From Oikopleura dioica (lineage: Eukaryota > Animalia > Chordata): a DNA stretch of 64,000 nucleotides. The translations under genes and the position numbers were made by a program. Location of the stretch: NCBI GenBank assembly GCA_907165135.1, contig OU015570.1, positions 1,054,001 through 1,118,000 of the forward strand, given 5' to 3'. Shown one piece after another: positions 1 to 64,000 of the stretch (the first letter of the stretch is position 1; every line of letters begins with the position of its first letter). The notes beneath the pieces were generated by a model. The model did no database searches and was not told the origin of the DNA. It worked only from the letters and a program-made list of their open reading frames with translations.

Positions 1-93
1 GAATTCTATGATCTGGAACTACATCGACTCGTTGCAGCACCGAAGGACAAGTACCCGAAGTCTGCCTGCTACTATCTTGAAGCCCCAGATCAA

Positions 94-2885
94 ATGACGG
101 AAATGGCGAAAATCATAGAAGCCATGGATAAGCTTGATGAAAACCTCAGGAAAATGATACGATTGAAGAAAATTGTTGAAGTGACACTTGTGAGTAAAGA
201 AGATTTGGATGATTTGGCGTACAAAGCAGAGAAGTGCTTAGAAGATCAAAAACAGAAGGCTCATGAGGTAAAACAACAAATGGATGTGACGTGCCTCTTT
301 GAGAATTTCGAAGCGGAACAGGCTGCTACATTGGAGAAGATTCAGCTCGAGGTGGTTAAGAATCAAACGATGTATGAGGAAAATATTGCAAATTTACGTC
401 AAGTCGTTCAAGAGCTAGAAGATGAATTGAGTCACGATACTGAGAGAACTCGAGAGTTGGAAGCTGAAAATCGGAACCTGAAGGAGAGATATCGAGAGAC
501 GCTGGAAAGGAACGGAGATCTCCAAGAAGAGCTACGGAGGAAGAATGATGAACGAGGAGAGACCTTCATTCAGAAGATCAAACGTCAAATTACTCCAACC
601 CGCAAAGCACCTGGTGTTGCGTCAGTAGGGCAATCAACTCCGGTTGAACCGACGACGCAGAGAGTCGGACAGACGAGCGACCCTGCGCGAACCGCGACCG
701 CAGTGTCGACGCAACAACCAATCAGTGGCACAATTAGTGGTGCAATTAGTGGTCAACCGCAAGACGGGAGAAACACCAGGGTTCAATTCGAGAGACATCG
801 TGAAAAGGCTCGTTAAGAAATCACTAGCTTCCTCAATGATCTATCGGATAAAAATAAGAGTCTGAATGCTTCGATGAGGAGTGAAGCTGAGGTGAGGATG
901 GATCTTGATCTGGAACGACGTGGACGGAGTCGAGAAAGACGCTCTTGCGAACTGGCACATCAAACTTGATGTCGAAACTCACCGGGTGGCCGTAATCAGG
1001 CGCGGAGTAATGAACGTGAGTCGATATGGATAGACGACAGACCACTCTCTCGGGATCGAAATCACCGTCCTCTACGTTACGCGCCTTATAAGGGACGACG
1101 TGAGGAATACCGGGATGAGTCGCGACCGCGAGAGTATGGAGACGTGGCTTCAAGAAGGGAAGTTGGAAGAATGCAAGAAAAATCCTACTTTAAAACATCC
1201 ATTAAACCTCCGACTTGGGAGAAGGGCTCATCTCATGCGCAGAGAATCAGCAATCTTAATGACTTTATCGACAAGTTATATGTGTTTCGAATGGTTACGC
1301 CGATGAATGACTATGAGATAATCTACTCAGCACTGGAGAAGAGTGACAGAATGGATATTTTTCGTGAGTTGACGCCTCAAAGCAGAAATAACGTTGACAT
1401 TTTCGTTGCTCACTTGAGAAGAGCGCATGAAGGATCAGCAATGAAGCAGCGAGCAAATCTTGATAACATCAAACAGGGCTCAACAGAGTCACCGCTGAGC
1501 TTCTTTATGAGGTGCATTCGAGAGTATTACCTTGCAAGGGACATGTCTCCGCCAGGACCAGCCGAGATCTATGATGACGACAGACAGATGGATCTGATCC
1601 ATCTTTTATGAGGGTTGAAGCAGCCGAGAGTGGCAGAACATGTTCGGCTGAATACGAAGAGAGTTGAATTTGCAATGCTTGGCAACTTAGCAAATGAAGC
1701 GGCGGAGGCAATGGAACAGACAACTCAGTACATGACGAATATAAGAGTCAACGAAGAACGAGATCCGAGGACACTTAAGTGCTTCAGGTGTGGCATGAAA
1801 GGTCATACAAAACATGAGTGCATGGCGAGCCCAAAGCAAAGAGGGCGATACAAGAGAAGTCTGAGTAGGTCACGCCGACAAGCTACTCCGTATCCTAAGC
1901 AATCAAACAGAGAGAACGACAAAAGTGCTTCGAGGAATCGAAAAGACAACTACGGAGACCAGAAGAGTGATCGTGATAAACGAGAGAGAAGCAATTCTCG
2001 AGAGTCACGAGGAGGAGACAAGACCGATCTCGCTCGCGGGATTTCGCCTTTACAGTTTTTATGGAATTTGTGGACATCAAATTTGTGGACTTTTTATAGA
2101 TTTTAAGGGATTTTCTTGGGACACATTTAAACAGGGAGGGTATCAAATTTGTGGACATTTTACAGTTATTTATGGAATTTGTGGACATTATTTGTCCCCT
2201 CGTTTTCTGAAAAATGTCCACAAATTTGATATAAAGTCCCAAAAAAATGTCCCAACAATCTTCCTTAAATTTTTTGAGAAGGAAAAATTGCTGATTTTTT
2301 CAAAAAATAATAGGAAAAACAACACAAAAAGGAAGCTTGGGACGTAAATCTTTACAAAAGTAGATTTTTGACGAAAAATAGCTCTTTGCATATAAGAAGA
2401 TTTCGATTGACATAAAATGTCCACAAATTTGATACCCTCCCTGTCTAAATGTGTCCCAAGAAAATCCCTTAAAATCTATAAAAAGTCCACAAATTTGATG
2501 TCCACAAATTCCATAAAAACTGTATGTCAATCGAAATCTTCTTATATGCAAAGAGCTGTTTTTCGTCAAAAATCTACTTTTGTAAAGATTCACGTCCCAA
2601 GCTTCCTTTTTGTGTTCTTTTTCCTATTATTTTTTGAAAAAATCAGCAATTTTTCCTTCTCAAAAAATTTAAGGAAGATTGTTGGGACATTTTTTGGGAC
2701 TTTATATCAAATTTGTGGACATTTTTCAGAAAACGAGGGGACAAATAATGTCAACAAATTCCATAAATAACTGTAGTTATCGGACACGAAGTACTTCGGG
2801 CTCGAGATACGGCTCAAGACGTTCATCAAGACACTCATCGCGCAACCAGTCTCGGGATCAGTCCCGCGTAAGACGCAATAAGTGA
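94..2885 (+). pseudogene. gag: gag of element 1 (coiled-coil N-terminus, capsid-like region, zinc knuckle, RS-rich tail), broken by stops, frameshifts and a MITE
   Basis: CFRCGMKGHTKHEC (CX2CX4HX4C) in ORF 1615..2106; removing 2053-2773 plus one TA rejoins RQDRSRSRDFAF-SYRTRSTSGSRY. Confidence 0.85.
2053..2773. mobile_element. TA-flanked (Tc1/mariner-type) MITE containing a second copy of itself in opposite orientation (inner copy 2163-2522)
   Basis: CAGT...ACTG ends, TA on both sides of outer and inner copies; blocks arranged A-B-rc(A)-rc(B) with TA at each junction. Confidence 0.85.
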
Positions 2886-2937
2886 CTTTACTACGACGAT
2901 TTGCATGCTGAAAAATTAACTGCTACTAAGAACGCTT

Positions 2938-3450
2938 ATGGAGAAAATGCCGAAGCTTCCGGTGGTCCTTGTGAAAGCAAGGCCTCCGGACGGTGAAAAA
3001 TCTTATGGAATCAACTGTGAAGCTCTCTTGGATACAGGCAGTATGATAGGCGCCATACATGAAGATCACCCTTTGGCAAAAGATGCAAAAACTGTGGAGA
3101 AGGAGTTGGACTTGATTGGATTTTCGAATCGGATCTCGGCTTAGAGCAATCGAGTGGTTCGACTTGCGATTGATCATTCGAGATCAGGTTCAAACATTGT
3201 ACCGGAAATCGAACTCTATGTTATACCAAATCTTTCGTTCGAACTCATTCTTCGTACTCAGTTTTGGCTGACTTCATTCTACAATTTGACCAAAGGTACT
3301 GCACCATGAAGAACAGGTGGAACAACTATGCTTATCGGCTGGGATTGCTCACAGATGAGACAATACGAGTACATCAAACAGCGGTGGAAGAGCCTTTTGG
3401 TGAAGCTCGGGTGACCGTGAGTACAGAACTTGATGAATCAGCCTGATATA
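2938..3450 (+). pseudogene. pol: Aspartic protease region of element 1 pol
   Basis: EALLDTGSMIGAI motif; stop at 3144 and frameshifts downstream. Confidence 0.8.
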
Positions 3451-3714
3451 GCATCAACCTGATAGGACTCACCATAGACTCCATGGTGACATAATGGTCT
3501 TGAGAAATCCGCACACGACGTCTTTACGTTTGGATGAGAGTACTGTTTTCTTTGTTGCAGCAAAAGTGGCCGTGGAACCAGGACTCATTGCGAGCTTAAA
3601 AGAAGATCAAGCGTCAGAACCACGAGTGTAAAGAAATCGAACACGAAAACCCACCTCATATGAGAAGGCAGATGTCACTACCGAAGTTGGAGATGGAAAA
3701 GTTTGACATGGCTA

Positions 3715-4355
3715 GGGCCCACACGCAAAGAAAAATCGGTGACCGCATGATTCTATGAAAAAACCACCAATATAAAAAATGTAGCCCTTGAAATTATGGT
3801 CAAGAAAAGATGAAAAAACTGGAACGCGTAATTGTAAAATCTAGAGAAAAACGCGAAAAACGAACTTCCATATATGGTCATGAAATTTGACCGCATGCCC
3901 CTAGGCTACCAAAAATTTTTCTGAGGGTAGATTTTTATGCACTTATTACGATGAGCAAATAAAAACTGGAACGCGTAATTATAAATTTCGAGATATTCGG
4001 CTCTAAAGCCGAAAATTGGGGGCGCCCTGAGAATGTCTCCGAATGTCTCCAAAAATAACAAAAATGTTCTAGAAACTACGAATATCCGAATTTTGCCCGG
4101 ACGATAGGAGGCGTGTAAATGAAAGTGTTACCTCCCGATCAATGAGTTTTCTACCACAAATTGCGCGGAGCGCTTCATTCTAGCGGATTTTCAAAAGAAA
4201 ATCATTTTTACAGTATCTTACATTATTTTTTAGCTTATTTTTATTTTTGCGTATTTTCGAAAAAATCTCTTGAACATGTTTATTTTCCGAATTTCGGAGA
4301 CATTCGGACACATTCCAAGTGTCGCCCGAAAATTGGCCTCTTTGCGTGTGGACCC
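3715..4355. mobile_element. MITE with GGGCCCACACGCAAAGA-type TIRs, flanked by TA; second copy at 49425-49747
   Basis: Ends gggcccacacgcaaaga / tctttgcgtgtggaccc, both next to TA; near-identical shorter copy at 49.4 kb. Confidence 0.85.
4020..4327. mobile_element. Mutator-like MITE nested in the 3715-4355 MITE
   Basis: ~55-bp imperfect TIRs (gggcg...cgccc); 9-bp direct repeat GAAAATTGG at 4011-4019 and 4328-4336, single in the 49.7-kb copy. Confidence 0.8.
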
Positions 4356-4388
4356 TAGACATGGCAGGTCTCAATAAGGCTGAGAAAA

Positions 4389-4721
4389 ATGGCTATGGAT
4401 GTTATTCGCAACAATGACTCAGTCTTTTCCAGGTCGGAGTCAGACATTCGGCCTGGTTGTCGATACAATTATCCCTACAGAATTAACACCAGTACCGCGA
4501 GGCCACAACCACGGAAACCGATCCCAGTGGCGAGTGCACATAAAGAATATCTTCAAAAACACATTGAAGAGCTGGAAGCACAGAATGTGGTTGAAAAGGT
4601 ATCCAATATCGACATTATATGTGCCTCATATGTAATCGTCAAGAAGGCTTCGGGGGAACTGAGGGCGTGCCTAGACTTGAGGCCGCTCAATGCAGTTACA
4701 ATCAACCAACAAACAAACTGA
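4389..4721 (+). pseudogene. pol: Reverse transcriptase N-terminal fragment (gypsy type)
   Basis: YVIVKKASGELRACLDLRPLN matches the RT domain-1/2 pattern; sequence then switches to env-like coding. Confidence 0.85.
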
Positions 4722-4739
4722 ACTTCAGTCCCACGAGGA

Positions 4740-6730
4740 GAAGTAGACTGGTATTTGAGCCCAGAGGACAAGCCCGACCGTCGCAAGATCCAATCACTGA
4801 CAGAGATCACGCGCGTCAGAGGGATTTTCCGGGAGACAGACGACCAAGACACTCAATTCGTAGTCGACAACAATCTTCAAATATGGTTGAGAGCTCAGTT
4901 GAAAATATCTTGCTTCAAGGAACCAAGACGACTTTGCCGAAAAAGTTCGACATCGACGAAACGCTCGAGTACAACGATCAAAACGACAACTAAGACAACT
5001 ACTCTGCTGTCGACCACCACAACGACAAAGACTACCACGCCGACACCTGCTCCAACGATTGCATATTATCCGGGTCAATGAGTTCGACAAAATGACATGA
5101 ATACTGGTGTGTGCGTGAAAAATGGATCTCCGGTGGATGAAGGTATGGGAGAACTCGTGCAATGTGAAGAACCAGCGGCATGCTGCAGTCAATTTGATTG
5201 TAAGTATGGAGTCCAGCGTTCTATCGCGTCAGATATTATCAACTACGTCGCCAGCGCCTACAATGATACGACTCTGAAAGACACTCAAACCAGATTCTGC
5301 TTTGATGAATGGCATTCACGTGGCCGCAGAGACCTCTCATGGCTCAAATATTGGAGCCATGGGGACCACCTCGGTCCTGGATCAATCAACACAGAGGTCA
5401 GGAACCTGGGAACCACTGAGGATGCGAAGATGCAGGAACTGGCGCGCAAGATGATTAATGAATCTGAGCTGGACACTGCGATCAAGGCGACTTACTCCGA
5501 AATTTCCGTGTTAAAGGATCAATTATGCCTCGCAAATCAAGAGTCCGTAAACGAGCTGCGACTGTTGGAAATCCGGCTCGGATACTCTGATTTGCCAGAC
5601 AGAATTGAGGACGCCGTCCGACAGTGCAGTCAAGGGAACTTGCCTGGAGGAATTCATCGGAAGTTGCTCAAACATGCGTGCCTGGCGCTAAATCCAACAA
5701 AAGAGCAGGCATGCGCTTCGACGGAAATACTGGATTCCTTCAGCTGTTCGATGAGACGTGTACGAATTCTAGATGATCAGATTCTGATTGACATCCGAAT
5801 TCAAGTGCCGAAGTATGTTGATGGTTTAGTTGGAAAGCGATTACTCGCGTTTCCTTACCAATCAAAGAATCAAGGAACACATCAAGTACTGTCATCACTA
5901 CCGAGCTACATTGGTATGAGCGAAAAACACCTGTTTAAAGTTGACTGCCGTGAGGAAATATATCGACGATACACGATCTGCGACTTTGGAGAAGTATCAA
6001 TGGCGGTAAATGAGAACTAACAGTGTCTTTCCAGTCTGTTGGCACATTCGCGATCAGCTTAACTGTTCAGCAGATCTTCTCATTACAAAGGACCATCCTG
6101 TATCAGTGAGAATTTGCCTCAAGGATTGGCAGTTTGGTCAAGCAATCGTCTGGATGCATCTCACCGTACTTCGGGAACAAACTTGGCCGCGTGGTAGAAA
6201 CTGTCCCGGCAATGTTAACAACACTACAAACTGTTGACGGTGCAAGCATCGACTGTGACGGAGCCACTCGGGAAGAACCACCCAATGAGGGAAATTCAAC
6301 AATTGATACAGTCAGATCTGAGCTAGATCACATTCCATCCGAGAAGACAGAATCAGATATTCGAATGAGAGAAATGTCGATAATGAACAAGAATATAGAG
6401 CGGCTACAAGATAAGTGAAACCAGCACGAGAAAGACATTATTAAGAAAGAATCTTTCATAACTGGTCTGCTTAACTTGGACAGTAAGCATGAAACCACTG
6501 CAAAAGCGGTTGCTGGTGTTGTATTTTTCGTGCTCGTTATCATTGCCCTAGCGACTGGCTGTAAATGTTTGAAACATGTCTGCAAAGACGTTTACAGCAA
6601 GTGGCACCTTGGACGAAGTGAGTTGATCACTAATCGACTACATTACAACGCTGAGAACGAGAATATTGTTCGAGGCTCAACACTGTTACTTTGGACGCAA
6701 TTCTCTAACTTGATTGATCAAATGGACTGA
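4740..6730 (+). pseudogene. env: env-like ORF of element 1: Thr-rich stretch, Cys-rich ectodomain, C-terminal TM
   Basis: ORFs 4755..5081 (TTTT-rich), 5097..6020 (many Cys), 6476..6730 with AVAGVVFFVLVIIALATGC hydrophobic segment. Confidence 0.7.
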
Positions 6731-9539
6731 CACACCTAACGACTACGGATTTTCGCTCGACTACAGATCACTTTTCACTCATGCTGCAAACATCTCAATC
6801 TTTCCCTTATCAACGACACTCCGCTCTGATGCGACCGGTGACACAGTGCCGCGCATTGGCATTCAGCCACTGACAATCAAACAAGTTCAAGAAGAATATT
6901 CTGACTACAGTTATTTATTCAAAATGATGGACTAAGACATGCTGCTTCGAGTGGAGTTGCTGGATGAAGAAGAGGCATCACTTAAAATGGCTTTCATGGA
7001 TGAAAATAGATAAAGAAAGAAGCTAATCGGTGCACATGCAATGCTGACGACTCGTCAGTGACGAGGGCGAATTCTTGGTACCGTTCGACGAAATGGAAGC
7101 CGATATTCACCGATTTGAATCTACGAATAGAGAAAAGTCGTACATAATTGGATATAGTGACGGACCTTGAGCTACTCATGTCGCTAATCAGCTTCGTTTT
7201 GAGTAATGGTATGACAAGTTGACGATCACGAACTGTGCCCTCAAGGGTGAACCTGTACATCTGTACTGCTTTTCCACTGATTTGGAAAATCGACATGAGC
7301 AGCCATGCAATACGTCTGACAGGATCGTCACGATTTGAATGGGTAGATCGCCATACAATCTTCGAGAAAGAAGAATCAGATCTTCGTCCTCGAAGATGGT
7401 GCGGCGCTCACCCAACTGAAGTTGCCTCCCGAGGTACGATAGCTGGCTTGCGATGAAACTGTTGCTCGAGTAGGTCAACGTTTCACGCGAAATGCCGTCG
7501 AAAGGGTCAGCATCACCTTTAATTGATTAAAAATTGGTGGAGAAATGAACCTACCAAAAAATGTTCTTAAAGACATTTTTCTATTACTCGACTAAATAAG
7601 TTCTCTGTTCTAGAGATTAAAGATAAGGCTTCATTGTATCTGAATCTGTTTTCAGATCGTGTTTATCTAAGCCCGAATCGGCTTAATTTCGAGTCAAAAA
7701 TGGCCTAAAATGGCCTTTTTCGAAATTTTCGAACTTTGACGCCTCCTAGTGGAAGGTTTGCCTTGAGCAAAGAACTTCTCTGTACTAGAGAATAGCGGAT
7801 AGCACCTAGGCTATCCGTAGAGCTATTATACGCCCCAATTCATCAACCGGAATCGGCTGCCTTTCCAGTTGAAAATGGCCAAAACGGGGGGGGGATCCCT
7901 TAAGTTGCTTGGCCTTAAGTTAGGGTTTCACTGTTTTTGCGTATTGAATTTCAAAATTTGATCGTAATTTTGACAGAAGGTTATTTAGAGTAAATTTATT
8001 TTAACATAAAAATTTTTGATTCAAAATAATTTCTTGAAAAATTGATCTCGGCGATTTTAGCATTGCTTGAAAGTATGATTCACTTTATGGGCCCATGAAT
8101 CTAAAATATCCTGTTTCAGAGAAAGCCAAGACTACAATGATGTTTTTGTGCTCGGAGCTTTCAAAAAGACCTCATTGATAAAAATTGAAGCCAGCCTATT
8201 TTTTCGATTAATTTCTAGACCGCAAAACTTGCAATCGTTTTATTCAATTACATGTGATATGTGAGCAGGAATCGATAGAATAAAATCAGTTGGAGTGATT
8301 TTCAGATCTGCTAACAAGTCCCCATAAGACTGAAGGTATTTCAAGTCTTGGTTGACAATCTCGTGCTTGAGTTCCACTAGCCGCCCCATAACAGTTTCCA
8401 TAAGTTTTTAAGAATTAATTTTTCCTTTATGAAAATGATCAACGTGTCAGTAACCGATTTCAACTATGCTTAGGGTGTGCACAGTAAAAAATTCGGAAAA
8501 TTTTTTGAATCTAAAACATAACCCAACTAAAAGGTCCATTTTTATCGAAGGATCATTTTATTTCATTACAAGAAAGTCCAAAAAGCGCATTTTAACCTCT
8601 TTATTCACGTGACAAGGGCTGATTTAACATACTTTTGCCTGTAAATAAAGAGTGCCAAAAGGTAACCTCGTAATTTTCTTACAGTAAATAGGTGATATGC
8701 GGTCGATAGGAGACTTGGTCTCCTAGCTCACACTTTTACAAAGCGCAGTCACTGGGAGACTCTTTTCTCCCAGCTGAATTCTTACGAAAAATGCTGTAAA
8801 TAGGAGACTCTAGAATAAAGACGTGCTAAGGGCCGGGTACTGAGAAATGGGTCAATTGTTGCTAGAATTTGCTTAGAATTAGTCTAGAATAGGGTCGGCT
8901 AAAAATATTTTTTGATCTCCGATTTTTTGAAACCAGTTTCAGTGGATTCGCGGTGCTCAAAAACCTTAATAAACCAAAAATTGCTGAGATTCGATGTTCG
9001 GGTCTCATTCAAGGGCATGTTTCCAAAAATTGAGACTTGAATTTGACATAGTTGCTTAAAAATTAAATTCGCTATATATTCAAGGCGAATGATATATTTG
9101 ATGACAAAATATCAATTATAATTCTTATAATCAAATTATACAGGCAATGAACAGAAAAGAGATTAAAAACTCATGTACTATTTTTATGGAAGGGTGTTTT
9201 GTGACAATTCCCCTTTTATATGGATAACACAGGTATTTATTCATTTATAAATAAATTAAAAGAGATGTTTAAATTCCAAATTTTTGCTCGTATGTATGGG
9301 TATCGTCACTGATATTCATGAGAGTCTGATATCAAAGGATCTGTTGGTCTCTATATGTATCATAAAGAGGTCTTGAATGACCTTCAGCAATATATATGTA
9401 CTTTCTAGTCGTTCAAATGTCACAAAATGTCTTTTTGAATTATGCTGAAGTCATCGGAAGTCCTGCTACTGGAACCTTACCAATACCTTTGATCTGTAAG
9501 GTAATGTCTGTATAAGAAACCGTCAATGACCTCCGAGAT

Positions 9540-10076
9540 CAGGGGTCTGGATTTTGGCCAAAAATGAAAAGCGAAAGCGAAAATTTTTCAAAAATTTAAG
9601 GCGAAAGCGAAGCGAAGCGAATTAAAATTTCGAAAGCGAAAGCGAAGCGAAGCGAAAAATTTTTCAAAAAGCGAAAAAAGCGAAAATTTTCCGAAAAAAT
9701 GTAACTTTGAAAAAGTGTCCATTTTAAGTTCGGTTTTAATTTTATTTATTTTTCGGGCATTCGTACAATATAATTTTGTCAGTATTGGCTACTTTGAAAA
9801 CATTAAAATGATCTCAGTAAAGCTCTAAAAAGTGGAAGCTTATGTCAATAAGCAAAATTTCCACTTAAGCTTTCGCTAAATCTAATAAAAATAACAAAAT
9901 ATTCAACTCTTAGAACGATTTCTTTTGAGCGAAATTTCGCTTAAATTTTTGCTAAAAAGCGAAAGCGAAGCGAAGCGAATTGAAATTCCAAAAAGCGAAA
10001 GCGAAGCGAAGCGAATTCGCTTCGCTCTGCTTCGCTTCGCTCATGAGCGAAGTCGCTAAGCGAATCCAGACCCCTG
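9540..10076. mobile_element. MITE with CAGGGGTCTGGATT TIRs and internal GCGAA(A) repeats; related pieces near 11690-11760, 43344-43650, 45270-45330, 46010-47066 and 47260-47450
   Basis: caggggtctggatt...aatccagacccctg; 7-bp direct repeat CCGAGAT on both sides. Confidence 0.85.
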
Positions 10077-10171
10077 CCGAGATAACATAGAGTCATTTAC
10101 AGGGTTTAATTTTTTTCACCGTTCACCCCCTAACTAAATCTCTTTTAGAATGACCTTTAAAGTATCAGAAG

Positions 10172-10630
10172 CATAGTTGGAAAAACGTGCGCGTGCGTGC
10201 GTGTTTTGCGCACGCGCACGCACGCGCATCCGGGGATAAAAAAAGCGCATGTGCGCGCACGCGTTCGAATTGGAAAAATAGGGTTTTTTCTTCGGAATTT
10301 TGAGTTTTTGGCCTTCCTCAAAAATTTTATCAAATATCTGAAAAAAGAAAAATAATTTTTTGTTGTTTTCAAAGAGCCCTTGACTTGTTTTTATAGAAAC
10401 AAAGTCAATATTGAATAGTGTTTATACGAAAATATATTGAAATTAGCTCAATTCTAGCTGAAAAGACTAAAGAATTATGACGCAAACAGGTTCGCACATG
10501 CGCGCACGTGCGCGAACGCACCCGCACGCGGGTTCTGAAAATCTCTGCGCACGTGCACGCACGCGCACTGGGATTTTGAAAAATTCGCGCACGCACCCGC
10601 ACGCGGTTTTCGGGTGTTTTTCCAACTATG
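10172..10630. mobile_element. hAT-like MITE rich in GCGCAC/GTGCGC repeats (copy at 43746-44204)
   Basis: 15-bp TIR catagttggaaaaac / gtttttccaactatg; 8-bp TSD ATCAGAAG. Confidence 0.85.
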
Positions 10631-11129
10631 ATCAGAAGTCCTCAAACTGATACCTATCATCTGTTAGTCAGTGTCTGTATTAGAAAGGCTTAGTTAATGA
10701 TTTCCAAAATTGCATACAGTCATAGACACGGTTCAAGATTCACAAAATTTCTTTTTGAATAATCCTCAAAGTATCAGACGTCCTCTTATGCACTCTTCGC
10801 CCGCATTTTTTCTATTGTTTATTTCTAGACTTGCTCAAAGTGATTGCGTGAGTAGTGCATCCTTTACCAATTCGGATTCGTTTTTAAGAACTGTAGCTAT
10901 TCTTCTCTGACCTGCAAATCATTATTTCTTGAACTACATACTCCATTGTCTTAGCCGGGATTTTTCTTGCATCCAGCCTTAAAGAAAAACCATCCAAAGA
11001 CGTCAAATTCAAAGACGTCAAAAGATTCTGACGATCGCCTTTTCTCACTTCGAACAAGTCAATGAAAATCTTCTGATATGCAACAATAGCTCAACTTTCG
11101 CCTCATCTGCTGAAATTCTGTTCTCGTCA

Positions 11130-11345
11130 ATCTTATAGGCTATAAAAAGATTTTATCTAAGACTTTATTAAGCTTCTGCTCGGTTGTGAGACACATGAAA
11201 TCATCCACATATAACAGTAGCACATAAATTATGTGACATAATCTTCTTGATCTTCCATCAAATCAGCCATCATCAAATGAATAAAATACAGTTTTTTTCC
11301 ATCTTAAGAAGCCTTTCGAGATTACAAGGGCTAAGAAAAAGTCCT
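11130..11345 (-). pseudogene. Possible degenerate RT remnant (non-LTR or Penelope-like); copy near 44700-44920
   Basis: Minus-strand LLYVDDFMCLTTEQKLNKVLDKI around 11200-11211 with GLFLSP upstream; stops and frameshifts around it. Confidence 0.3.
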
Positions 11346-13111
11346 CTTAAATTAGAAATTTTCGAGTCCAGTCAGGTATAGTTTTTAATGGGATATGTGG
11401 CCATCAAATTTGTGGACATTTTCCTGCTGGTCAATTTTTTTCAATTTACAATATATTCTGACCAAAAAGCTCACTTTTTCTTGATAAAGAAAGATCGGAT
11501 TGAAGGCTGAAAGAAGGGCACAGAAACATTCTTTTGGTCTTGAGTTGACGGAGTAAGAAGAGGACGATCAAAAACGCTCAGAAAACGCAAAGGAAGAGAA
11601 AAAGTCAAGAAATAAAACTTCTCGAAAAAGAAGAAAAATTATTATGTGGACATTTCTGAGAAAGTCGGGGGACAAAATATGACCACAAATTCCAAAAATG
11701 AAAAGCGAAAGCGAAAATTTTTCAAAAATTTAAACAAAAGCGAAGCGAATCAAAATTTCTCAACTTCAACTTTATCCCTTTTAGCTCTCGACTAACAACT
11801 GTACATCATCGACGCCGTCAAAACCTCCCCTGATGTCCAGCTCTCCTTGCAAAAAAAAAAAACGAAACTTTTTACCCCTGTGCATTTTTCTATTTTCAAA
11901 AACATATCTACTGTTTTTCTTACTATTGTGTATCCCTTTAGTTACCAAAAGGTGTGCTTCTTCTCATTCTCCTGTGATTTATACATCAAAATTTACCAAC
12001 CCAAATTGGGGGAAGGGTGAAGTGTTCTAGTTTAGCTACAGTCCCTAGGCCGTCAATCATAGAGCCTATATAAAGCCTGATCAAAGCCCCCTTTAGCCCA
12101 TGTTAGTTGCTCCCCGCTGACTCTCACTCTTTTCGTCAGCAGTACACTTGAGTGATTTTGCATTTTTGCAAACTTTGCAGCCTCATAATTTCTCAACCCT
12201 TTTATAAATATTTTTGAAAAAAGGGTCCAAACGCTTGTTTATAACAGTTGTTTAACATATCTACCGCGATTATCATTCCTGAATGACGGACTCTCATCCG
12301 TCATTCAGTCGTTTGGACATTTTACAATGCAAAATTTGTCCGAACGAGCGAAAAGTGCGTGGGCGGCCCTGATTCTCCGGTCACTCAGAAATGATAATCA
12401 ATTTTGAGAATCATACGAGCATTATTAAGGTAAAACGGCTCAATCAGGGGTTCGCTGATCAAAATGTAACTTTGAAAAAGTGTCCATTTTAAGTTCGGTT
12501 TTAATTTTATTTATTTTTCGGGCATTCGTACAATACCGTTGCGCTCTCACTTTTGCGGCGGTGAAAAATCTCGATCTGAAGCCCCATCAGATCGAGATTT
12601 AGCGCGAGGCGTGTATTTTCTGAGACGTACAACACCTACCACACTCCCCGCAGATCAGAGCTTTGCCGAGCGCGCACCAATCAGAGCGCGGCGTGAAATA
12701 AGCGCCCTCACTCGGAAATAAAATGAAGAATAAGGTTAATTAAAATAAACGGGTTTTTTGACGGGATTAATGAATTGAAAACTTATTTTTTCTTAATAAG
12801 GCGCTTATTTTATAATAATCTTTCAATTATATAATATCATCATAATAATATAGTTACATATAATATAGTTTAAATAAATTGATCGATTATTAAACTAAAT
12901 TTTATTGGCTTTTCCACACTCAATCCCGGCTTCAACCACTTCAATATTTGCTTCAACAACTTCGATCCTAGCTTTACAGAAGTCAATCCTGGTCGTTCCA
13001 GCGTCAATCCCGGCTTCTTAAGATCCGATCCGGGCGTCACTTTCTTCAATTCTAGCTTCTCAGATGCCAGTCCCGGCTTTTCAGTTTTCTATTATTGCTT
13101 CTTGAATAATA

Positions 13112-13505
13112 ACGTAATTTACCCCTGCGAAACCTGCTATATCAACACACTCGTGACCAAAACTGGCGTTACGAAACTGGTTTATTCTGTACAGCAGTTA
13201 ACCAACTTCTCAGATAAAACGCGTGCGACCACAGTGACGACTCAGGCAATCACAGCGGCGGCTTGGACGACGTTGGAGAAGCTGGAGGAAGCTGCGGTCC
13301 CAAAACAGGATAAACCTAAAGACCTGTTAGCCTGAGCAATCTCTTACTTGCCCTTAACAGGACTTCCGTTTCTCTACCTCGAGTTTGGTACGCTCAGCGC
13401 GAATAACGCGAAAGCACTGAGTCGTACTCAACACGAGGTCCGCGTAGGTGTACTCTTCCTCGGGGCGAACCTTTTGGTAGCTCCGATATACACCAACCAT
13501 TACGT
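13112..13505 (-). repeat. LTR copy (duplicate of the 3' LTR at 27547-27940)
   Basis: Same 394-bp ACGTAAT...ATTACGT block. Confidence 0.9.
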
Positions 13506-13533
13506 CCCCCACATTTTATCGAAGTGTATACCT

Positions 13534-14852
13534 TTAGCGGCGCGGTCCTCCTCGGCCGCGTTTTCCGTATCCAGGTCGCGATGGGGCCGGTCGTTTGTAC
13601 GCGTTCGGCGGGCGGAATCCTCCGCTTGTTTCGCCAAGGTCTCGGCCCTCCGTGATTACTCGCCAATTGTAGCACCAATTCGGTCTGCGAACGCGTTCCA
13701 CCAGGTAGTTGTTTGTTTCCTGGTTCCATCTAACTCCCAACGCCCTCAGTTCGCCGTTATTTTGCACCGTTATTATCGGTGCCTCGCCTTGGTGGTCCAG
13801 CGCGAACACGTTGGTCAGTTTGGCCTTGTCCGACCAATTCTTCAGGTACGTAATGGTCTCTTCGACAGACCAGGATTTCATCCCTTCAATTTGACCCAGA
13901 AAGTTCAGAGCCCCTTCGCGCATTTTCACCGCTTCATGGTTGACTCGGGTCACCCATTCCGCGATTTCATCCTCATCCGTCGTTCCAGTTGGCGGGGGTT
14001 CGATCTTAAAATCCTGTCACGCGTGAATTACTGTTTCGGGGAGCCGGTCGATTGATTTTTATCATCTGACGCGGCCGGCTGATAGTGGCAACTGTTCACT
14101 TACCCATGACGGCGCGATGGCTCCCAAGAGCTGTCTTCCGCAGTATAAAGCTTGGTCCACAATGTCATCAGGACTAACTTCAGCCATTGTTTGAGAGATC
14201 AGCTTTTTTAAACCAGCCGTCCCTCCTTCAACGCGAGCTAGACGCATCTTGAAGCCACTGTTTCGGGGGCTGAACGGATCAGTTTCCACATAGAGGTGAG
14301 AGCAATACATGTTTACGCGGTTCGGCGCTTCTAGCCACGCGGTCAGGATGTCTCTTAATTTTGGTTTATTATTTTTCTAAATTATTTTTAGTTTTACCTA
14401 GACGCGCGCAATGTCAGCAGTCGAAATCCAACGGAGGACTGCTTATTCCATCTCTGAAATCCTCAAGTAAGTTATTTTTCTTCCTTGATTTTTACCTCTT
14501 CCTCGAGGAATAACGCGCTTTCTTCCGCGGATGCCACGTTTTTTACGGTCGCTTCCAAACTTGACAAGAACGCGGCAACTTCTCTATCAGTTTCGTTGAT
14601 TTTAAATTCCTTGACGTTTTTTAACGCGTCAATGAATTTATTTAGCCGGACACCGATTCGCAGCGTTATTACCGCTTCACGGCTTGCATCTTCTATGTCA
14701 GCTTGAATGGCGGCCCGCGATTGGCTGGCTGACATCAACCGCGTTTCGTTCCCGAACATGTTTCGCGGCTGATTTTGATTTTTGTGCGCGTTAATGTCGA
14801 GAAAGCTCCCCGGCCTGACCATATCCATGCGGGGTGAATCGCCCCCTGCCAT
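13534..14852 (-). CDS. Accessory gene g1, duplicate copy (4 exons, ~380 aa)
   Basis: Copy of 27969-29287 model. Confidence 0.65.
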
Positions 14853-16711
14853 TCTAGAGAAAAAAATTTTTTTTTTTTTGACAATTTCGTTTAAGTTCTA
14901 TTCCAAATTTTCCAGATTTTTTAAAGTGACCAGTTCTTCTATTCGCGGTTCATTGTTCTGTTCCTTCTTCAGCTTCTAAAATTATGTTTTTAGAAATTTC
15001 GACACGTACGCCGATGCTACTATTGGCCGGAATGACGCGGTCCGCCAGTTGATTGCTCAGTCGAAAGCTACTCGAAATGGGCAACCGCGGGCTTATTCTA
15101 GTGCTCTTTCCAAGTTCGAATTTGACCATGGAGGGCGAGGCGCCAGAATTGTTTTCCGACGTGCCGGCATTCATGACCAAATTGTCGGCCGAAAAGCCCT
15201 CGATGAGATTTTGCTTGCCCGCGTTTCAGACGAACAAATTCAGCGCGGGAGCCTTCGGCTCCGTCTTCGATTCCGCGTCGGGGCCAACGATGTCATTGTC
15301 CCCGTTGATTTCCGATTGCCCAACAAAGGATCAAACAAACAAGATGTTCACGGCCTTGTTTTTGCCATGGACTCCGCGATGTATCAAGTTCGCGATCCTA
15401 AAGTCACCAACGACGCGAAAGTCAAATTTCGCCGCGCCTTCTTGGAGAGGGTTGCTCGCTGGGCGACCTTGACCGTGGTGGCTCTCACCAAATATTGGGT
15501 TCACGCTGGTCCCTGCTCTTTCGAATTAGCCGGAGTGCCCCGAGAGACCGCCGAGGCTCACCCAGATGAATCTACCGCCTATTCCTTTCGCGGGCGAAAT
15601 CCCTGGCTTGTTTTCCTGATCTGGTGCCAGTACATGCATGGGGTGAGTTTCGAATTTATGGATTAAATAAGCATCCTTTTATAACTTAAAGCATCATTTT
15701 AATATTTGCTTTTTAGCGCGTCGTTTCTTGCAATCGAAATCCTGACTGGCCTATGAACCGCGTCCCCATTCAACTACTTTTCGACCGAGATCAACTGAAT
15801 ATCCCTGGGTCGCCCCAGGCGATAATTCTTACCGCGATTAAAGCCGTTCTTGGTGACCAAATCTTTGCCGGTGATGGGCTCCAGCGACGCGACCACGGGG
15901 AGTTTACGCGATTCCATCATGACAACTCTTATAGTGAGTTCCATTTTACAACCTGAATTATTATTTTAACTTATTATTTCAGAGCTCCTCTCACTTAATC
16001 TACGTAATCGCGCTCAACTCTTTCCTATCCCCTCCATCTTGTTTCTCAAGATGCTGGCTTGCTACTTCTACAACAACAACGTATCCCATTCATTTATTGG
16101 CGAGATAACTTACTTTTTTCACCCGCGAGGCCGATTTCTTGCGCGTCTTTCGGCGTTGATTTCGACTTCTTGTCCACTTTTCGCGGCTCAACTTCTGTTT
16201 TTAGGACGAGCAGTATACTTACTACGTCGCCGGGGCCTTTTACCTTATTGGCGTTTACGGTAGCCCTGAATTCGCGCTCTACCATGGCATTTGGAGGCTC
16301 CTGCTCCAGTTCATCCATGACGCAGGCATCTACAAGCCGCTTGTCACTCGCGTTCGTCGCGGAAACGAGGAAGTGAAGTACTTTCCCCGCGATACTTTTT
16401 CAAAAGCCGGTATGAACTTTGAGTTTGTAACCATTTTCTAAATTACACCTCTAGGCCCGGCTCGTCTCTTCCCTCTTGGCACGATCGAGCCTTTCTTGGG
16501 CACGCGTCATCTCTCCTCCCTGTTAGCCCCTGGGGCCTCCATGGATCGATGTCCCTTTTACTCGCTCGATCAGGATGTACCGCCACTGGAGCGTCGAGCG
16601 CAACACGGTCTACGATGGCCTGGCAACCGCGATATTGAGCGACAACAGCAACGCTACCGCGCTATCCCAAGCTTGCTTGGTGGTTTTGGCCGATACCGTG
16701 CTATTGCTTAA
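14411..16711 (+). CDS. Accessory gene g2, duplicate copy (6 exons, ~493 aa)
   Basis: Copy of 28846-31145 model. Confidence 0.6.
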
Positions 16712-17226
16712 GTCCGCAGCTCGTCCTTTCCTGTCTTAGCGCCGAAGTGTTTCTTTGCCCATTCCGCTGCTCTTAACTGTCCCCACGGTATTCGCGATCG
16801 TTTCGTTGGACGCGCGAAAGTGTACTCGCCGTCTTCATCTTTTAAAACGATATTATTTACTGTTCACTGTCGACAGTATCTTATAAATTTGCTATTTTCC
16901 TTGTAATCAAGAAATAAAAGTGAGGGACTATTACCGTTTCGGCTTCTCTTGCGAACGCGTTCCTTTTCATTTCCGCGGTTCTTCGGGCTTGGTTCTTCCT
17001 TTTTTCGCGTATTGCGGCGGTCAGTGTTCATTAGACAGCGGAAACGAGTCTGAATAGCGATAATTTTAATAAATTTTTGGTAATTCGCCGCTTTTGGCGG
17101 GGCTTAAAATAAATCTTGAACTCGGCAGACTGTAACGATCGCGGAGGCTCAACTTTAGGTGACTCGCCGCATTTCTGGCGCTGATTACTTTTCGTAGATG
17201 TTCATTTTTCCTAAATTGTTGTTTCT

Positions 17227-17882
17227 TTAGACGTCTGGCTGCCGTTTCATACCTTCAATCGCGTCAGTTCCCCGATTCTGGTTTCCCGCGTTACCTTCCT
17301 CGTTTTCGCGTCCGGTCAAATCCTGGTAAGAAATTTTTCTGGCCGGTTCAGTCAGTCCTCGCGTCCTGTAGATCATATGGCCATACTGAGAATGGCCAAT
17401 CGCGAAAGTTGGCATCAGCGATCGCTGCAAGTAAAAGTTGTAGCCGCAGATTCCAACTCCCGATTGACGAGTGATCTCCAACAGGCGATTGTTCGTGACC
17501 GCGACCAGATCATGGTACGCGGCTCTGCTTTTTTCCTGGATCGCCAGAACTTTGAAACTCATTACTATCATTCTTACCGCGTCCACTTACCTTGGGTTAG
17601 ATCGTCTACCCCTTTTCTGATTCTGGCGATGATGACCTCAGACGCTGAGGCGTGTCCCGCGTTCACGATCTTCGTATTCGTACTGTTGAAGGTCGCGTTA
17701 CAGCCCGGACACGGTTCCCTTTCGGGACAGCATCCTCGACAAAAGAAGCTACCACACTCGTGGATTCGTGGCTTTCCCGCGAAATCGAGCTCGTGAGTGC
17801 ACTTGAAGCATTTGCCCAAGACCGACGGCGGGAGGTTTTCCCAGATTTTAAGTTCGTTCAACGCGGTTAAACCGTTTTGCAT
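17227..17882 (-). CDS. Accessory gene g3 (RING-like), duplicate copy
   Basis: Copy of 31661-32316 model. Confidence 0.65.
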
Positions 17883-18164
17883 TCTAAATGGGGGGAGGAT
17901 GATCTTGTGGCCAAGTTTACGCGGTTAAATTGGTTGGAAATAGTTAGTTTTCAACTAGGCCTTCTTCGTTTACTCTATTTCTCTTCAAATAAACTTTCCC
18001 GTGACCGACCGTTCTGCGTGCTCATTTTCCGCGAATCACAGCCAATTTCTGTTTTTTATATTTGTTTTAGCTGCTCTCCTGCCTTCCAATTGGACTCGAC
18101 AACTCACCGCTCTTTTCGAGCGGATCTAAACCGACTGAGAGACGCGATTAACAATCCCGCGATT

Positions 18165-19307
18165 ATGCCAACTAACAAACGGACGGTGTCTGAGGCTGGA
18201 CTTGATGCTACCACTTGTACTGTCGCCCAGTCTCCGACTCGAAAACATCCAGCAATTTCTCGCGTCGAATATGTGGATCTGTTGACCCAAGGTGAGCCTT
18301 GTGGTGCGCTTTTCATACTATTAAATTCATTTAAAGGGCCGAGAGTTAAAATTGAACCTCTCGACTACGAGGACTCTCTCGCGATGGAGTTCGATGTGCC
18401 CCGCAAGCTTCCGCGTCCGAAAATTGGGTCAGGCTCTTTGTATGATGCATCGCCTCATACATCTACTCCTGTCGAAACTGGGGCACCATACATTTCACGC
18501 TCAACCACCGGGAACGCTTCTGAGGAGATCGAATTCAAAACTCCTGACGCGACCGCTTTTGACGAAGCACCGAACCGTGTGTCCAAACGTACACGACGCG
18601 AAATCACCACCATAGTCGAGAACATGGAAAAGATTTTCCACCAGAGCCGCGAGTCTCGCGCCTCTGCTCAGGGCTTGTCTCGTCGCGTCTTGTATCGAAG
18701 TCCATCCCGGCCTTCAGAGTATGTGGAGTCCATTTGGCTGAAATGACCCTTCTTTAGGTATATTTACGCGACCATCCCTTCGGAGCTATTTCCTGAGTTT
18801 GAGGTAGATCTCCTTGAGCGATTTTCATCCAAGGAGTTGCACATTTCGCGCGAGTTGGTCCGGATCAGGGCCGATCTTTATTATTCGTCTGATCCGCTCA
18901 AACATCCTTTCCCGCACATTCGAAACTTACTCGTCCACATCGGTGATTTTTCAGTACCTTATTTTATAAACCGCCCCATTTTAGGCTACGCGCTTGATGT
19001 TTCAAAGACGCCGGTGAAAATGCATATCAATCTTACATTCCCGCCTTCTGTCGGACCTACTTCTGGCAGCCCATCTTTCAACTTTCGTAATAGTATTCGC
19101 GAGCTGCTTTCCGCGTACTTGGTGCAGCTGTCTGAATATTACCGCGGCGCCGCCTGTTTGCCAGCTCGCGTTGATGCGCATCGGCATCAGCTGGACTCTC
19201 TGGCGCAAAACGTTCTCGACTATTTATTCGCCGAGGACGTTGGGAAATCATTCAGAATCCCAGTTTCAATTCGAACTGATCTACTCACCACTTCCCATGA
19301 TGAATAA
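18165..19307 (+). CDS. Accessory gene g4, duplicate copy (3 exons, ~352 aa)
   Basis: Copy of 32599-33741 model. Confidence 0.65.
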
Positions 19308-20005
19308 CTTTCTCCGCGAGAACTGCTCCCGAATACTACTTCTACTCCTATTCACCGTTTTCAACCTCACCTGCACTGCTATTTTCATCCAGTACGCGAT
19401 CCACCAGTATGCTACCGAGCTCGACGCCATGCAGTTTGGTGAAATTTCCGACTTTGGGACCTGTAATTTAGCCCGCGTAGTCCCGCGAGTCCATTGGCCA
19501 GATCTGGCCATTGGTCTCGCGCCGGACTCGCGTCGGAAAAATTCAGGTTTCCCAAAGTAGGAAATTTCCCGTCTGAGGAGTTTTTGAATTTCCTGCGCTT
19601 ATATACCCGTTCCCAACAACATTCTAGAGACTGGGTCACGTGATCTTTTCATCCTCAGGCGCTTGTTGTTGAGATTGGTTCTTCTTACTCCGGGGCCTAA
19701 TTCTAGAAACTCCAATGTTTACTATCGACTGTTCTTATAGTAATAGACTAAAGTACAATAATGGAAATCGATTTGTTAGTATAGTCCATAATTGTATTTT
19801 TAATTTCGGATTGATTTATTAGCCTTGGAGAATATACATTGATATACAGATTCAGACTTGTTGGTATGGCATTTTTAGGAGTTAAATCTCATAATCGTCA
19901 GGTTTCTCTGTTTTGATGTCGGGTTCTTCCGCTGGATCCAGTGGAAGAGCCTCTCGTTTCCTTATCGAACCCGCTACAAGGATTTTAGAACTCACTAATT
20001 TTGTG

Positions 20006-21122
20006 CTAAGCAATACCTTTTAAACTGCAGAAGGCACAGGGGGAAGTGCTTGTCATCGGCATTTCGGCTGGTCCCGACAAGGTTGAGCTGTCACCGTCGC
20101 TAGAGAGGATCCTCTCCAGCGCTCCTGTCTTATCCCAAGTTCGGAGATCCTTTTCTGCTTCACTGTCGGTCGAGAGGTCGTAATGTCTGTCGAAACTGTC
20201 GCTGTCCGAGGAAGAGGACTGCCTTTTGAAGCTGACCTCACTGTCGCTGTCGCTGGAGTCGCTGGCCGAATCTTTGAAGATGGACACGACGATCGCCGTG
20301 TCCCTCTTCTGTGGCTGCTGTTTTGCGATGTTGCCCTCCATATCTCCGATTGCTTGGTGGAGACTTTTCCGAAGCGAGACCTTCCAGACTGCTCTGCCGG
20401 ATTTGAATTCCGCTACGGCCCAACCTTTCTGGACCGGCATCACAAGAATCGCTTTGTGACCTTTCCCTCTTACGAAAGCTAGTGCAGTCCACGTGCTCTT
20501 GTCAATCTCATTCAGCGCGTGTTCCACTTTGCTCCAGGTAGAGTCTAACACAAGTCATTAACCTGTTTTGGTGACAATAGGACTTACTCTTGATCAGAAA
20601 GCTTTTCCCCTTTTTATCCTCTGAGTCAGGGAAGGAGCTGGTGATGGACTTCCACGTTTTGCTGAGATTCTCGATCGAGATTCCCAGCTGCTCGTGGAGG
20701 TCCTTTGCCCTGGAGATAATCCGTTCTCGACGACATTCCATTTCTTCCTGGCAAATATAGTCGTCCCAGATGAGGCCGTTTATCTTTCTCACTAGACTTT
20801 CCCAGGTGTTTATGTCGTCGGTTACTCGTACCACTGGTAGCTTCTCGATTGCCGACCACGAATTACGGAACGCTGTCAAGTCGGTGGTGAAATTGTCCGT
20901 GGTGTTCTCAAAATCTTTCCCCCAGTCGCCGATCTTTTTGGTGTCCTCTGCAGCTTCTTCGAGCCACTCCTTGATCGTTTTGGTGAAGTTTAACCCTTCA
21001 TCGCCGGCGAACGCCAGCTTCAGGGCGTTGGAAACAGCAGCTAGGCTTAGTGGAGTTATTAGGCTCGTGACGAGCTTTGTCGCTTCCGAGTCCATCGTAT
21101 CCTCTACCCTTTCCAAGCGCAT
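20006..21122 (-). CDS. YR-element accessory gene, 2 exons (21122-20588, 20544-20006), ~357 aa, with Ser/Asp-rich C-terminal tract
   Basis: 43-bp GTAAGT...TTAG intron (20587-20545) joins two ORFs in frame (phase 1). Confidence 0.65.
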
Positions 21123-21528
21123 TAGAACTTTTTGAGTCTCTGACTGTTTCTAAACTAGACTTAATATCGGTGGTCTGAGACTTTCCTAATGGGCTTGAGC
21201 CGCTTGCTGGATGCCACCCCAATCTATTATTATAGATGGGAAGGGTTATAAACCCTCTTCGCGAATTCTCTTCGTTCTGGCTCATGTCTGAACGAAAAAC
21301 TGTTAGGGTTTTTATAATATCTTTTGGCAGAATAGCAGCCCAAATTTCTGGGCCGCTCTTCCGCCTCCCTAGACGCAGCTGAGCTGGGAATTGGCATGCA
21401 AACGGGCTTCTCGAGCTCTTTTCCTTTTCCTTCTTCTTTTGGAGGAATCACGACTGATTCCAGCTTAACGATCGTTAAGCTGGGACCCGCCTTCGGCTTC
21501 TCCTCCTTGTTTCCATCGAATCCCTTCT

Positions 21529-22494
21529 CTAGTTCTCGCCGTGGGTGATTTTTGCGTGAGCTCTCTCGTTTGTAGAGATGACTTTGAAGGCAGAGCCGTG
21601 TATCGTGTGTTCGAGCTGGTTATTCTTGTACTGGTTGAGCATGAACTCGTTCTTCCAGCGACACAGATTTATGATGTGCTGGTCGGGTACCCCATTCTTG
21701 AGACTCTCTACCACAAAGGAGACCCTCATAGAGTGCCCTGTTGGGCAAACTGCCCAACCCAGGCACTCCGAGACTGTGTGGTAGAAATAATTCATTTTTG
21801 TCGTATTCATTGTTGTCTTCCGCTTGCCGTGAGAGTAGGAGAATAGCTTGCCCTTGGTCCTGGAGGCGATCGCCTCGAGGATCCAGCTTTTAATGTCGAT
21901 CTCAGAATTATCTGTTATCGGGAGCGTAATTACCTCTCGTCTCTCCTTTGTGGAATTGCTTTTCGAAGATCTGAGAGGCATTTGTAAGAAAACTGTGCCG
22001 CTATCTTCTTTCCAGCGGATGTCTTCGATAAACAGGTTTACTATTTCCCCAGTTCTCGCGCCAGTGCAGAAACAAATATAAGAAACTGCGGCCCCGACTT
22101 TCTTATTTATCTGACCTGAGTTATACGCCGTTTCCCAGAATGGAACCATTTCTGAGCGTGCAAAAGCCGGGGCCTGTGTTGGTTCGTAGAGATCTTCGTT
22201 CGATTGAGCCCTCGACCGACTTGATCCCCACTTCGCGATTATCTGTTTCTCGTCTTGAAGCAGGGCCCGGCCCTCGATCTTTTCCCAGAATCGCTCCATC
22301 GACGCGGCCATTGTCTTCCATAGCACTGGGCGAGACGGGTTGTATAGCGTGAAGGTATCCAGGAAGCCGGAGATCGATCGATCTTCGGCCCCTTTTCCTC
22401 TCCACGAGTCCCACGCGTGTTTTAGCCAATCTTCTCTGCTTTCCGACTTGTTCCAGTTTAGCGGATTATCCCTTGAGTTAATTTTCTTAACCAT
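21529..22494 (-). CDS. Tyrosine recombinase (321 aa)
   Basis: Catalytic set R (GARTGE), K (SSKS), HxxR (GHSMR), W and Y (CRWKNEFMLNQY). Confidence 0.92.
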   Translation of the reverse strand: MVKKINSRDNPLNWNKSESREDWLKHAWDSWRGKGAEDRSISGFLDTFTLYNPSRPVLWKTMAASMERFWEKIEGRALLQDEKQIIAKWGSSRSRAQSNEDLYEPTQAPAFARSEMVPFWETAYNSGQINKKVGAAVSYICFCTGARTGEIVNLFIEDIRWKEDSGTVFLQMPLRSSKSNSTKERREVITLPITDNSEIDIKSWILEAIASRTKGKLFSYSHGKRKTTMNTTKMNYFYHTVSECLGWAVCPTGHSMRVSFVVESLKNGVPDQHIINLCRWKNEFMLNQYKNNQLEHTIHGSAFKVISTNERAHAKITHGEN

Positions 22495-22528
22495 TCTAAA
22501 GGGAAAGGTGAAGTCATCGTATCAAAGA

Positions 22529-23153
22529 TTATTGTTCGCAGAGCGAATTTGAATTATTGGCAGGTAAATGGAATGTATAAGTGTTCAATATTACTGGGTC
22601 TTGCCCATAGTTCAGTTGAGAGTTTTCCCGAAGATGTCTTCGAAGCTCAATCGCTTCTTTCCCCAATTTCCTAGATCTTGGAGGCCACGAGCCCATGCGA
22701 GCGTGATCTGTTCGATGTGGTCCAAGGAAACGGTCGAGGGACAATTCGATCGAAATGTCCCTCTGATAATCCTTGCCCAGTGTTGGATATCTTCTTCGTT
22801 TTCGAAGTTGTAGGGTGTGATGGAAGCGAGGAAGGTCTTGAGCGTAGCGGCGTCGATTTGCTTCCCTTGCGATTTCCAGACTATTTTTAGGTCGCTTATC
22901 GCTTATCGCCCCTTTGAGGCGGCGCGCTTGATTTTCCCTTCTCATGAGTAGCGCTGTCCCGCTCGCGGTATAAAAGCGCCCGCTCCCTCGAAATTTTTAC
23001 CAGAAAGAGATCTGGGAGAAATTGATCAATTTCTTCCGATTTTGCTAGAATGTCCCTTGCCGAGCGGCAGAAGAAACTCAAGCCTGAGCTCAAGGAGCTC
23101 AAAAAAGCGATCGGGGTCTTCAAGGACTTCAAGAGAGACCACCCTTCCGACAA
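22529..23153 (-). CDS. Two overlapping unknown ORFs (22896-23153, 22529-22945) upstream of YR
   Basis: ORF track only; the first is partly antisense to the 23050 gene. Confidence 0.3.
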
Positions 23154-23536
23154 CTACACAGCCGAGGAGCCGTGCTTCGAAGCCTTCGGTATCAACAAGG
23201 CCCGCGAGTTACAGTCGGTGCTCGATAATCGAGTCATTCCCATGGTCCGCCGGGTTCACGCGATCTTGCGCAAGCAATCTTGGGTAAGTAACCCCTTACT
23301 TTTGTCCCTTTTTTTATCTAGCACAATTTAAACTAAATTAATTTTAGCAGTGGGAAATGAAGCCTCTCATTCACCCCGAGAACGATCTCCGAAGCACTGC
23401 CTTCCAAGCCAAGCGGCTCCGCGGGGACGTCGTGAAGACCCTCAACCTCATCAAACGACAACGGTTTGCGCATCGATCGATGCCCAACCGGATCACGATG
23501 AAGCCCTTTGAACCACGCCCCAACGAGACACACTAA
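23050..23536 (+). CDS. Antisense accessory gene in YR element, 2 exons (23050-23283, 23348-23536), ~140 aa, basic
   Basis: TGG|GTAAGT donor, 64-bp intron, ATTTTAG acceptor, 62 further open codons; ATG preceded by TGCTAG|A. Confidence 0.6.
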
Positions 23537-23883
23537 GCCGAGTGCAAGATACTCTGTACTTTCTGTTTCCTAATTAAAGCTTATTTCCGGTTCGTTCGAG
23601 CCTGAAAAATCAAGTGCGTTCCTCCAATAAAGGATGAAAATTTTACTTGCGACCCTTTCCTTCTAAAAAACCTTCCCAGCAGGCTTTCATCATTCGCAAC
23701 GCAGCCGCTTTGAACTCATTGTTCCAAATGTTCATTCTAAATGAAGTTGATTAGCAAGATGAAAGTTTTAACTGGAAGTAATTTCAATTAGTCGCAGAAA
23801 GGAAGTTGAGGGGGAGGCTCGACCCGATCGGGCTGAGCCTCCCTTAATCGAAGCAATAATACAAAGTTATTTGTTCTGGTCAG

Positions 23884-24563
23884 CTACCGGGCGAAAGCCT
23901 TCTCTTCCCTTCTTGTTGCTTTTCCATGGCCGTTTCTGGTTCCCTTTGTTCTGATCAGAACGCTGGGAACTCTCTCCTTCCTTCTTGTGTTTCTTTCCGC
24001 CCCTTTTGAAGCTGCCAGACTTGCGTTTTTGCCCGCTGTTTCCGGAGAAGTTGTTCGCGTCCTTTCCAGCGCCAGAGCCTTGAGCAAGGATACTGTAGCG
24101 CTCTCTCTCCTAAAGGAATTGAAACTCGGCGATAGCCTGTATTCTACCTCATCATTTTTGAAGAATTTCTTCATCTTGTGGTATTTTGCAGCATTCTGCA
24201 TTTCTCGCTGAGGTCGACTTCTGTCCTGGTTGACCTCCTGTTGCACGCATTCCTCTGGATCCAGAGAATTGCGCATGTCCTGGCTACCCTCATCTGATCC
24301 CTGCGTAATTCCGTCGATCGTTTTGACGAAATCATCGAGGAGTCGTTCGTCGCACAAGTCTTTGACGAGAGTGCACCATTCGAATCTGCTCATGAGCGGA
24401 TTCTCTCGCATCTGACGGAGTATTCGCTGCATGGTGGGGAAGTCTTCATGATCTTGACCGGCCGCCTTGTCGTATCTGAAAGTCCACTCATTACAGAAAT
24501 TTATCCCAGCTGGGCTTACCGGTGAACGATCTCATACGCTTCGGCGTACTGGAGAGTCCTCAT
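23884..24563 (-). CDS. YR-element accessory gene, 2 exons (24563-24520, 24475-23884), ~211 aa
   Basis: 44-bp GTAAGC...TTTCAG intron in frame; ATG overlaps upstream stop (ATGA). Confidence 0.6.
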
Positions 24564-25197
24564 CTTTTTGCGTCGGTGATCAGTCTGCGAAAGCAGATCC
24601 CGATCTCCCTGAGAGACTCTCCCTGTTCTTGTTCTAGTTTCCGGGAGCCTCGTCCGATTTGGTAGAAACGGCCGGCTTTTGCGTAACTGAAATTGAGCTT
24701 CAGTTCTTCCAGCGCGTACCTCTTCAACTCGGCCTCATTGTGGTCGATCATGCGGGCGACCTCGATCTTTTCTTGTCGGAGTTTTTGTCCTCCTGCTTCG
24801 TCGCTTCGTATTCTGCCAAAATGTTGGCTTCGCCCTCGTCCCAGATCAGCTGGTCGTCGTGATGGAGGTTTTCTCCTCGGCGAAGAGCGCCCTTGATGTC
24901 GTCCAGGCTTTTCCTCTTCGCGTGGAGCACCGCTAGCTTCTTCAGGTTTGCCTTCATCTCTTCGATGATTGTTTCCTGAAATATGTAGATTTCGGATTCG
25001 GGAATCATTACCTTTCTCTCGCGGTCGTCCTCGATTTCGCTGAGTAAGAAACAGTAGCGGTCATCCTTCTGCAGGTCCGCTTGGATTTTCTGATGGTCGC
25101 TTTCCGAGATTGGGGACTCCGTCAACTCTGCTTTAAGCGAGAGTCTGTTCGAGTCCTTCTTGTTTTCCCCTCTCAAGGGAGCGAAGCCGGTACTCAT
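24560..25197 (-). CDS. Two coupled ORFs in YR element: 149 aa (25197-24748) and 63 aa (24751-24560)
   Basis: ATGA stop-start overlaps at 24748-24751 and 24560-24563; charged, helical composition. Confidence 0.55.
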
Positions 25198-25380
25198 CCT
25201 AAAATAGATCTATCTTAGGATGCGATAACAAAATTGTGTATATTGAGAAGGGAAAAAGAGGAAAACGATTGACTACAGGTTCAGGAAATGTAACACTTCA
25301 GAGTCTTGTGTATCTGTTGAGGCCTTCATTGAAGTGTGCTGCTACGGTGCGGGAATCTTATTTAGGTAAAGAGGGTTGGT

Positions 25381-25824
25381 TTAATCGACTAGCGTGCCTA
25401 CTCTACCCATCCCTTCCAGAAACAACTCAGGCCGGAATAAGCAAAGAAAGTTGGTGCCTCTGACATTGTAGACAATTTGGTCCACCAGCTTCCCTACATT
25501 GATCAAGACCTCGAAGGTGTTTTTCCCTGTTGTTTGCCAATCGTTCAGTCTTGCCAAAAGGTCGTGGAACCCAGCGCCGAACGACGCTGAGATCTCGATG
25601 GATTTTGAGAAGATTTTGGACAGAAGTTTCAGGCACACTTTCCAGTCGTCGGATCCGACGACCGATTGTGTGTCCTTCACCTTCATATTTGCCCAAATTC
25701 TTTCTTTTTCCTCGAAGAGATTGTTAGCTGCTGCTACTATCGCATTCTTTTTGTTCTCGAGGTTTGTGTTGGAGCGCCAGCGGCACGCTTCGATGAAGTT
25801 TTGTTTCCTGTCCATTCTGAACAT
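25381..25824 (-). CDS. Unknown 147-aa ORF overlapping the end of the RNase H-MT ORF (possible further small exon)
   Basis: ORF track; TTTTATAG acceptor-like site just upstream. Confidence 0.5.
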   Translation of the reverse strand: MFRMDRKQNFIEACRWRSNTNLENKKNAIVAAANNLFEEKERIWANMKVKDTQSVVGSDDWKVCLKLLSKIFSKSIEISASFGAGFHDLLARLNDWQTTGKNTFEVLINVGKLVDQIVYNVRGTNFLCLFRPELFLEGMGRVGTLVD

Positions 25825-26852
25825 AGATCTATGTTCTCAGGATGATGACCTATAAAAGAAAAGGAAACGTGAGACGGTTCTCTCCAAAATCCAAACTCTT
25901 CCGAGCGGACTTTCGCAGGAAACAGCACCGGATTATTCGTTTCTGGGTCCAGGATCCTGAAATAAGCATTATTTAAGACCTCGGGCCAGATTGGGGACGC
26001 TGTCTCGTGTTCTTCTAGACAGAAAATCCAAAAATTATTCTTCCCCCTCTCCTGGAGAAGCTGAAACGCGAAATCCTCCATAGGTTTTGGTGGGAAAACC
26101 CAGAGGACTTCGGATCCGAAATCCTCTTGGGTGAAGAAATCGACTCCCGCAGCTCCGGCTGTGTCCCTTAATGACCAGAACTTTTCGCACTTCGCATTCG
26201 CTGGGTTAGCAAAAGCGTCTAAAGTGCACTCTTTTCCCAGGGCCTTGTTTAGGTTGAGGAAAGCTTGATTTTTTATCACAGCTTCCTTCGTGTCAATCTT
26301 TCTCGAGGCTTCATCTGCCTCCTGTTCCGTTGTGGAGACCCACTCCATATCCATGGCAATATTATATTTATTTGCCTCCTCATGGATCATCCTGATCCAT
26401 TTTGTTAATTCTGGGCTTTTCCTGCTCCCATGTAAGAAGCAGGTTTCGACTGCCTTGTTATCCTGTTTAAACAGGACTCTGGAGTTTTTGAGAAGATGGC
26501 CGTAATTTTTAACCACGTAGTGGACAGCGTAGGCTTCTTTAATCATGATAGGTTGTTGGGACAGAGGATCCTCTGGATCCCAATAAACCGTTTCCGTAAT
26601 TCCTTTCCCCTTAAACTCGACCCCGGCCGCCCCACTGCTGGCGTCCGTGAAGATTTTGAATTCGACAGGCTTTAAGCCCTTCTTCAGCCATGATCTTTTT
26701 GTTGTGATGTATTTAGCCTGGACCCAGGTTAAAAGTTCATCTTTTAGATCATCTGAGACTGGAAGGGTGTGATTTTGGTCTTGGTTAGTGACTTTCAGCG
26801 CTTCTGTCACTCTGCGGATATAAAGTCGCATATTGTGCACCACCAAAGAGAC
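25737..26852 (-). pseudogene. pol: RNase H + N6-adenine methyltransferase-like domains of DIRS pol, N-terminally truncated
   Basis: IFTDASS, KEAYAV, QDNKAV, ADEASR (RNase H); LDAFANPANAKCEKF, GVDFF, VLWVFPP (DIRS MT); the first ~15 aa of the track ORF come from non-element sequence. Confidence 0.88.
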
Positions 26853-27356
26853 AGCATTATTAAGGTAAAACGGCTCAATCAGGGGTTCGCTGATCAAAAT
26901 GTAACTTTGAAAAAGTGTCCATTTTAAGTTCGGTTTTAATTTTATTTATTTTTCGGGCATTCGTACAATACCGTTGCGCTCTCACTTTTGCGGCGGTGAA
27001 AAATCTCGATCTGAAGCCCCATCAGATCGAGATTTAGCGCGAGGCGTGTATTTTCTGAGACGTACAACACCTACCACACTCCCCGCAGATCAGAGCTTTG
27101 CCGAGCGCGCACCAATCAGAGCGCGGCGTGAAATAAGCGCCCTCACTCGGAAATAAAATGAAGAATAAGGTTAATTAAAATAAACGGGTTTTTTGACGGG
27201 ATTAATGAATTGAAAACTTATTTTTTCTTAATAAGGCGCTTATTTTATAATAATCTTTCAATTATATAATATCATCATAATAATATAGTTACATATAATA
27301 TAGTTTAAATAAATTGATCGATTATTAAACTAAATTTTATTGGCTTTTCCACACTC

Positions 27357-27524
27357 AATCCCGGCTTCAACCACTTCAATATTTGCTTCAACAACTTCGA
27401 TCCTAGCTTTACAGAAGTCAATCCTGGTCGTTCCAGCGTCAATCCCGGCTTCTTAAGATCCGATCCGGGCGTCACTTTCTTCAATTCTAGCTTCTCAGAT
27501 GCCAGTCCCGGCTTTTCAGTTTTC
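27357..27524 (+). repeat. Degenerate 21-bp minisatellite (aatcccggcttc...), 8 units; inverted relatives near 41355-41540 and 42400-42540; copy near 12922-13089
   Basis: Strict 21-nt spacing of aatcc/gatcc/aattc starts. Confidence 0.75.
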
Positions 27525-27546
27525 TATTATTGCTTCTTGAATAATA

Positions 27547-27940
27547 ACGTAATTTACCCCTGCGAAACCTGCTATATCAACACACTCGTGACCAAAACTG
27601 GCGTTACGAAACTGGTTTATTCTGTACAGCAGTTAACCAACTTCTCAGATAAAACGCGTGCGACCACAGTGACGACTCAGGCAATCACAGCGGCGGCTTG
27701 GACGACGTTGGAGAAGCTGGAGGAAGCTGCGGTCCCAAAACAGGATAAACCTAAAGACCTGTTAGCCTGAGCAATCTCTTACTTGCCCTTAACAGGACTT
27801 CCGTTTCTCTACCTCGAGTTTGGTACGCTCAGCGCGAATAACGCGAAAGCACTGAGTCGTACTCAACACGAGGTCCGCGTAGGTGTACTCTTCCTCGGGG
27901 CGAACCTTTTGGTAGCTCCGATATACACCAACCATTACGT
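27547..27940 (-). repeat. 3' LTR (394 bp)
   Basis: Identical to 40949-41342 as read; minus-strand AATAAA at 27616-27621; preceded on minus strand by purine-rich GATAAAATGTGGGGG. Confidence 0.92.
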
Positions 27941-27968
27941 CCCCCACATTTTATCGAAGTGTATACCT

Positions 27969-29287
27969 TTAGCGGCGCGGTCCTCCTCGGCCGCGTTTTC
28001 CGTATCCAGGTCGCGATGGGGCCGGTCGTTTGTACGCGTTCGGCGGGCGGAATCCTCCGCTTGTTTCGCCAAGGTCTCGGCCCTCCGTGATTACTCGCCA
28101 ATTGTAGCACCAATTCGGTCTGCGAACGCGTTCCACCAGGTAGTTGTTTGTTTCCTGGTTCCATCTAACTCCCAACGCCCTCAGTTCGCCGTTATTTTGC
28201 ACCGTTATTATCGGTGCCTCGCCTTGGTGGTCCAGCGCGAACACGTTGGTCAGTTTGGCCTTGTCCGACCAATTCTTCAGGTACGTAATGGTCTCTTCGA
28301 CAGACCAGGATTTCATCCCTTCAATTTGACCCAGAAAGTTCAGAGCCCCTTCGCGCATTTTCACCGCTTCATGGTTGACTCGGGTCACCCATTCCGCGAT
28401 TTCATCCTCATCCGTCGTTCCAGTTGGCGGGGGTTCGATCTTAAAATCCTGTCACGCGTGAATTACTGTTTCGGGGAGCCGGTCGATTGATTTTTATCAT
28501 CTGACGCGGCCGGCTGATAGTGGCAACTGTTCACTTACCCATGACGGCGCGATGGCTCCCAAGAGCTGTCTTCCGCAGTATAAAGCTTGGTCCACAATGT
28601 CATCAGGACTAACTTCAGCCATTGTTTGAGAGATCAGCTTTTTTAAACCAGCCGTCCCTCCTTCAACGCGAGCTAGACGCATCTTGAAGCCACTGTTTCG
28701 GGGGCTGAACGGATCAGTTTCCACATAGAGGTGAGAGCAATACATGTTTACGCGGTTCGGCGCTTCTAGCCACGCGGTCAGGATGTCTCTTAATTTTGGT
28801 TTATTATTTTTCTAAATTATTTTTAGTTTTACCTAGACGCGCGCAATGTCAGCAGTCGAAATCCAACGGAGGACTGCTTATTCCATCTCTGAAATCCTCA
28901 AGTAAGTTATTTTTCTTCCTTGATTTTTACCTCTTCCTCGAGGAATAACGCGCTTTCTTCCGCGGATGCCACGTTTTTTACGGTCGCTTCCAAACTTGAC
29001 AAGAACGCGGCAACTTCTCTATCAGTTTCGTTGATTTTAAATTCCTTGACGTTTTTTAACGCGTCAATGAATTTATTTAGCCGGACACCGATTCGCAGCG
29101 TTATTACCGCTTCACGGCTTGCATCTTCTATGTCAGCTTGAATGGCGGCCCGCGATTGGCTGGCTGACATCAACCGCGTTTCGTTCCCGAACATGTTTCG
29201 CGGCTGATTTTGATTTTTGTGCGCGTTAATGTCGAGAAAGCTCCCCGGCCTGTCCATATCCATGCGGGGTGAATCGCCCCCTGCCAT
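27969..29287 (-). CDS. Accessory gene g1: exons 29287-28931, 28888-28833, 28788-28539, 28448-27969; ~380 aa; RG/P-rich basic C-terminus
   Basis: Three GT-AG introns (42, 44, 90 bp) join three separate ORFs in frame without stops. Confidence 0.7.
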
Positions 29288-31145
29288 TCTAGAGAAAAAA
29301 ATTTTTTTTTTTTTGACAATTTCGTTTAAGTTCTATTCCAAATTTTCCAGATTTTTTAAAGTGACCAGTTCTTCTATTCGCGGTTCATTGTTCTGTTCCT
29401 TCTTCAGCTTCTAAAATTATGTTTTTAGAAATTTCGACACGTACGCCGATGCTACTATTGGCCGGAATGACGCGGTCCGCCAGTTGATTGCTCAGTCGAA
29501 AGCTACTCGAAATGGGCAACCGCGGGCTTATTCTAGTGCTCTTTCCAAGTTCGAATTTGACCATGGAGGGCGAGGCGCCAGAATTGTTTTCCGACGTGCC
29601 GGCATTCATGACCAAATTGTCGGCCGAAAAGCCCTCGATGAGATTTTGCTTGCCCGCGTTTCAGACGAACAAATTCAGCGCGGGAGCCTTCGGCTCCGTC
29701 TTCGATTCCGCGTCGGGGCCAACGATGTCATTGTCCCCGTTGATTTCCGATTGCCCAACAAAGGATCAAACAAACAAGATGTTCACGGCCTTGTTTTTGC
29801 CATGGACTCCGCGATGTATCAAGTTCGCGATCCTAAAGTCACCAACGACGCGAAAGTCAAATTTCGCCGCGCCTTCTTGGAGAGGGTTGCTCGCTGGGCG
29901 ACCTTGACCGTGGTGGCTCTCACCAAATATTGGGTTCACGCTGGTCCCTGCTCTTTCGAATTAGCCGGAGTGCCCCGAGAGACCGCCGAGGCTCACCCAG
30001 ATGAATCTACCGCCTATTCCTTTCGCGGGCGAAATCCCTGGCTTGTTTTCCTGATCTGGTGCCAGTACATGCATGGGGTGAGTTTCGAATTTATGGATTA
30101 AATAAGCATCCTTTTATAACTTAAAGCATCATTTTAATATTTGCTTTTTAGCGCGTCGTTTCTTGCAATCGAAATCCTGACTGGCCTATGAACCGCGTCC
30201 CCATTCAACTACTTTTCGACCGAGATCAACTGAATATCCCTGGGTCGCCCCAGGCGATAATTCTTACCGCGATTAAAGCCGTTCTTGGTGACCAAATCTT
30301 TGCCGGTGATGGGCTCCAGCGACGCGACCACGGGGAGTTTACGCGATTCCATCATGACAACTCTTATAGTGAGTTCCATTTTACAACCTGAATTATTATT
30401 TTAACTTATTATTTCAGAGCTCCTCTCACTTAATCTACGTAATCGCGCTCAACTCTTTCCTATCCCCTCCATCTTGTTTCTCAAGATGCTGGCTTGCTAC
30501 TTCTACAACAACAACGTATCCCATTCATTTATTGGCGAGATAACTTACTTTTTCACCCGCGAGGCCGATTTCTTGCGCGTCTTTCGGCGTTGATTTCGAC
30601 TTCTTGTCCACTTTTCGCGGCTCAACTTCTGTTTTTAGGACGAGCAGTATACTTACTACGTCGCCGGGGCCTTTTACCTTATTGGCGTTTACGGTAGCCC
30701 TGAATTCGCGCTCTACCATGGCATTTGGAGGCTCCTGCTCCAGTTCATCCATGACGCAGGCATCTACAAGCCGCTTGTCACTCGCGTTCGTCGCGGAAAC
30801 GAGGAAGTGAAGTACTTTCCCCGCGATACTTTTTCAAAAGCCGGTATGAACTTTGAGTTTGTAACCATTTTCTAAATTACACCTCTAGGCCCGGCTCGTC
30901 TCTTCCCTCTTGGCACGATCGAGCCTTTCTTGGGCACGCGTCATCTCTCCTCCCTGTTAGCCCCTGGGGCCTCCATGGATCGATGTCCCTTTTACTCGCT
31001 CGATCAGGATGTACCGCCACTGGAGCGTCGAGCGCAACACGGTCTACGATGGCCTGGCAACCGCGATATTGAGCGACAACAGCAACGCTACCGCGCTATC
31101 CCAAGCTTGCTTGGTGGTTTTGGCCGATACCGTGCTATTGCTTAA
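28846..31145 (+). CDS. Accessory gene g2 (antisense to pol): exons 28846-28901, 29429-30077, 30152-30368, 30418-30515, 30639-30843, 30889-31145; ~493 aa; exon 1 uncertain
   Basis: Five GT-AG introns, all frame-consistent, total 1482 nt. Confidence 0.62.
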
Positions 31146-31660
31146 GTCCGCAGCTCGTCCTTTCCTGTCTTAGCGCCGAAGTGTTTCTTTGCCCATTCCG
31201 CTGCTCTTAACTGTCCCCACGGTATTCGCGATCGTTTCGTTGGACGCGCGAAAGTGTACTCGCCGTCTTCATCTTTTAAAACGATATTATTTACTGTTCA
31301 CTGTCGACAGTATCTTATAAATTTGCTATTTTCCTTGTAATCAAGAAATAAAAGTGAGGGACTATTACCGTTTCGGCTTCTCTTGCGAACGCGTTCCTTT
31401 TCATTTCCGCGGTTCTTCGGGCTTGGTTCTTCCTTTTTTCGCGTATTGCGGCGGTCAGTGTTCATTAGACAGCGGAAACGAGTCTGAATAGCGATAATTT
31501 TAATAAATTTTTGGTAATTCGCCGCTTTTGGCGGGGCTTAAAATAAATCTTGAACTCGGCAGACTGTAACGATCGCGGAGGCTCAACTTTAGGTGACTCG
31601 CCGCATTTCTGGCGCTGATTACTTTTCGTAGATGTTCATTTTTCCTAAATTGTTGTTTCT

Positions 31661-32316
31661 TTAGACGTCTGGCTGCCGTTTCATACCTTCAATCGCGTCA
31701 GTTCCCCGATTCTGGTTTCCCGCGTTACCTTCCTCGTTTTCGCGTCCGGTCAAATCCTGGTAAGAAATTTTTCTGGCCGGTTCAGTCAGTCCTCGCGTCC
31801 TGTAGATCATATGGCCATACTGAGAATGGCCAATCGCGAAAGTTGGCATCAGCGATCGCTGCAAGTAAAAGTTGTAGCCGCAGATTCCAACTCCCGATTG
31901 ACGAGTGATCTCCAACAGGCGATTGTTCGTGACCGCGACCAGATCATGGTACGCGGCTCTGCTTTTTTCCTGGATCGCCAGAACTTTGAAACTCATTACT
32001 ATCATTCTTACCGCGTCCACTTACCTTGGGTTAGATCGTCTACCCCTTTTCTGATTCTGGCGATGATGACCTCAGACGCTGAGGCGTGTCCCGCGTTCAC
32101 GATCTTCGTATTCGTACTGTTGAAGGTCGCGTTACAGCCCGGACACGGTTCCCTTTCGGGACAGCATCCTCGACAAAAGAAGCTACCACACTCGTGGATT
32201 CGTGGCTTTCCCGCGAAATCGAGCTCGTGAGTGCACTTGAAGCATTTGCCCAAGACCGACGGCGGGAGGTTTTCCCAGATTTTAAGTTCGTTCAACGCGG
32301 TTAAACCGTTTTGCAT
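31661..32316 (-). CDS. Accessory gene g3: RING-like zinc finger protein, exons 32316-32025 and 31983-31661, at least ~204 aa
   Basis: CxxC-x14-CGS-xx-CxxC-x6-CxxC; 41-bp GTAAGT...CAAAG intron in frame. Confidence 0.7.
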
Positions 32317-32598
32317 TCTAAATGGGGGGAGGATGATCTTGTGGCCAAGTTTACGCGGTTAAATTGGTTGGAAATAGTTAGTTTTCAACTAGGCCTTCTT
32401 CGTTTACTCTATTTCTCTTCAAATAAACTTTCCCGTGACCGACCGTTCTGCGTGCTCATTTTCCGCGAATCACAGCCAATTTCTGTTTTTTATATTTGTT
32501 TTAGCTGCTCTCCTGCCTTCCAATTGGACTCGACAACTCACCGCTCTTTTCGAGCGGATCTAAACCGACTGAGAGACGCGATTAACAATCCCGCGATT

Positions 32599-33741
32599 AT
32601 GCCAACTAACAAACGGACGGTGTCTGAGGCTGGACTTGATGCTACCACTTGTACTGTCGCCCAGTCTCCGACTCGAAAACATCCAGCAATTTCTCGCGTC
32701 GAATATGTGGATCTGTTGACCCAAGGTGAGCCTTGTGGTGCGCTTTTCATACTATTAAATTCATTTAAAGGGCCGAGAGTTAAAATTGAACCTCTCGACT
32801 ACGAGGACTCTCTCGCGATGGAGTTCGATGTGCCCCGCAAGCTTCCGCGTCCGAAAATTGGGTCAGGCTCTTTGTATGATGCATCGCCTCATACATCTAC
32901 TCCTGTCGAAACTGGGGCACCATACATTTCACGCTCAACCACCGGGAACGCTTCTGAGGAGATCGAATTCAAAACTCCTGACGCGACCGCTTTTGACGAA
33001 GCACCGAACCGTGTGTCCAAACGTACACGACGCGAAATCACCACCATAGTCGAGAACATGGAAAAGATTTTCCACCAGAGCCGCGAGTCTCGCGCCTCTG
33101 CTCAGGGCTTGTCTCGTCGCGTCTTGTATCGAAGTCCATCCCGGCCTTCAGAGTATGTGGAGTCCATTTGGCTGAAATGACCCTTCTTTAGGTATATTTA
33201 CGCGACCATCCCTTCGGAGCTATTTCCTGAGTTTGAGGTAGATCTCCTTGAGCGATTTTCATCCAAGGAGTTGCACATTTCGCGCGAGTTGGTCCGGATC
33301 AGGGCCGATCTTTATTATTCGTCTGATCCGCTCAAACATCCTTTCCCGCACATTCGAAACTTACTCGTCCACATCGGTGATTTTTCAGTACCTTATTTTA
33401 TAAACCGCCCCATTTTAGGCTACGCGCTTGATGTTTCAAAGACGCCGGTGAAAATGCATATCAATCTTACATTCCCGCCTTCTGTCGGACCTACTTCTGG
33501 CAGCCCATCTTTCAACTTTCGTAATAGTATTCGCGAGCTGCTTTCCGCGTACTTGGTGCAGCTGTCTGAATATTACCGCGGCGCCGCCTGTTTGCCAGCT
33601 CGCGTTGATGCGCATCGGCATCAGCTGGACTCTCTGGCGCAAAACGTTCTCGACTATTTATTCGCCGAGGACGTTGGGAAATCATTCAGAATCCCAGTTT
33701 CAATTCGAACTGATCTACTCACCACTTCCCATGATGAATAA
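32599..33741 (+). CDS. Accessory gene g4 (antisense): exons 32599-32725, 32771-33152, 33192-33741; ~352 aa; S/T/P-rich N-half with a VKIE SUMO-consensus-like motif
   Basis: 45-bp and 39-bp GT-AG introns; the second fuses ORFs 32311..33180 and 33271..33741 in frame. Confidence 0.7.
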
Positions 33742-34796
33742 CTTTCTCCGCGAGAACTGCTCCCGAATACTACTTCTACTCCTATTCACCGTTTTCAACC
33801 TCACCTGCACTGCTATTTTCATCCAGTACGCGATCCACCAGTATGCTACCGAGCTCGACGCCATGCAGTTTGATATTTCGTCTTTCCGCCGCGTCCTCGG
33901 GCTCGATAGCTACGTTCCCCAGATTATTTCTGGTGTTGATCCTGTAAGTTTTCCAATTTAACTCTCATTTTAGTCATCTTTATAATTATTTCTTTGGCTT
34001 AACTAACGCGAATTTCAGGTTCCCCGACGCGTCTTCCAACGGAACTACCACCACTCTGGAACTGCCCGATCGCGACACGGTCGATCCGCGTATTCGCCGA
34101 ACTACTACGTGCCCATGCCCGCCTATGGAGCTCCCGAGGCTCCCCTTACTCTTGGCGGTGCTTCACCTTACAGATGGTACATTTATATTTTCTCCGATCA
34201 TTTTCTTATTTTACGCATTTAGGGCACTCTTCGCGCTTTTCCTCATCATTCTCGTCCCTACTCTCATCTGCTGCTGCGGCCGCCCTGTAATCAGCGTCCT
34301 CAAGCACGTCAACCGTACTTTCGCCAACCTTGACTTCAACTTCGGCGAGTCTGCCGACTCCTACGAAGATGGGCCCGAGTACGAGCAGGTCAGAGCGCTT
34401 CAGCGACAAAACGATGCCAATCGAAAGATGATTCGTGCTCGAAAACAACAGGATCAGCTCAACCGCGAACTCTCTCGACTGCCTCCTACCGCGGTTGTAC
34501 CTTCTACCGTCGCTACTCCTCCACCGCGCTATTCCCGTGTTGACGAAGCCGTCCGAGGCGTTGACGCCGCCGCTGCCACGTCCAGATCTGCGTCTCCAGT
34601 ACACGTGGCACCTCTGAGCCGCAGCTCAGCTCGATCCTCGCGCACTACTTCTAGAGCCGCGTCCTTCCGCCCCGCGACTCGGACTTCGTCCATTGTTTCC
34701 ATCGTCGAGCTTCCTGATGACTACGTCGAGCCTATCGCCGATGACAATTCTGTTTATGTTCCCCCTGCTGGTAGCTCCTCCGACGCTTGGGTTTAA
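33731..34796 (+). CDS. Accessory gene g5 (antisense): exons 33731-33943, 34019-34176, 34223-34796; ~314-aa membrane protein with two hydrophobic segments and CCC
   Basis: 75-bp and 46-bp introns in frame; ILLLLLFTVFNLTCTAIFIQYAI and WALFALFLIILVPTLICCCG. Confidence 0.7.
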
Positions 34797-34873
34797 ATTC
34801 CTTTTAAAATCACTGTCTTCACTACCTTTCCTTTCTTTTCCTTTTATTCGGTAAATTCTCGCCTTATTGATAG

Positions 34874-34920
34874 AATAAAAATTATCAAAAAAACAAACTT
34901 ATAAACGCGTTTATTTTATT
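34874..34920. terminator. Convergent polyadenylation signals between g5 (+) and integrase (-)
   Basis: AATAAA near 34874 on +; TTTATTTTATT at 34910-34920 gives AATAAA on -. Confidence 0.5.
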
Positions 34921-34931
34921 GCCCTGCGCTT

Positions 34932-37900
34932 CTACATCAGCAGGAGTTTTTTAAGTTCTTCAGGCTCTTTTCTCCAGGCGACTCTTTCACTTACCAGAGA
35001 TCGCGACTGCATGAATTCTGGCATCGCCAGCTCTGCGTTTTGTGCTAACATCATTATCCCGGCGTTTTCCTCGTCCGTCACGCAGTTACCGTCGACAATA
35101 GCTCTAATCGCGTTCAAAGACCATGTGTAAACTGCCTGCCGTTTCAGCCCGACTTTGACCGCGAAGCGAACTCCCTCAAACCAATCTATTCCTTCTGGGT
35201 TTTCCTCTGTCGCTACAATTTTGAAATAGGGGTTAAGGTCGTTTTTCTTCCATTCTCCCTCGATTAAAATGTAATCCCCCACTTTGATTGGTTTTTCGAG
35301 CTCAGATTCATACGTATCGCCTTCCTCATAAGGTCTGAAAATAATCGGTTTGCGCGTTCTACCTTTTGCCTGATTACGCATCGCCGCCTTTCTCCCTTGT
35401 TCGCGGCATTTTTTAATGTAATTCAAAAGTTTTTTCAGATCAACTTTAACAGGCTGGTCGGTTTTATCCCTGCCGTAATAGATTTCGGTCGGAGTGTATC
35501 CGTGCCGGCTTGGCGTGTTATTAATTCTCATCGCGGTATCTAGAGCGATTCTTTCGGCAGGACCGCGCTTGCTTATTTCCGCGACAAGTATCTTATCAGC
35601 TTCTGAATTCTTGAGTCTCCTGGGGAGAGGTAATTCTTGCTCGCGCTTCTTTTGATAAGTAACACAATTTCTACATTCCATCGTTGCCAACATTCATCAG
35701 CAGCGATTTTCTTGTTCACGCTGCATCCATCTACGAAGATTTTTACCTTCTTTTCCTTCAATGGTCCCCGAACAAAATCAGCAAGGGCTTTCATGAAGAC
35801 CTCAGTCTCATGATCCGCGTCGTTGTTGGCCTTCTTGATCGGGTAAAGCCGCGTGAATCCTGAGATTGCCTCCGCGAAAACATAAAATTTGATTGTGGTC
35901 TCATCTGCGCCTGGGTAAGAGTTTCTAGTGATTAGATCCGCGAACAAAACCTGTCCTAATTCCTTAGGCTCGTAATCATCAAACTCCTTCGGGATAACCT
36001 CAATCTTCGTTTGTTTGCGAAAGTAAGTGCACCCAGTGCATGATCTGTGCACTTTTTCCACCACTTTATTCATCCCAGATGCCCACCAATCAAATCTCAC
36101 GTGTTTCTTTAGCGCTGTTAACGATGTGCATCCGATGGCGCTTTTCAGCTTTCGGACAATCACCTCCAGGAACGCGACCGGAACAACGATTGGTCTGACC
36201 ATTTTTTCCTCGACAAAAAGCGCGTTCTTCCGCAACACCGCGATCCCGTCTACTACCTCGGACTCTGTCGACTTCCGCAAGCTCTCAGCGACCCTGTCGC
36301 TGTAAGGTAACTTGCCATTCTTCCGTTTTGATTCTACTGCTTTCTGTATCGACTTATCCGTGAGTTGGATATCCCTAATAAGATCCCGGTTTCTTAGAAG
36401 GTCACTGTATGTTCCTTTCGCGACACAAGCTTTTAGTCTCTCCATCACCGGTCTCGCGTCTCTTATCCATTTGCTTTCAGCTCCTGTATCCGACGCGCTA
36501 GTCTCCCGGTTTAGGCCCTTCGCACGGGCTCGCGTACACATCTGATGAACTTCATGGTCGATCTCGTCGCCGCGCAACTCCGTCATCCTCTTCGACTCCT
36601 GAAGCTCGCAAAGGATCGCGTCCCTTTGTGTAGAAGGTAAGCCGAAGATTCTCTCAAACCTCGCGAGAGTCACTGTAGGCTCATAGCTCTTTTCCTTTAT
36701 CGCCGTAACCTTATCACCCGCTCCTTTGCTCAGCTTACCTTCTCTCTCGATGCTCATGCAAACGCGGCAATTCTCATCACAGGGTTTTAGCCAATTGTCC
36801 GATCGGCTAATCATGTCTACTAGATCGACCTCGATTGATCTGCAGCTTCTATAAATTATTTTGATATCATAAGACATCAGTTTCATAAGTCTTTCGTTAA
36901 TTTTATTATCCGCGGCTAGCTCTTGACCATTCAAACACCTCTTGTATAGTTTTTCTACACTCAACGAGTCCGTTATGATTGTGACAGGATCTCTCACCAA
37001 GTCAATCTCCCAGCTAAAATGTATAACCGCGCTTAAAATTCCGTGCAGTTCAATCATACACGAGCTCCATTGCGTGACATTTCCTGTATCTGGTCTTTTT
37101 CGCGAGAACAATTTATTTATCCTAACTTTCCGTTTACCTTCTATCGTTTCAACCTGGTACAAAAAGGCTCCAGTTCCCTTGTTGCTGCTGTCACAACAAA
37201 TAAATGTTTCTAGCTCCGGAATTATCGGGTATAAATTTACCAAACAGCCCGCGACCTCCTTCTGGACTTCTTTGTACGTGCTTATCAGTTTTTCAGTCCA
37301 TTCTATTCGCGTACTTAGGCTTTTCCCTCCCCCACTTGCTTCATACAGGTCTGATAAAAGCTCAGTCCTAAACGGGAGAGAGTCCCCAATATAAGTTATC
37401 CATCCCAGAACTCGCTTCAAACACTTTACTGTCTTTACCTCCTCGTGATTTTGCAACGCTATTTTATCCAAGATGTGATTGCTCGCCATTATCACTCCGT
37501 TCTTCACGCGTCTTCCGAGGATTGACAAATCCTTGCTGAGGAATTCACACTTCTTTCCCTTCAATCGCAAGTTAAAAGTAGATAGCGTGTTCAGTACTGC
37601 CGCGACGTTTTCTAGAAAACTTTCAGGGGACGACCCTGTTATGCAGATGTCATCAACGTAAATGAAGCAGTACTCGCGGTGACTGTATAAAATCCTTTTT
37701 AGCTTCTCTCTCGCGATCAAAGGGCTCAAAATCCATCCCATTGGCAATCTTTTGTAGCACATCGGACCCTGGTCTGGGTGGTCAATACAGAAGTATTTCC
37801 ACATTGACGGATGAAGGGGGAAGCAGAAAAACATGCTACTGATGTCGATTGTCGCTATTAATCCAGTTTCTGTGAACCGCGCGACATTCTGCAGGACCTG

Positions 37901-38065
37901 TCTTATCGAGTCTGTTGGCCGCGCCGAGTGTGACGTGTCATCGTTTATCATGGCTCTTTTACAGTCCGCCACTATTCTGATTGAGCCTGCGCTTAGCTCA
38001 ACTTTCGCGGTGTCTGTATTTTTCTTCCCCACAGGAAAGAATGTTAGAAAATGTGAGGGCGTCAT
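34932..38065 (-). pseudogene. pol: RT-RNase H-integrase of the LTR element, frameshifted in integrase (~35580-35690)
   Basis: IDISSMFF, RLPMGWILSP, YVDD, CCDSSNKGTG, WWASG...CTGC, FADL, FVDG, GYTPTEIYYGR. Confidence 0.92.
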
Positions 38066-39252
38066 GCACTTCCGATTATTCCCTCACTAGCTTCCGCGTC
38101 CAACTTCTCTCGCAAGGCCTTAACCACCGATTCCGACATCGATTTTCCGTATGATTGTTTAACCACCTTTCCTGAAGTATTTCCTGTAATTTCCGCGTAA
38201 ACCTCAAACTCTTCTCCTGGAACTAAACCTTGTGTTCCCTCGAACAGAATTTTATTATTTTCTATTATCTTCCATAAACGCGCTGAAAAGTCCACCCCAT
38301 TTTCGATTCCTGGAAGCACATCCTACATCCTATCTACCGTGCATTCTTTCCACGTGTTAATTTCGCGAGCTTTCTGGTGAAGCCTTTCCAAATGACGCGC
38401 GTATTCTACTCGTGAATCAGGGTTGAATCTGGAAGTGGCTCGCATATCGACTACTTCGCTGTTGATCCTCGGGACAATCGTGTCGACCCGCGGTGCTGGA
38501 GTTAACCTGTCATTCTTTACCTCTTCATACATATTGAAACTGTGGATTACATTATTGAACGACTGAATTTCCGCGTGACTCTCCGCGTCGCGGTTGGCTA
38601 TCTCGAATCCTCTTATAGATACTCTCACGCGAAAACCTTTTCCTCGTGACTCGCACCAAATTTTTGCCGAGTAACGCGCTAAATCCGACAGCGAGAGCAG
38701 CACCGTGTTGTCGCTGCTCCTGCTGACTCTTGCTTCCGAAAACTCAATTTTTACGTTCTTATTCAGGCGCAACGCGAACGAAACTGTCAGTGGGAGGAAT
38801 TCCAGCTTACCTCCGCCTGCTGTCCTGCCGATTCCGCTTTTTGCTGGTTTAACGCGCACTATTGGTAAGTTCTTTATCAACGAATAGAGAGGAAAAGGTA
38901 ACAAACTTACTGAACATCCTGTGTCCAGTAGAAGCTTAAAATAAGTATAGTTCTTTTTATTTCTTTCGCGTTCTAAATCAGGTAGGCAGAACCAAATATC
39001 TTACAATTTGTTTTCACATTCTTCTACTGTCTTCGTTCCTTCTTCTATTGACGCTCTTAACCATGGGTTATTTCTTCCTGTCCAAAGCTTCGCAAATATC
39101 TCACCTCCCATGTCGAACGCCGCGTATCCATCAGTCTCTTCTTTGTTCAAATCCATCGCGAAATTATTGAAGTTGTCTGTGTCGCTGTCAGAGCTCCACT
39201 CGCACTCCTCGCAGAGTGCTTGAAGCTCCTCCAGGTCGACCTCTCCGTCCAA
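38062..39252 (-). pseudogene. pol: Protease region of pol with in-frame stops at 39001-39003 and 38323-38325
   Basis: FKLLLDTGCSVSLLP read at ~38895-38940, upstream of and in frame with ORF 38323..38904. Confidence 0.85.
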
Positions 39253-39357
39253 CGCGTAAAATTTTCGCCGCTCACCCTGAGGTTTAACACCTTTTTTCTT
39301 TATGAAACGGCTAAATTTCCTGGGAATATCTACTCGTTTTACCTGACCATTTTTGCT

Positions 39358-40848
39358 TTATAAAATCTTGTCCGGGTCCTCTTTCTTTAAGGACTCTATT
39401 TCGCGTCTGGACAGGTATTGACCGGTGTACTGGAACACTCTGCCGGTAGATATTTCCACCTTGAGATCGCGGCTATTAGTTACCTGTGCAAGTGAAATGT
39501 TTCGCGAATTTGAACGTGGAAATTGCCCGCGATTATCGCTTTGCCATTTCCGTACATTATCCCGCGAATTTGGTGGCTTGTTCCCCTTGAAAAACGCGTT
39601 GAGGTCGTCCTCATAATCATCAACCGCTGGTGTACCAACGTCCTTGCCTTCTTCGGGGTCGAAAACGTTGAAAGAGTTTTTCTTGTCCTTGCTGGCGTAT
39701 TTCTGATCATTTACAATCTTCACCAGCGAGGACCGGAAATCTCCTCCATCATCAATTTCTAACGCGACTTCTATCTGACTCAGTTCAACATGAGATGTCG
39801 ATTGTGTCGCTTTTTCGAGTTCATCTAGGAAAAGCTTTTTCTCGCAAATGATATCGCGACCATCCATTTCACGAAATTCAATATTTCTTTTAACACAAAT
39901 CTTTTCCAGGATTTCCTTCCATTTAGACTCTTGCACTCCCAGTGTACAAAGCCCCAGCAAAAAATACTCTGCCAAAGGGCCGAACCTATCAGGAGTAGTA
40001 CAGTACTGTTCGCGGAAGATAGATACAGACATAGGGGTTCCTTTTGGAAATCGCCCAGCTACAATCGCGTTATCTGTCATGACCTTTTTTAATATTTTCT
40101 TGGAGACTTCGTACAAAGTTCCGGTCTTCACGTGGCTCAGTTCCCCTCTTCCTAAGATTCGTAGGAACTTAACAAAGCTTAGGAAGTCATTTTTTCCCGC
40201 GTTTCCGCAGAAATTTTTAATCATCATCCGAACATATTGGTTTAAATTTGTACAATAACCATTTTTTAGGTCCTCCTTGGAACTATCCTCGACGTTGTTG
40301 CAGATCGTCGCGCAAACCAGGCGAAGAACGTCCAATGCCTCCTGGCACGCAGATTTCGTGAATCCTGCCTGAACGTGGAAATAATTCCGCAGCGCCAAGT
40401 TCACTCCAGGAAAATGGTGCTCCTTGAACGCGGCTTCACTCTCTTCCGCCGTTTGGCCGTTGAAATCAACGAACCTGTCCTCATTATCGGACACCTTCGC
40501 GTTCTCCAACTTTGGATGCCCCGCGTATCGACCTGCTACTCTCCATTGTTCGAACTCTTGGAGGGTAGATGGGATCGATAACCGTCCGACCGTGGACGGC
40601 AGCTCACCATTATTCTCGCCCCATGTAAGGGGAAGATTAGCGATTTGATCCACAAACCGATTGTCCTTCAAAGACTTCCGTACGTCGTAAGTAGCGACAG
40701 TTACCAGGTGATCTTTCCACGCTATAATCTTCCGATCACGTACTGCTGCATCACTATTCGTGAATGCCAAAGGGATTACTGCCTTCCCTGTATAAAACTC
40801 GTGCCCTTTGGGCGCGAGGAACATGTTATTCATGATAGCTTCTTGCAA
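39358..40848 (-). CDS. gag: gag-position ORF (496 aa; likely ATG near 40833), no CCHC knuckle seen
   Basis: Long ORF between PBS and protease; assigned by position only. Confidence 0.7.
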   Translation of the reverse strand: MQEAIMNNMFLAPKGHEFYTGKAVIPLAFTNSDAAVRDRKIIAWKDHLVTVATYDVRKSLKDNRFVDQIANLPLTWGENNGELPSTVGRLSIPSTLQEFEQWRVAGRYAGHPKLENAKVSDNEDRFVDFNGQTAEESEAAFKEHHFPGVNLALRNYFHVQAGFTKSACQEALDVLRLVCATICNNVEDSSKEDLKNGYCTNLNQYVRMMIKNFCGNAGKNDFLSFVKFLRILGRGELSHVKTGTLYEVSKKILKKVMTDNAIVAGRFPKGTPMSVSIFREQYCTTPDRFGPLAEYFLLGLCTLGVQESKWKEILEKICVKRNIEFREMDGRDIICEKKLFLDELEKATQSTSHVELSQIEVALEIDDGGDFRSSLVKIVNDQKYASKDKKNSFNVFDPEEGKDVGTPAVDDYEDDLNAFFKGNKPPNSRDNVRKWQSDNRGQFPRSNSRNISLAQVTNSRDLKVEISTGRVFQYTGQYLSRREIESLKKEDPDKIL

Positions 40849-40930
40849 ATAAATGGCAAGGCTCGAGGTTTGATAAAGTGGCCGCGCGGGGTTCGTTCCC
40901 GAAGTCCCAACACAGAGTCAGGTAACTCTT

Positions 40931-40949
40931 GCTGTGACTTCAGTCACCA
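40931..40949 (-). promoter_or_regulatory. Primer-binding-site-like sequence TGGTGACTGAAGTCACAGC
   Basis: Starts with TGG at the 5' LTR edge; first 7 nt resemble tRNA-Trp-type PBS. Confidence 0.55.
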
Positions 40950-41342
40950 CGTAATTTACCCCTGCGAAACCTGCTATATCAACACACTCGTGACCAAAAC
41001 TGGCGTTACGAAACTGGTTTATTCTGTACAGCAGTTAACCAACTTCTCAGATAAAACGCGTGCGACCACAGTGACGACTCAGGCAATCACAGCGGCGGCT
41101 TGGACGACGTTGGAGAAGCTGGAGGAAGCTGCGGTCCCAAAACAGGATAAACCTAAAGACCTGTTAGCCTGAGCAATCTCTTACTTGCCCTTAACAGGAC
41201 TTCCGTTTCTCTACCTCGAGTTTGGTACGCTCAGCGCGAATAACGCGAAAGCACTGAGTCGTACTCAACACGAGGTCCGCGTAGGTGTACTCTTCCTCGG
41301 GGCGAACCTTTTGGTAGCTCCGATATACACCAACCATTACGT
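40949..41342 (-). repeat. 5' LTR (394 bp)
   Basis: Identical to 27547-27940; 7-bp terminal inverted repeat ACGTAAT/ATTACGT. Confidence 0.92.
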
Positions 41343-42740
41343 AATCAATTAAATTGACGTTGGAAAAGCCGAGATTGAAACTGCTGATGCTGGGATTAAT
41401 GCTGAAAAAGTCGGAGTTGACGTCAAAGAACCCGGGATCGACATTAGAAAATCCAGAATCGGCAGAATCCTGAATTGGCTATTTGAGAAACTCAGGATTT
41501 TAAGAAATCCAGGATTCGAGAAATGCGGGATTTTGGGAAATGCGGGAGCAGAAAAAAGAAAAGGGTTGAAAATTCAAGCGGCGAGAAGCAATAAAAAAAA
41601 TTGGTGAGAAAAAAGCAATCATCGCGTTTATGAAGAACCATTTTCGTGGAAATGCACCAAAAATGGGCATTTTTTTACAATTCTAATAATTCCAACCCAA
41701 AATCTCATTTTTATCAAATAATTTTAAGTTCAACAGTGTCCGTGCGAGACCCATTTTGGCCAAAACAATTGGAAGCTCTTAAAAAGAAAAATAAAATAAA
41801 GACTATAAGTCTTTTTAAAACTGGGACAAATCGAATTTTATAAATGATGGGTGTGGGCGGGGTTGGGGACCTAACTGAGATTGATCACCTCAAAGTTCCC
41901 AGCCATTGTCAAGCCCCTTACATTAAAAAATCAAGAATCGGGGCTGAGACGGCCCGAAGGGCCGTCAAGCCCCTTAAATTAAAAAATCAAGAATCGGGGC
42001 TGAGACGGCTCAAAAGGTCTGCTCAGCTCAGCTCAATGACTTCTAAAAAGGCCTGCCCAGCTCAGCTCAGTGAGCTCCGAAATAGGCCAGCTGAGCTCAG
42101 AGAATTTCTCACTCATGGCGGCTCAGCTCAGCTCAGCAAAAATAAAGCCAAATTTGCATTTCTGATGAGATTTTTGAAAATTTCGAATTCTGACCTGGGT
42201 TTATCGAGTTCTATCTGGGCTTGTCCAATCATGATTGATTCGAGAAGCATGATTTGCAACTGAGAAGCCGAGACTGAGGTCTGAGAAATTGGTAATGGGT
42301 TACCAAAATTGGTAATGGGTTACCAATTCGTAATGAGTCCGACCGTTTCCCAAAATGTTAAGATATTAGAATTAGGACTCAAGTTTGTGACGCTAGGATC
42401 GGCATAAAGAAGCCGAAATCGACGCTGGAGATACCACAATGGACGTTCGAGTCGCCAGGATTGACGTCTGAAAAGCTAGGATCGAAGTTGTTGAAGCCGG
42501 GGTTTAAGTTGATGAAGCCGGGACTGACTGTGGAGAAGCAATAAAGTACAGTTTTATGGTGAATCATTGATTGAGAATCAATTCACATCGCCTTTTACCC
42601 AACTTGGGGAAACGGCGACTTTGGCAAACGGAGACCACTCGATTATTTTGTTTATAATAAGATGTTAAAAGATATTTCAGTTGAGCCAGCAAGAATATGC
42701 AGAAAAAACTGCACAAGAAAATGTCTTAATTACTTTAATA

Positions 42741-43126
42741 CAGTGAAAACCCAAAATTTGCCCACCCAAAATTTGGCCGCTTTTTGTCTAAAACTGCCTT
42801 TTTTGGAACCTGAAATCAACCCAAAATTTGGCCGCTTTTTCAAAAATAGAAAATTTTTCACCAGAATTGGGACCAAATGAGGCTATTTCTGATAATTTTT
42901 AGGTTTTTTAAAGCGTTTTAATGACTAAATTCTCATAAGAATGTCTTCAAACAAGCAAAAATTTGAATAAAATTCATCAAAAATAACAAAATCATGCCGA
43001 TTTTCGAAAATTTTGAATCTTTGCTTTTTGAAGGGGAAACTTGGCTACCCGCCAAAAAACCCAAAATTTTGCCGCTTTTTTCGGGAATTTACATCTGAAA
43101 ACCGGCCAATTTTTGGGTTTTTACTG
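42741..43126. mobile_element. TA-flanked MITE (CAGTGAAAAC TIR family); relatives at 55727-56118 and ~55150-55438
   Basis: TA|cagtgaaaacccaaaa ... ttttgggtttttactg|TA. Confidence 0.8.
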
Positions 43127-46100
43127 TAATTATATTAAAGAAGAGTTTCTAATTAGCAAAGGAAGATTTTTCCTCTTCTTTGAGCACGCTGCTCCTTAGC
43201 GCCCCCACAAGGCCGAGCCTCTGGTCAATTTTTCCCCTGCTTCGAGAATGTTACGTCATTCCGGGTAATAACCACACAGCAGGCCCAAGCGCAAGTGCGC
43301 CTGAATTTTTAGCGCACCGCCTCGCGAGTGAAATCGCAACGGTATAATTTTGTCAGTATTGGCTACTTTGAAAACATTAAAATGATCTCAGTAAAGCTCT
43401 AAAAAGTGGAAGCTTATGTCAATAAGCAAAATTTCCACTTAAGCTTTCGCTAAATCTAATAAAAATAACAAAATATTCAACTCTTAGAACGATTTCTTTT
43501 GAGCGAAATTTCGCTAAAATTTTTGGTAAAAAGCGAAAGCGAAGCGAAGCGAATTGAAATTCCAAAAAGCGAAAGCGAAGCGAAGCGAATTCGCTTCGCT
43601 CTGCTTCGCTTCGCTCATGAGCGAAGTCGCTAAGCGAATCCAGACCCCTGCCGAGATAACATAGAGTCATTTACAGGGTTTAATTTTTTTCACCGTTCAC
43701 CCCCTAACTAAATCTCTTTTAGAATGACCTTTAAAGTATCAGAAGCATAGTTGGAAAAACGTGCGCGTGCGTGCGTGTTTTGCGCACGCGCACGCACGCG
43801 CATCCGGGGATAAAAAAAGCGCATGTGCGCGCACGCGTTCGAATTGGAAAAATAGGGTTTTTTCTTCGGAATTTTGAGTTTTTGGCCTTCCTCAAAAATT
43901 TTATCAAATATCTGAAAAAAGAAAAATAATTTTTTGTTGTTTTCAAAGAGCCCTTGACTTGTTTTTATAGAAACAAAGTCAATATTGAATAGTGTTTATA
44001 CGAAAATATATTGAAATTAGCTCAATTCTAGCTGAAAAGACTAAAGAATTATGACGCAAACAGGTTCGCACATGCGCGCACGTGCGCGAACGCACCCGCA
44101 CGCGGGTTCTGAAAATCTCTGCGCACGTGCACGCACGCGCACTGGGATTTTGAAAAATTCGCGCACGCACCCGCACGCGGTTTTCGGGTGTTTTTCCAAC
44201 TATGATCAGAAGTCCTCAAACTGATACCTATCATCTGTTAGTCAGTGTCTGTATTAGAAAGGCTTAGTTAATGATTTCCAAAATTGCATACAGTCATAGA
44301 CACGGTTCAAGATTCACAAAATTTCTTTTTGAATAATCCTCAAAGTATCAGACGTCCTCTTATGCACTCTTCGCCCGCATTTTTTCTATTGTTTATTTCT
44401 AGACTTGCTCAAAGTGATTGCGTGAGTAGTGCATCCTTTACCAATTCGGATTCGTTTTTAAGAACTGTAGCTATTCTTCTCTGACCTGCAAATCATTATT
44501 TCTTGAACTACATACTCCATTGTCTTAGCCGGGATTTTTCTTGCATCCAGCCTTAAAGAAAAACCATCCAAAGACGTCAAATTCAAAGACGTCAAAAGAT
44601 TCTGACGATCGCCTTTTCTCACTTCGAACAAGTCAATGAAAATCTTCTGATATGCAACAATAGCTCAACTTTCGCCTCATCTGCTGAAATTCTGTTCTCG
44701 TCAATCTTATAGGCTATAAAAAGATTTTATCTAAGACTTTATTAAGCTTCTGCTCGGTTGTGAGACACATGAAATCATCCACATATAACAGTAGCACATA
44801 AATTATGTGACATAATCTTCTTGATCTTCCATCAAATCAGCCATCATCAAATGAATAAAATACAGTTTTTTTCCATCTTAAGAAGCCTTTCGAGATTACA
44901 AGGGCTAAGAAAAAGTCCTCTTAAATTAGAAATTTTCGAGTCCAGTCAGGTATAGTTTTTAATGGGATATGTGGCCATCAAATTTGTGGACATTTTCCTG
45001 CTGGTCAATTTTTTTCAATTTACAATATATTCTGACCAAAAGCTCACTTTTTCTTGATAAAGAAAGATCGGATTGAAGGCTGAAAGAAGGGCACAGAAAC
45101 ATTCTTTTGGTCTTGAGTTGACGGAGTAAGAAGAGGACGATCAAAAACGCTCAGAAAACGCAAAGGAAGAGAAAAAGTCAAGAAATAAAACTTCTCGAAA
45201 AAGAAGAAAAATTATTATGTGGACATTTCTGAGAAAGTCGGGGGACAAAATATGACCACAAATTCCAAAAATGAAAAGCGAAAGCGAAAATTTTTCAAAA
45301 ATTTAAACAAAAGCGAAGCGAATCAAAATTTCTCAACTTCAACTTTATCCCTTTTAGCTCTCGACTAACAACTGTACATCATCGACGCCGTCAAAACCTC
45401 CCCTGATGTCCAGCTCTCCTTGCAAAAAAAAAAAACGAAACTTTTTACCCCTGTGCATTTTTCTATTTTCAAAAACATATCTACTGTTTTTCTTACTATT
45501 GTGTATCCCTTTAGTTACCAAAAGGTGTGCTTCTTCTCATTCTCCTGTGATTTATACATCAAAATTTACCAACCCAAATTGGGGGAAGGGTGAAGTGTTC
45601 TAGTTTAGCTACAGTCCCTAGGCCGTCAATCATAGAGCCTATATAAAGCCTGATCAAAGCCCCCTTTAGCCCATGTTAGTTGCTCCCCGCTGACTCTCAC
45701 TCTTTTCGTCAGCAGTACACTTGAGTGATTTTGCATTTTTGCAAACTTTGCAGCCTCATAATTTCTCAACCCTTTTATAAATATTTTTGAAAAAAGGGTC
45801 CAAACGCTTGTTTATAACAGTTGTTTAACATATCTACCGCGATTATCATTCCTGAATGACGGAGAGATTTCAGTCGTTTGGACATTTTACAATGCAAAAT
45901 TTGTCCGAACGAGCGAAAAGTGCGTGGGCGGCCCTGATTCTCCGGTCACTCAGAAATGATAATCAATTTTGAGAATCATACGAGCATTATTAAGGTAAAA
46001 CGGCTCAATCAGGGGTTCGCTTTCGCTTCGCTTCGCACTTGAGAGCAGAACTCGCTTCGCTTTCGCTTCGCAAAATTCCCAAATTTTCGCAAAAATTTTC

Positions 46101-48301
46101 GCACAGCAAGCGACTTTTCTATTCGGAAGAGTCTTTATCAAAGAGTTGGAGAGGGGCATTATTGATGCCGTTATAAATTCAAGTTTTCTCAGTCTTGTCA
46201 AGACGAGTCTAATGGTGGGTCTAACTCTCAATAAATCCAAGGGTTGACTGGTTATAGAGCTGGTCCTGGCCATCCGGGCAAGAAATCGTCGATTGGCCAT
46301 CCGAATGCCCGGCCGAAATCAAGGGCCAAGAGTCGCGCCGTCCGAATGCCCGGTCGAGCTGGTGATGGGATATTCAATAGATAAGGGCTAGAAAAATATG
46401 TTTCGAGACTCTCGAATCGAGAGGCTTTTGATTCAGTTAGAGATTTGAGCATGAGAGCATAAATAGTTGTAAAGAATGCGAAATTTAAGAATTTTCCTCG
46501 GCGTGGGCTTGACCAACTGCCCAAAAGCGCTGTATTCCCCGAAAGTGCCGAACTTGCCCAAATGCCCGAAACGCCCGCTTTTGCCCGGCCAAATTTAAGT
46601 AGCTAAGCCGTCCGAATGCCCGGCCGAACAAATTTTGTCCGAAAATTGTCCGTTTTCCCCGACTTCCCGATGCGGCATCGGCGATACCCGAATAGTCACC
46701 CCTGATATCGAGTTTATTACTAATTTGGAATAATCAACAGTTAGACCCACCATTCGGCTTATATTGACGAGCTGGAAAAAGGTACAGTAACAGATTTTTT
46801 TGTAATTTTCTACCCCAAAAATAGGTTTTTGAAATCATCTTCGCTTTTGAGTGTCTGATTACTAAAGATTCTTGCCAGAGAATGCGTTTCAATTCAAGCG
46901 AAAAAATTTTCGCTTTTTTTCGCAATTTTCAATGATATTTCGCTTCGCTTTCGCTTCGCACATGGGCGAAAAATTCGCTTCGCTTTCACTTCGCAAAAAG
47001 TTTGAAAAATGGTTCGCTTTCGCTTCGCTTTCGCACTAGGATTTCGGCTGATATTTAGACCCCTGGCTCAATATTAAGTAACATGCATCAAAATAGCTGT
47101 TCTCAAGACAAAAAATATCAAAATAAGAAAATTTTTACGTTTTTTCAATGATATTCGAGAAGACTTGATTGAAGTTGGTGAAGCAAATGTTTTATTATCC
47201 TTGATCAATCAATATACATTTATTGACATCGCTGTTTGCCTAAGATTAGCTAAGCTCAGTTAGATCAGAAAATTTACGATTTGAAAATTGAAACCAAATA
47301 TAAAGTGGACACTTTTTCAACGGCTACATATTTTCGGAAAATTTTCGCTTTTTTTCGCTTTCTTAATTTTGATTCGCTTCGCTTTCGCCTAAAATTTTCA
47401 AAGAATTTTCGCTTACGCTTTTCATTTTTGGTCAAAATCCAGACTCCTGGTTGAGCTTAGATAGATAAGGCCGTTTCCGCCGAGAATCAACTGTTCTCAT
47501 TTCCTATCAGTTGTTTTCCCTCGCCCTTTCAGTGAACGATCCGCAAGGATCACTCACAAAAGCAATAAATTCTCTACAAAACACACACTCAAGCAAAGCC
47601 CAGTGTTCTACCCACTGTGATTTAAATATGCTTCAGTCACATTGAGTGCAGTACATTGAGCAAGGCAAAACTCATGTCACGATGACATTATCGCTTATTT
47701 GTATTCAATAACTTACTGACAATAAGGTTGTAGGAATTTTGTTCCCGAAAAAATGCCGATAGTCCGGGTCGCACGAAAGTATCTCAAATCTACTCTCAAG
47801 ATTCAAACAACGGATTCAGATATTTTTTGATCTTCTTGCCTGAGGCCGAACTATTTGATCAAAACAAACAGTAAGCTTATTATATATTGACTTATATTCA
47901 GCCATACTCTTGCTCAAAATCTAAACTTAAAATAATAAAAGTCCTTTTTTAATTTTGAATTATAAGTACGATGTTTATTGGCGATGTGATAAACGGGGGC
48001 GCATAAACTATTAAAATATGAAATCTATGCGACACGGCTGCCCTTTTTGCGCCGCGCCGTTACCATTTTTAGGGGGTACACAGTGGGAAAATTGGCAAAT
48101 TGGCTATTTTGTAAAGAACCGTCATATCTGATCTGAGAAATTCTGTTTGATGAGCATTTAAATTTTTCTTGCACTCTAATAATTTTAAAAGAATCGCAAG
48201 CGAAGAACGAACGCGATTTTATTTGAACCAACTGCATATGGTTCTCAGCTCTTGCTCGGGGTAGAAATTTGTTTCGAAATCGGGCACTAATGTAGAGTTA
48301 A

Positions 48302-49026
48302 GGGACCTTGCCGAGCTAGCTGAGACACTACTTCACGCGCGCCTCATACATTTTTGACTTGAGTTTTTCATAATTTTTTGGAAATATTATCTTCAAAGAC
48401 TCATCTTTTATTGCAATTTTCAGTTTTTCTCTACCATGAATACTTAAGTCAGAATGGTTAAAAGAGAAGTTCAATTTTGAAAGGATTGAGCGCCCTCATT
48501 TTCATCGTATGAAAATAAAAAAAACATCTAGCGGAAAGAGCAGACAATTCTCTACAAAAGTTAGCTCATGGGGTTTTCTGAAAATTAATGATAAAGCGGT
48601 AAGAATCGGTAATCCGGAGTTATTAGCGCGCGCGTTGCGGGAATCGCGCGCAAACAAGCCAAAATAATGCCTCGCGCAGCGCGAACGCCCGCTGCGGAAC
48701 CGATCCACTCCTGAAAAGGCTCGCTTGATCTCGACAGGTGATTGTTATCATAACCCCATAAGCTAACTTTTGTAGAGAATTGTCTGCTCTTTCCGCTTGA
48801 TGTATTTTCAATTTCGTGCGATGAAAAATGAGGGCGCTCAATCCTTTCAAAGTAGAACTTCTCTTTTGAGCCCTTCTGACTAAAGTATTCATGGTATAGA
48901 AAAACTAAAAATTGAAAGAATGAGTCTTTGAGGAGAATATTTCCAAAAAAAAATTTAGAAAAACCTCGAGCCAAAAATCTACGAGGCGCGCGTGAAGTAG
49001 CGTCTCAGCTAGCTCGGCAAGGTCCC
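48302..49026. mobile_element. Foldback element with ~290-bp TIRs and TTAA flanks (Kolobok-like termini)
   Basis: TTAA|gggaccttgccgagctagctgagac ... gtctcagctagctcggcaaggtccc|TTAA. Confidence 0.8.
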
Positions 49027-49424
49027 TTAAGGGTGTCCCCAACGATCGAGGCCGAGAGGGCTAATTCGGTGACCCAAAAATTACTAGTCATTTTGGGGAG
49101 TTGAATCCGGAATTTTTTCAGTTTCAATTTCTTCAGTTTCTTTCTACTTGTCGAGATATGGCTTTTCTATGAGCGCGCTAATGCATAAGCTTTAGATAGA
49201 AATGCACTGTGAAAATGGCTTTTTGAAATTCACAATTTTACAGAAAATTAAAACTCGAGTCGTAATTTATTTTCCGCTCCTATCATTGTTATTTAACGAG
49301 ATATACTCACGTGAAAAATTACCGAAAAAATTTATGGCTCGGATTTTTTAGAGACATTTTCGCGTCTTACGCGCCTTTAGTGCACTTAGATGACACTAAT
49401 TTTTCCTCTTGGGGATATAACTTA

Positions 49425-49747
49425 GGGCCCACACGCAAAGAAAAAATCGGTGACCGCATGATTCTATGAAAAAACCACCAATATGAAAAATGTAGCCCTT
49501 GAAATTCTGGTCAAGAAAAGATAAAAAACTGGAACGCGTTATTGAAAAATCTAGAGAAAAACGCGAAAAACGAACTTCCATATATGGTAATGAAATTTGA
49601 CCGCATGCCCCTAGGCTACCAAAAATTTTTTGAGGGTAGATTTTTATGCGCTTATTACGATGAGCAAATAAAAACTGGAACGCGTAATTATAAATTTCGA
49701 GATATTCGGCTTTAAAGCCGAAAATTGGCCTCTTTGCGTGTGGACCC
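49425..49747. mobile_element. MITE of the 3715-4355 family without the nested insert
   Basis: Same TIRs, TA flanks, single GAAAATTGG. Confidence 0.85.
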
Positions 49748-50197
49748 TATATCATATAAGTGACTTTTCGAGAGCTGATCAGCACTAAAGACGCGAAAAA
49801 GAGGCTCTTATTCATCATCCAATAGGCACACATTTGTCACAAATGATTGACTGATTTTTGCTCTTCAAAGTTGAGGAGTATCTTACTTCCTGTCCGCAGA
49901 AGACCAAAAACCTTAAATTTGAAATTCTATTTAAAGCGTATAGTCGCAACGCTTGATTCTCGAATCAATCGAGAACCAACTGTAGCTCTGATCATTTCGG
50001 GCTGAATCTTGTCCTGATATCGATTAAAAATACCCAATTACTTCGCTTAATTAAGCCGAAAAATTTTAATTTTCGAATTTTGAAAAAATATCTATCAAAA
50101 GTGGCCTTAGAATGGATTTTTTGAGGATGACAAATTTTCAGAATTTTTCAAAAAACTGGCCTTAAAATGGTGGGCCTTAAAATGGGTTATCACTGTA

Positions 50198-50357
50198 CAG
50201 TGGGTTGCGCAAGTAGTTGCTCCTTTGCGATTGCCGCTTTGGTTGCCCCTTCGCCCGCGCTTTTTCTATTGTTCCTTTCTAGACTTGCTCAAAGTGATTG
50301 CAGGATTGGTTGACCCTTCGCCCGCTCTTTAGGGGCAACTACCTGCGCAACCCACTG
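50198..50357. mobile_element. 160-bp TA-flanked MITE
   Basis: TIR cagtgggttgcgca / tgcgcaacccactg with TA both sides. Confidence 0.8.
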
Positions 50358-51189
50358 TACTCAAATAATTGGTAACTGGAAGAAGACCACAGTAGTTGCA
50401 CTTTTTGGAGGAAATGGCTGAATGGATTCCGCTCATGCTCAGGTGTGTTTCAAATTTACCGAGGAGAAAGAACTTTTCTCTATCTCCGACAAGATCGTCT
50501 GTTCAGAAATCGACATTCTTTTGTTCGAGGATTGGACTTTCCGCTAGCTTAAATCTTGTCCGAGAAATACCGTTTTTGATCCTCGAGAGGATGTATTTTT
50601 TTTTACAACAATGCTATGATTGCTTGAAGTTTTGACGAAAAAAGTGCTGTTGTTGAAGGGTTGCTTTCGTTTGCAGGTTTATGCCGGATAGAAAATAATG
50701 TCAATTTTTCTTAAGATCGTTATGTACAGAACTTCGAAAGCAGCTTTATCTTTGCGCATAGCGATATCGAAAAAAGGGCCTTGGAAATTGGAAAATCGCT
50801 TTTTGCTCCTGAAGAAATTTGCAAAGGTCTGAAAATGATGTTCATTTAATTCAAATGATTAAAATGAAATAAAGTTTTGTTAACAAAAAATCAATTCGTT
50901 AGAGACAATAACAATAGCGAATTTGGGCTGTTTTTCTGCGAAAAATCGCAAAAAGAGCGAAAAATTGTTCTAGATGGGCCGGGTGCACTGAATGCACCGG
51001 CGTCACGCATAGGGGTTAAGGCGTTACGCACAATTCCGGAACGCACAATTCCGGACATTTAGGGGAAAACGGAAAAAACGCCCGATTCCTGACAATTCGA
51101 CAAAAAATTTTAATTGAAATTTTTATTTTACTCGATCATTTTCTTGCAAAAAAACTTAGAATGCTTGCTTGTTTCTTCGGCTTTTCTGG

Positions 51190-51590
51190 CTTCTGTTGAG
51201 GTGCAATTTCCATGGCTTCTTCTCGTTGTTCATCGACTTGCTCGCGATCATCTCCAAGATCAAGTTGCGCAAAATCAAGTCCGAGGAAATCATTAGCCGA
51301 CCCAGTTCCATTTTCATCTCTCCGTCAGAAAGAACGACCATCGTACTAACTGACTGTGTAATTTTCAAATTGTACGACTTGATTATTCCGTCTGGATGGA
51401 AAGAAATTGACGTAATTTTTCCTTGTCTTTACATTTCTTATCTTTATATTTCTCCGTAGCTGCAAGTTTATGAGCTTCATCATGCAGGCCAACAACGCCC
51501 TCAATGTCTACACTGTAGTTCTGATCGTCACGCAGGGGTTAAGCATTATGTATCTCTTGACGCACATTTTGAATTCAAGATATATTCATA
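51190..51590 (+). pseudogene. Possible fragment of a spliced membrane-protein gene (GPCR TM2-TM3-like)
   Basis: IVLTDCVIF...PSGW then intron-like GTAATT...GTAG then CKFMSFIMQANNALNVYTVVLIV; splice phase not cleanly resolved. Confidence 0.25.
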
Positions 51591-52121
51591 TATTTTTGAC
51601 TCGATGTTTTTCAAAAATTTTCTTTGCAAAAATATCTACAAACACTTTGCTTCCTTTTCCAGTTTTCTGTTTTCTCTCTCATTAAGAGTTTAGCTGCAAT
51701 TGCGAAAGAAAGAAGTTTAACTTCAAAAGGATTCAGCGCCCTCATTTTTCACTGTATGAAATTGAAAATACATTCAGCAGAAAGAGCAGACAATTCTTTA
51801 CAAAAAAATTTTGAAAAACATCTAGTCAAAAATATATAAAAAATGCAGAAATCGCCGAAATCAATTTTAAGAAGAAATATTTTCGATATTAAAATTTAAG
51901 TGACCGAGATCAAAATTTTCAGGCGATTTTTTATAAAAACCCAAGACGACGGAAATTTGCTTCTGACTTAATTAAAATCTAGAAAATTCATTCAGAAATG
52001 ATTAAAAACTTTCCACCATTTACAGGTTTTAAGGAATACCGCCACGAACGAAGCCTGATTGATAATAAGGTGGGAACTAATTGAAGAAAGAGAACTCTCG
52101 AAAGTAGAGAAGACTGATAGT

Positions 52122-52433
52122 TAGGCCTCGGACGTAAAAATCCATCACCATCATCGGAGCTTCGTATAGGATTGAGAATAGGCTCATTCTAAAGCTCTTG
52201 ATAAGGGCTTTCTTATGCGCAAATAAAAATTGGACCCTGTCTCTCAGTTTTGAGTAATCTGCCGTTAAAGATAAAGTCGAAAAACGTTTTTACGAAATAA
52301 CTTGAAACAGGGAGACAGGGTCCAATTTTTTATTTATCGTCAAGAAAGTGCTCTTTAAGAGCTTTCGAATGAGCCTCGAGTCCTCATACGAAGCTCCGAT
52401 GGTCAAAATCGAAATTTTTACGTCCGAGGCCTA
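52122..52433. mobile_element. hAT-like palindromic MITE
   Basis: TIR taggcctcggacgtaaaaa; 8-bp TSD CTGATAGT at 52114-52121 and 52434-52441. Confidence 0.85.
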
Positions 52434-53547
52434 CTGATAGTTTATTCGGGTTGGAGGTCAGTTTATATAGGCTGTGAACTTGCGCAAAGGGATGAGCCGG
52501 GAGATACAGTCGGTAAGATGATTGGTGGCAACGCGGGAGTTGGGAGAGGGAATGCGTGGATTAGATAGTGAATAATCCTCTTATTGGTATCACCACTTCA
52601 TCGGTATCCATTATCAAAACACTAAGGATGATTGAGTACAGAATACAGTTAATTCATTTCTTACGTGAGTCCGAGGTGGCACAGGATTAAATCTGAACTG
52701 AAGATAAATGAGAAAGAGAAGTGATGAAAACATTTCATCTAGAAGATTTTTGGTTTGAACAGAGTTTTTTCCTAGGACAGAGGTGGAGCGCACCGGCATG
52801 CGAGTCGATCGGACTTGCAGAACGCTTTGGCACGACGGAGTGGAATATCGATCAATGGGCCGTCGTCCGGGTAGCATGGGATGGATCCGAGCGAAAACTT
52901 TCAACGCCGGGGTTCCATTCTCTACCATCGTGGAGCGAACGCTTGTGATTTACTTCTGAGCTGTTTTGTGCTGACCATTCCAGTCGAAAAAAAAGTAGAT
53001 TTTAGAAATAGAAAGTTGTTGAAAGAAATTTTTAACGAAGGGTAGACCCTTAAGGGTCAAAGCATGAAAGGAACATAGACGTTCTGTGAAAAAGTAAATC
53101 ATATGTAAACAGAAGAAATTCTAGAGCTTACATTTTTTCGGTCGCCACTGAAAATGTAACGAATGTAACGAATTTACTGAAAATGTAACGAAGACAGTTG
53201 TTCCTAATCAGCTGATTCTAGAAACTTTTTCCAAGAAGCGATATTCTGGAGCATCATTTCAAACGACATAAGAACACCCCTTAAAGGGGAAAAAAGTGCA
53301 CAGTAGTATCTAAAAAGGTTTATCATCTGATTTAGTTTGTCTCTTAGAGATAAATCCAGTGAAAACGGCCGCTCCGCGGGTGAAATGGTAGACGGGGGCG
53401 ATTTTAGTACAAACATTTTAGTACGAAACAGTCTCTAGAATGTTTATTGATCACCGGGACTTGTACTTAATTCGTCACTTTTTTAAAATTTGTACTAAAT
53501 GCGACGTTTTTCAAAAATTTGTACTAAAGTCGTCACTTTTTGTCAAA

Positions 53548-55147
53548 AGATTTATAAAAAATGAAAACACATTTTGCATGAAGACTTTGCTCGACCCCCT
53601 CCCAGATGGTCATTCAAAAAAGATGACTTATATGAAACGTTCTAGCCAAGCACATACCGCTTTTCTTTCTCTCCGCCAATCAAGGGCAAAGTTTAGTCCG
53701 TTTCGGGAATTTTCGCGGTGAAAAAACAAGTAATATGGCAAATATCCCAACGATATGAATGGTCTCCATTTGCCCAAGATTTTCTTATGCCCAACTTGGG
53801 TTACCGGCGATGTGAATTAACATAAATTGATGGATCCAATGACAAGTAAAATGGCAAGTTTGGCAATGCAAGTACTTGCCTTGCCTTGTTTTGCCAAAGG
53901 AATTGTTCAGGCAAGTTGATGGCAAGTTAATCGCCGGTAACCCAAGTTGGGCATAAGAAAATCTGGAGGGGGAGAATGGCGTTACCAAAAAATTTTTCGT
54001 AACCGTTACCAAAATTTTGGTAACCGTTTCCAAAATTGGTAACCGTTACCAATATTTTTTCGTTTTCTTTTAAGCGAAAAACCAGAGAATGGCGTTACCA
54101 AAATTTGTAACGGTTACCAAAAATTGGTACCGGTTACCAAATGTAAGCTTCTCTCAAAATCAGGCGCGGAGCGCATTCAACCTTTAATTTCGGGATTTCT
54201 TTGATAAAGGACCTTTTAAATTGTCCGGATACCCTCGGTTCGCCGGGATATCCTCGGTTTGCCGGGATTTGGGCCAAAAAGTGTGTGATGGTGAAAATAA
54301 TTCGAGAAAATGAGTCTAGGACGAGCCTGTAATCGTTCATTAAATACTTTTTATAAATAAATGTTAGGGTTAGGGGCACTGGGCAAAATGACAGAACAAA
54401 CTCACCCGAGGGGGATAGGCTAGGGTTAGTTAGGGTTACTGAAGGTAACCCTAAGTAACCCTAGACTAGACCCCGGCATCTTAGGCCCGAAGGGGCGGAG
54501 CCCCGAGGTAAGGGACACTTGGATTTGATAATTTCAAAAAAATTCTTTTTATTTCTTTTTTATTTTATTAAAAAATTAGGACCAAAAAGTACCGGCGAAC
54601 TGAGGATGAGGGGAAAATCCCGGCGAATCGAGGGTCATCCGTTTTTCTTTAATAAGGGTTAGTGTGTAACGAATTCGGGACTTTAGCCATTTCTGCGATC
54701 TCAGATCGCCGATCTGGCATAATTGAAATGATAAAAAACAACAAAGCCCGAGTTCTAGAGACATTTTTTCTTATTTTTTCCATTTTTGCAATATAGAATT
54801 TTCCGGAGAATGGCGTTACCAATTTTGGTAACGGTTACCAATTTTAGTAACGGTTACCAATTTTTGGTAACGGTTACCAATTTTGGTAACGCCATTCTCC
54901 TACTACCGAAAATCTTGGGCAAATGGAGACTATTCATATCGTTGGGATATTTGCCATATTTCTTGGTTTTTTACCGCGAAAATTCCCGAAACGGACTAAA
55001 CTTTGCCCTTGATTGACGGAGAGAAAGAAAAGCGGTATCCGTTTGGCTAGAACGTTTCATTTTAGTCATCTTTCTTTTGAATTATCATCTGGGAGGGGGT
55101 CGAGCAAAGTCTTCATGCAAAATGTGTTTCCATTTTATAAAAATCTT
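53548..55147. mobile_element. Element with ~237-bp inverted arms (53548-53784, 54908-55147) enclosing several small palindromic MITEs
   Basis: Arms are reverse complements; inner palindromes at ~53785-53956 and 54805-54900 (GTTACCAATTTTGGTAAC units). Confidence 0.75.
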
Positions 55148-55500
55148 GCATCAAAAATTTGCATCAAAATAGACCCAAATTATGGTCTTTCTGACCATTT
55201 TTAGCTATTTTGAAGCGTTTAAATCATCTAAAATAACTTTATTTTGATAAAAATGACTTAGAACAAGCAAAAAATTGAATAAAATTCATCAAAAACGTGA
55301 AAATCATGCCCAAATTCGAAAATTTCGAAACTTTGCTTTTTGAAGAGGAAGCTTGGCTACCCGGCAAAAAAACTCAAAATTTGGCCGCTTTTTCGGAAAT
55401 TTGGATCTGAAAACCGGCCAATTTTTGAGTTTTCACTGTAATCCACACGGTTACCATTAATAAACCAATCGTAAACAGTGGATTAGAAATTGCAGTTCAA

Positions 55501-56998
55501 ATGGAGCAAGAAAATGCCAGCGAAGGTTCTAATAATGAAACAATTTTCGAAGATGCTGTAGACGACGGTCCAGATCAAATTGATGAAAGCATTAGACAGA
55601 CTGAAGACGAAGTAAATCGGACATTCAGTGAAAACCCGCTGTTTCATGAAGAAGAAACATTTACGCGACCGAGACCAAGAAGCTACCAAGTCACCATTGA
55701 CTGATAAAGAAAAATGTCAGCTTATACAGTGTAAACTCAAAAATTGGCCGGTTTTCAGATCCAAATTTCCGAAAAAAGCAGCCAAATTTTGAGTTTTTGC
55801 CGGGTAGCCAAGCTTCCTCTTCGAAAAGCTAAGTTTCGAAATTTTCGAATTTGGGCATGATTTTCACGTTTTTGATGAATTTTATTCAATTTTTTGCTTG
55901 TTCTAAGTCATTTTATCAAAATAAAGTTATTTTAGATGATTTAAACGCTTCGAAATAGCTAAAAATGGTCAGAAAGACCATAATTTGGGTCTATTTTGAT
56001 GCAAATTTTTATATTTTTGAAAAAGCGGCTAATTCTTGAGTCTTTTAAGATTCAAAATTCAGCCAATTTCGATCAAAACCGGCCAAATTTAGAGTAGGCA
56101 AATTTTGAGTTTTCACTGTATTGAAAAATATCCCGACGAAGTCATTAGGACCGATATTGGAGTTCTTCAGCAAAACAACGAATCGAAATTATGAAGACCT
56201 TCTATCTGTACTCGAAGACGAGTTACAAATTGATGAAGCTGAAGCGAGCATGTCCCTTGCCAATCTCAAGTTCGAGGAGTCTCGCGACAAGGACCTCAAG
56301 CGATTCTTTGAGAAGATTATGAAGTTGACGAAAATCAAATATCCGAATTTGGACAAAGAAGGTCTTCTCACCACGAGTATGGAAAATTTTGAAAAACTTA
56401 TTCCAAATTACGTGAAAAATTCGGAAAATTGGGGACTCGACGTTTACAATGACAGTGATCCGATGAGAAGAGTCCAGCTTGCAAACCGACTGTACAACCT
56501 TCACAAAAGCAAGCGATCAGTTAACACATTTTCGGACACCAAACAAAAGGGCATCCAAAAAGTGGCCCTTCTTCCCAATCAAAGTGTTTGAATTGTGGCA
56601 AAAAGGGCCATATTCGTCCAGAATGCCGTCTACTCCCAGAATGCCATAATTGCGGTAAAAGAGGACATTTTATAAAGGAATGTCGAAGTATGGCTAAAGG
56701 TCATCAATCTAGAGGAGGTCATTCGAATTCTTTCCGCGGAACTGGCCGAGGAAACTTCCAGAATCAACGACAGGAACAAGGCCGCTAGCAGTATCAAAGC
56801 CAGCAGAGTTCCCGAGGAAACTTTAGACCTAATGGGCAAAACCGAAACTGCTTCAACTGTAATTCACCAAATCACTGGGCCAAAGACTGTCCTCGACCTC
56901 GGCGCCAAGTTAATAATATGAACTTGGGCAACTCTCAACCTCAACGTCATGAAATGAGAAACACGCAGTTCATTCAAATCGACAACTAAAAACCCTGC
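55501..56998 (+). pseudogene. gag: gag with three CCHC knuckles, interrupted by MITE 55727-56118
   Basis: CLNCGKKGHIRPEC, CHNCGKRGHFIKEC, CFNCNSPNHWAKDC; MITE removal restores KCQLILKNIP. Confidence 0.88.
55727..56118. mobile_element. TA-flanked MITE inserted in gag
   Basis: TA|cagtgtaaactcaaaa ... ttttgagttttcactg|TA. Confidence 0.85.
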
Positions 56999-57013
56999 TA
57001 AGATTTTGTATAT

Positions 57014-60000
57014 ATGCTGCCGCTCATTTCGATCACGCTAGTCCAATACGATTCTGACGAGACTGAAAAAACTGTCGAATTATCGAACGTTTTGGTGGAT
57101 ACCGGAGCAGAAACAAGTCTTGTAGCATCCGATGACATTCCACTGAATTTTATAACTGAAGATTCTCCGCCTACCACCCTTTCCAACGCGATAGAAAGTA
57201 ATTTTGCTAGATGCTCAAGACAAATCATCTGTAATATTCGTCTGCCTGAGAAGAACATTGAAATTTCAAATTGCAAACTGCTCGTTCTTGAGAATTCTTC
57301 GCAGTTGGCATTTGGTGCGATTTTAGCAATAAACATCCTTTCCAAAGTTCAAATTCTAATTGGCAATTGTGACAACATTCTTCAGGTGAACCGCACAAGA
57401 ATTTCACAACCACTCGAACTTATCATCTCTCCAAATGGAAACAAATCAGGTCTGACACTCAAGGATAACACCTATCTTTTCCCTGGTGAACTCAACAAAA
57501 CTGTTTACGTGAACATTTCGAGTCCAAGTGGACAGATCTTCTCTATCAGTGATACGATCCGAACAGTTTCACGCCTGGAAGATAACTGTATATTGGTAGA
57601 GAACAAAATTTTCCGTGAGCAATGGACCCATGTCAAGTTGAGCAATCACTCTTCCAGGGACGTTTTTATCGAAGCCGGAAGTTTGATTGCGACAGTTTAC
57701 CACCCTCAAGATCCCGAAGAATGCTTACTCAATACACTTGTAAGTGTCAAAGACATCTCAGATGCGGAAAAGATCGTTCATCAAAAAGATCTTAAAAATG
57801 GTATGACCAACGGAATGAACTGACAAAGCAGATCTCCGTCGACAAGGAGATTGACGAAAAAGTGTTAGAAGCACCATCAATCCGCCGCGAACGATTGCGC
57901 GCTATACTGAACAAGTTTTCTTGGAGCTACGCAAGAAACTCTTCCGACAACGGTCTTTCACAGAAATATCTCGCAGAACTGAAACTTGTTGGCGATCATG
58001 CCACATTCTCCCCGCCTTATCCTATCAAAACTGAACTTATCGAGATAATCGAGGATAAACTAACGGAAATGGAAAATGGCTACATCGTGGAAGAAACTTG
58101 TTCAGCGTTCAACAGTCCCGTTCTCTTCATCATGAAACCTAACGGTTCTTTATGCTGCGTAAATAACTACTCAAGTGGTAGCGACTCTATTAATTCCAGA
58201 ATCATAATGCCGCGTTTTCCGACCGTAAACATCAGAGTTCTACTGCAACTGACTGGAAACAACATCACCGCACTGAAGTCAAAAAGGCCAAACGAAAAAG
58301 TCCTATTTTCGTCATTTGATCTTGCCAACGCATTCTACTGTCTTTCGTTGCGAGAATCAAGCCGAACGTGTACATCCTTTCTCTACAGTCGTCGACAATT
58401 GCAATATTGCCGGCTGGCGCAAGGTTTATCAAGCTCACCGTCAATCTTCGCCGCCTTTATCCACAAATGCTTCACCGGATTATCATCAGAAGAAAAAGGG
58501 TACTATACGATCAACTACCAAGACGACTTAGCGGTTATCGCTTCAGAAAATGCAATGGCTGACGCAATCGAAGCAGTACTGACGAGATGCAGAGAAAACA
58601 ACCTTGTTGTCCGTCTCCCAAAATGCGAATTTTACAAATCAAGTCTCTCATTTCTTGGTTATGTCTTGTCTGAAGATGGAATCAATGTTCCCGAGAAACG
58701 AATCAAAACTTTACTCGAACTGCCAATTCCAACTAATCAAAGAGAGACGCAAAAGTTTCAAGGCAGCTTCATGTACTATCTACGACAAACACCGGAACTT
58801 TCAGCTCTTCTCAGCCCGCTGTCCAAACAGATTGCTATGAAAAAACACTACGTTCTCACAGAAGAGATAAAGAAAAACATACTTCTACTGCGTGAAAACA
58901 TCAAGAATGGATTGCAAACATGCCATTTAGAATACAACTGCCGAAATCCAAACCGAAAAATCTTCATTTGCGCGGATACAGCCTTGACTAAAACTGGCGG
59001 AGTCATAGGCAACGTTACCATTGAAGACGGTCATCTTTATGATATCAAAATTGCAGCCTACTGTTCGAAGCAACTCACCGATCAGGAAACCCTGTTGAGC
59101 AGTCGCGCTCGCGAACTGATCGGACTGCAAGCAGCACTCCGAGCGTTCAAGGACATGGTCCCGCTAACGGAAGAGCTTATCCTGTTTACTGACCATAGAA
59201 GCTTGGAAGGGTGCATCCACAGCTCTGGTCTACGAGGCAATGGTGGAACGAGAGTACGAAGTGCATACGCCGACTTGGTCGAATTTCCGAGAGCTAGAGT
59301 CTTTTTATTCCAAATACTACTGATCTGATAAAATGTTGTGATTCAATCTCGCGATTTGACATTAGCAGCAGCGAATTGAACCCACAAGTTTTTACCCAAA
59401 AGAGTACCGAAAAGCCGCGGAACGCGAAAAAATTAAACCAGAAGAAAAGTCAATGAAGAAAAGTCAAGTTAACGCTGTCAAATTGCGTAAAAAAGTTGAA
59501 GAAGTCGATTATTCGAAAATTGTTTGGGAGCAGCTGGCCAGCAAATTCTCCACAATTCACGAAAAACTCGAAGATAATGAAGAAATTGAAGTTAATGGGA
59601 AAATGTACACCAAACGGGATAATGGTCTGTATTTAAAACGAAAGAAGGACGTCTCCTTCTTGTCATTCCGAAAGATCTCGGATACAATCTACTTGAAACT
59701 CTCCACGTAAGAGGTGCACACTGTGGCACTAAAAATAGCAGAAGCTCTTTCTGAATTGATCACGGACGTCGGTGGTCAAGGACAACTCACCCTAGTTTCA
59801 GACAACGGTCCTGAATTCACCGGAAAATGCACCGAAAATGTACTCGCCTCAATGAATGTCCGACATTGCTACATCAGCCCTACGAACAGTAGGGCGAATA
59901 TCGTCGAACGATTTCATGCAGAATTGCGAAAAATCTTACGAACATCGGACATCAACGCTAAAAATGCAAAACACAAAATTGATTTGAGTTTCTCAATCTA

Positions 60001-60601
60001 CAACAACCGTCCATCAGAAGCACTTGGTTATAGAACTTATTATCCAAACCAGTGTCTAAGTAACATTGATCCTCCGAAATATTTTTGTCTTTACAGTCCG
60101 AGCGATCCGGAAATCGAGCCAGAATATGGGTCACACGTCACCGATCTGAGAATGATGCAAGGAATCGTCGCTAGAAATCATTTGGAAAATTTTTTATCAA
60201 AGCCCGTCAACGACCAAGACATTTACGATGAAGGCGACATTTGTGTTCTCCGCGAATCAAGCTTAATCGGTCATTCGAAGAGTAACGAAGGACCTTTTAT
60301 CGTCAAAAAGAAAGAACAAAACAACAATGTCGTCAAAAGCCTCGTTACTGGACGAATGTATCAACGGAACACAAGATTTCTTTCGAAAATTTATCTCACT
60401 GAAGATGATCAAAAGAAACTGATAATTGATGATTCAATTATCTTTGACGCAAAAACACGTGTAATCGGGCCAAAAGCCTTAGATAGGGTAAAGGGAATTT
60501 TAGACATTACTTTCAAAAAGCCTGTAAAGAATCAAGAAAACATCAGCGATCCAAAAACGACTGAAAACACGAGAAAATACAATCTGAGGCCGCGGAAATG
60601 A
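57014..60601 (+). pseudogene. pol: pol: protease, RT, RNase H, integrase; frameshifted or stopped at ~57830, ~59330 and ~59710
   Basis: VLVDTGAET; FDLANAFY, RLAQGLSSSP, YQDD; CADTA; LVSDNGPEF, NIVERFH; C-terminal KYNLRPRK. Confidence 0.92.
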
Positions 60602-62772
60602 GGCTCGGAATGCTCCTGGCTATCAACGCGCTGCTTCACTGTTTCTTCATATTCCCATTTTACCCATCCACAAAAGCATCATCTAGCATCTCAAATGTCA
60701 CCTCGACAAACGGAGTCATCACATACCAAATTCCAGGAGAACAAGTTTACCTTGTTCAGAGTGAAACTCCATCGAATCTTTCATTCACGTTTTCCGCACC
60801 AATTATTCCGGAAAAATCATGGCCTTCTTGCTCTTCAAGAAATAGAAGTATTACTACAATGGCAAGAAACTACGTAGAAAAATTGATGGAAAAGTGGTTG
60901 AAACTAGACATCGAAGTTCCTCTTGGTCCAAACAAAATTACAGTCACGATTCAGAAAGTCATCCTGCCCGAAGAAGTCAAACATAGACTGAATTTTGAAG
61001 TTGAATTTGTATTTCCAAACGAAAAAAGACTCTCGCTTAAAAACACTGAATTTTCGCAATTTCATTTCAAACAATGCGCTCCTTTGAAAAATTTGCATGT
61101 CATTCGAATAATGTCCATCGAAAAATTCAACAGCGTTATCTTCAAAACAAATGCTTTCGACAATTAACGAGACGAATGTTTATGGAAATCGAACAAAGGT
61201 TCAGTAACATCGCAAATTCTGGATCGCGTGGGCCTAACAAAAATTACAACTATGCCCACAAAATCTACCTCTCTATCTGTCAAGTTCGTCGGTCCAACAG
61301 TCATCAATGCTGATCATAAAAACGAAACAAAATCCTGCTTATCACTCCGAATCGAAGAAATTTTTCTGCTTTATGATGAATCGCTGGATGAAACAGTTAG
61401 CGAATTCGACGAAAAACCGATCATTACGACCAAAGCAACAACAAAATCAGTAATTGAATCTGTTAGCACCGAAAAGACAACAACAGCGACCAACGAAGCA
61501 GATTCTGAAGGAAATATTCTTGGTATAATCACCCAATTTGGATCAAGTCTGTTCAACGACCTAGGAGAAAGTCGCGCAATTGCAACCGCGAACAAACTCT
61601 GGCTTAACACTTTCCACTCAAAAAATGACACTTATTTGCCGTATTTGAAGAACCAGACATTACACTCGCTGCTAGAAAACGTTTATCGAAACGGAAGTGT
61701 AAGACACAAGATTCGGTTGCCAGAACACTCCTGTTCTGATGCATTTGAATTGCAAACAATCATCGAACTGTCAAAACCTATTCACACGATTGGAATTTCT
61801 TTAGATGTCTCAGAAAGCACGAAGGATTGGCTCGAACACCACAAGACAACCTATCTTGATATCTTAGAGTTGTACAAATTGAAGGCAAAACAAATACGGC
61901 TGAATAAAAACTACATGGATAAATATTTGGAAGATTCGCTGACAATTCGAAGGCAAACACCTTATGTCGTTCAATGTCGCACCCATCTCAAAGATTATAT
62001 TGAAGTTAATTGTGAAGTCCCTAGCGGCTTCTTTTGCCTCGACTGTCTCGAACGATATTTTCTATTATTCTCGATCAGACTTAGCAAAAACAACTGCGAA
62101 ACCTTCAAAACTTTTCTCGCCGAACATGGAACTACAAAATACCACGTCAAGTATCAAATGGTGCCACCTCACAGAAAGCCAAGAAGCCGTCGAAGGCGTC
62201 AAGCTCAAATTCTAGCTTCCGTTGGTGTCCCGATACTGCTGTCCGGAGCGACAAGCTTTGTTACAAACAAAATCATGGACAGGAAGCAGAATGAAAAAAT
62301 CTAAAATAAGCGGAAAACCGTCCAGATGTCGTCGCTTCAGCAAAAAGATCAAACACAACTCGTACAATCTGACATTCAAAAAATTGATTTCGAATTCGAT
62401 CATATCTACGAGACAGTGAACAAAGTAACTGAAAGGCAATGCAATTGGAAAATTTGCAAATCGAACAAGTTTCTTTTAGCCAGAAATGTATTCTGAACTC
62501 GAAAAAACCGAGGATCTTGTTTATCCCGAGCTATCGGAAATCTACAGAAAAGTAAAACCGCTATCATTCTACATCATGGCGATTTGTACCGTAATATCAG
62601 TCGCAATGATATTGTTCTTTCTCTTCAAATACATCCATCAAATGAAAAAGAAAATTTTCAATCGTTTCAGAAGTCAAGAAAATCAATATCACGAAAATCA
62701 ACCACTTGCGCCACAAACATCAACAAGAAATCGAAGTCGTTCTTCTAGAAGCTTTCGCCAATACAACCTCTA
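60598..62772 (+). pseudogene. env: env: signal peptide, furin-like site, fusion-peptide-like segment, TM; frameshifted
   Basis: MRLGMLLAINALLHCFFIF; RSRRRR/QAQILASVGVPILLSGA; LSFYIMAICTVISVAMILFFLF; ATG overlaps the integrase stop (ATGA). Confidence 0.82.
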
Positions 62773-62789
62773 AACCAGCATCATATACA

Positions 62790-63240
62790 ACTCTTCTCTT
62801 CCGCCGCGCTCAACATTCTTGCCCGCTACGCCACGCTCACCAATTTTCACACCTCGTCGCTACCATCAACTCCGCTGGCGCGCAGCGCCTGCCACAACGC
62901 CACGTTCGTCCCTTACTACTCCGTCGCGCGACTCGATGTCCAACTTCACACATTGCCGCGCCCGGCGCGCGCAGAGCCTGCCAGAGTCAACGCCACTTTC
63001 TTCACTTACTACTCCGTCGGGCCACTCGATGTCCAACTTCACACCTTGCCGCGCCCGACGCGCGCAGCGCCTGCCCCAACGTCACTTTCGTCACTTACCA
63101 CTCCGTCGCGCCCGCCGCTGTCCAACTTCACACCTTGCCGCGCCCAGCGCGCGCAGCGCCTGCCTTACCTCCGCTTTCGTCACTTACCACTCCGTCGCGG
63201 CACTCGCCATCCAACTTGACACCTCGCCGCTGCTCCGCGC
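62790..63240 (+). repeat. GC-rich tandem array, unit ~89-93 bp, ~5 copies
   Basis: cttac(t/c)actccgtcg recurs at 62912, 63005, 63094 and 63183. Confidence 0.85.
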
Positions 63241-63249
63241 AGTCAAAAA

Positions 63250-63989
63250 ATGTACAATTTTCTAAAAGAAAAATTATGACGTCACCAACATTCCTCGGCT
63301 GCAGAAAAGCAAGGTTTATGGTTTTTATTTTGGAAAACATAAAAATTCCTCAATTAAAGAAAAGTGTTATATTTGGATTCACAGCAAAAGAAAAAATGTC
63401 AGTAACTCAATCAGAACAATCAAGCAAAATATGCAAGAACTTGTCTTCGAATTTCAGACGAGTATTCATTCTGTAGCTCGTCAGACCAAGCTTGAACGAA
63501 AGTACGATGATACACCAACTAGCGATCTCGGAAGAAAGAATAGTCGTCCAGAAGCTCGCTGTGCTGAGGCATCCAGAGGGTTGGAGAGCAGGCGTCACCT
63601 AGTCAAAGAAGCTCTTGACAAACTTGGTCTTGGCAGAATTCATAGAGAATCCAACGAAAACGTCTTGTAAAGCCGCAGTCGAATTGCGGAGTCATGGTTT
63701 CAAGTACTGTATAAGTTTCCGCATAAAAACCGATGTAAGCGCCCACTGGTTCTCCCCAACGAAGCCGATACGACGCTGCGCCGACAATCTCTTCGCCATC
63801 GTCAAGACCTCCAGTTTCAGCAAAAATCCGAGCAACACGTCCGAGTCTTCGATTCCACTCTTGAAGAGTTTCTGGCTCGTTGAAATTTTCCATAACAAAT
63901 CGTAGATCATTCATTATCAACAAACAGCGATGATACTGAAGTACTCTGACACTTGAACTCTTGAGGAATTTGCTTACCTTCTGGATCAC
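63250..63989. other. Two convergent, overlapping unknown ORFs after the array (+ 63250/63272-63670; - 63989-63603)
   Basis: + frame open from ~63272 and joins ATG 63250 if one A is removed from an A-run; - ORF 128 aa; no motif recognised. Confidence 0.3.
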
Positions 63990-64000
63990 GAGAAGCCGCC

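Follow-up and report, generated by a model that had tools for sequence, protein, structure and literature searches.

The analyzed window, a 64,000-nucleotide stretch of the Oikopleura dioica genome (contig OU015570.1, positions 1,054,001–1,118,000), contains on the minus strand a 7.4-kb fragment of a DIRS/PAT-type tyrosine recombinase (YR) retroelement (19439–26852) that is truncated at the 5' end. A 7,021-bp direct duplication flanks the fragment, with one copy on either side (12418–19438 and 26853–33872); the copies are 99.97% identical and differ at two sites alone, namely, one substitution and one T6/T5 length difference. In the first copy, 694 bp of flanking sequence accompany a 394-bp LTR and a 5.9-kb stretch of a neighboring LTR element. 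Both junctions (19438/19439 and 26852/26853) are clean and unique. Protein homology to the pol genes of relatives begins exactly at nucleotide 26852, the edge of the direct repeat, so that gag and RT are missing; the window element is not full length. At the DNA level, the fragment is single-copy, given that a DNA search of its own genome returned the self match alone. The whole fragment is embedded in a rearranged transposon nest. Its 3' non-coding region (19439–20005, minus strand) encompasses conserved blocks and a 128-nt palindrome (19441–19568) that abuts the junction with a gypsy fragment, and is collinear with the 3' region of the relative L060, palindrome included, down to about 19440.

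The part of pol that is present (25737–26852, minus strand) is the C-terminal one, in which a probable RNase H and a probable Dam-like methyltransferase (MT) were recognized from domain matches and comparison with relatives; the corresponding ORF as listed (25737–26897) runs past 26852 into the flanking DNA. In the window, RNase H was matched by the Pfam profile RT_RNaseH with an E-value of 4.4e-4, under the cut-off. The profile of the Dam-like MT, PF05869, recurs in all four elements tested, with an E-value of 0.05 in the window and a score of 28.6 bits, against a cut-off of 28.1, in the relative L055. The window RNase H/MT is 54% identical to the pol of L064, the nearest relative, and the relatives with 43–54% identical RNase H/MT carry RVT_1, the window copy being without RT. 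The pol end overlaps by 88 nt with ORFa (25381–25824, minus strand; 147 aa), an accessory gene with no assigned function that is conserved in L064 (4037–4459; 40% identity over 141 aa, E 3e-32), where the same overlap with the pol end is found. For ORFa, there was no Pfam match, no in-genome paralog and no usable protein-atlas match, and no similarity was detectable to the ORFs in the same position of the C5 (134 aa) and C4 (147 aa) elements.

The distance between the stop codon of RNase H-MT and the start of YR is 3,242 nt on the minus strand, in agreement with the 3.2 kb of the initial annotation, compared to 1.5–2.7 kb in all of the approximately 18 in-genome relatives. The ORFs of 147, 149, 63 and about 211 aa that were reported for this interval are all in place on the minus strand. 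The 149-aa ORF (24748–25197) encompasses an N-terminal coiled-coil part and is 50% identical to the start of a 346-aa ORF of L064, and the 63-aa ORF (24560–24751) has tblastn matches in about 15 in-genome relatives. The last one consists of a short exon that starts inside the second of two ATGA motifs (24520–24563) and a longer exon (23884–24475), 43% identical to L064, with a helical domain and a basic tail; the ORF at 23884–24432 comprises 182 aa, and the upstream exon lengthens the product to about 211 aa. Sequence alignments indicate that a single gene, which we denote ORFb, is spread over the 149-, 63- and 211-aa ORFs. The second piece continues the first in one frame in L064, and its homology reaches about 13 codons upstream of its ATG; the translation of the short exon is collinear with the relatives once a 44-nt intron is skipped, and alignments A2 and A3 of ORFb also include the longer exon. 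In L064 (346 aa), C5 (431 aa) and C3 (352 aa), ORFb reads as one uninterrupted ORF, and its N-terminal coiled-coil part is a separate ORF in C3:1458334 and in a multi-copy family.

Every recombinase retroelement of this genome has a conserved ORFb between its pol and YR genes, with a dN/dS of 0.05–0.13, the values for pol and YR being 0.054 and 0.037, respectively. Among 1.84 billion representatives, ORFb had 61 matches, every named one from O. dioica. The protein combines a coiled-coil hairpin with a helical domain and a basic RGG-type tail, and the AF2 models of an ORFb homolog have pLDDT of 78 and 85. The ORFb pieces had no Pfam match, a profile search of the PDB gave nothing significant, and fold searches with the two AF2 models retrieved only generic coiled-coil hairpins (Z 10–12) and helical bundles (Z < 6), with no capsid-like match. 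At least eight relatives have a conserved gag-like ORF1 upstream of their pol, so that ORFb is additional to gag, and the possibility that it is a relocated gag was ruled out.

ORFb is followed by a spacer of about 1 kb (22903–23883) that is missing in relatives and unique in the genome: comparison with L059, L060, L061 and L064 revealed no similarity in DNA or protein, and the genome search yielded the self match only. The AT skew of the spacer is about 0, compared to about -0.2 in the surrounding sequence. Antisense to the element, the spacer contains a two-exon model of 140 aa (23050–23536, plus strand; exons 23050–23283 and 23348–23536) with a 64-nt intron (23284–23347, GTAAGT...TTTTAG), in-frame exons, a TAG one base before the ATG and an AATAAA downstream. 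The spliced plus-strand gene proposed previously can thus be modeled as described, but it has no homolog in the genome, the relatives or Pfam and lies in a segment that the relatives lack; judging from its sequence, this ORF is gene-like, a candidate only, and is not conserved. Between the spacer and YR, a small coding segment (22612–22902, minus strand) is 40–45% identical over 64–67 aa to L059 626–817, L061 293–484 and L060 361–561. In the window, the ATG of the relatives is replaced by Leu in this small ORF, for which there was no Pfam match. A 138-aa ORF at 22529–22945 runs over the same conserved segment in the wrong frame and was rejected as spurious.

The YR ORF (21529–22494, minus strand; 321 aa) matches Phage_integrase (PF00589; E 3.9e-12, 46.7 bits against a cut-off of 27.1) and is 48–55% identical to L059, L060 and L061, and 30–44% identical to 20 in-genome matches. 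The C-terminal tail of YR (21311–21553, minus strand) is in a shifted frame after a break at an A5 run (21553–21549), and the end of the 433-aa YR of L059 matches window positions 21394–21311 in that other frame. The gene that follows YR (ORFc; 20006–21285, minus strand) likely starts at the ATG at 21285 and ends with the stop at 20006. Its N-terminus and last exon match continuous ORFs of L059 (2316–3122), L061 and L064, and it changes frame near another A5 run (21133–21129). Splicing of a 43-nt intron (20587–20545, minus strand; GTAAGT..TGTTAG) would yield the 357-aa product anticipated in the initial annotation, which is collinear with L059 save for a one-residue gap. The post-YR gene had no Pfam match and no usable protein-atlas match, and the post-YR ORFs of the window showed no detectable similarity to ORFc of the C5/L058 lineage by BLASTP or hhalign; its position and a weak C-terminal pattern hint that it might be the same gene.

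The proposal that the accessory genes contain introns was borne out in part. At least two introns are supported by homology: the 43-nt intron of the post-YR gene and the 44-nt intron of ORFb (24476–24519, minus strand; GTAAGC...TTTCAG), which is absent from L064 and the in-genome relatives and which, when skipped, restores the frame and gap-free collinearity with the single-ORF homologs. No GT/GC/GA-AG candidate of at least 29 nt was found that would explain the frame change near 21130. In another lineage, six diverged sub-lineages share one intron site in ORFb, with intron sequences that have themselves diverged and vary in length from 44 to 87 nt. Throughout, exons were searched separately, and joined translations were used solely for checks of frame continuity; broken frames were analyzed as assembled. 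The acceptor-like motif T[TC]AG occurs within 2 nt upstream of the ATG at 15 of 38 gene starts, compared to 48 of 1346 other ATGs (3.6%; p ~1e-12).

DIRS1-like elements have reportedly been observed in Oikopleura before. Relatives from this genome, another assembly and metagenomes show ORFa, ORFb, the small ORF and the post-YR gene in an unchanged order and orientation; ORFa and ORFc have conserved counterparts in L064, L059 and L061, and the order ORFb-YR-ORFc recurs on the metagenome contig L058. The in-genome relatives span about 13.4–14.6 kb between terminal repeats, and the multi-copy ones have PAT-type split direct repeats, A1...B1A2...B2, with an A of 267 bp and a B of 45 bp (A1, C1:13148111–13148377; B1A2, 13162227–13162538; B2, 13162670–13162714). 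Neither inverted terminal repeats nor an internal complementary region was found in the L055 or C5 element. In the window copy, the terminal structure comprises the 3' palindrome only, the 5' end being missing. In the C5 relative, an ORF of 1,401 aa lies upstream of gag; its one match in this genome is to itself, so that it is at most a candidate member of the family. The previous assignment to a complex, DIRS-like YR retroelement therefore holds as far as the YR and the conserved extra genes are concerned, but the copy is truncated and the ends of the multi-copy relatives are of the PAT rather than the DIRS1 type.

According to Piednoel et al. (2011, PMC3266345), the described DIRS1-like elements are 4.0–6.3 kb long and contain three ORFs, and their YR either abuts pol or overlaps it. 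The Oikopleura elements share with these the YR, a pol with RT (in relatives only) and probable RNase H and Dam-like MT domains, and, in relatives, the gag-like ORF1, but differ in that pol and YR are 3.2 kb apart, with three to four conserved genes in the interval and one more gene after YR, in the size of the in-genome relatives, and in that neither the inverted terminal repeats nor the internal complementary region was detected. PAT-like elements, the sister group of the DIRS1-like ones, have in common with the Oikopleura group a probable MT domain and the split direct repeats of the multi-copy relatives, and are distinguished by the size and accessory gene content of those relatives; for the window copy, the comparison is limited to the 3' end. 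Penelope-like elements are said to retain spliceosomal introns in their genomic copies and resemble the Oikopleura elements in this respect, but they encode a GIY-YIG endonuclease and a telomerase-like RT, whereas here the introns are in accessory genes and their positions vary between lineages. In the same host, the Ty3/gypsy elements of the Tor type express an extra gene, env, from spliced or internally initiated sub-mRNAs, and their genomic RNA keeps introns (Henriet et al. 2015, PMC4402516); unlike the elements described here, Tor elements and complex retroviruses have LTRs and a DDE integrase instead of YR, and the accessory genes found here are more numerous and unrelated to env.

We consider it likely that 19439–26852 is the 3' 7.4 kb of a truncated, single-copy element from a group of giant DIRS/PAT-type elements specific to Oikopleura, and that its ORFb is split by two frame breaks at A5 runs and the 44-nt intron. 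The initial annotation instead envisaged an intact, complex DIRS-like element with about six accessory genes, the 149-, 63- and 211-aa cistrons being coupled by termination-reinitiation at ATGA. Two exact ATGA overlaps indeed exist, one at each junction (24751–24748 and 24563–24560, minus strand), the coiled-coil part of ORFb also occurs as a separate ORF, and stop-start coupling is known in the non-LTR retrotransposon SART1. Such an arrangement nevertheless appears highly improbable given that L064 and several other relatives have one continuous ORF, with no ATGA at these junctions in any relative, and that homology spans both junctions. At the first junction, homology extends upstream of the ATG, a conserved internal Met, and the one-base frame break occurs at an A5 run (24786–24782) about 35 nt before the ATGA; the second break is at the A5 run immediately before the other ATGA (24569–24565). 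Together with the breaks in YR and the post-YR gene, all four frame breaks are at A5 runs, of which there are 23 in the 7.4 kb, and gag and RT are missing from the copy. Homopolymer length is also the main difference between the near-identical repeats on either side of the element. Both ATGA overlaps are best read as a consequence of the one-base breaks in frame at A5 runs, which point to slippage or long-read error, not to translational coupling, and caution is warranted more generally because apparent ATGA coupling and chains of short ORFs in this assembly can come from frame breaks in homopolymer runs. The count of about six extra genes cannot be maintained, with three of the ORFs merged into one gene, the 138-aa ORF spurious and the antisense ORF not conserved.

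The extra ORFs could also be unrelated DNA within a canonical DIRS element, having arrived there as captured fragments of the host or by nested insertion, as might be suspected from the location in a rearranged transposon nest and from the spacer with its antisense ORF, which is unique in the genome and absent in relatives that cover the interval. We regard this as quite unlikely for the element as a whole: the four conserved genes (ORFa, ORFb, small ORF and post-YR gene) maintain their order and orientation in relatives, are under purifying selection and have no flanking repeats or duplicated target sites, all of which speaks against nested insertions. For the spacer and the antisense ORF only, this explanation can hold. 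Somewhat less improbable, although still unlikely, is that faulty assembly largely accounts for the truncation, the frame breaks and the 7-kb duplication, in that a repeat area within the male-specific region was collapsed or mis-joined in the long-read assembly, with the real element intact. The near-identity of the 7,021-bp segments, with one of the two differences in homopolymer length, and the scarcity of A6 runs in the window (1 in 23) relative to the short-read contigs of the relatives fit such an artefact, but the junctions are clean and unique, and gene content and conservation are independent of how the flanks were assembled.

With the truncated giant element as the preferred reading, the gene order of the lineage would be gag, pol (RT/RNase H/Dam-like MT), ORFa, ORFb, small ORF, YR and ORFc, to which the window copy adds the 1-kb spacer with the antisense gene-like ORF. 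We suspect that the genes share a long primary transcript and are expressed via splice acceptors directly before the start codons, either by spliced-leader trans-splicing, as in host operons, or by cis-splicing from a leader, and that the unspliced RNA is the copying template, in which case introns would persist because it is this RNA that is copied. ORFb could serve the element in nucleic-acid binding or in assembly, although this is a guess. Tentatively, then, the giant elements might be built like host operons, with one RNA, at least six to eight genes, an acceptor before each ATG, individual mRNAs set free by splicing, an intron-bearing template and a lineage-restricted ORFb essential to retrotransposition; we deem this possible rather than probable.

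Tyrosine recombinase retrotransposons have been described as compact, three-gene elements, whereas here an entire group has two to three times that size and carries several conserved genes without assigned function that are under purifying selection, along with retained introns and acceptor-type signals before genes, all within an animal genome that is among the smallest. The life cycle of recombinase-type retroelements is poorly known. If the splicing-based mode of expression is true, this would be a retroelement exploiting the operon and trans-splicing system of its host, and would offer a handle on RNA packaging and copying in recombinase-type retroelements.

The recombinase element at 19439-26852 of the window is a truncated copy, and it is probably dead. 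Its coding direction is the minus strand, and both the AT skew and the GC skew of the plus strand are negative from 13 to 41 kb. Homology of pol with the relatives begins at nt 26852, in the linker preceding RNase H, and a search of the upstream DNA for ORFs and coding sequence detected no reverse transcriptase (RT) or gag sequence 5' of the start of pol in the fragment. What is retained comprises an ORF for RNase H and the Dam-like methyltransferase (RH/MT; 25737-26897, minus strand) and the tyrosine recombinase (YR) ORF (21529-22494, minus strand; Phage_integrase, E 3.9e-12). As stated in the initial annotation, 3.2 kb (3,242 nt by our measurement) separates the RH/MT stop from the YR start, and this interval contains ORFs of 147, 149, 63 and 182 aa; ORFs of 204 and 181 aa lie 3' of YR. 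The fragment is single at the DNA level in its own genome. The non-coding DNA at its 3' end, with a 128-nt palindrome (19441-19568) among the matching parts, is collinear with the corresponding region of L060, a closer relative from another assembly (GCA_977009715.1). The resemblance tapers off at the junction, so this end of the element appears to be native.

The fragment fills exactly the 7,414 bp between two copies of a 7,021-bp direct repeat (12418-19438 and 26853-33872, 14,435 bp apart), which are 99.97% identical in the self-comparison of the window and differ at two places, a substitution and a T6/T5 run. Each copy contains 694 bp of flank, an LTR (394 bp) belonging to the adjoining LTR element (LTR copies at 13112-13505, 27547-27940 and 40949-41342) and 5.9 kb of the 3' part of that element, which is 13.8 kb long, with its 3' half inside the duplicated segment. 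This arrangement looks like the product of either a segmental duplication in tandem, with filler DNA captured, or an assembly error. On both sides, the entire 31-kb transposon nest is flanked by a segment of 2.7 kb that is non-coding and of low complexity (9769-12456 and 43343-46021, 99.5% identical); the last 39 bp of this segment also occur 5' of the second 7-kb copy, and a 75-nt repeat is found at 9696, 12461 and 26896. Elsewhere in the window, there is a tandem array of about four units of 89-93 nt each (62878-63253), and dense nested inverted repeats at 2051-2775 and 53537-56125, with arms of 100-176 nt and complementarity of up to 99%, probably represent foldback or MITE-like elements.

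At the protein level, searches of the genome identified about 18 diverged relatives, with 30-47% identity in pol and YR, and in all of them the interval between RH/MT and YR is 1.5-2.7 kb long. Clustering of all ORFs at these loci places the family of ORFb, the gene between pol and YR, in every lineage. The extra genes are a trait shared across the family and not nested insertions. We would assign the group to the DIRS1/PAT superfamilies by its combination of YR, RT/RH and Dam-like methyltransferase domains, RT being present in the relatives only; PF05869 was matched in all four elements tested, in one of them above the cut-off. The described DIRS1-like elements are 4.0-6.3 kb long, with three ORFs and YR overlapping or abutting pol (PMC3266345). 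A young multi-copy family in the same genome (C1:13148111-13162714 and about six sisters: C4:3347004.., C5:358428.., C4:4056886.., C1:7996224.., C4:14190609.. and C3:1477569..) spans about 14.6 kb, with copies about 99.3% identical. Its direct repeats are split: repeat A (267 bp) opens the element at the 5' end and recurs near the 3' end behind repeat B (45 bp), and a second B closes the element. This is a PAT-type layout, unlike the inverted repeats of the DIRS1 type; the 5' end of the window fragment itself is missing. The multi-copy elements include about 7.5 kb with further ORFs 5' of the gag-like gene. In the most intact relative (L056 52-4257; C5:14565360-14569562), a 1,401-aa ORF, within an open frame of 1,756 aa, lies directly 5' of the gag-like ORF; it has no Pfam match and matches only itself in its own genome.

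ORFb is under purifying selection, with dN/dS between diverged copies of 0.05-0.13 (pol, 0.054; YR, 0.037). When 1.84 billion representatives were searched with a profile built on the central domain of ORFb, only 61 proteins matched, and the named ones are all from O. dioica, carrying the label Oikopleura dioica OKI2018_I69. The single outside relative found by word search is on a marine metagenome contig (L058), with the same gene order, ORFb-YR-ORFc, where ORFc is the post-YR gene. At least eight relatives separately keep a gag-like ORF1 5' of pol, so that ORFb is additional to gag, and the possibility that it is a relocated gag is ruled out. In AlphaFold models of ORFb (pLDDT 78 for the whole protein and 85 for the central domain), an antiparallel coiled coil forms a hairpin, accompanied by a small beta-hairpin and a helical domain; the tail is basic, rich in Arg and Gly, and disordered. 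Because fold searches with these models returned generic matches only, it is the predicted architecture that suggests a role, which may be nucleic-acid binding or particle assembly.

The other small genes were compared with four closer relatives on metagenome and assembly contigs (L059, L060, L061 and L064), which are 48-55% identical to the fragment in YR or RH/MT. ORFa, the 147-aa ORF at the end of pol, is judged to be a genuine conserved gene because it has a clear homolog in L064 (40% identity, E 3e-32) that overlaps the end of pol likewise. ORFc is conserved and uninterrupted in L059, L061 and L064; in the window, its start is likely the ATG at 21285, 5' of the one initially annotated. 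A small coding segment (22902-22612) is conserved 5' of YR in L059, L060 and L061, starting with ATG in the relatives and with Leu in the window; since its frame differs from that of the 138-aa ORF, the latter is spurious. L064 itself (4840-6467; ENA sample ERZ27250226) is a naturally occurring deletion derivative without YR, given that its ORFb passes straight into post-YR-gene sequence.

The initial annotation proposed an element with about six extra genes, introns and ATGA coupling; a gene-rich YR retroelement with introns is upheld at the family level, whereas the count of six genes and the coupling are not. The ATGA overlaps exist, exact at the junctions of the 149-aa with the 63-aa ORF and of the latter with the next ORF, but the 149-, 63- and 211-aa pieces correspond to one continuous 346-aa ORF in a single frame in L064. 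ORFb is also a single ORF in a relative on C5 (431 aa) and another on C3 (352 aa), and no ATGA was found at the corresponding junctions among the in-genome relatives. Homology to the single-ORF relatives switches frame at two A5 runs (24786-24782 and 24569-24565): at the first, the old frame continues for 14 codons to a TGA sharing bases with a conserved internal Met codon, and at the second, a Met codon directly follows the run. A5 runs also mark two more frame changes: the C-terminal tail of YR is affected at 21553-21549, and ORFc, in its 5' part, near 21133-21129. In all, 4 of the 23 runs of five or more A in the fragment hold the four breaks; allowing about 10 nt of leeway, we estimate the probability of this by chance at about 1e-5 to 1e-4. 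We regard the ATGA overlaps as having arisen secondarily from one-base frame breaks, and consider evolved stop-start coupling or programmed frameshifting at these junctions to be unlikely. The breaks themselves could be either real slippage mutations or residual homopolymer errors of long reads. Where the near-identical flanking repeats differ, it is chiefly in the length of homopolymers (T6/T5 between the two 7-kb copies, A5/A4 between the two 2.7-kb copies); A6 runs are scarcer in the fragment than in the short-read contigs of the relatives, and the assembly of the window is, we presume, Nanopore-based. In the pol of three multi-copy elements (C5:367250.., C4:4056483.. and C3:1477163..; position 2202/2203 of each oriented merged locus), TAA is directly followed by ATG (CAATAAATGCAG), and RH and MT are two abutting ORFs.

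All three spliced models initially put forward (the ORF of about 211 aa, the post-YR gene of about 357 aa and a plus-strand gene of 140 aa) can be reproduced from the sequence. The last of these, antisense to the element, starts at the ATG at 23050 and has two in-frame exons with a canonical 64-nt intron, a TAG one base 5' of the ATG and an AATAAA downstream. It sits in a spacer of about 1 kb that is absent from the relatives spanning this interval and unique in the genome, and neither a homolog nor a Pfam match was found for the spacer or the model. This gene-like candidate may be a lineage-specific acquisition or a chance occurrence.

T[TC]AG ending within 2 nt of the ATG precedes 15 of 38 element gene starts, drawn from the window, the in-genome relatives and the outside contigs, whereas among the remaining ATGs of these sequences it precedes 48 of 1,346 (p ~1e-12). 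Three ATGs of the window (25197, 22494 and 21285) have the motif in front of them, and the antisense ATG has a looser form of it; in another relative, L055, YAG-A-ATG is found at all six gene starts examined. In O. dioica, a spliced leader is trans-spliced to unpaired AG acceptors to resolve operon transcripts (PMC6883708), and Tor elements of this host produce sub-mRNAs via cis-splicing from a leader (PMC4402516). The simplest mechanism, we propose, would be production of per-gene sub-mRNAs by trans-splicing, or by leader cis-splicing as in Tor elements.

The candidate introns on the minus strand, in ORFb (24519-24476, 44 nt, GTAAGC..TTTCAG) and in ORFc (20587-20545, 43 nt, GTAAGT..TGTTAG; spliced product of 357 aa), share a GTAAG donor, a TAATGA-type motif and a pyrimidine-rich YAG acceptor, and are absent from the relatives. 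With both left out, the reading frame is intact again and the translations run collinear with the uninterrupted ORFs of the relatives: ORFb aligns gap-free, and ORFc aligns with L059 with a one-residue gap. The multi-copy family has an intron at a different site in ORFb, kept by six sub-lineages, with conserved flanking exons and diverged intron sequence and length (44-87 nt); in one sub-lineage, this intron is in frame and open, so that an ORF finder reads across it. The intron-bearing copies are separate insertions on different chromosomes, with 69-88% amino-acid identity among those compared. Because separate, diverged insertions keep them, introns survive copying in this group, which suggests that unspliced RNA is the template for copying.

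Follow-up and report, generated by a model that had tools for sequence, protein, structure and literature searches.

The locus analysed here raises the question whether an LTR retrotransposon can carry, as a heritable part of itself, a set of intron-containing genes encoded on both strands. The window is a stretch of 64,000 nt of the Oikopleura dioica genome (assembly OKI2018_I69, contig OU015570.1, positions 1,054,001 to 1,118,000) in the Y-specific region; all coordinates below refer to it. A sequence of this contig in GCA_907165135.1 (L010) matches positions 8165-29307 of the window at 100% identity. It was originally predicted that a gypsy element in this window carries a spliced, bidirectional accessory cassette of five genes at 27941-34930. 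This interval corresponds to the region from the 3' LTR (27547-27940) to the pol stop codon (approximately 34932), and the coordinates, the gene content and the orientations confirm the observation as a whole.

A Ty3/gypsy-type element with an interrupted gag-pol gene

The element is an Oikopleura dioica LTR retrotransposon of the Ty3/gypsy type, which is approximately 13.8 kb long and lies on the minus strand. Its 5' LTR (L3, 40949..41342, minus strand) and 3' LTR (L2, 27547..27940, minus strand) comprise the true LTRs of 392 bp at 40950-41341 and 27548-27939, respectively, which end with CG...CG within a 7-bp terminal inverted repeat and contain AATAAA at position 320. Three copies of the 394-bp LTR are present in the window and are 100% identical to each other. 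A PBS-like site starting with TGG abuts the 5' LTR (40934..40949, minus strand; also found in the second copy L008, see below), and a PPT-like purine run ending with GGGGGA abuts the 3' LTR on its upstream side (27940..27952, minus strand). Reading of the flanks revealed the target-site duplication TAA (plus-strand letters) at 27545..27547, with its partner at 41342-41344. Thus, the cassette sits within an LTR-bounded unit flanked by a target duplication.

The region 34932..40917 (minus strand) corresponds to one broken gene with the order gag-PR-RT-RNase H-IN, as revealed by comparison with the single gag-pol ORF of 1434 aa in the marine-metagenome relative L001. The protease motif DTG is located within 38326-39000 (minus strand), the RT at approximately 37514-37948 (minus strand; Pfam RVT_1, 2.1e-16; PDB Ty3 RT 4ol8, 4.8e-16) and the RNase H at approximately 36932-37300 (minus strand; Pfam RT_RNaseH). 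A profile-profile match placed the zinc/DDE region of the integrase after RNase H (zinc/core at approximately 35666-36382, minus strand; hhalign to gypsy IN, probability 96%, E 3e-9), and the C-terminal part of IN extends down to 34935 on the same strand. A CCHC motif was searched for in gag-pol and not found. The gypsy identity is thus well founded on the Pfam and Ty3 structure matches for RT and RNase H, the IN profile match, the DTG motif, and the LTRs with PBS, PPT and 3-bp duplication. The description of the element as complete-looking does not hold, since three in-frame stops and two frame changes interrupt its gag-pol frame when compared to L001. Some of the frame changes may be errors, because the assembly is Nanopore-based.

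Five gene models between integrase and 3' LTR

The cassette spans 7 kb from IN to the 3' LTR, and all five predicted gene models were recovered in the expected orientations, in the order g1(-), g2(+), g3(-), g4(+), g5(+). Its gene content exceeds chance: six stretches of 180 codons or more are free of stops, while 300 first-order Markov simulations gave 0.53 on average and four at most. Instead of the 13 introns counted originally, we arrive at approximately 14, with lengths of 39-99 nt, taken either from publicly annotated genes or from models shared with the second copy. On their own, frame-consistent GT-AG introns are weak proof, and simple chaining of GT-AG pairs allows a very large number of solutions (1167 models for one gene); it is the second copy that lends support. 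The public annotation, which consists of AUGUSTUS predictions with RNA-seq hints, already covers g1-g4 (proteins named Oidioi.mRNA.OKI2018_I69.YSR.*), and in one annotated copy g4 and g5 are merged into one model. Between the stop codons of g5 and pol, AATAAA is present on both strands, in line with the proposed convergent poly(A) zone facing pol. In the antisense genes the first codon positions are G-rich and the third T/C-rich, which agrees with the strand skew across the element block as a whole.

The gene g1 (27972-29287, minus strand, sense) encodes 377 aa, has introns of 42, 44 and 99 nt, and ends with its stop codon 31 nt from the LTR. The N-terminal part of the protein is helical and its C-terminal tail is RG-rich; in the window, only the last 204 aa are annotated. 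The gene g2 (approximately 28846/29360-31145, plus strand, antisense to pol; introns of 39, 74, 49 and 99 nt) is annotated in the window as 493 aa. The L008 model of g2 (P0016, 406 aa, 4 introns) maps to approximately 29360-30836, and the window sequence lacks one start signal and one canonical splice signal on which this model relies. Comparison with L008 revealed a further conserved coding exon in the g2 region at 30876-31142 (plus strand). When 1.84 billion representatives were searched exhaustively, P0016 was the sole match of g2 (76% identity, E 8.5e-107), and a host paralogue was not found.

The annotated gene g3 (31619..32316, minus strand, sense; 204 aa, introns of 41 and 42 nt) is preceded by an acceptor-like TTTAG one base upstream of its ATG, and one unique intron model reproduces its annotated length. 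A coding-frame score was also computed for g3. The gene g4 (32599..33741, plus strand, antisense to pol; introns of 45, 39 and 42 nt) encodes 338 aa and corresponds to the model P0018 (Oidioi.mRNA.OKI2018_I69.YSR.g17070). Pfam revealed no known domain in g4, and a word-indexed search no host paralogue. The start of g5 (approximately 33600..34796, plus strand, antisense to pol; introns of 75 and 46 nt) overlaps the 3' end of g4 in a different frame; g5 is contained in the annotated model P0019 and its codon-position composition is sense-like. Its product is predicted to be a single-pass membrane protein: the N-terminus is hydrophobic, the ectodomain is short, CCC follows the TM helix, and the long tail, rich in S/T/P/A, includes a charged coiled-coil-like stretch.

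Searches of Pfam and NCBIfam assigned no recognisable family to the cassette proteins, and the AlphaFold models reached pLDDT values of 38 and 45. What the profile and structure checks did provide is a weak hint at a RING in g3, the only family hint in the cassette: its motif CxxC...C-G-S-F-F-C-xx-C...C-P-x-C resembles a RING, and the BRE1 RING in the PDB was matched weakly (E 0.004).

A local duplication and a diverged second copy

A block containing a 694-bp outside flank (X), an LTR and the cassette is present a second time at 12418..19438 (minus strand) with 99.97% identity, and ends inside g5. Since the outside flank is included, this is a local duplication and not an independent insertion. 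In the annotation, the same genes recur after 14,435 bp. The duplicated cassette abuts a 7.4-kb stretch (19439-26852) with a tyrosine recombinase and an RNase H-like domain, in which RT and terminal repeats were searched for and neither was found. The genes g3, g4 and most of g5 were found only in these two nearly identical copies.

L008 is a second LTR-bounded copy, located at a distance of 360 kb and also in the Y-specific region. Its two LTRs share 99.7% identity, their identity to the LTR of the window element is 94%, and the copy has its own 3-bp target duplication, CTG, at the equivalent places. The order is LTR, g1, g2, the extra exon, 428 bp of unrelated sequence, 5' gag and LTR; thus, g1 and g2 were kept, while pol and g3-g5 were lost. 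The question whether other copies carry the cassette is therefore answered in part, with at least g1, g2 and an additional coding exon present in L008. The PPT-adjacent positions 27941-27974 show no difference between the copies (0/34), and an acceptor-like (Y)nAG is located one base upstream of the g1 ATG in both.

The exons of g1 and g2 differ between the two copies without a single gap or stop, while gaps cluster in introns and intergenic DNA. Differences fall mostly on third codon positions (positions 1/2/3, for example, 35/30/118 and 6/2/30; 15/16/42 in the extra exon). The dN/dS is 0.05-0.15 overall and for g1, and 0.05-0.12 for g2, at saturated dS. These values indicate that purifying selection has kept both a sense gene (g1) and an antisense gene (g2) across two deeply diverged copies. 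The g1 protein is 82% identical to the product of the annotated 369-aa gene of L008, which has the same three intron positions with GT-AG in both. All seven intron positions of g1 and g2 are common to the copies, while the lengths differ by non-multiples of three (window/L008: 42/46, 44/73 and 99/97 nt in g1; 39/52, 74/43, 49/48 and 99/100 nt in g2). We conclude that the cassette genes do encode proteins and that their introns are short and of host type. The concern that introns on the sense strand should be lost by reverse transcription is answered for g1, whose three introns persist in L008.

Related elements in marine metagenomes

In marine-metagenome relatives with a DDE-integrase pol, pol is approximately 40% identical to that of the window element. 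L001 and the P0001 contig harbour convergent spliced genes after pol, and among these relatives a gene distantly related to g5 occupies the equivalent position in the same orientation. Both g5 and the convergent gene of L001 contain the motif GGA-x-P-x-x-W and the same intron phase, followed by a TM helix and a Cys cluster; their Smith-Waterman score is 84, compared to 35 +/- 5 for shuffled sequences (0/1000 shuffles reach 84). Thus, an antisense spliced gene for a putative membrane protein directly after pol is common to relatives at this distance.

Origin of the cassette

We consider it probable that the element is a Tor-like Ty3/gypsy LTR element, in which a heritable multigene module instead of an env gene forms the 3' half. 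Alternatively, the cassette could consist of host genes, perhaps Y-linked and testis-expressed, which were captured by transduction or read-through or enclosed via LTR-LTR recombination and travel as passengers serving the host. This is unlikely, although both loci lie in the Y-specific region and ampliconic host gene families are common in such regions. In addition, the introns are of host type, the genes are annotated like ordinary genes, g3 resembles a cellular RING protein, and among the loci examined there is no intact autonomous cassette-bearing copy. However, g1 ends close to the LTR with an identical PPT-adjacent stretch in both copies, and LTRs enclose g1 and g2 in both copies, whose target duplications differ. 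Neither the exhaustive search with g2 nor the word-indexed search with g4 turned up an LTR-free paralogue, be it among the annotated O. dioica proteins or elsewhere. Further, passengers of a transposon should drift, yet dN/dS is low at saturated dS. The antisense membrane-protein gene in the same place in distant relatives and the third codon positions, which track the strand skew of the element, also argue against captured host genes.

Still less probable is that the cassette is part of another mobile element or was acquired by exchange with one, so that the gypsy element would only seem to contain it; candidates are the tyrosine-recombinase element represented by the fragment at 19439-26852 and a nested insertion. 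The direct junction between one cassette copy and the recombinase stretch and the distance of 14,435 bp between the block copies could suggest this, but the junction falls in a g5 exon and the block includes outside flank, which points to a secondary rearrangement and not to a native boundary. Moreover, the recombinase fragment lacks RT and terminal repeats, the L008 cassette genes lie between LTRs with no recombinase nearby, and the relatives with a DDE-integrase pol also have a convergent gene after pol. Between the loci, the cassette (75%) is far more diverged than the LTR (94%) and gag (approximately 85%), which implies parts with different histories; recombination between element lineages would explain this equally well. 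An artefact, in which a repeat-rich Nanopore contig was mis-assembled and genes were over-fitted, is very improbable. It was considered because a 7-kb block is duplicated almost perfectly, GT-AG chaining is highly permissive, and the assembly paper estimated an error rate of 1.3% by Illumina read alignment and warned about tandem repeats. The diverged L008 repeats the order LTR-g1-g2, and its codon-position-specific substitutions and conserved introns are beyond the reach of such artefacts. Haplotype collapse or duplication is unlikely because the Y-specific region is hemizygous, and the arrangement after pol is found again in independent contigs from metagenomes.

Some observations also count against a Tor-like element with its own module: pol and g3-g5 are missing from the single other copy, the window element has an interrupted gag-pol and a g2 without two of the L008 signals, both known loci are in a non-recombining region, the 3-bp duplication and CG...CG termini differ from Tor, and genomic RNA would need to read through the internal AATAAA motifs. 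Nevertheless, the central claim of the original prediction, a gypsy element with its own accessory cassette, is strengthened by the position within an LTR-bounded unit and by the purifying selection indicated for g1 and g2 by the comparison with L008.

Possible expression and function

We propose that the template of reverse transcription, the full-length sense RNA, would stay unspliced, as in retroviruses, and that g3 and g1 would be read from processed derivatives of this transcript. The pyrimidine-rich AG one base before the g3 and g1 ATGs fits cis-splicing from an upstream donor, which would resemble the Tor3a env mRNA, or spliced-leader trans-splicing. The genes g2 and g4/g5 could be driven by internal antisense promoters within two short divergent intervals; the introns of antisense genes are not removable from sense RNA and would therefore be inherited. 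Spliced mRNAs and internal promoters have a precedent in Tor elements (PMC4402516). Judged from composition, g3 may be a RING-type ligase-like factor and g1 may bind nucleic acids, the latter because of its RG-rich tail and a gag without zinc knuckle.

Comparison with known elements

With Tor1-Tor4 (Henriet et al. 2015, PMC4402516) the element has in common the host, the Ty3/gypsy class and additional coding sequence that separates pol from the 3' LTR; the label Tor-like rests on host and class. Tor elements have one extra gene, the sense gene env without reported introns, for whose expression Tor3a uses splicing of the LTR transcript and Tor3b/4b an internal promoter, and their target duplication is 4-5 bp instead of 3 bp (PMC4402516). 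In contrast, approximately five genes are present here, three of them antisense and all with introns. The TM helix of g5 parallels the C-terminal transmembrane domain of Tor Env, but Env-like conserved motifs were not found, and the Tor literature consulted does not describe such a cassette.

Plant antisense-ORF elements also have a long interval between pol and the 3' LTR, with 2.9-6.6 kb in Retand compared to 7 kb here. These families constantly have antisense coding regions, for which the analogy with antisense genes of retroviruses suggests a regulatory role. Their extra ORFs usually contain the TRP28 domain (PF04195), which is absent from our cassette; introns, found here in every cassette gene, go unmentioned in the paper's text, and the mixed divergent sense/antisense gene pairs of our cassette are lacking. 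In complex retroviruses, unspliced RNA is the genome and processed RNAs serve the downstream genes, as proposed here, and HTLV-1 HBZ (cited in PMC11963269) is an antisense spliced gene driven from the 3' part. The element is not a retrovirus; it differs by the Ty3/gypsy pol, the lack of a recognisable sense env, the unrelated accessory proteins, and the introns within every accessory gene, whose lengths of 39-99 nt are typical of the host. A module of approximately five genes with introns, distributed over both strands and with at least two members kept by purifying selection in a second inserted copy, is unusual for an animal retrotransposon.

The Ty3/gypsy element and its coding capacity

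The element lies on the minus strand at 27547-41342. Self-comparison revealed a 394-bp repeat at 13112-13505, 27547-27940 and 40949-41342, the three copies of which are 100% identical. With a second copy of the element as a guide (locus L008), the LTR proper could be defined as a 392-bp sequence with CG...CG ends. A 3-bp target duplication (TAA on the plus strand) surrounds the element in the window, and CTG is found at the equivalent places in L008. A PBS-like site starting with TGG is located immediately 3' of the 5' LTR, and a PPT-like purine run ending in GGGGGA immediately before the 3' LTR; in L008, the two sites are conserved as well. Read on the minus strand, the order is 5' LTR, PBS-like site, gag, protease, reverse transcriptase (RT), RNase H, integrase, a gene cassette, PPT-like run and 3' LTR.

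The gag region is homologous to gag of L001, a relative from a marine metagenome (Ga0115008_10011369). A CCHC zinc knuckle is common, if not universal, in Gag of Ty3/gypsy elements; the motif is absent from the gag ORFs of both the window element and L001. The protease is represented by a DTG motif upstream of RT, and the RT by a match to Pfam RVT_1 (2.1e-16). RT_RNaseH was also matched, and the best solved structures for the RT/RNase H part are Ty3 RT (4ol8) and Ty3 Gag-Pol (7q5b). Pfam rve was not detected in the C-terminus of pol; in a profile-profile comparison, this part aligns with the zinc finger and DDE core of 11 gypsy polyproteins (probability 96%, E 3e-9). By its domain content and the order PR-RT-RH-IN, this is a Ty3/gypsy element, in line with the original prediction: the LTRs, the target duplication, the PBS and PPT, the Ty3-type RT/RNase H and a DDE integrase following RNase H all agree with this class. 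For the element itself, a DIRS-like or Crypton nature was rejected on the basis of the DDE integrase, the plain LTRs and the target duplication, the tyrosine recombinase being in a neighbouring fragment.

The element had also been described as complete-looking, and this does not hold for its gag-pol. When compared to the single 1434-aa ORF of L001, the window gag-pol contains three in-frame stops and shifts frame twice, and some of the frame changes could be Nanopore errors. In the same general part of the integrase, the reading frame is discontinuous in L001 (at about 5000-5100), in the contig encoding P0001 (a relative of pol) and in the window pol. The two metagenome contigs each show an in-frame stop there, the window a frame change. 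Rather than decay, it may reflect something that the three have in common, for example recoding or a short intron.

The cassette between pol and the 3' LTR

The bounds proposed for the cassette, 27941-34930, correspond exactly to the interval from the pol stop to the 3' LTR. In this interval, six stretches run for 180 codons or more without a stop, where 0.5 would be expected. Its genes form two divergent pairs, g1 (minus)/g2 (plus) and g3 (minus)/g4 (plus), followed by g5 (plus). The end of g5 and the pol stop are 140 nt apart, and AATAAA occurs on both strands of this gap. The predicted divergent pairs and the poly(A) zone facing pol were recovered. Of the five spliced genes that had been proposed, four are in the public annotation, and the fifth corresponds to a region that is joined to the fourth in one annotated copy. 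The resulting g4+g5 fusion, P0019, contains g5. Annotated proteins found by the searches are named Oidioi.mRNA.OKI2018_I69.YSR.g17070, g17080 and g17110.

The cassette introns, about fourteen in about five genes, are 39-99 nt long and AT-rich, and nearly all are of the type GTRAGT-like...YAG. Locus L010 (GCA_907165135.1, contig OU015570.1, 1,062,165-1,083,307), retrieved via a cassette protein, matches window 8165-29307 at 100% identity, which places the window in the Y-specific region of the Okinawa assembly of O. dioica. This assembly is Nanopore-based, its genes were predicted by AUGUSTUS with RNA-seq hints, and its median intron length is 49 nt (PMC8008620). Exons were joined solely along introns that are annotated or common to the second copy. 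Free chaining of GT-AG sites joins almost anything (one region yielded 8 poor introns, and a single gene 1167 models) and was therefore not counted as evidence. When codon usage was scored after training on pol of the element itself, the A-rich strand came out on top everywhere; codon-position composition and substitution patterns between the two copies were used instead.

A second copy and selection on g1 and g2

An exhaustive HMMER search of 1.84 billion representatives with the large g2 exon returned a single relative, P0016, with 76% identity; the second match, P0017, is a bacterial FMN-binding protein and was dismissed as a chance match. P0016 is encoded in L008, about 360 kb away on the same contig. 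In the plus-strand order of the window, the LTRs of L008 enclose g1, g2 and one further exon with coding sequence, then 428 bp of unrelated DNA and finally 1.2 kb from the 5' end of gag. Its 392-bp LTRs share 99.7% identity with one another and 94% with the window LTR, and it has its own target duplication. L008 is an internally deleted copy lacking pol and g3-g5. The original prediction had proposed testing whether the cassette travels with other copies; at least g1, g2 and the further exon recur in this one.

In the alignment of the two copies, the g1 and g2 exons are gap-free and stop-free, while gaps concentrate in the introns and in the intergenic interval. Substitutions are mostly at third codon positions (e.g. 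35/30/118): with about 75% of the nucleotides identical, the identity of the amino acids reaches 76-90%. The dN/dS comparison across copies that the original prediction had called for gave 0.05-0.15 for g1 and g2, with dS near or past saturation. The 89-codon exon following g2 is conserved as well, with 15/16/42 differences by codon position.

All three intron positions of g1 and all four of g2 are common to both copies. The lengths (window/L008) are 42/46, 44/73 and 99/97 nt in g1, and 39/52, 74/43, 49/48 and 99/100 nt in g2. Since they differ by non-multiples of three, the downstream exons are in frame only if the introns are removed. Splicing of g1 along the shared introns results in an open frame of 377 aa, which is 82% identical to the annotated 369-aa gene in L008. 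Two of the signals used by the g2 model of L008 are missing from g2 in the window, and thus the annotators' model of the window g2 takes a different 5' end. The second copy demonstrates that g1 and g2 are genuine genes and part of the element, and the comparative evidence argues for long-term purifying selection on both and for retention of their introns through the insertion of a copy.

Introns in a retroelement and possible modes of expression

By the usual view, an LTR retrotransposon contains gag, pol and no more than an env or a single additional ORF, and loses introns since it passes through RNA. The introns of genes antisense to pol (g2, g4 and g5) cannot be spliced out of the sense RNA. 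The worry raised in the original prediction about introns on the genomic-sense strand is answered by g1, which keeps its three introns in both copies, each with its own target duplication. This implies that the RNA copied into DNA must be unspliced for those introns, and in retroviruses, too, the RNA copied into DNA is unspliced.

A pyrimidine-rich stretch with an AG one base before the ATG was found in g1 (in both copies) and in g3. This would be expected if their mRNAs arise from a longer sense transcript by splicing or by spliced-leader trans-splicing. The env mRNA of Tor3a is produced by splicing (PMC4402516). Among the antisense genes, no acceptor-like AG before the ATG was detected; these genes presumably use promoters within the two divergent intervals.

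Properties of the cassette proteins

Searches of Pfam and NCBIfam revealed no family for any cassette protein. The g3 protein contains a RING-like motif with weak PDB sequence matches to BRE1 RING structures (E 0.004). The g1 protein has an RG-rich tail at its C-terminus and no transmembrane (TM) segment. Predicted TM segments make g5, an antisense gene, the only one in the cassette for a membrane protein. AlphaFold2 models made without alignment depth had a pLDDT of 38 for P0016 and 45 for the C-terminal exon of g1.

Local rearrangement and neighbouring repeats

A 7,021-bp block is present twice, at 12418-19438 and 26853-33872; its copies are 99.97% identical and 14,435 bp apart. Each copy comprises 694 bp of flanking DNA from outside the element, the LTR and a part of the cassette that breaks off within a g5 exon, and the annotation repeats the same gene models in both copies. 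Because it includes the outside flank of the element, this is a secondary duplication and not a second insertion. As a consequence, either LTR copy is a possible 3' partner of the 5' LTR. The repeated block could be a real segmental duplication, the product of recombination with a circular form, or a problem of repeat assembly.

The 7.4 kb between the blocks (19439-26852) are coding on the minus strand and lie outside the LTR-bounded unit. They harbour an annotated 321-aa gene for a tyrosine recombinase (21529-22494, minus strand; PF00589, 2.8e-12), and an ORF with a stretch of RNase H-like similarity is located at 25740-26945, also on the minus strand. No RT and no terminal repeats were found in or around this fragment. 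It resembles a DIRS/Ngaro-like retroelement truncated at its 5' end and has no relationship to the gypsy pol.

The whole complex is bracketed by an AT-rich, non-coding direct repeat of 2,688 bp (99.5% identity; 9769-12456 and 43343-46021). The 39 bp at its end recur as the start of the 694-bp flank, and this 39-mer is present in three copies. These 2.7-kb repeats are not obviously the LTRs of a giant outer element, as they show neither a target duplication nor TG/CA-type ends. On the two sides of the insertion, the 694-bp flank and the first 2 kb after the 5' LTR have in common an inverted repeat of 83% identity composed of a short repeating motif (27324-27427 versus 42455-42557), which places the insertion site within some other repeat. 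Elsewhere in the window, a second, unrelated Ty3/gypsy element with RVP, RVT_1, RT_RNaseH and rve matches is located on the plus strand at 57002-62301. It is followed by further ORFs up to about 63.5 kb and by tandem 89-93-bp repeats (62878-63253), and a relative of it adjoins the deleted copy in L008. Scanning the window with Rfam and for tRNA genes gave no match.

Relatives and older history of the element

The closest database relative of pol is P0001 with 38% identity, the only close one in a search that excluded long polyproteins; under the same length filter no named Tor protein was returned. An exact look-up of the window pol ORF gave no match, nor did IMG/VR scans with pol and with g2. 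A metagenome scan with pol resulted in seven marine contigs with 30-63% identity. In the P0001 contig, pol is followed by minus-strand genes. L001, the longest of the seven, contains gag-pol and then a convergent gene with two short introns. Its product comprises an N-terminal part of 243 aa, which bears four N-glycosylation sequons, together with a TM helix, a cysteine cluster and a charged tail.

The L001 gene and g5 have the same layout: a GGA-x-P-x-x-W motif, an intron splitting the codon of that W in the same phase and, after this intron, a TM helix with a Cys cluster. A Smith-Waterman comparison of the two scored 84; shuffles gave 35 +/- 5, and all 1000 of them stayed below 84. Based on the shared layout, motif and intron phase, an antisense, spliced membrane-protein gene after pol looks ancestral to the clade. 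None of the remaining cassette genes was detected in the 1.5 kb of downstream sequence available in L001.

Comparison of the window (27547-31280 and 39736-41342) with L008 (8180-13944) revealed 94% identity in the LTR, about 85% in the 5' part of gag and 75% in the cassette, where dS is saturated. That LTR and gag are far more alike than the cassette suggests different histories of the parts, probably by recombination between element lineages. In the antisense genes, first codon positions are G-rich and third positions T/C-rich, and the silent sites match the strand skew of the element block. This fits a long residence of these genes in their present orientation.

A 300-bp repeat (97%) is found twice in the window, at 3713-4019 and 49423-49728. 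When translated, it weakly resembles a stretch at about 470-700 in the metagenome contigs L002 and L003, which lies upstream of their RT fragment; the RT of these contigs shows 63% identity. This hints that the two contigs come from a related appendicularian genome.

Comparison with known systems and significance

Complex retroviruses have spliced accessory genes, part of them antisense. Tor elements, the most abundant interspersed repeats of this assembly (PMC8008620), have at most a sense-strand env after pol, expressed via splicing or an internal promoter (PMC4402516). In contrast, the window element has about five genes after pol, and its sole membrane protein is encoded antisense. The target duplication also differs, with 4-5 bp in Tor (PMC4402516) and 3 bp in both copies analyzed here. 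The plant elements Retand, Grande and RIRE2 have long regions between pol and the 3' LTR with antisense ORFs, mostly with a TRP28 domain (PMC11963269). Antisense genes are common to the Retand/Grande type and the window element, whereas in the latter no Pfam family was found in the cassette proteins. In its way of working, the element is like a mixture of Tor, the plant elements with antisense ORFs and complex retroviruses. Unlike all three, it has about five genes including two divergent pairs, a sole membrane protein that is encoded antisense, and host-size introns inside element genes on both strands, while the signature domains of the Tor, plant and retroviral families are all absent. Our literature search found no published description of such an element, which is compatible with the suggestion that it is possibly undescribed.

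It is tempting to speculate, although we consider it rather doubtful at present, that appendicularians harbour a clade of "complex" Ty3/gypsy elements with an antisense, spliced membrane-protein gene immediately after pol as its ancestral hallmark, which in O. dioica was extended to a multi-gene, bidirectional programme. This programme would comprise an RNA-binding-like protein, a RING-like protein, a membrane protein and two orphans; expression of the sense genes would rely on splicing or trans-splicing of the genomic transcript, that of the antisense genes on internal promoters. If such a clade exists, it would be a retrotransposon counterpart of the complex retroviruses, independently evolved and with host-type introns in element genes.

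Several "hypothetical protein" models in the public annotation of the O. dioica Y region are flagged here as element-borne. Against the usual picture of LTR retrotransposons, the window element has retained about fourteen introns of host size, which lie within about five additional genes on both strands. If the cassette genes are expressed, it would be a compact natural case for studying splicing versus packaging of unspliced RNA, and for how antisense genes persist inside a retroelement. It would also bear on the accessory needs, such as a RING-like factor and a membrane protein, of a retroelement in a very small, fast-evolving chordate genome.
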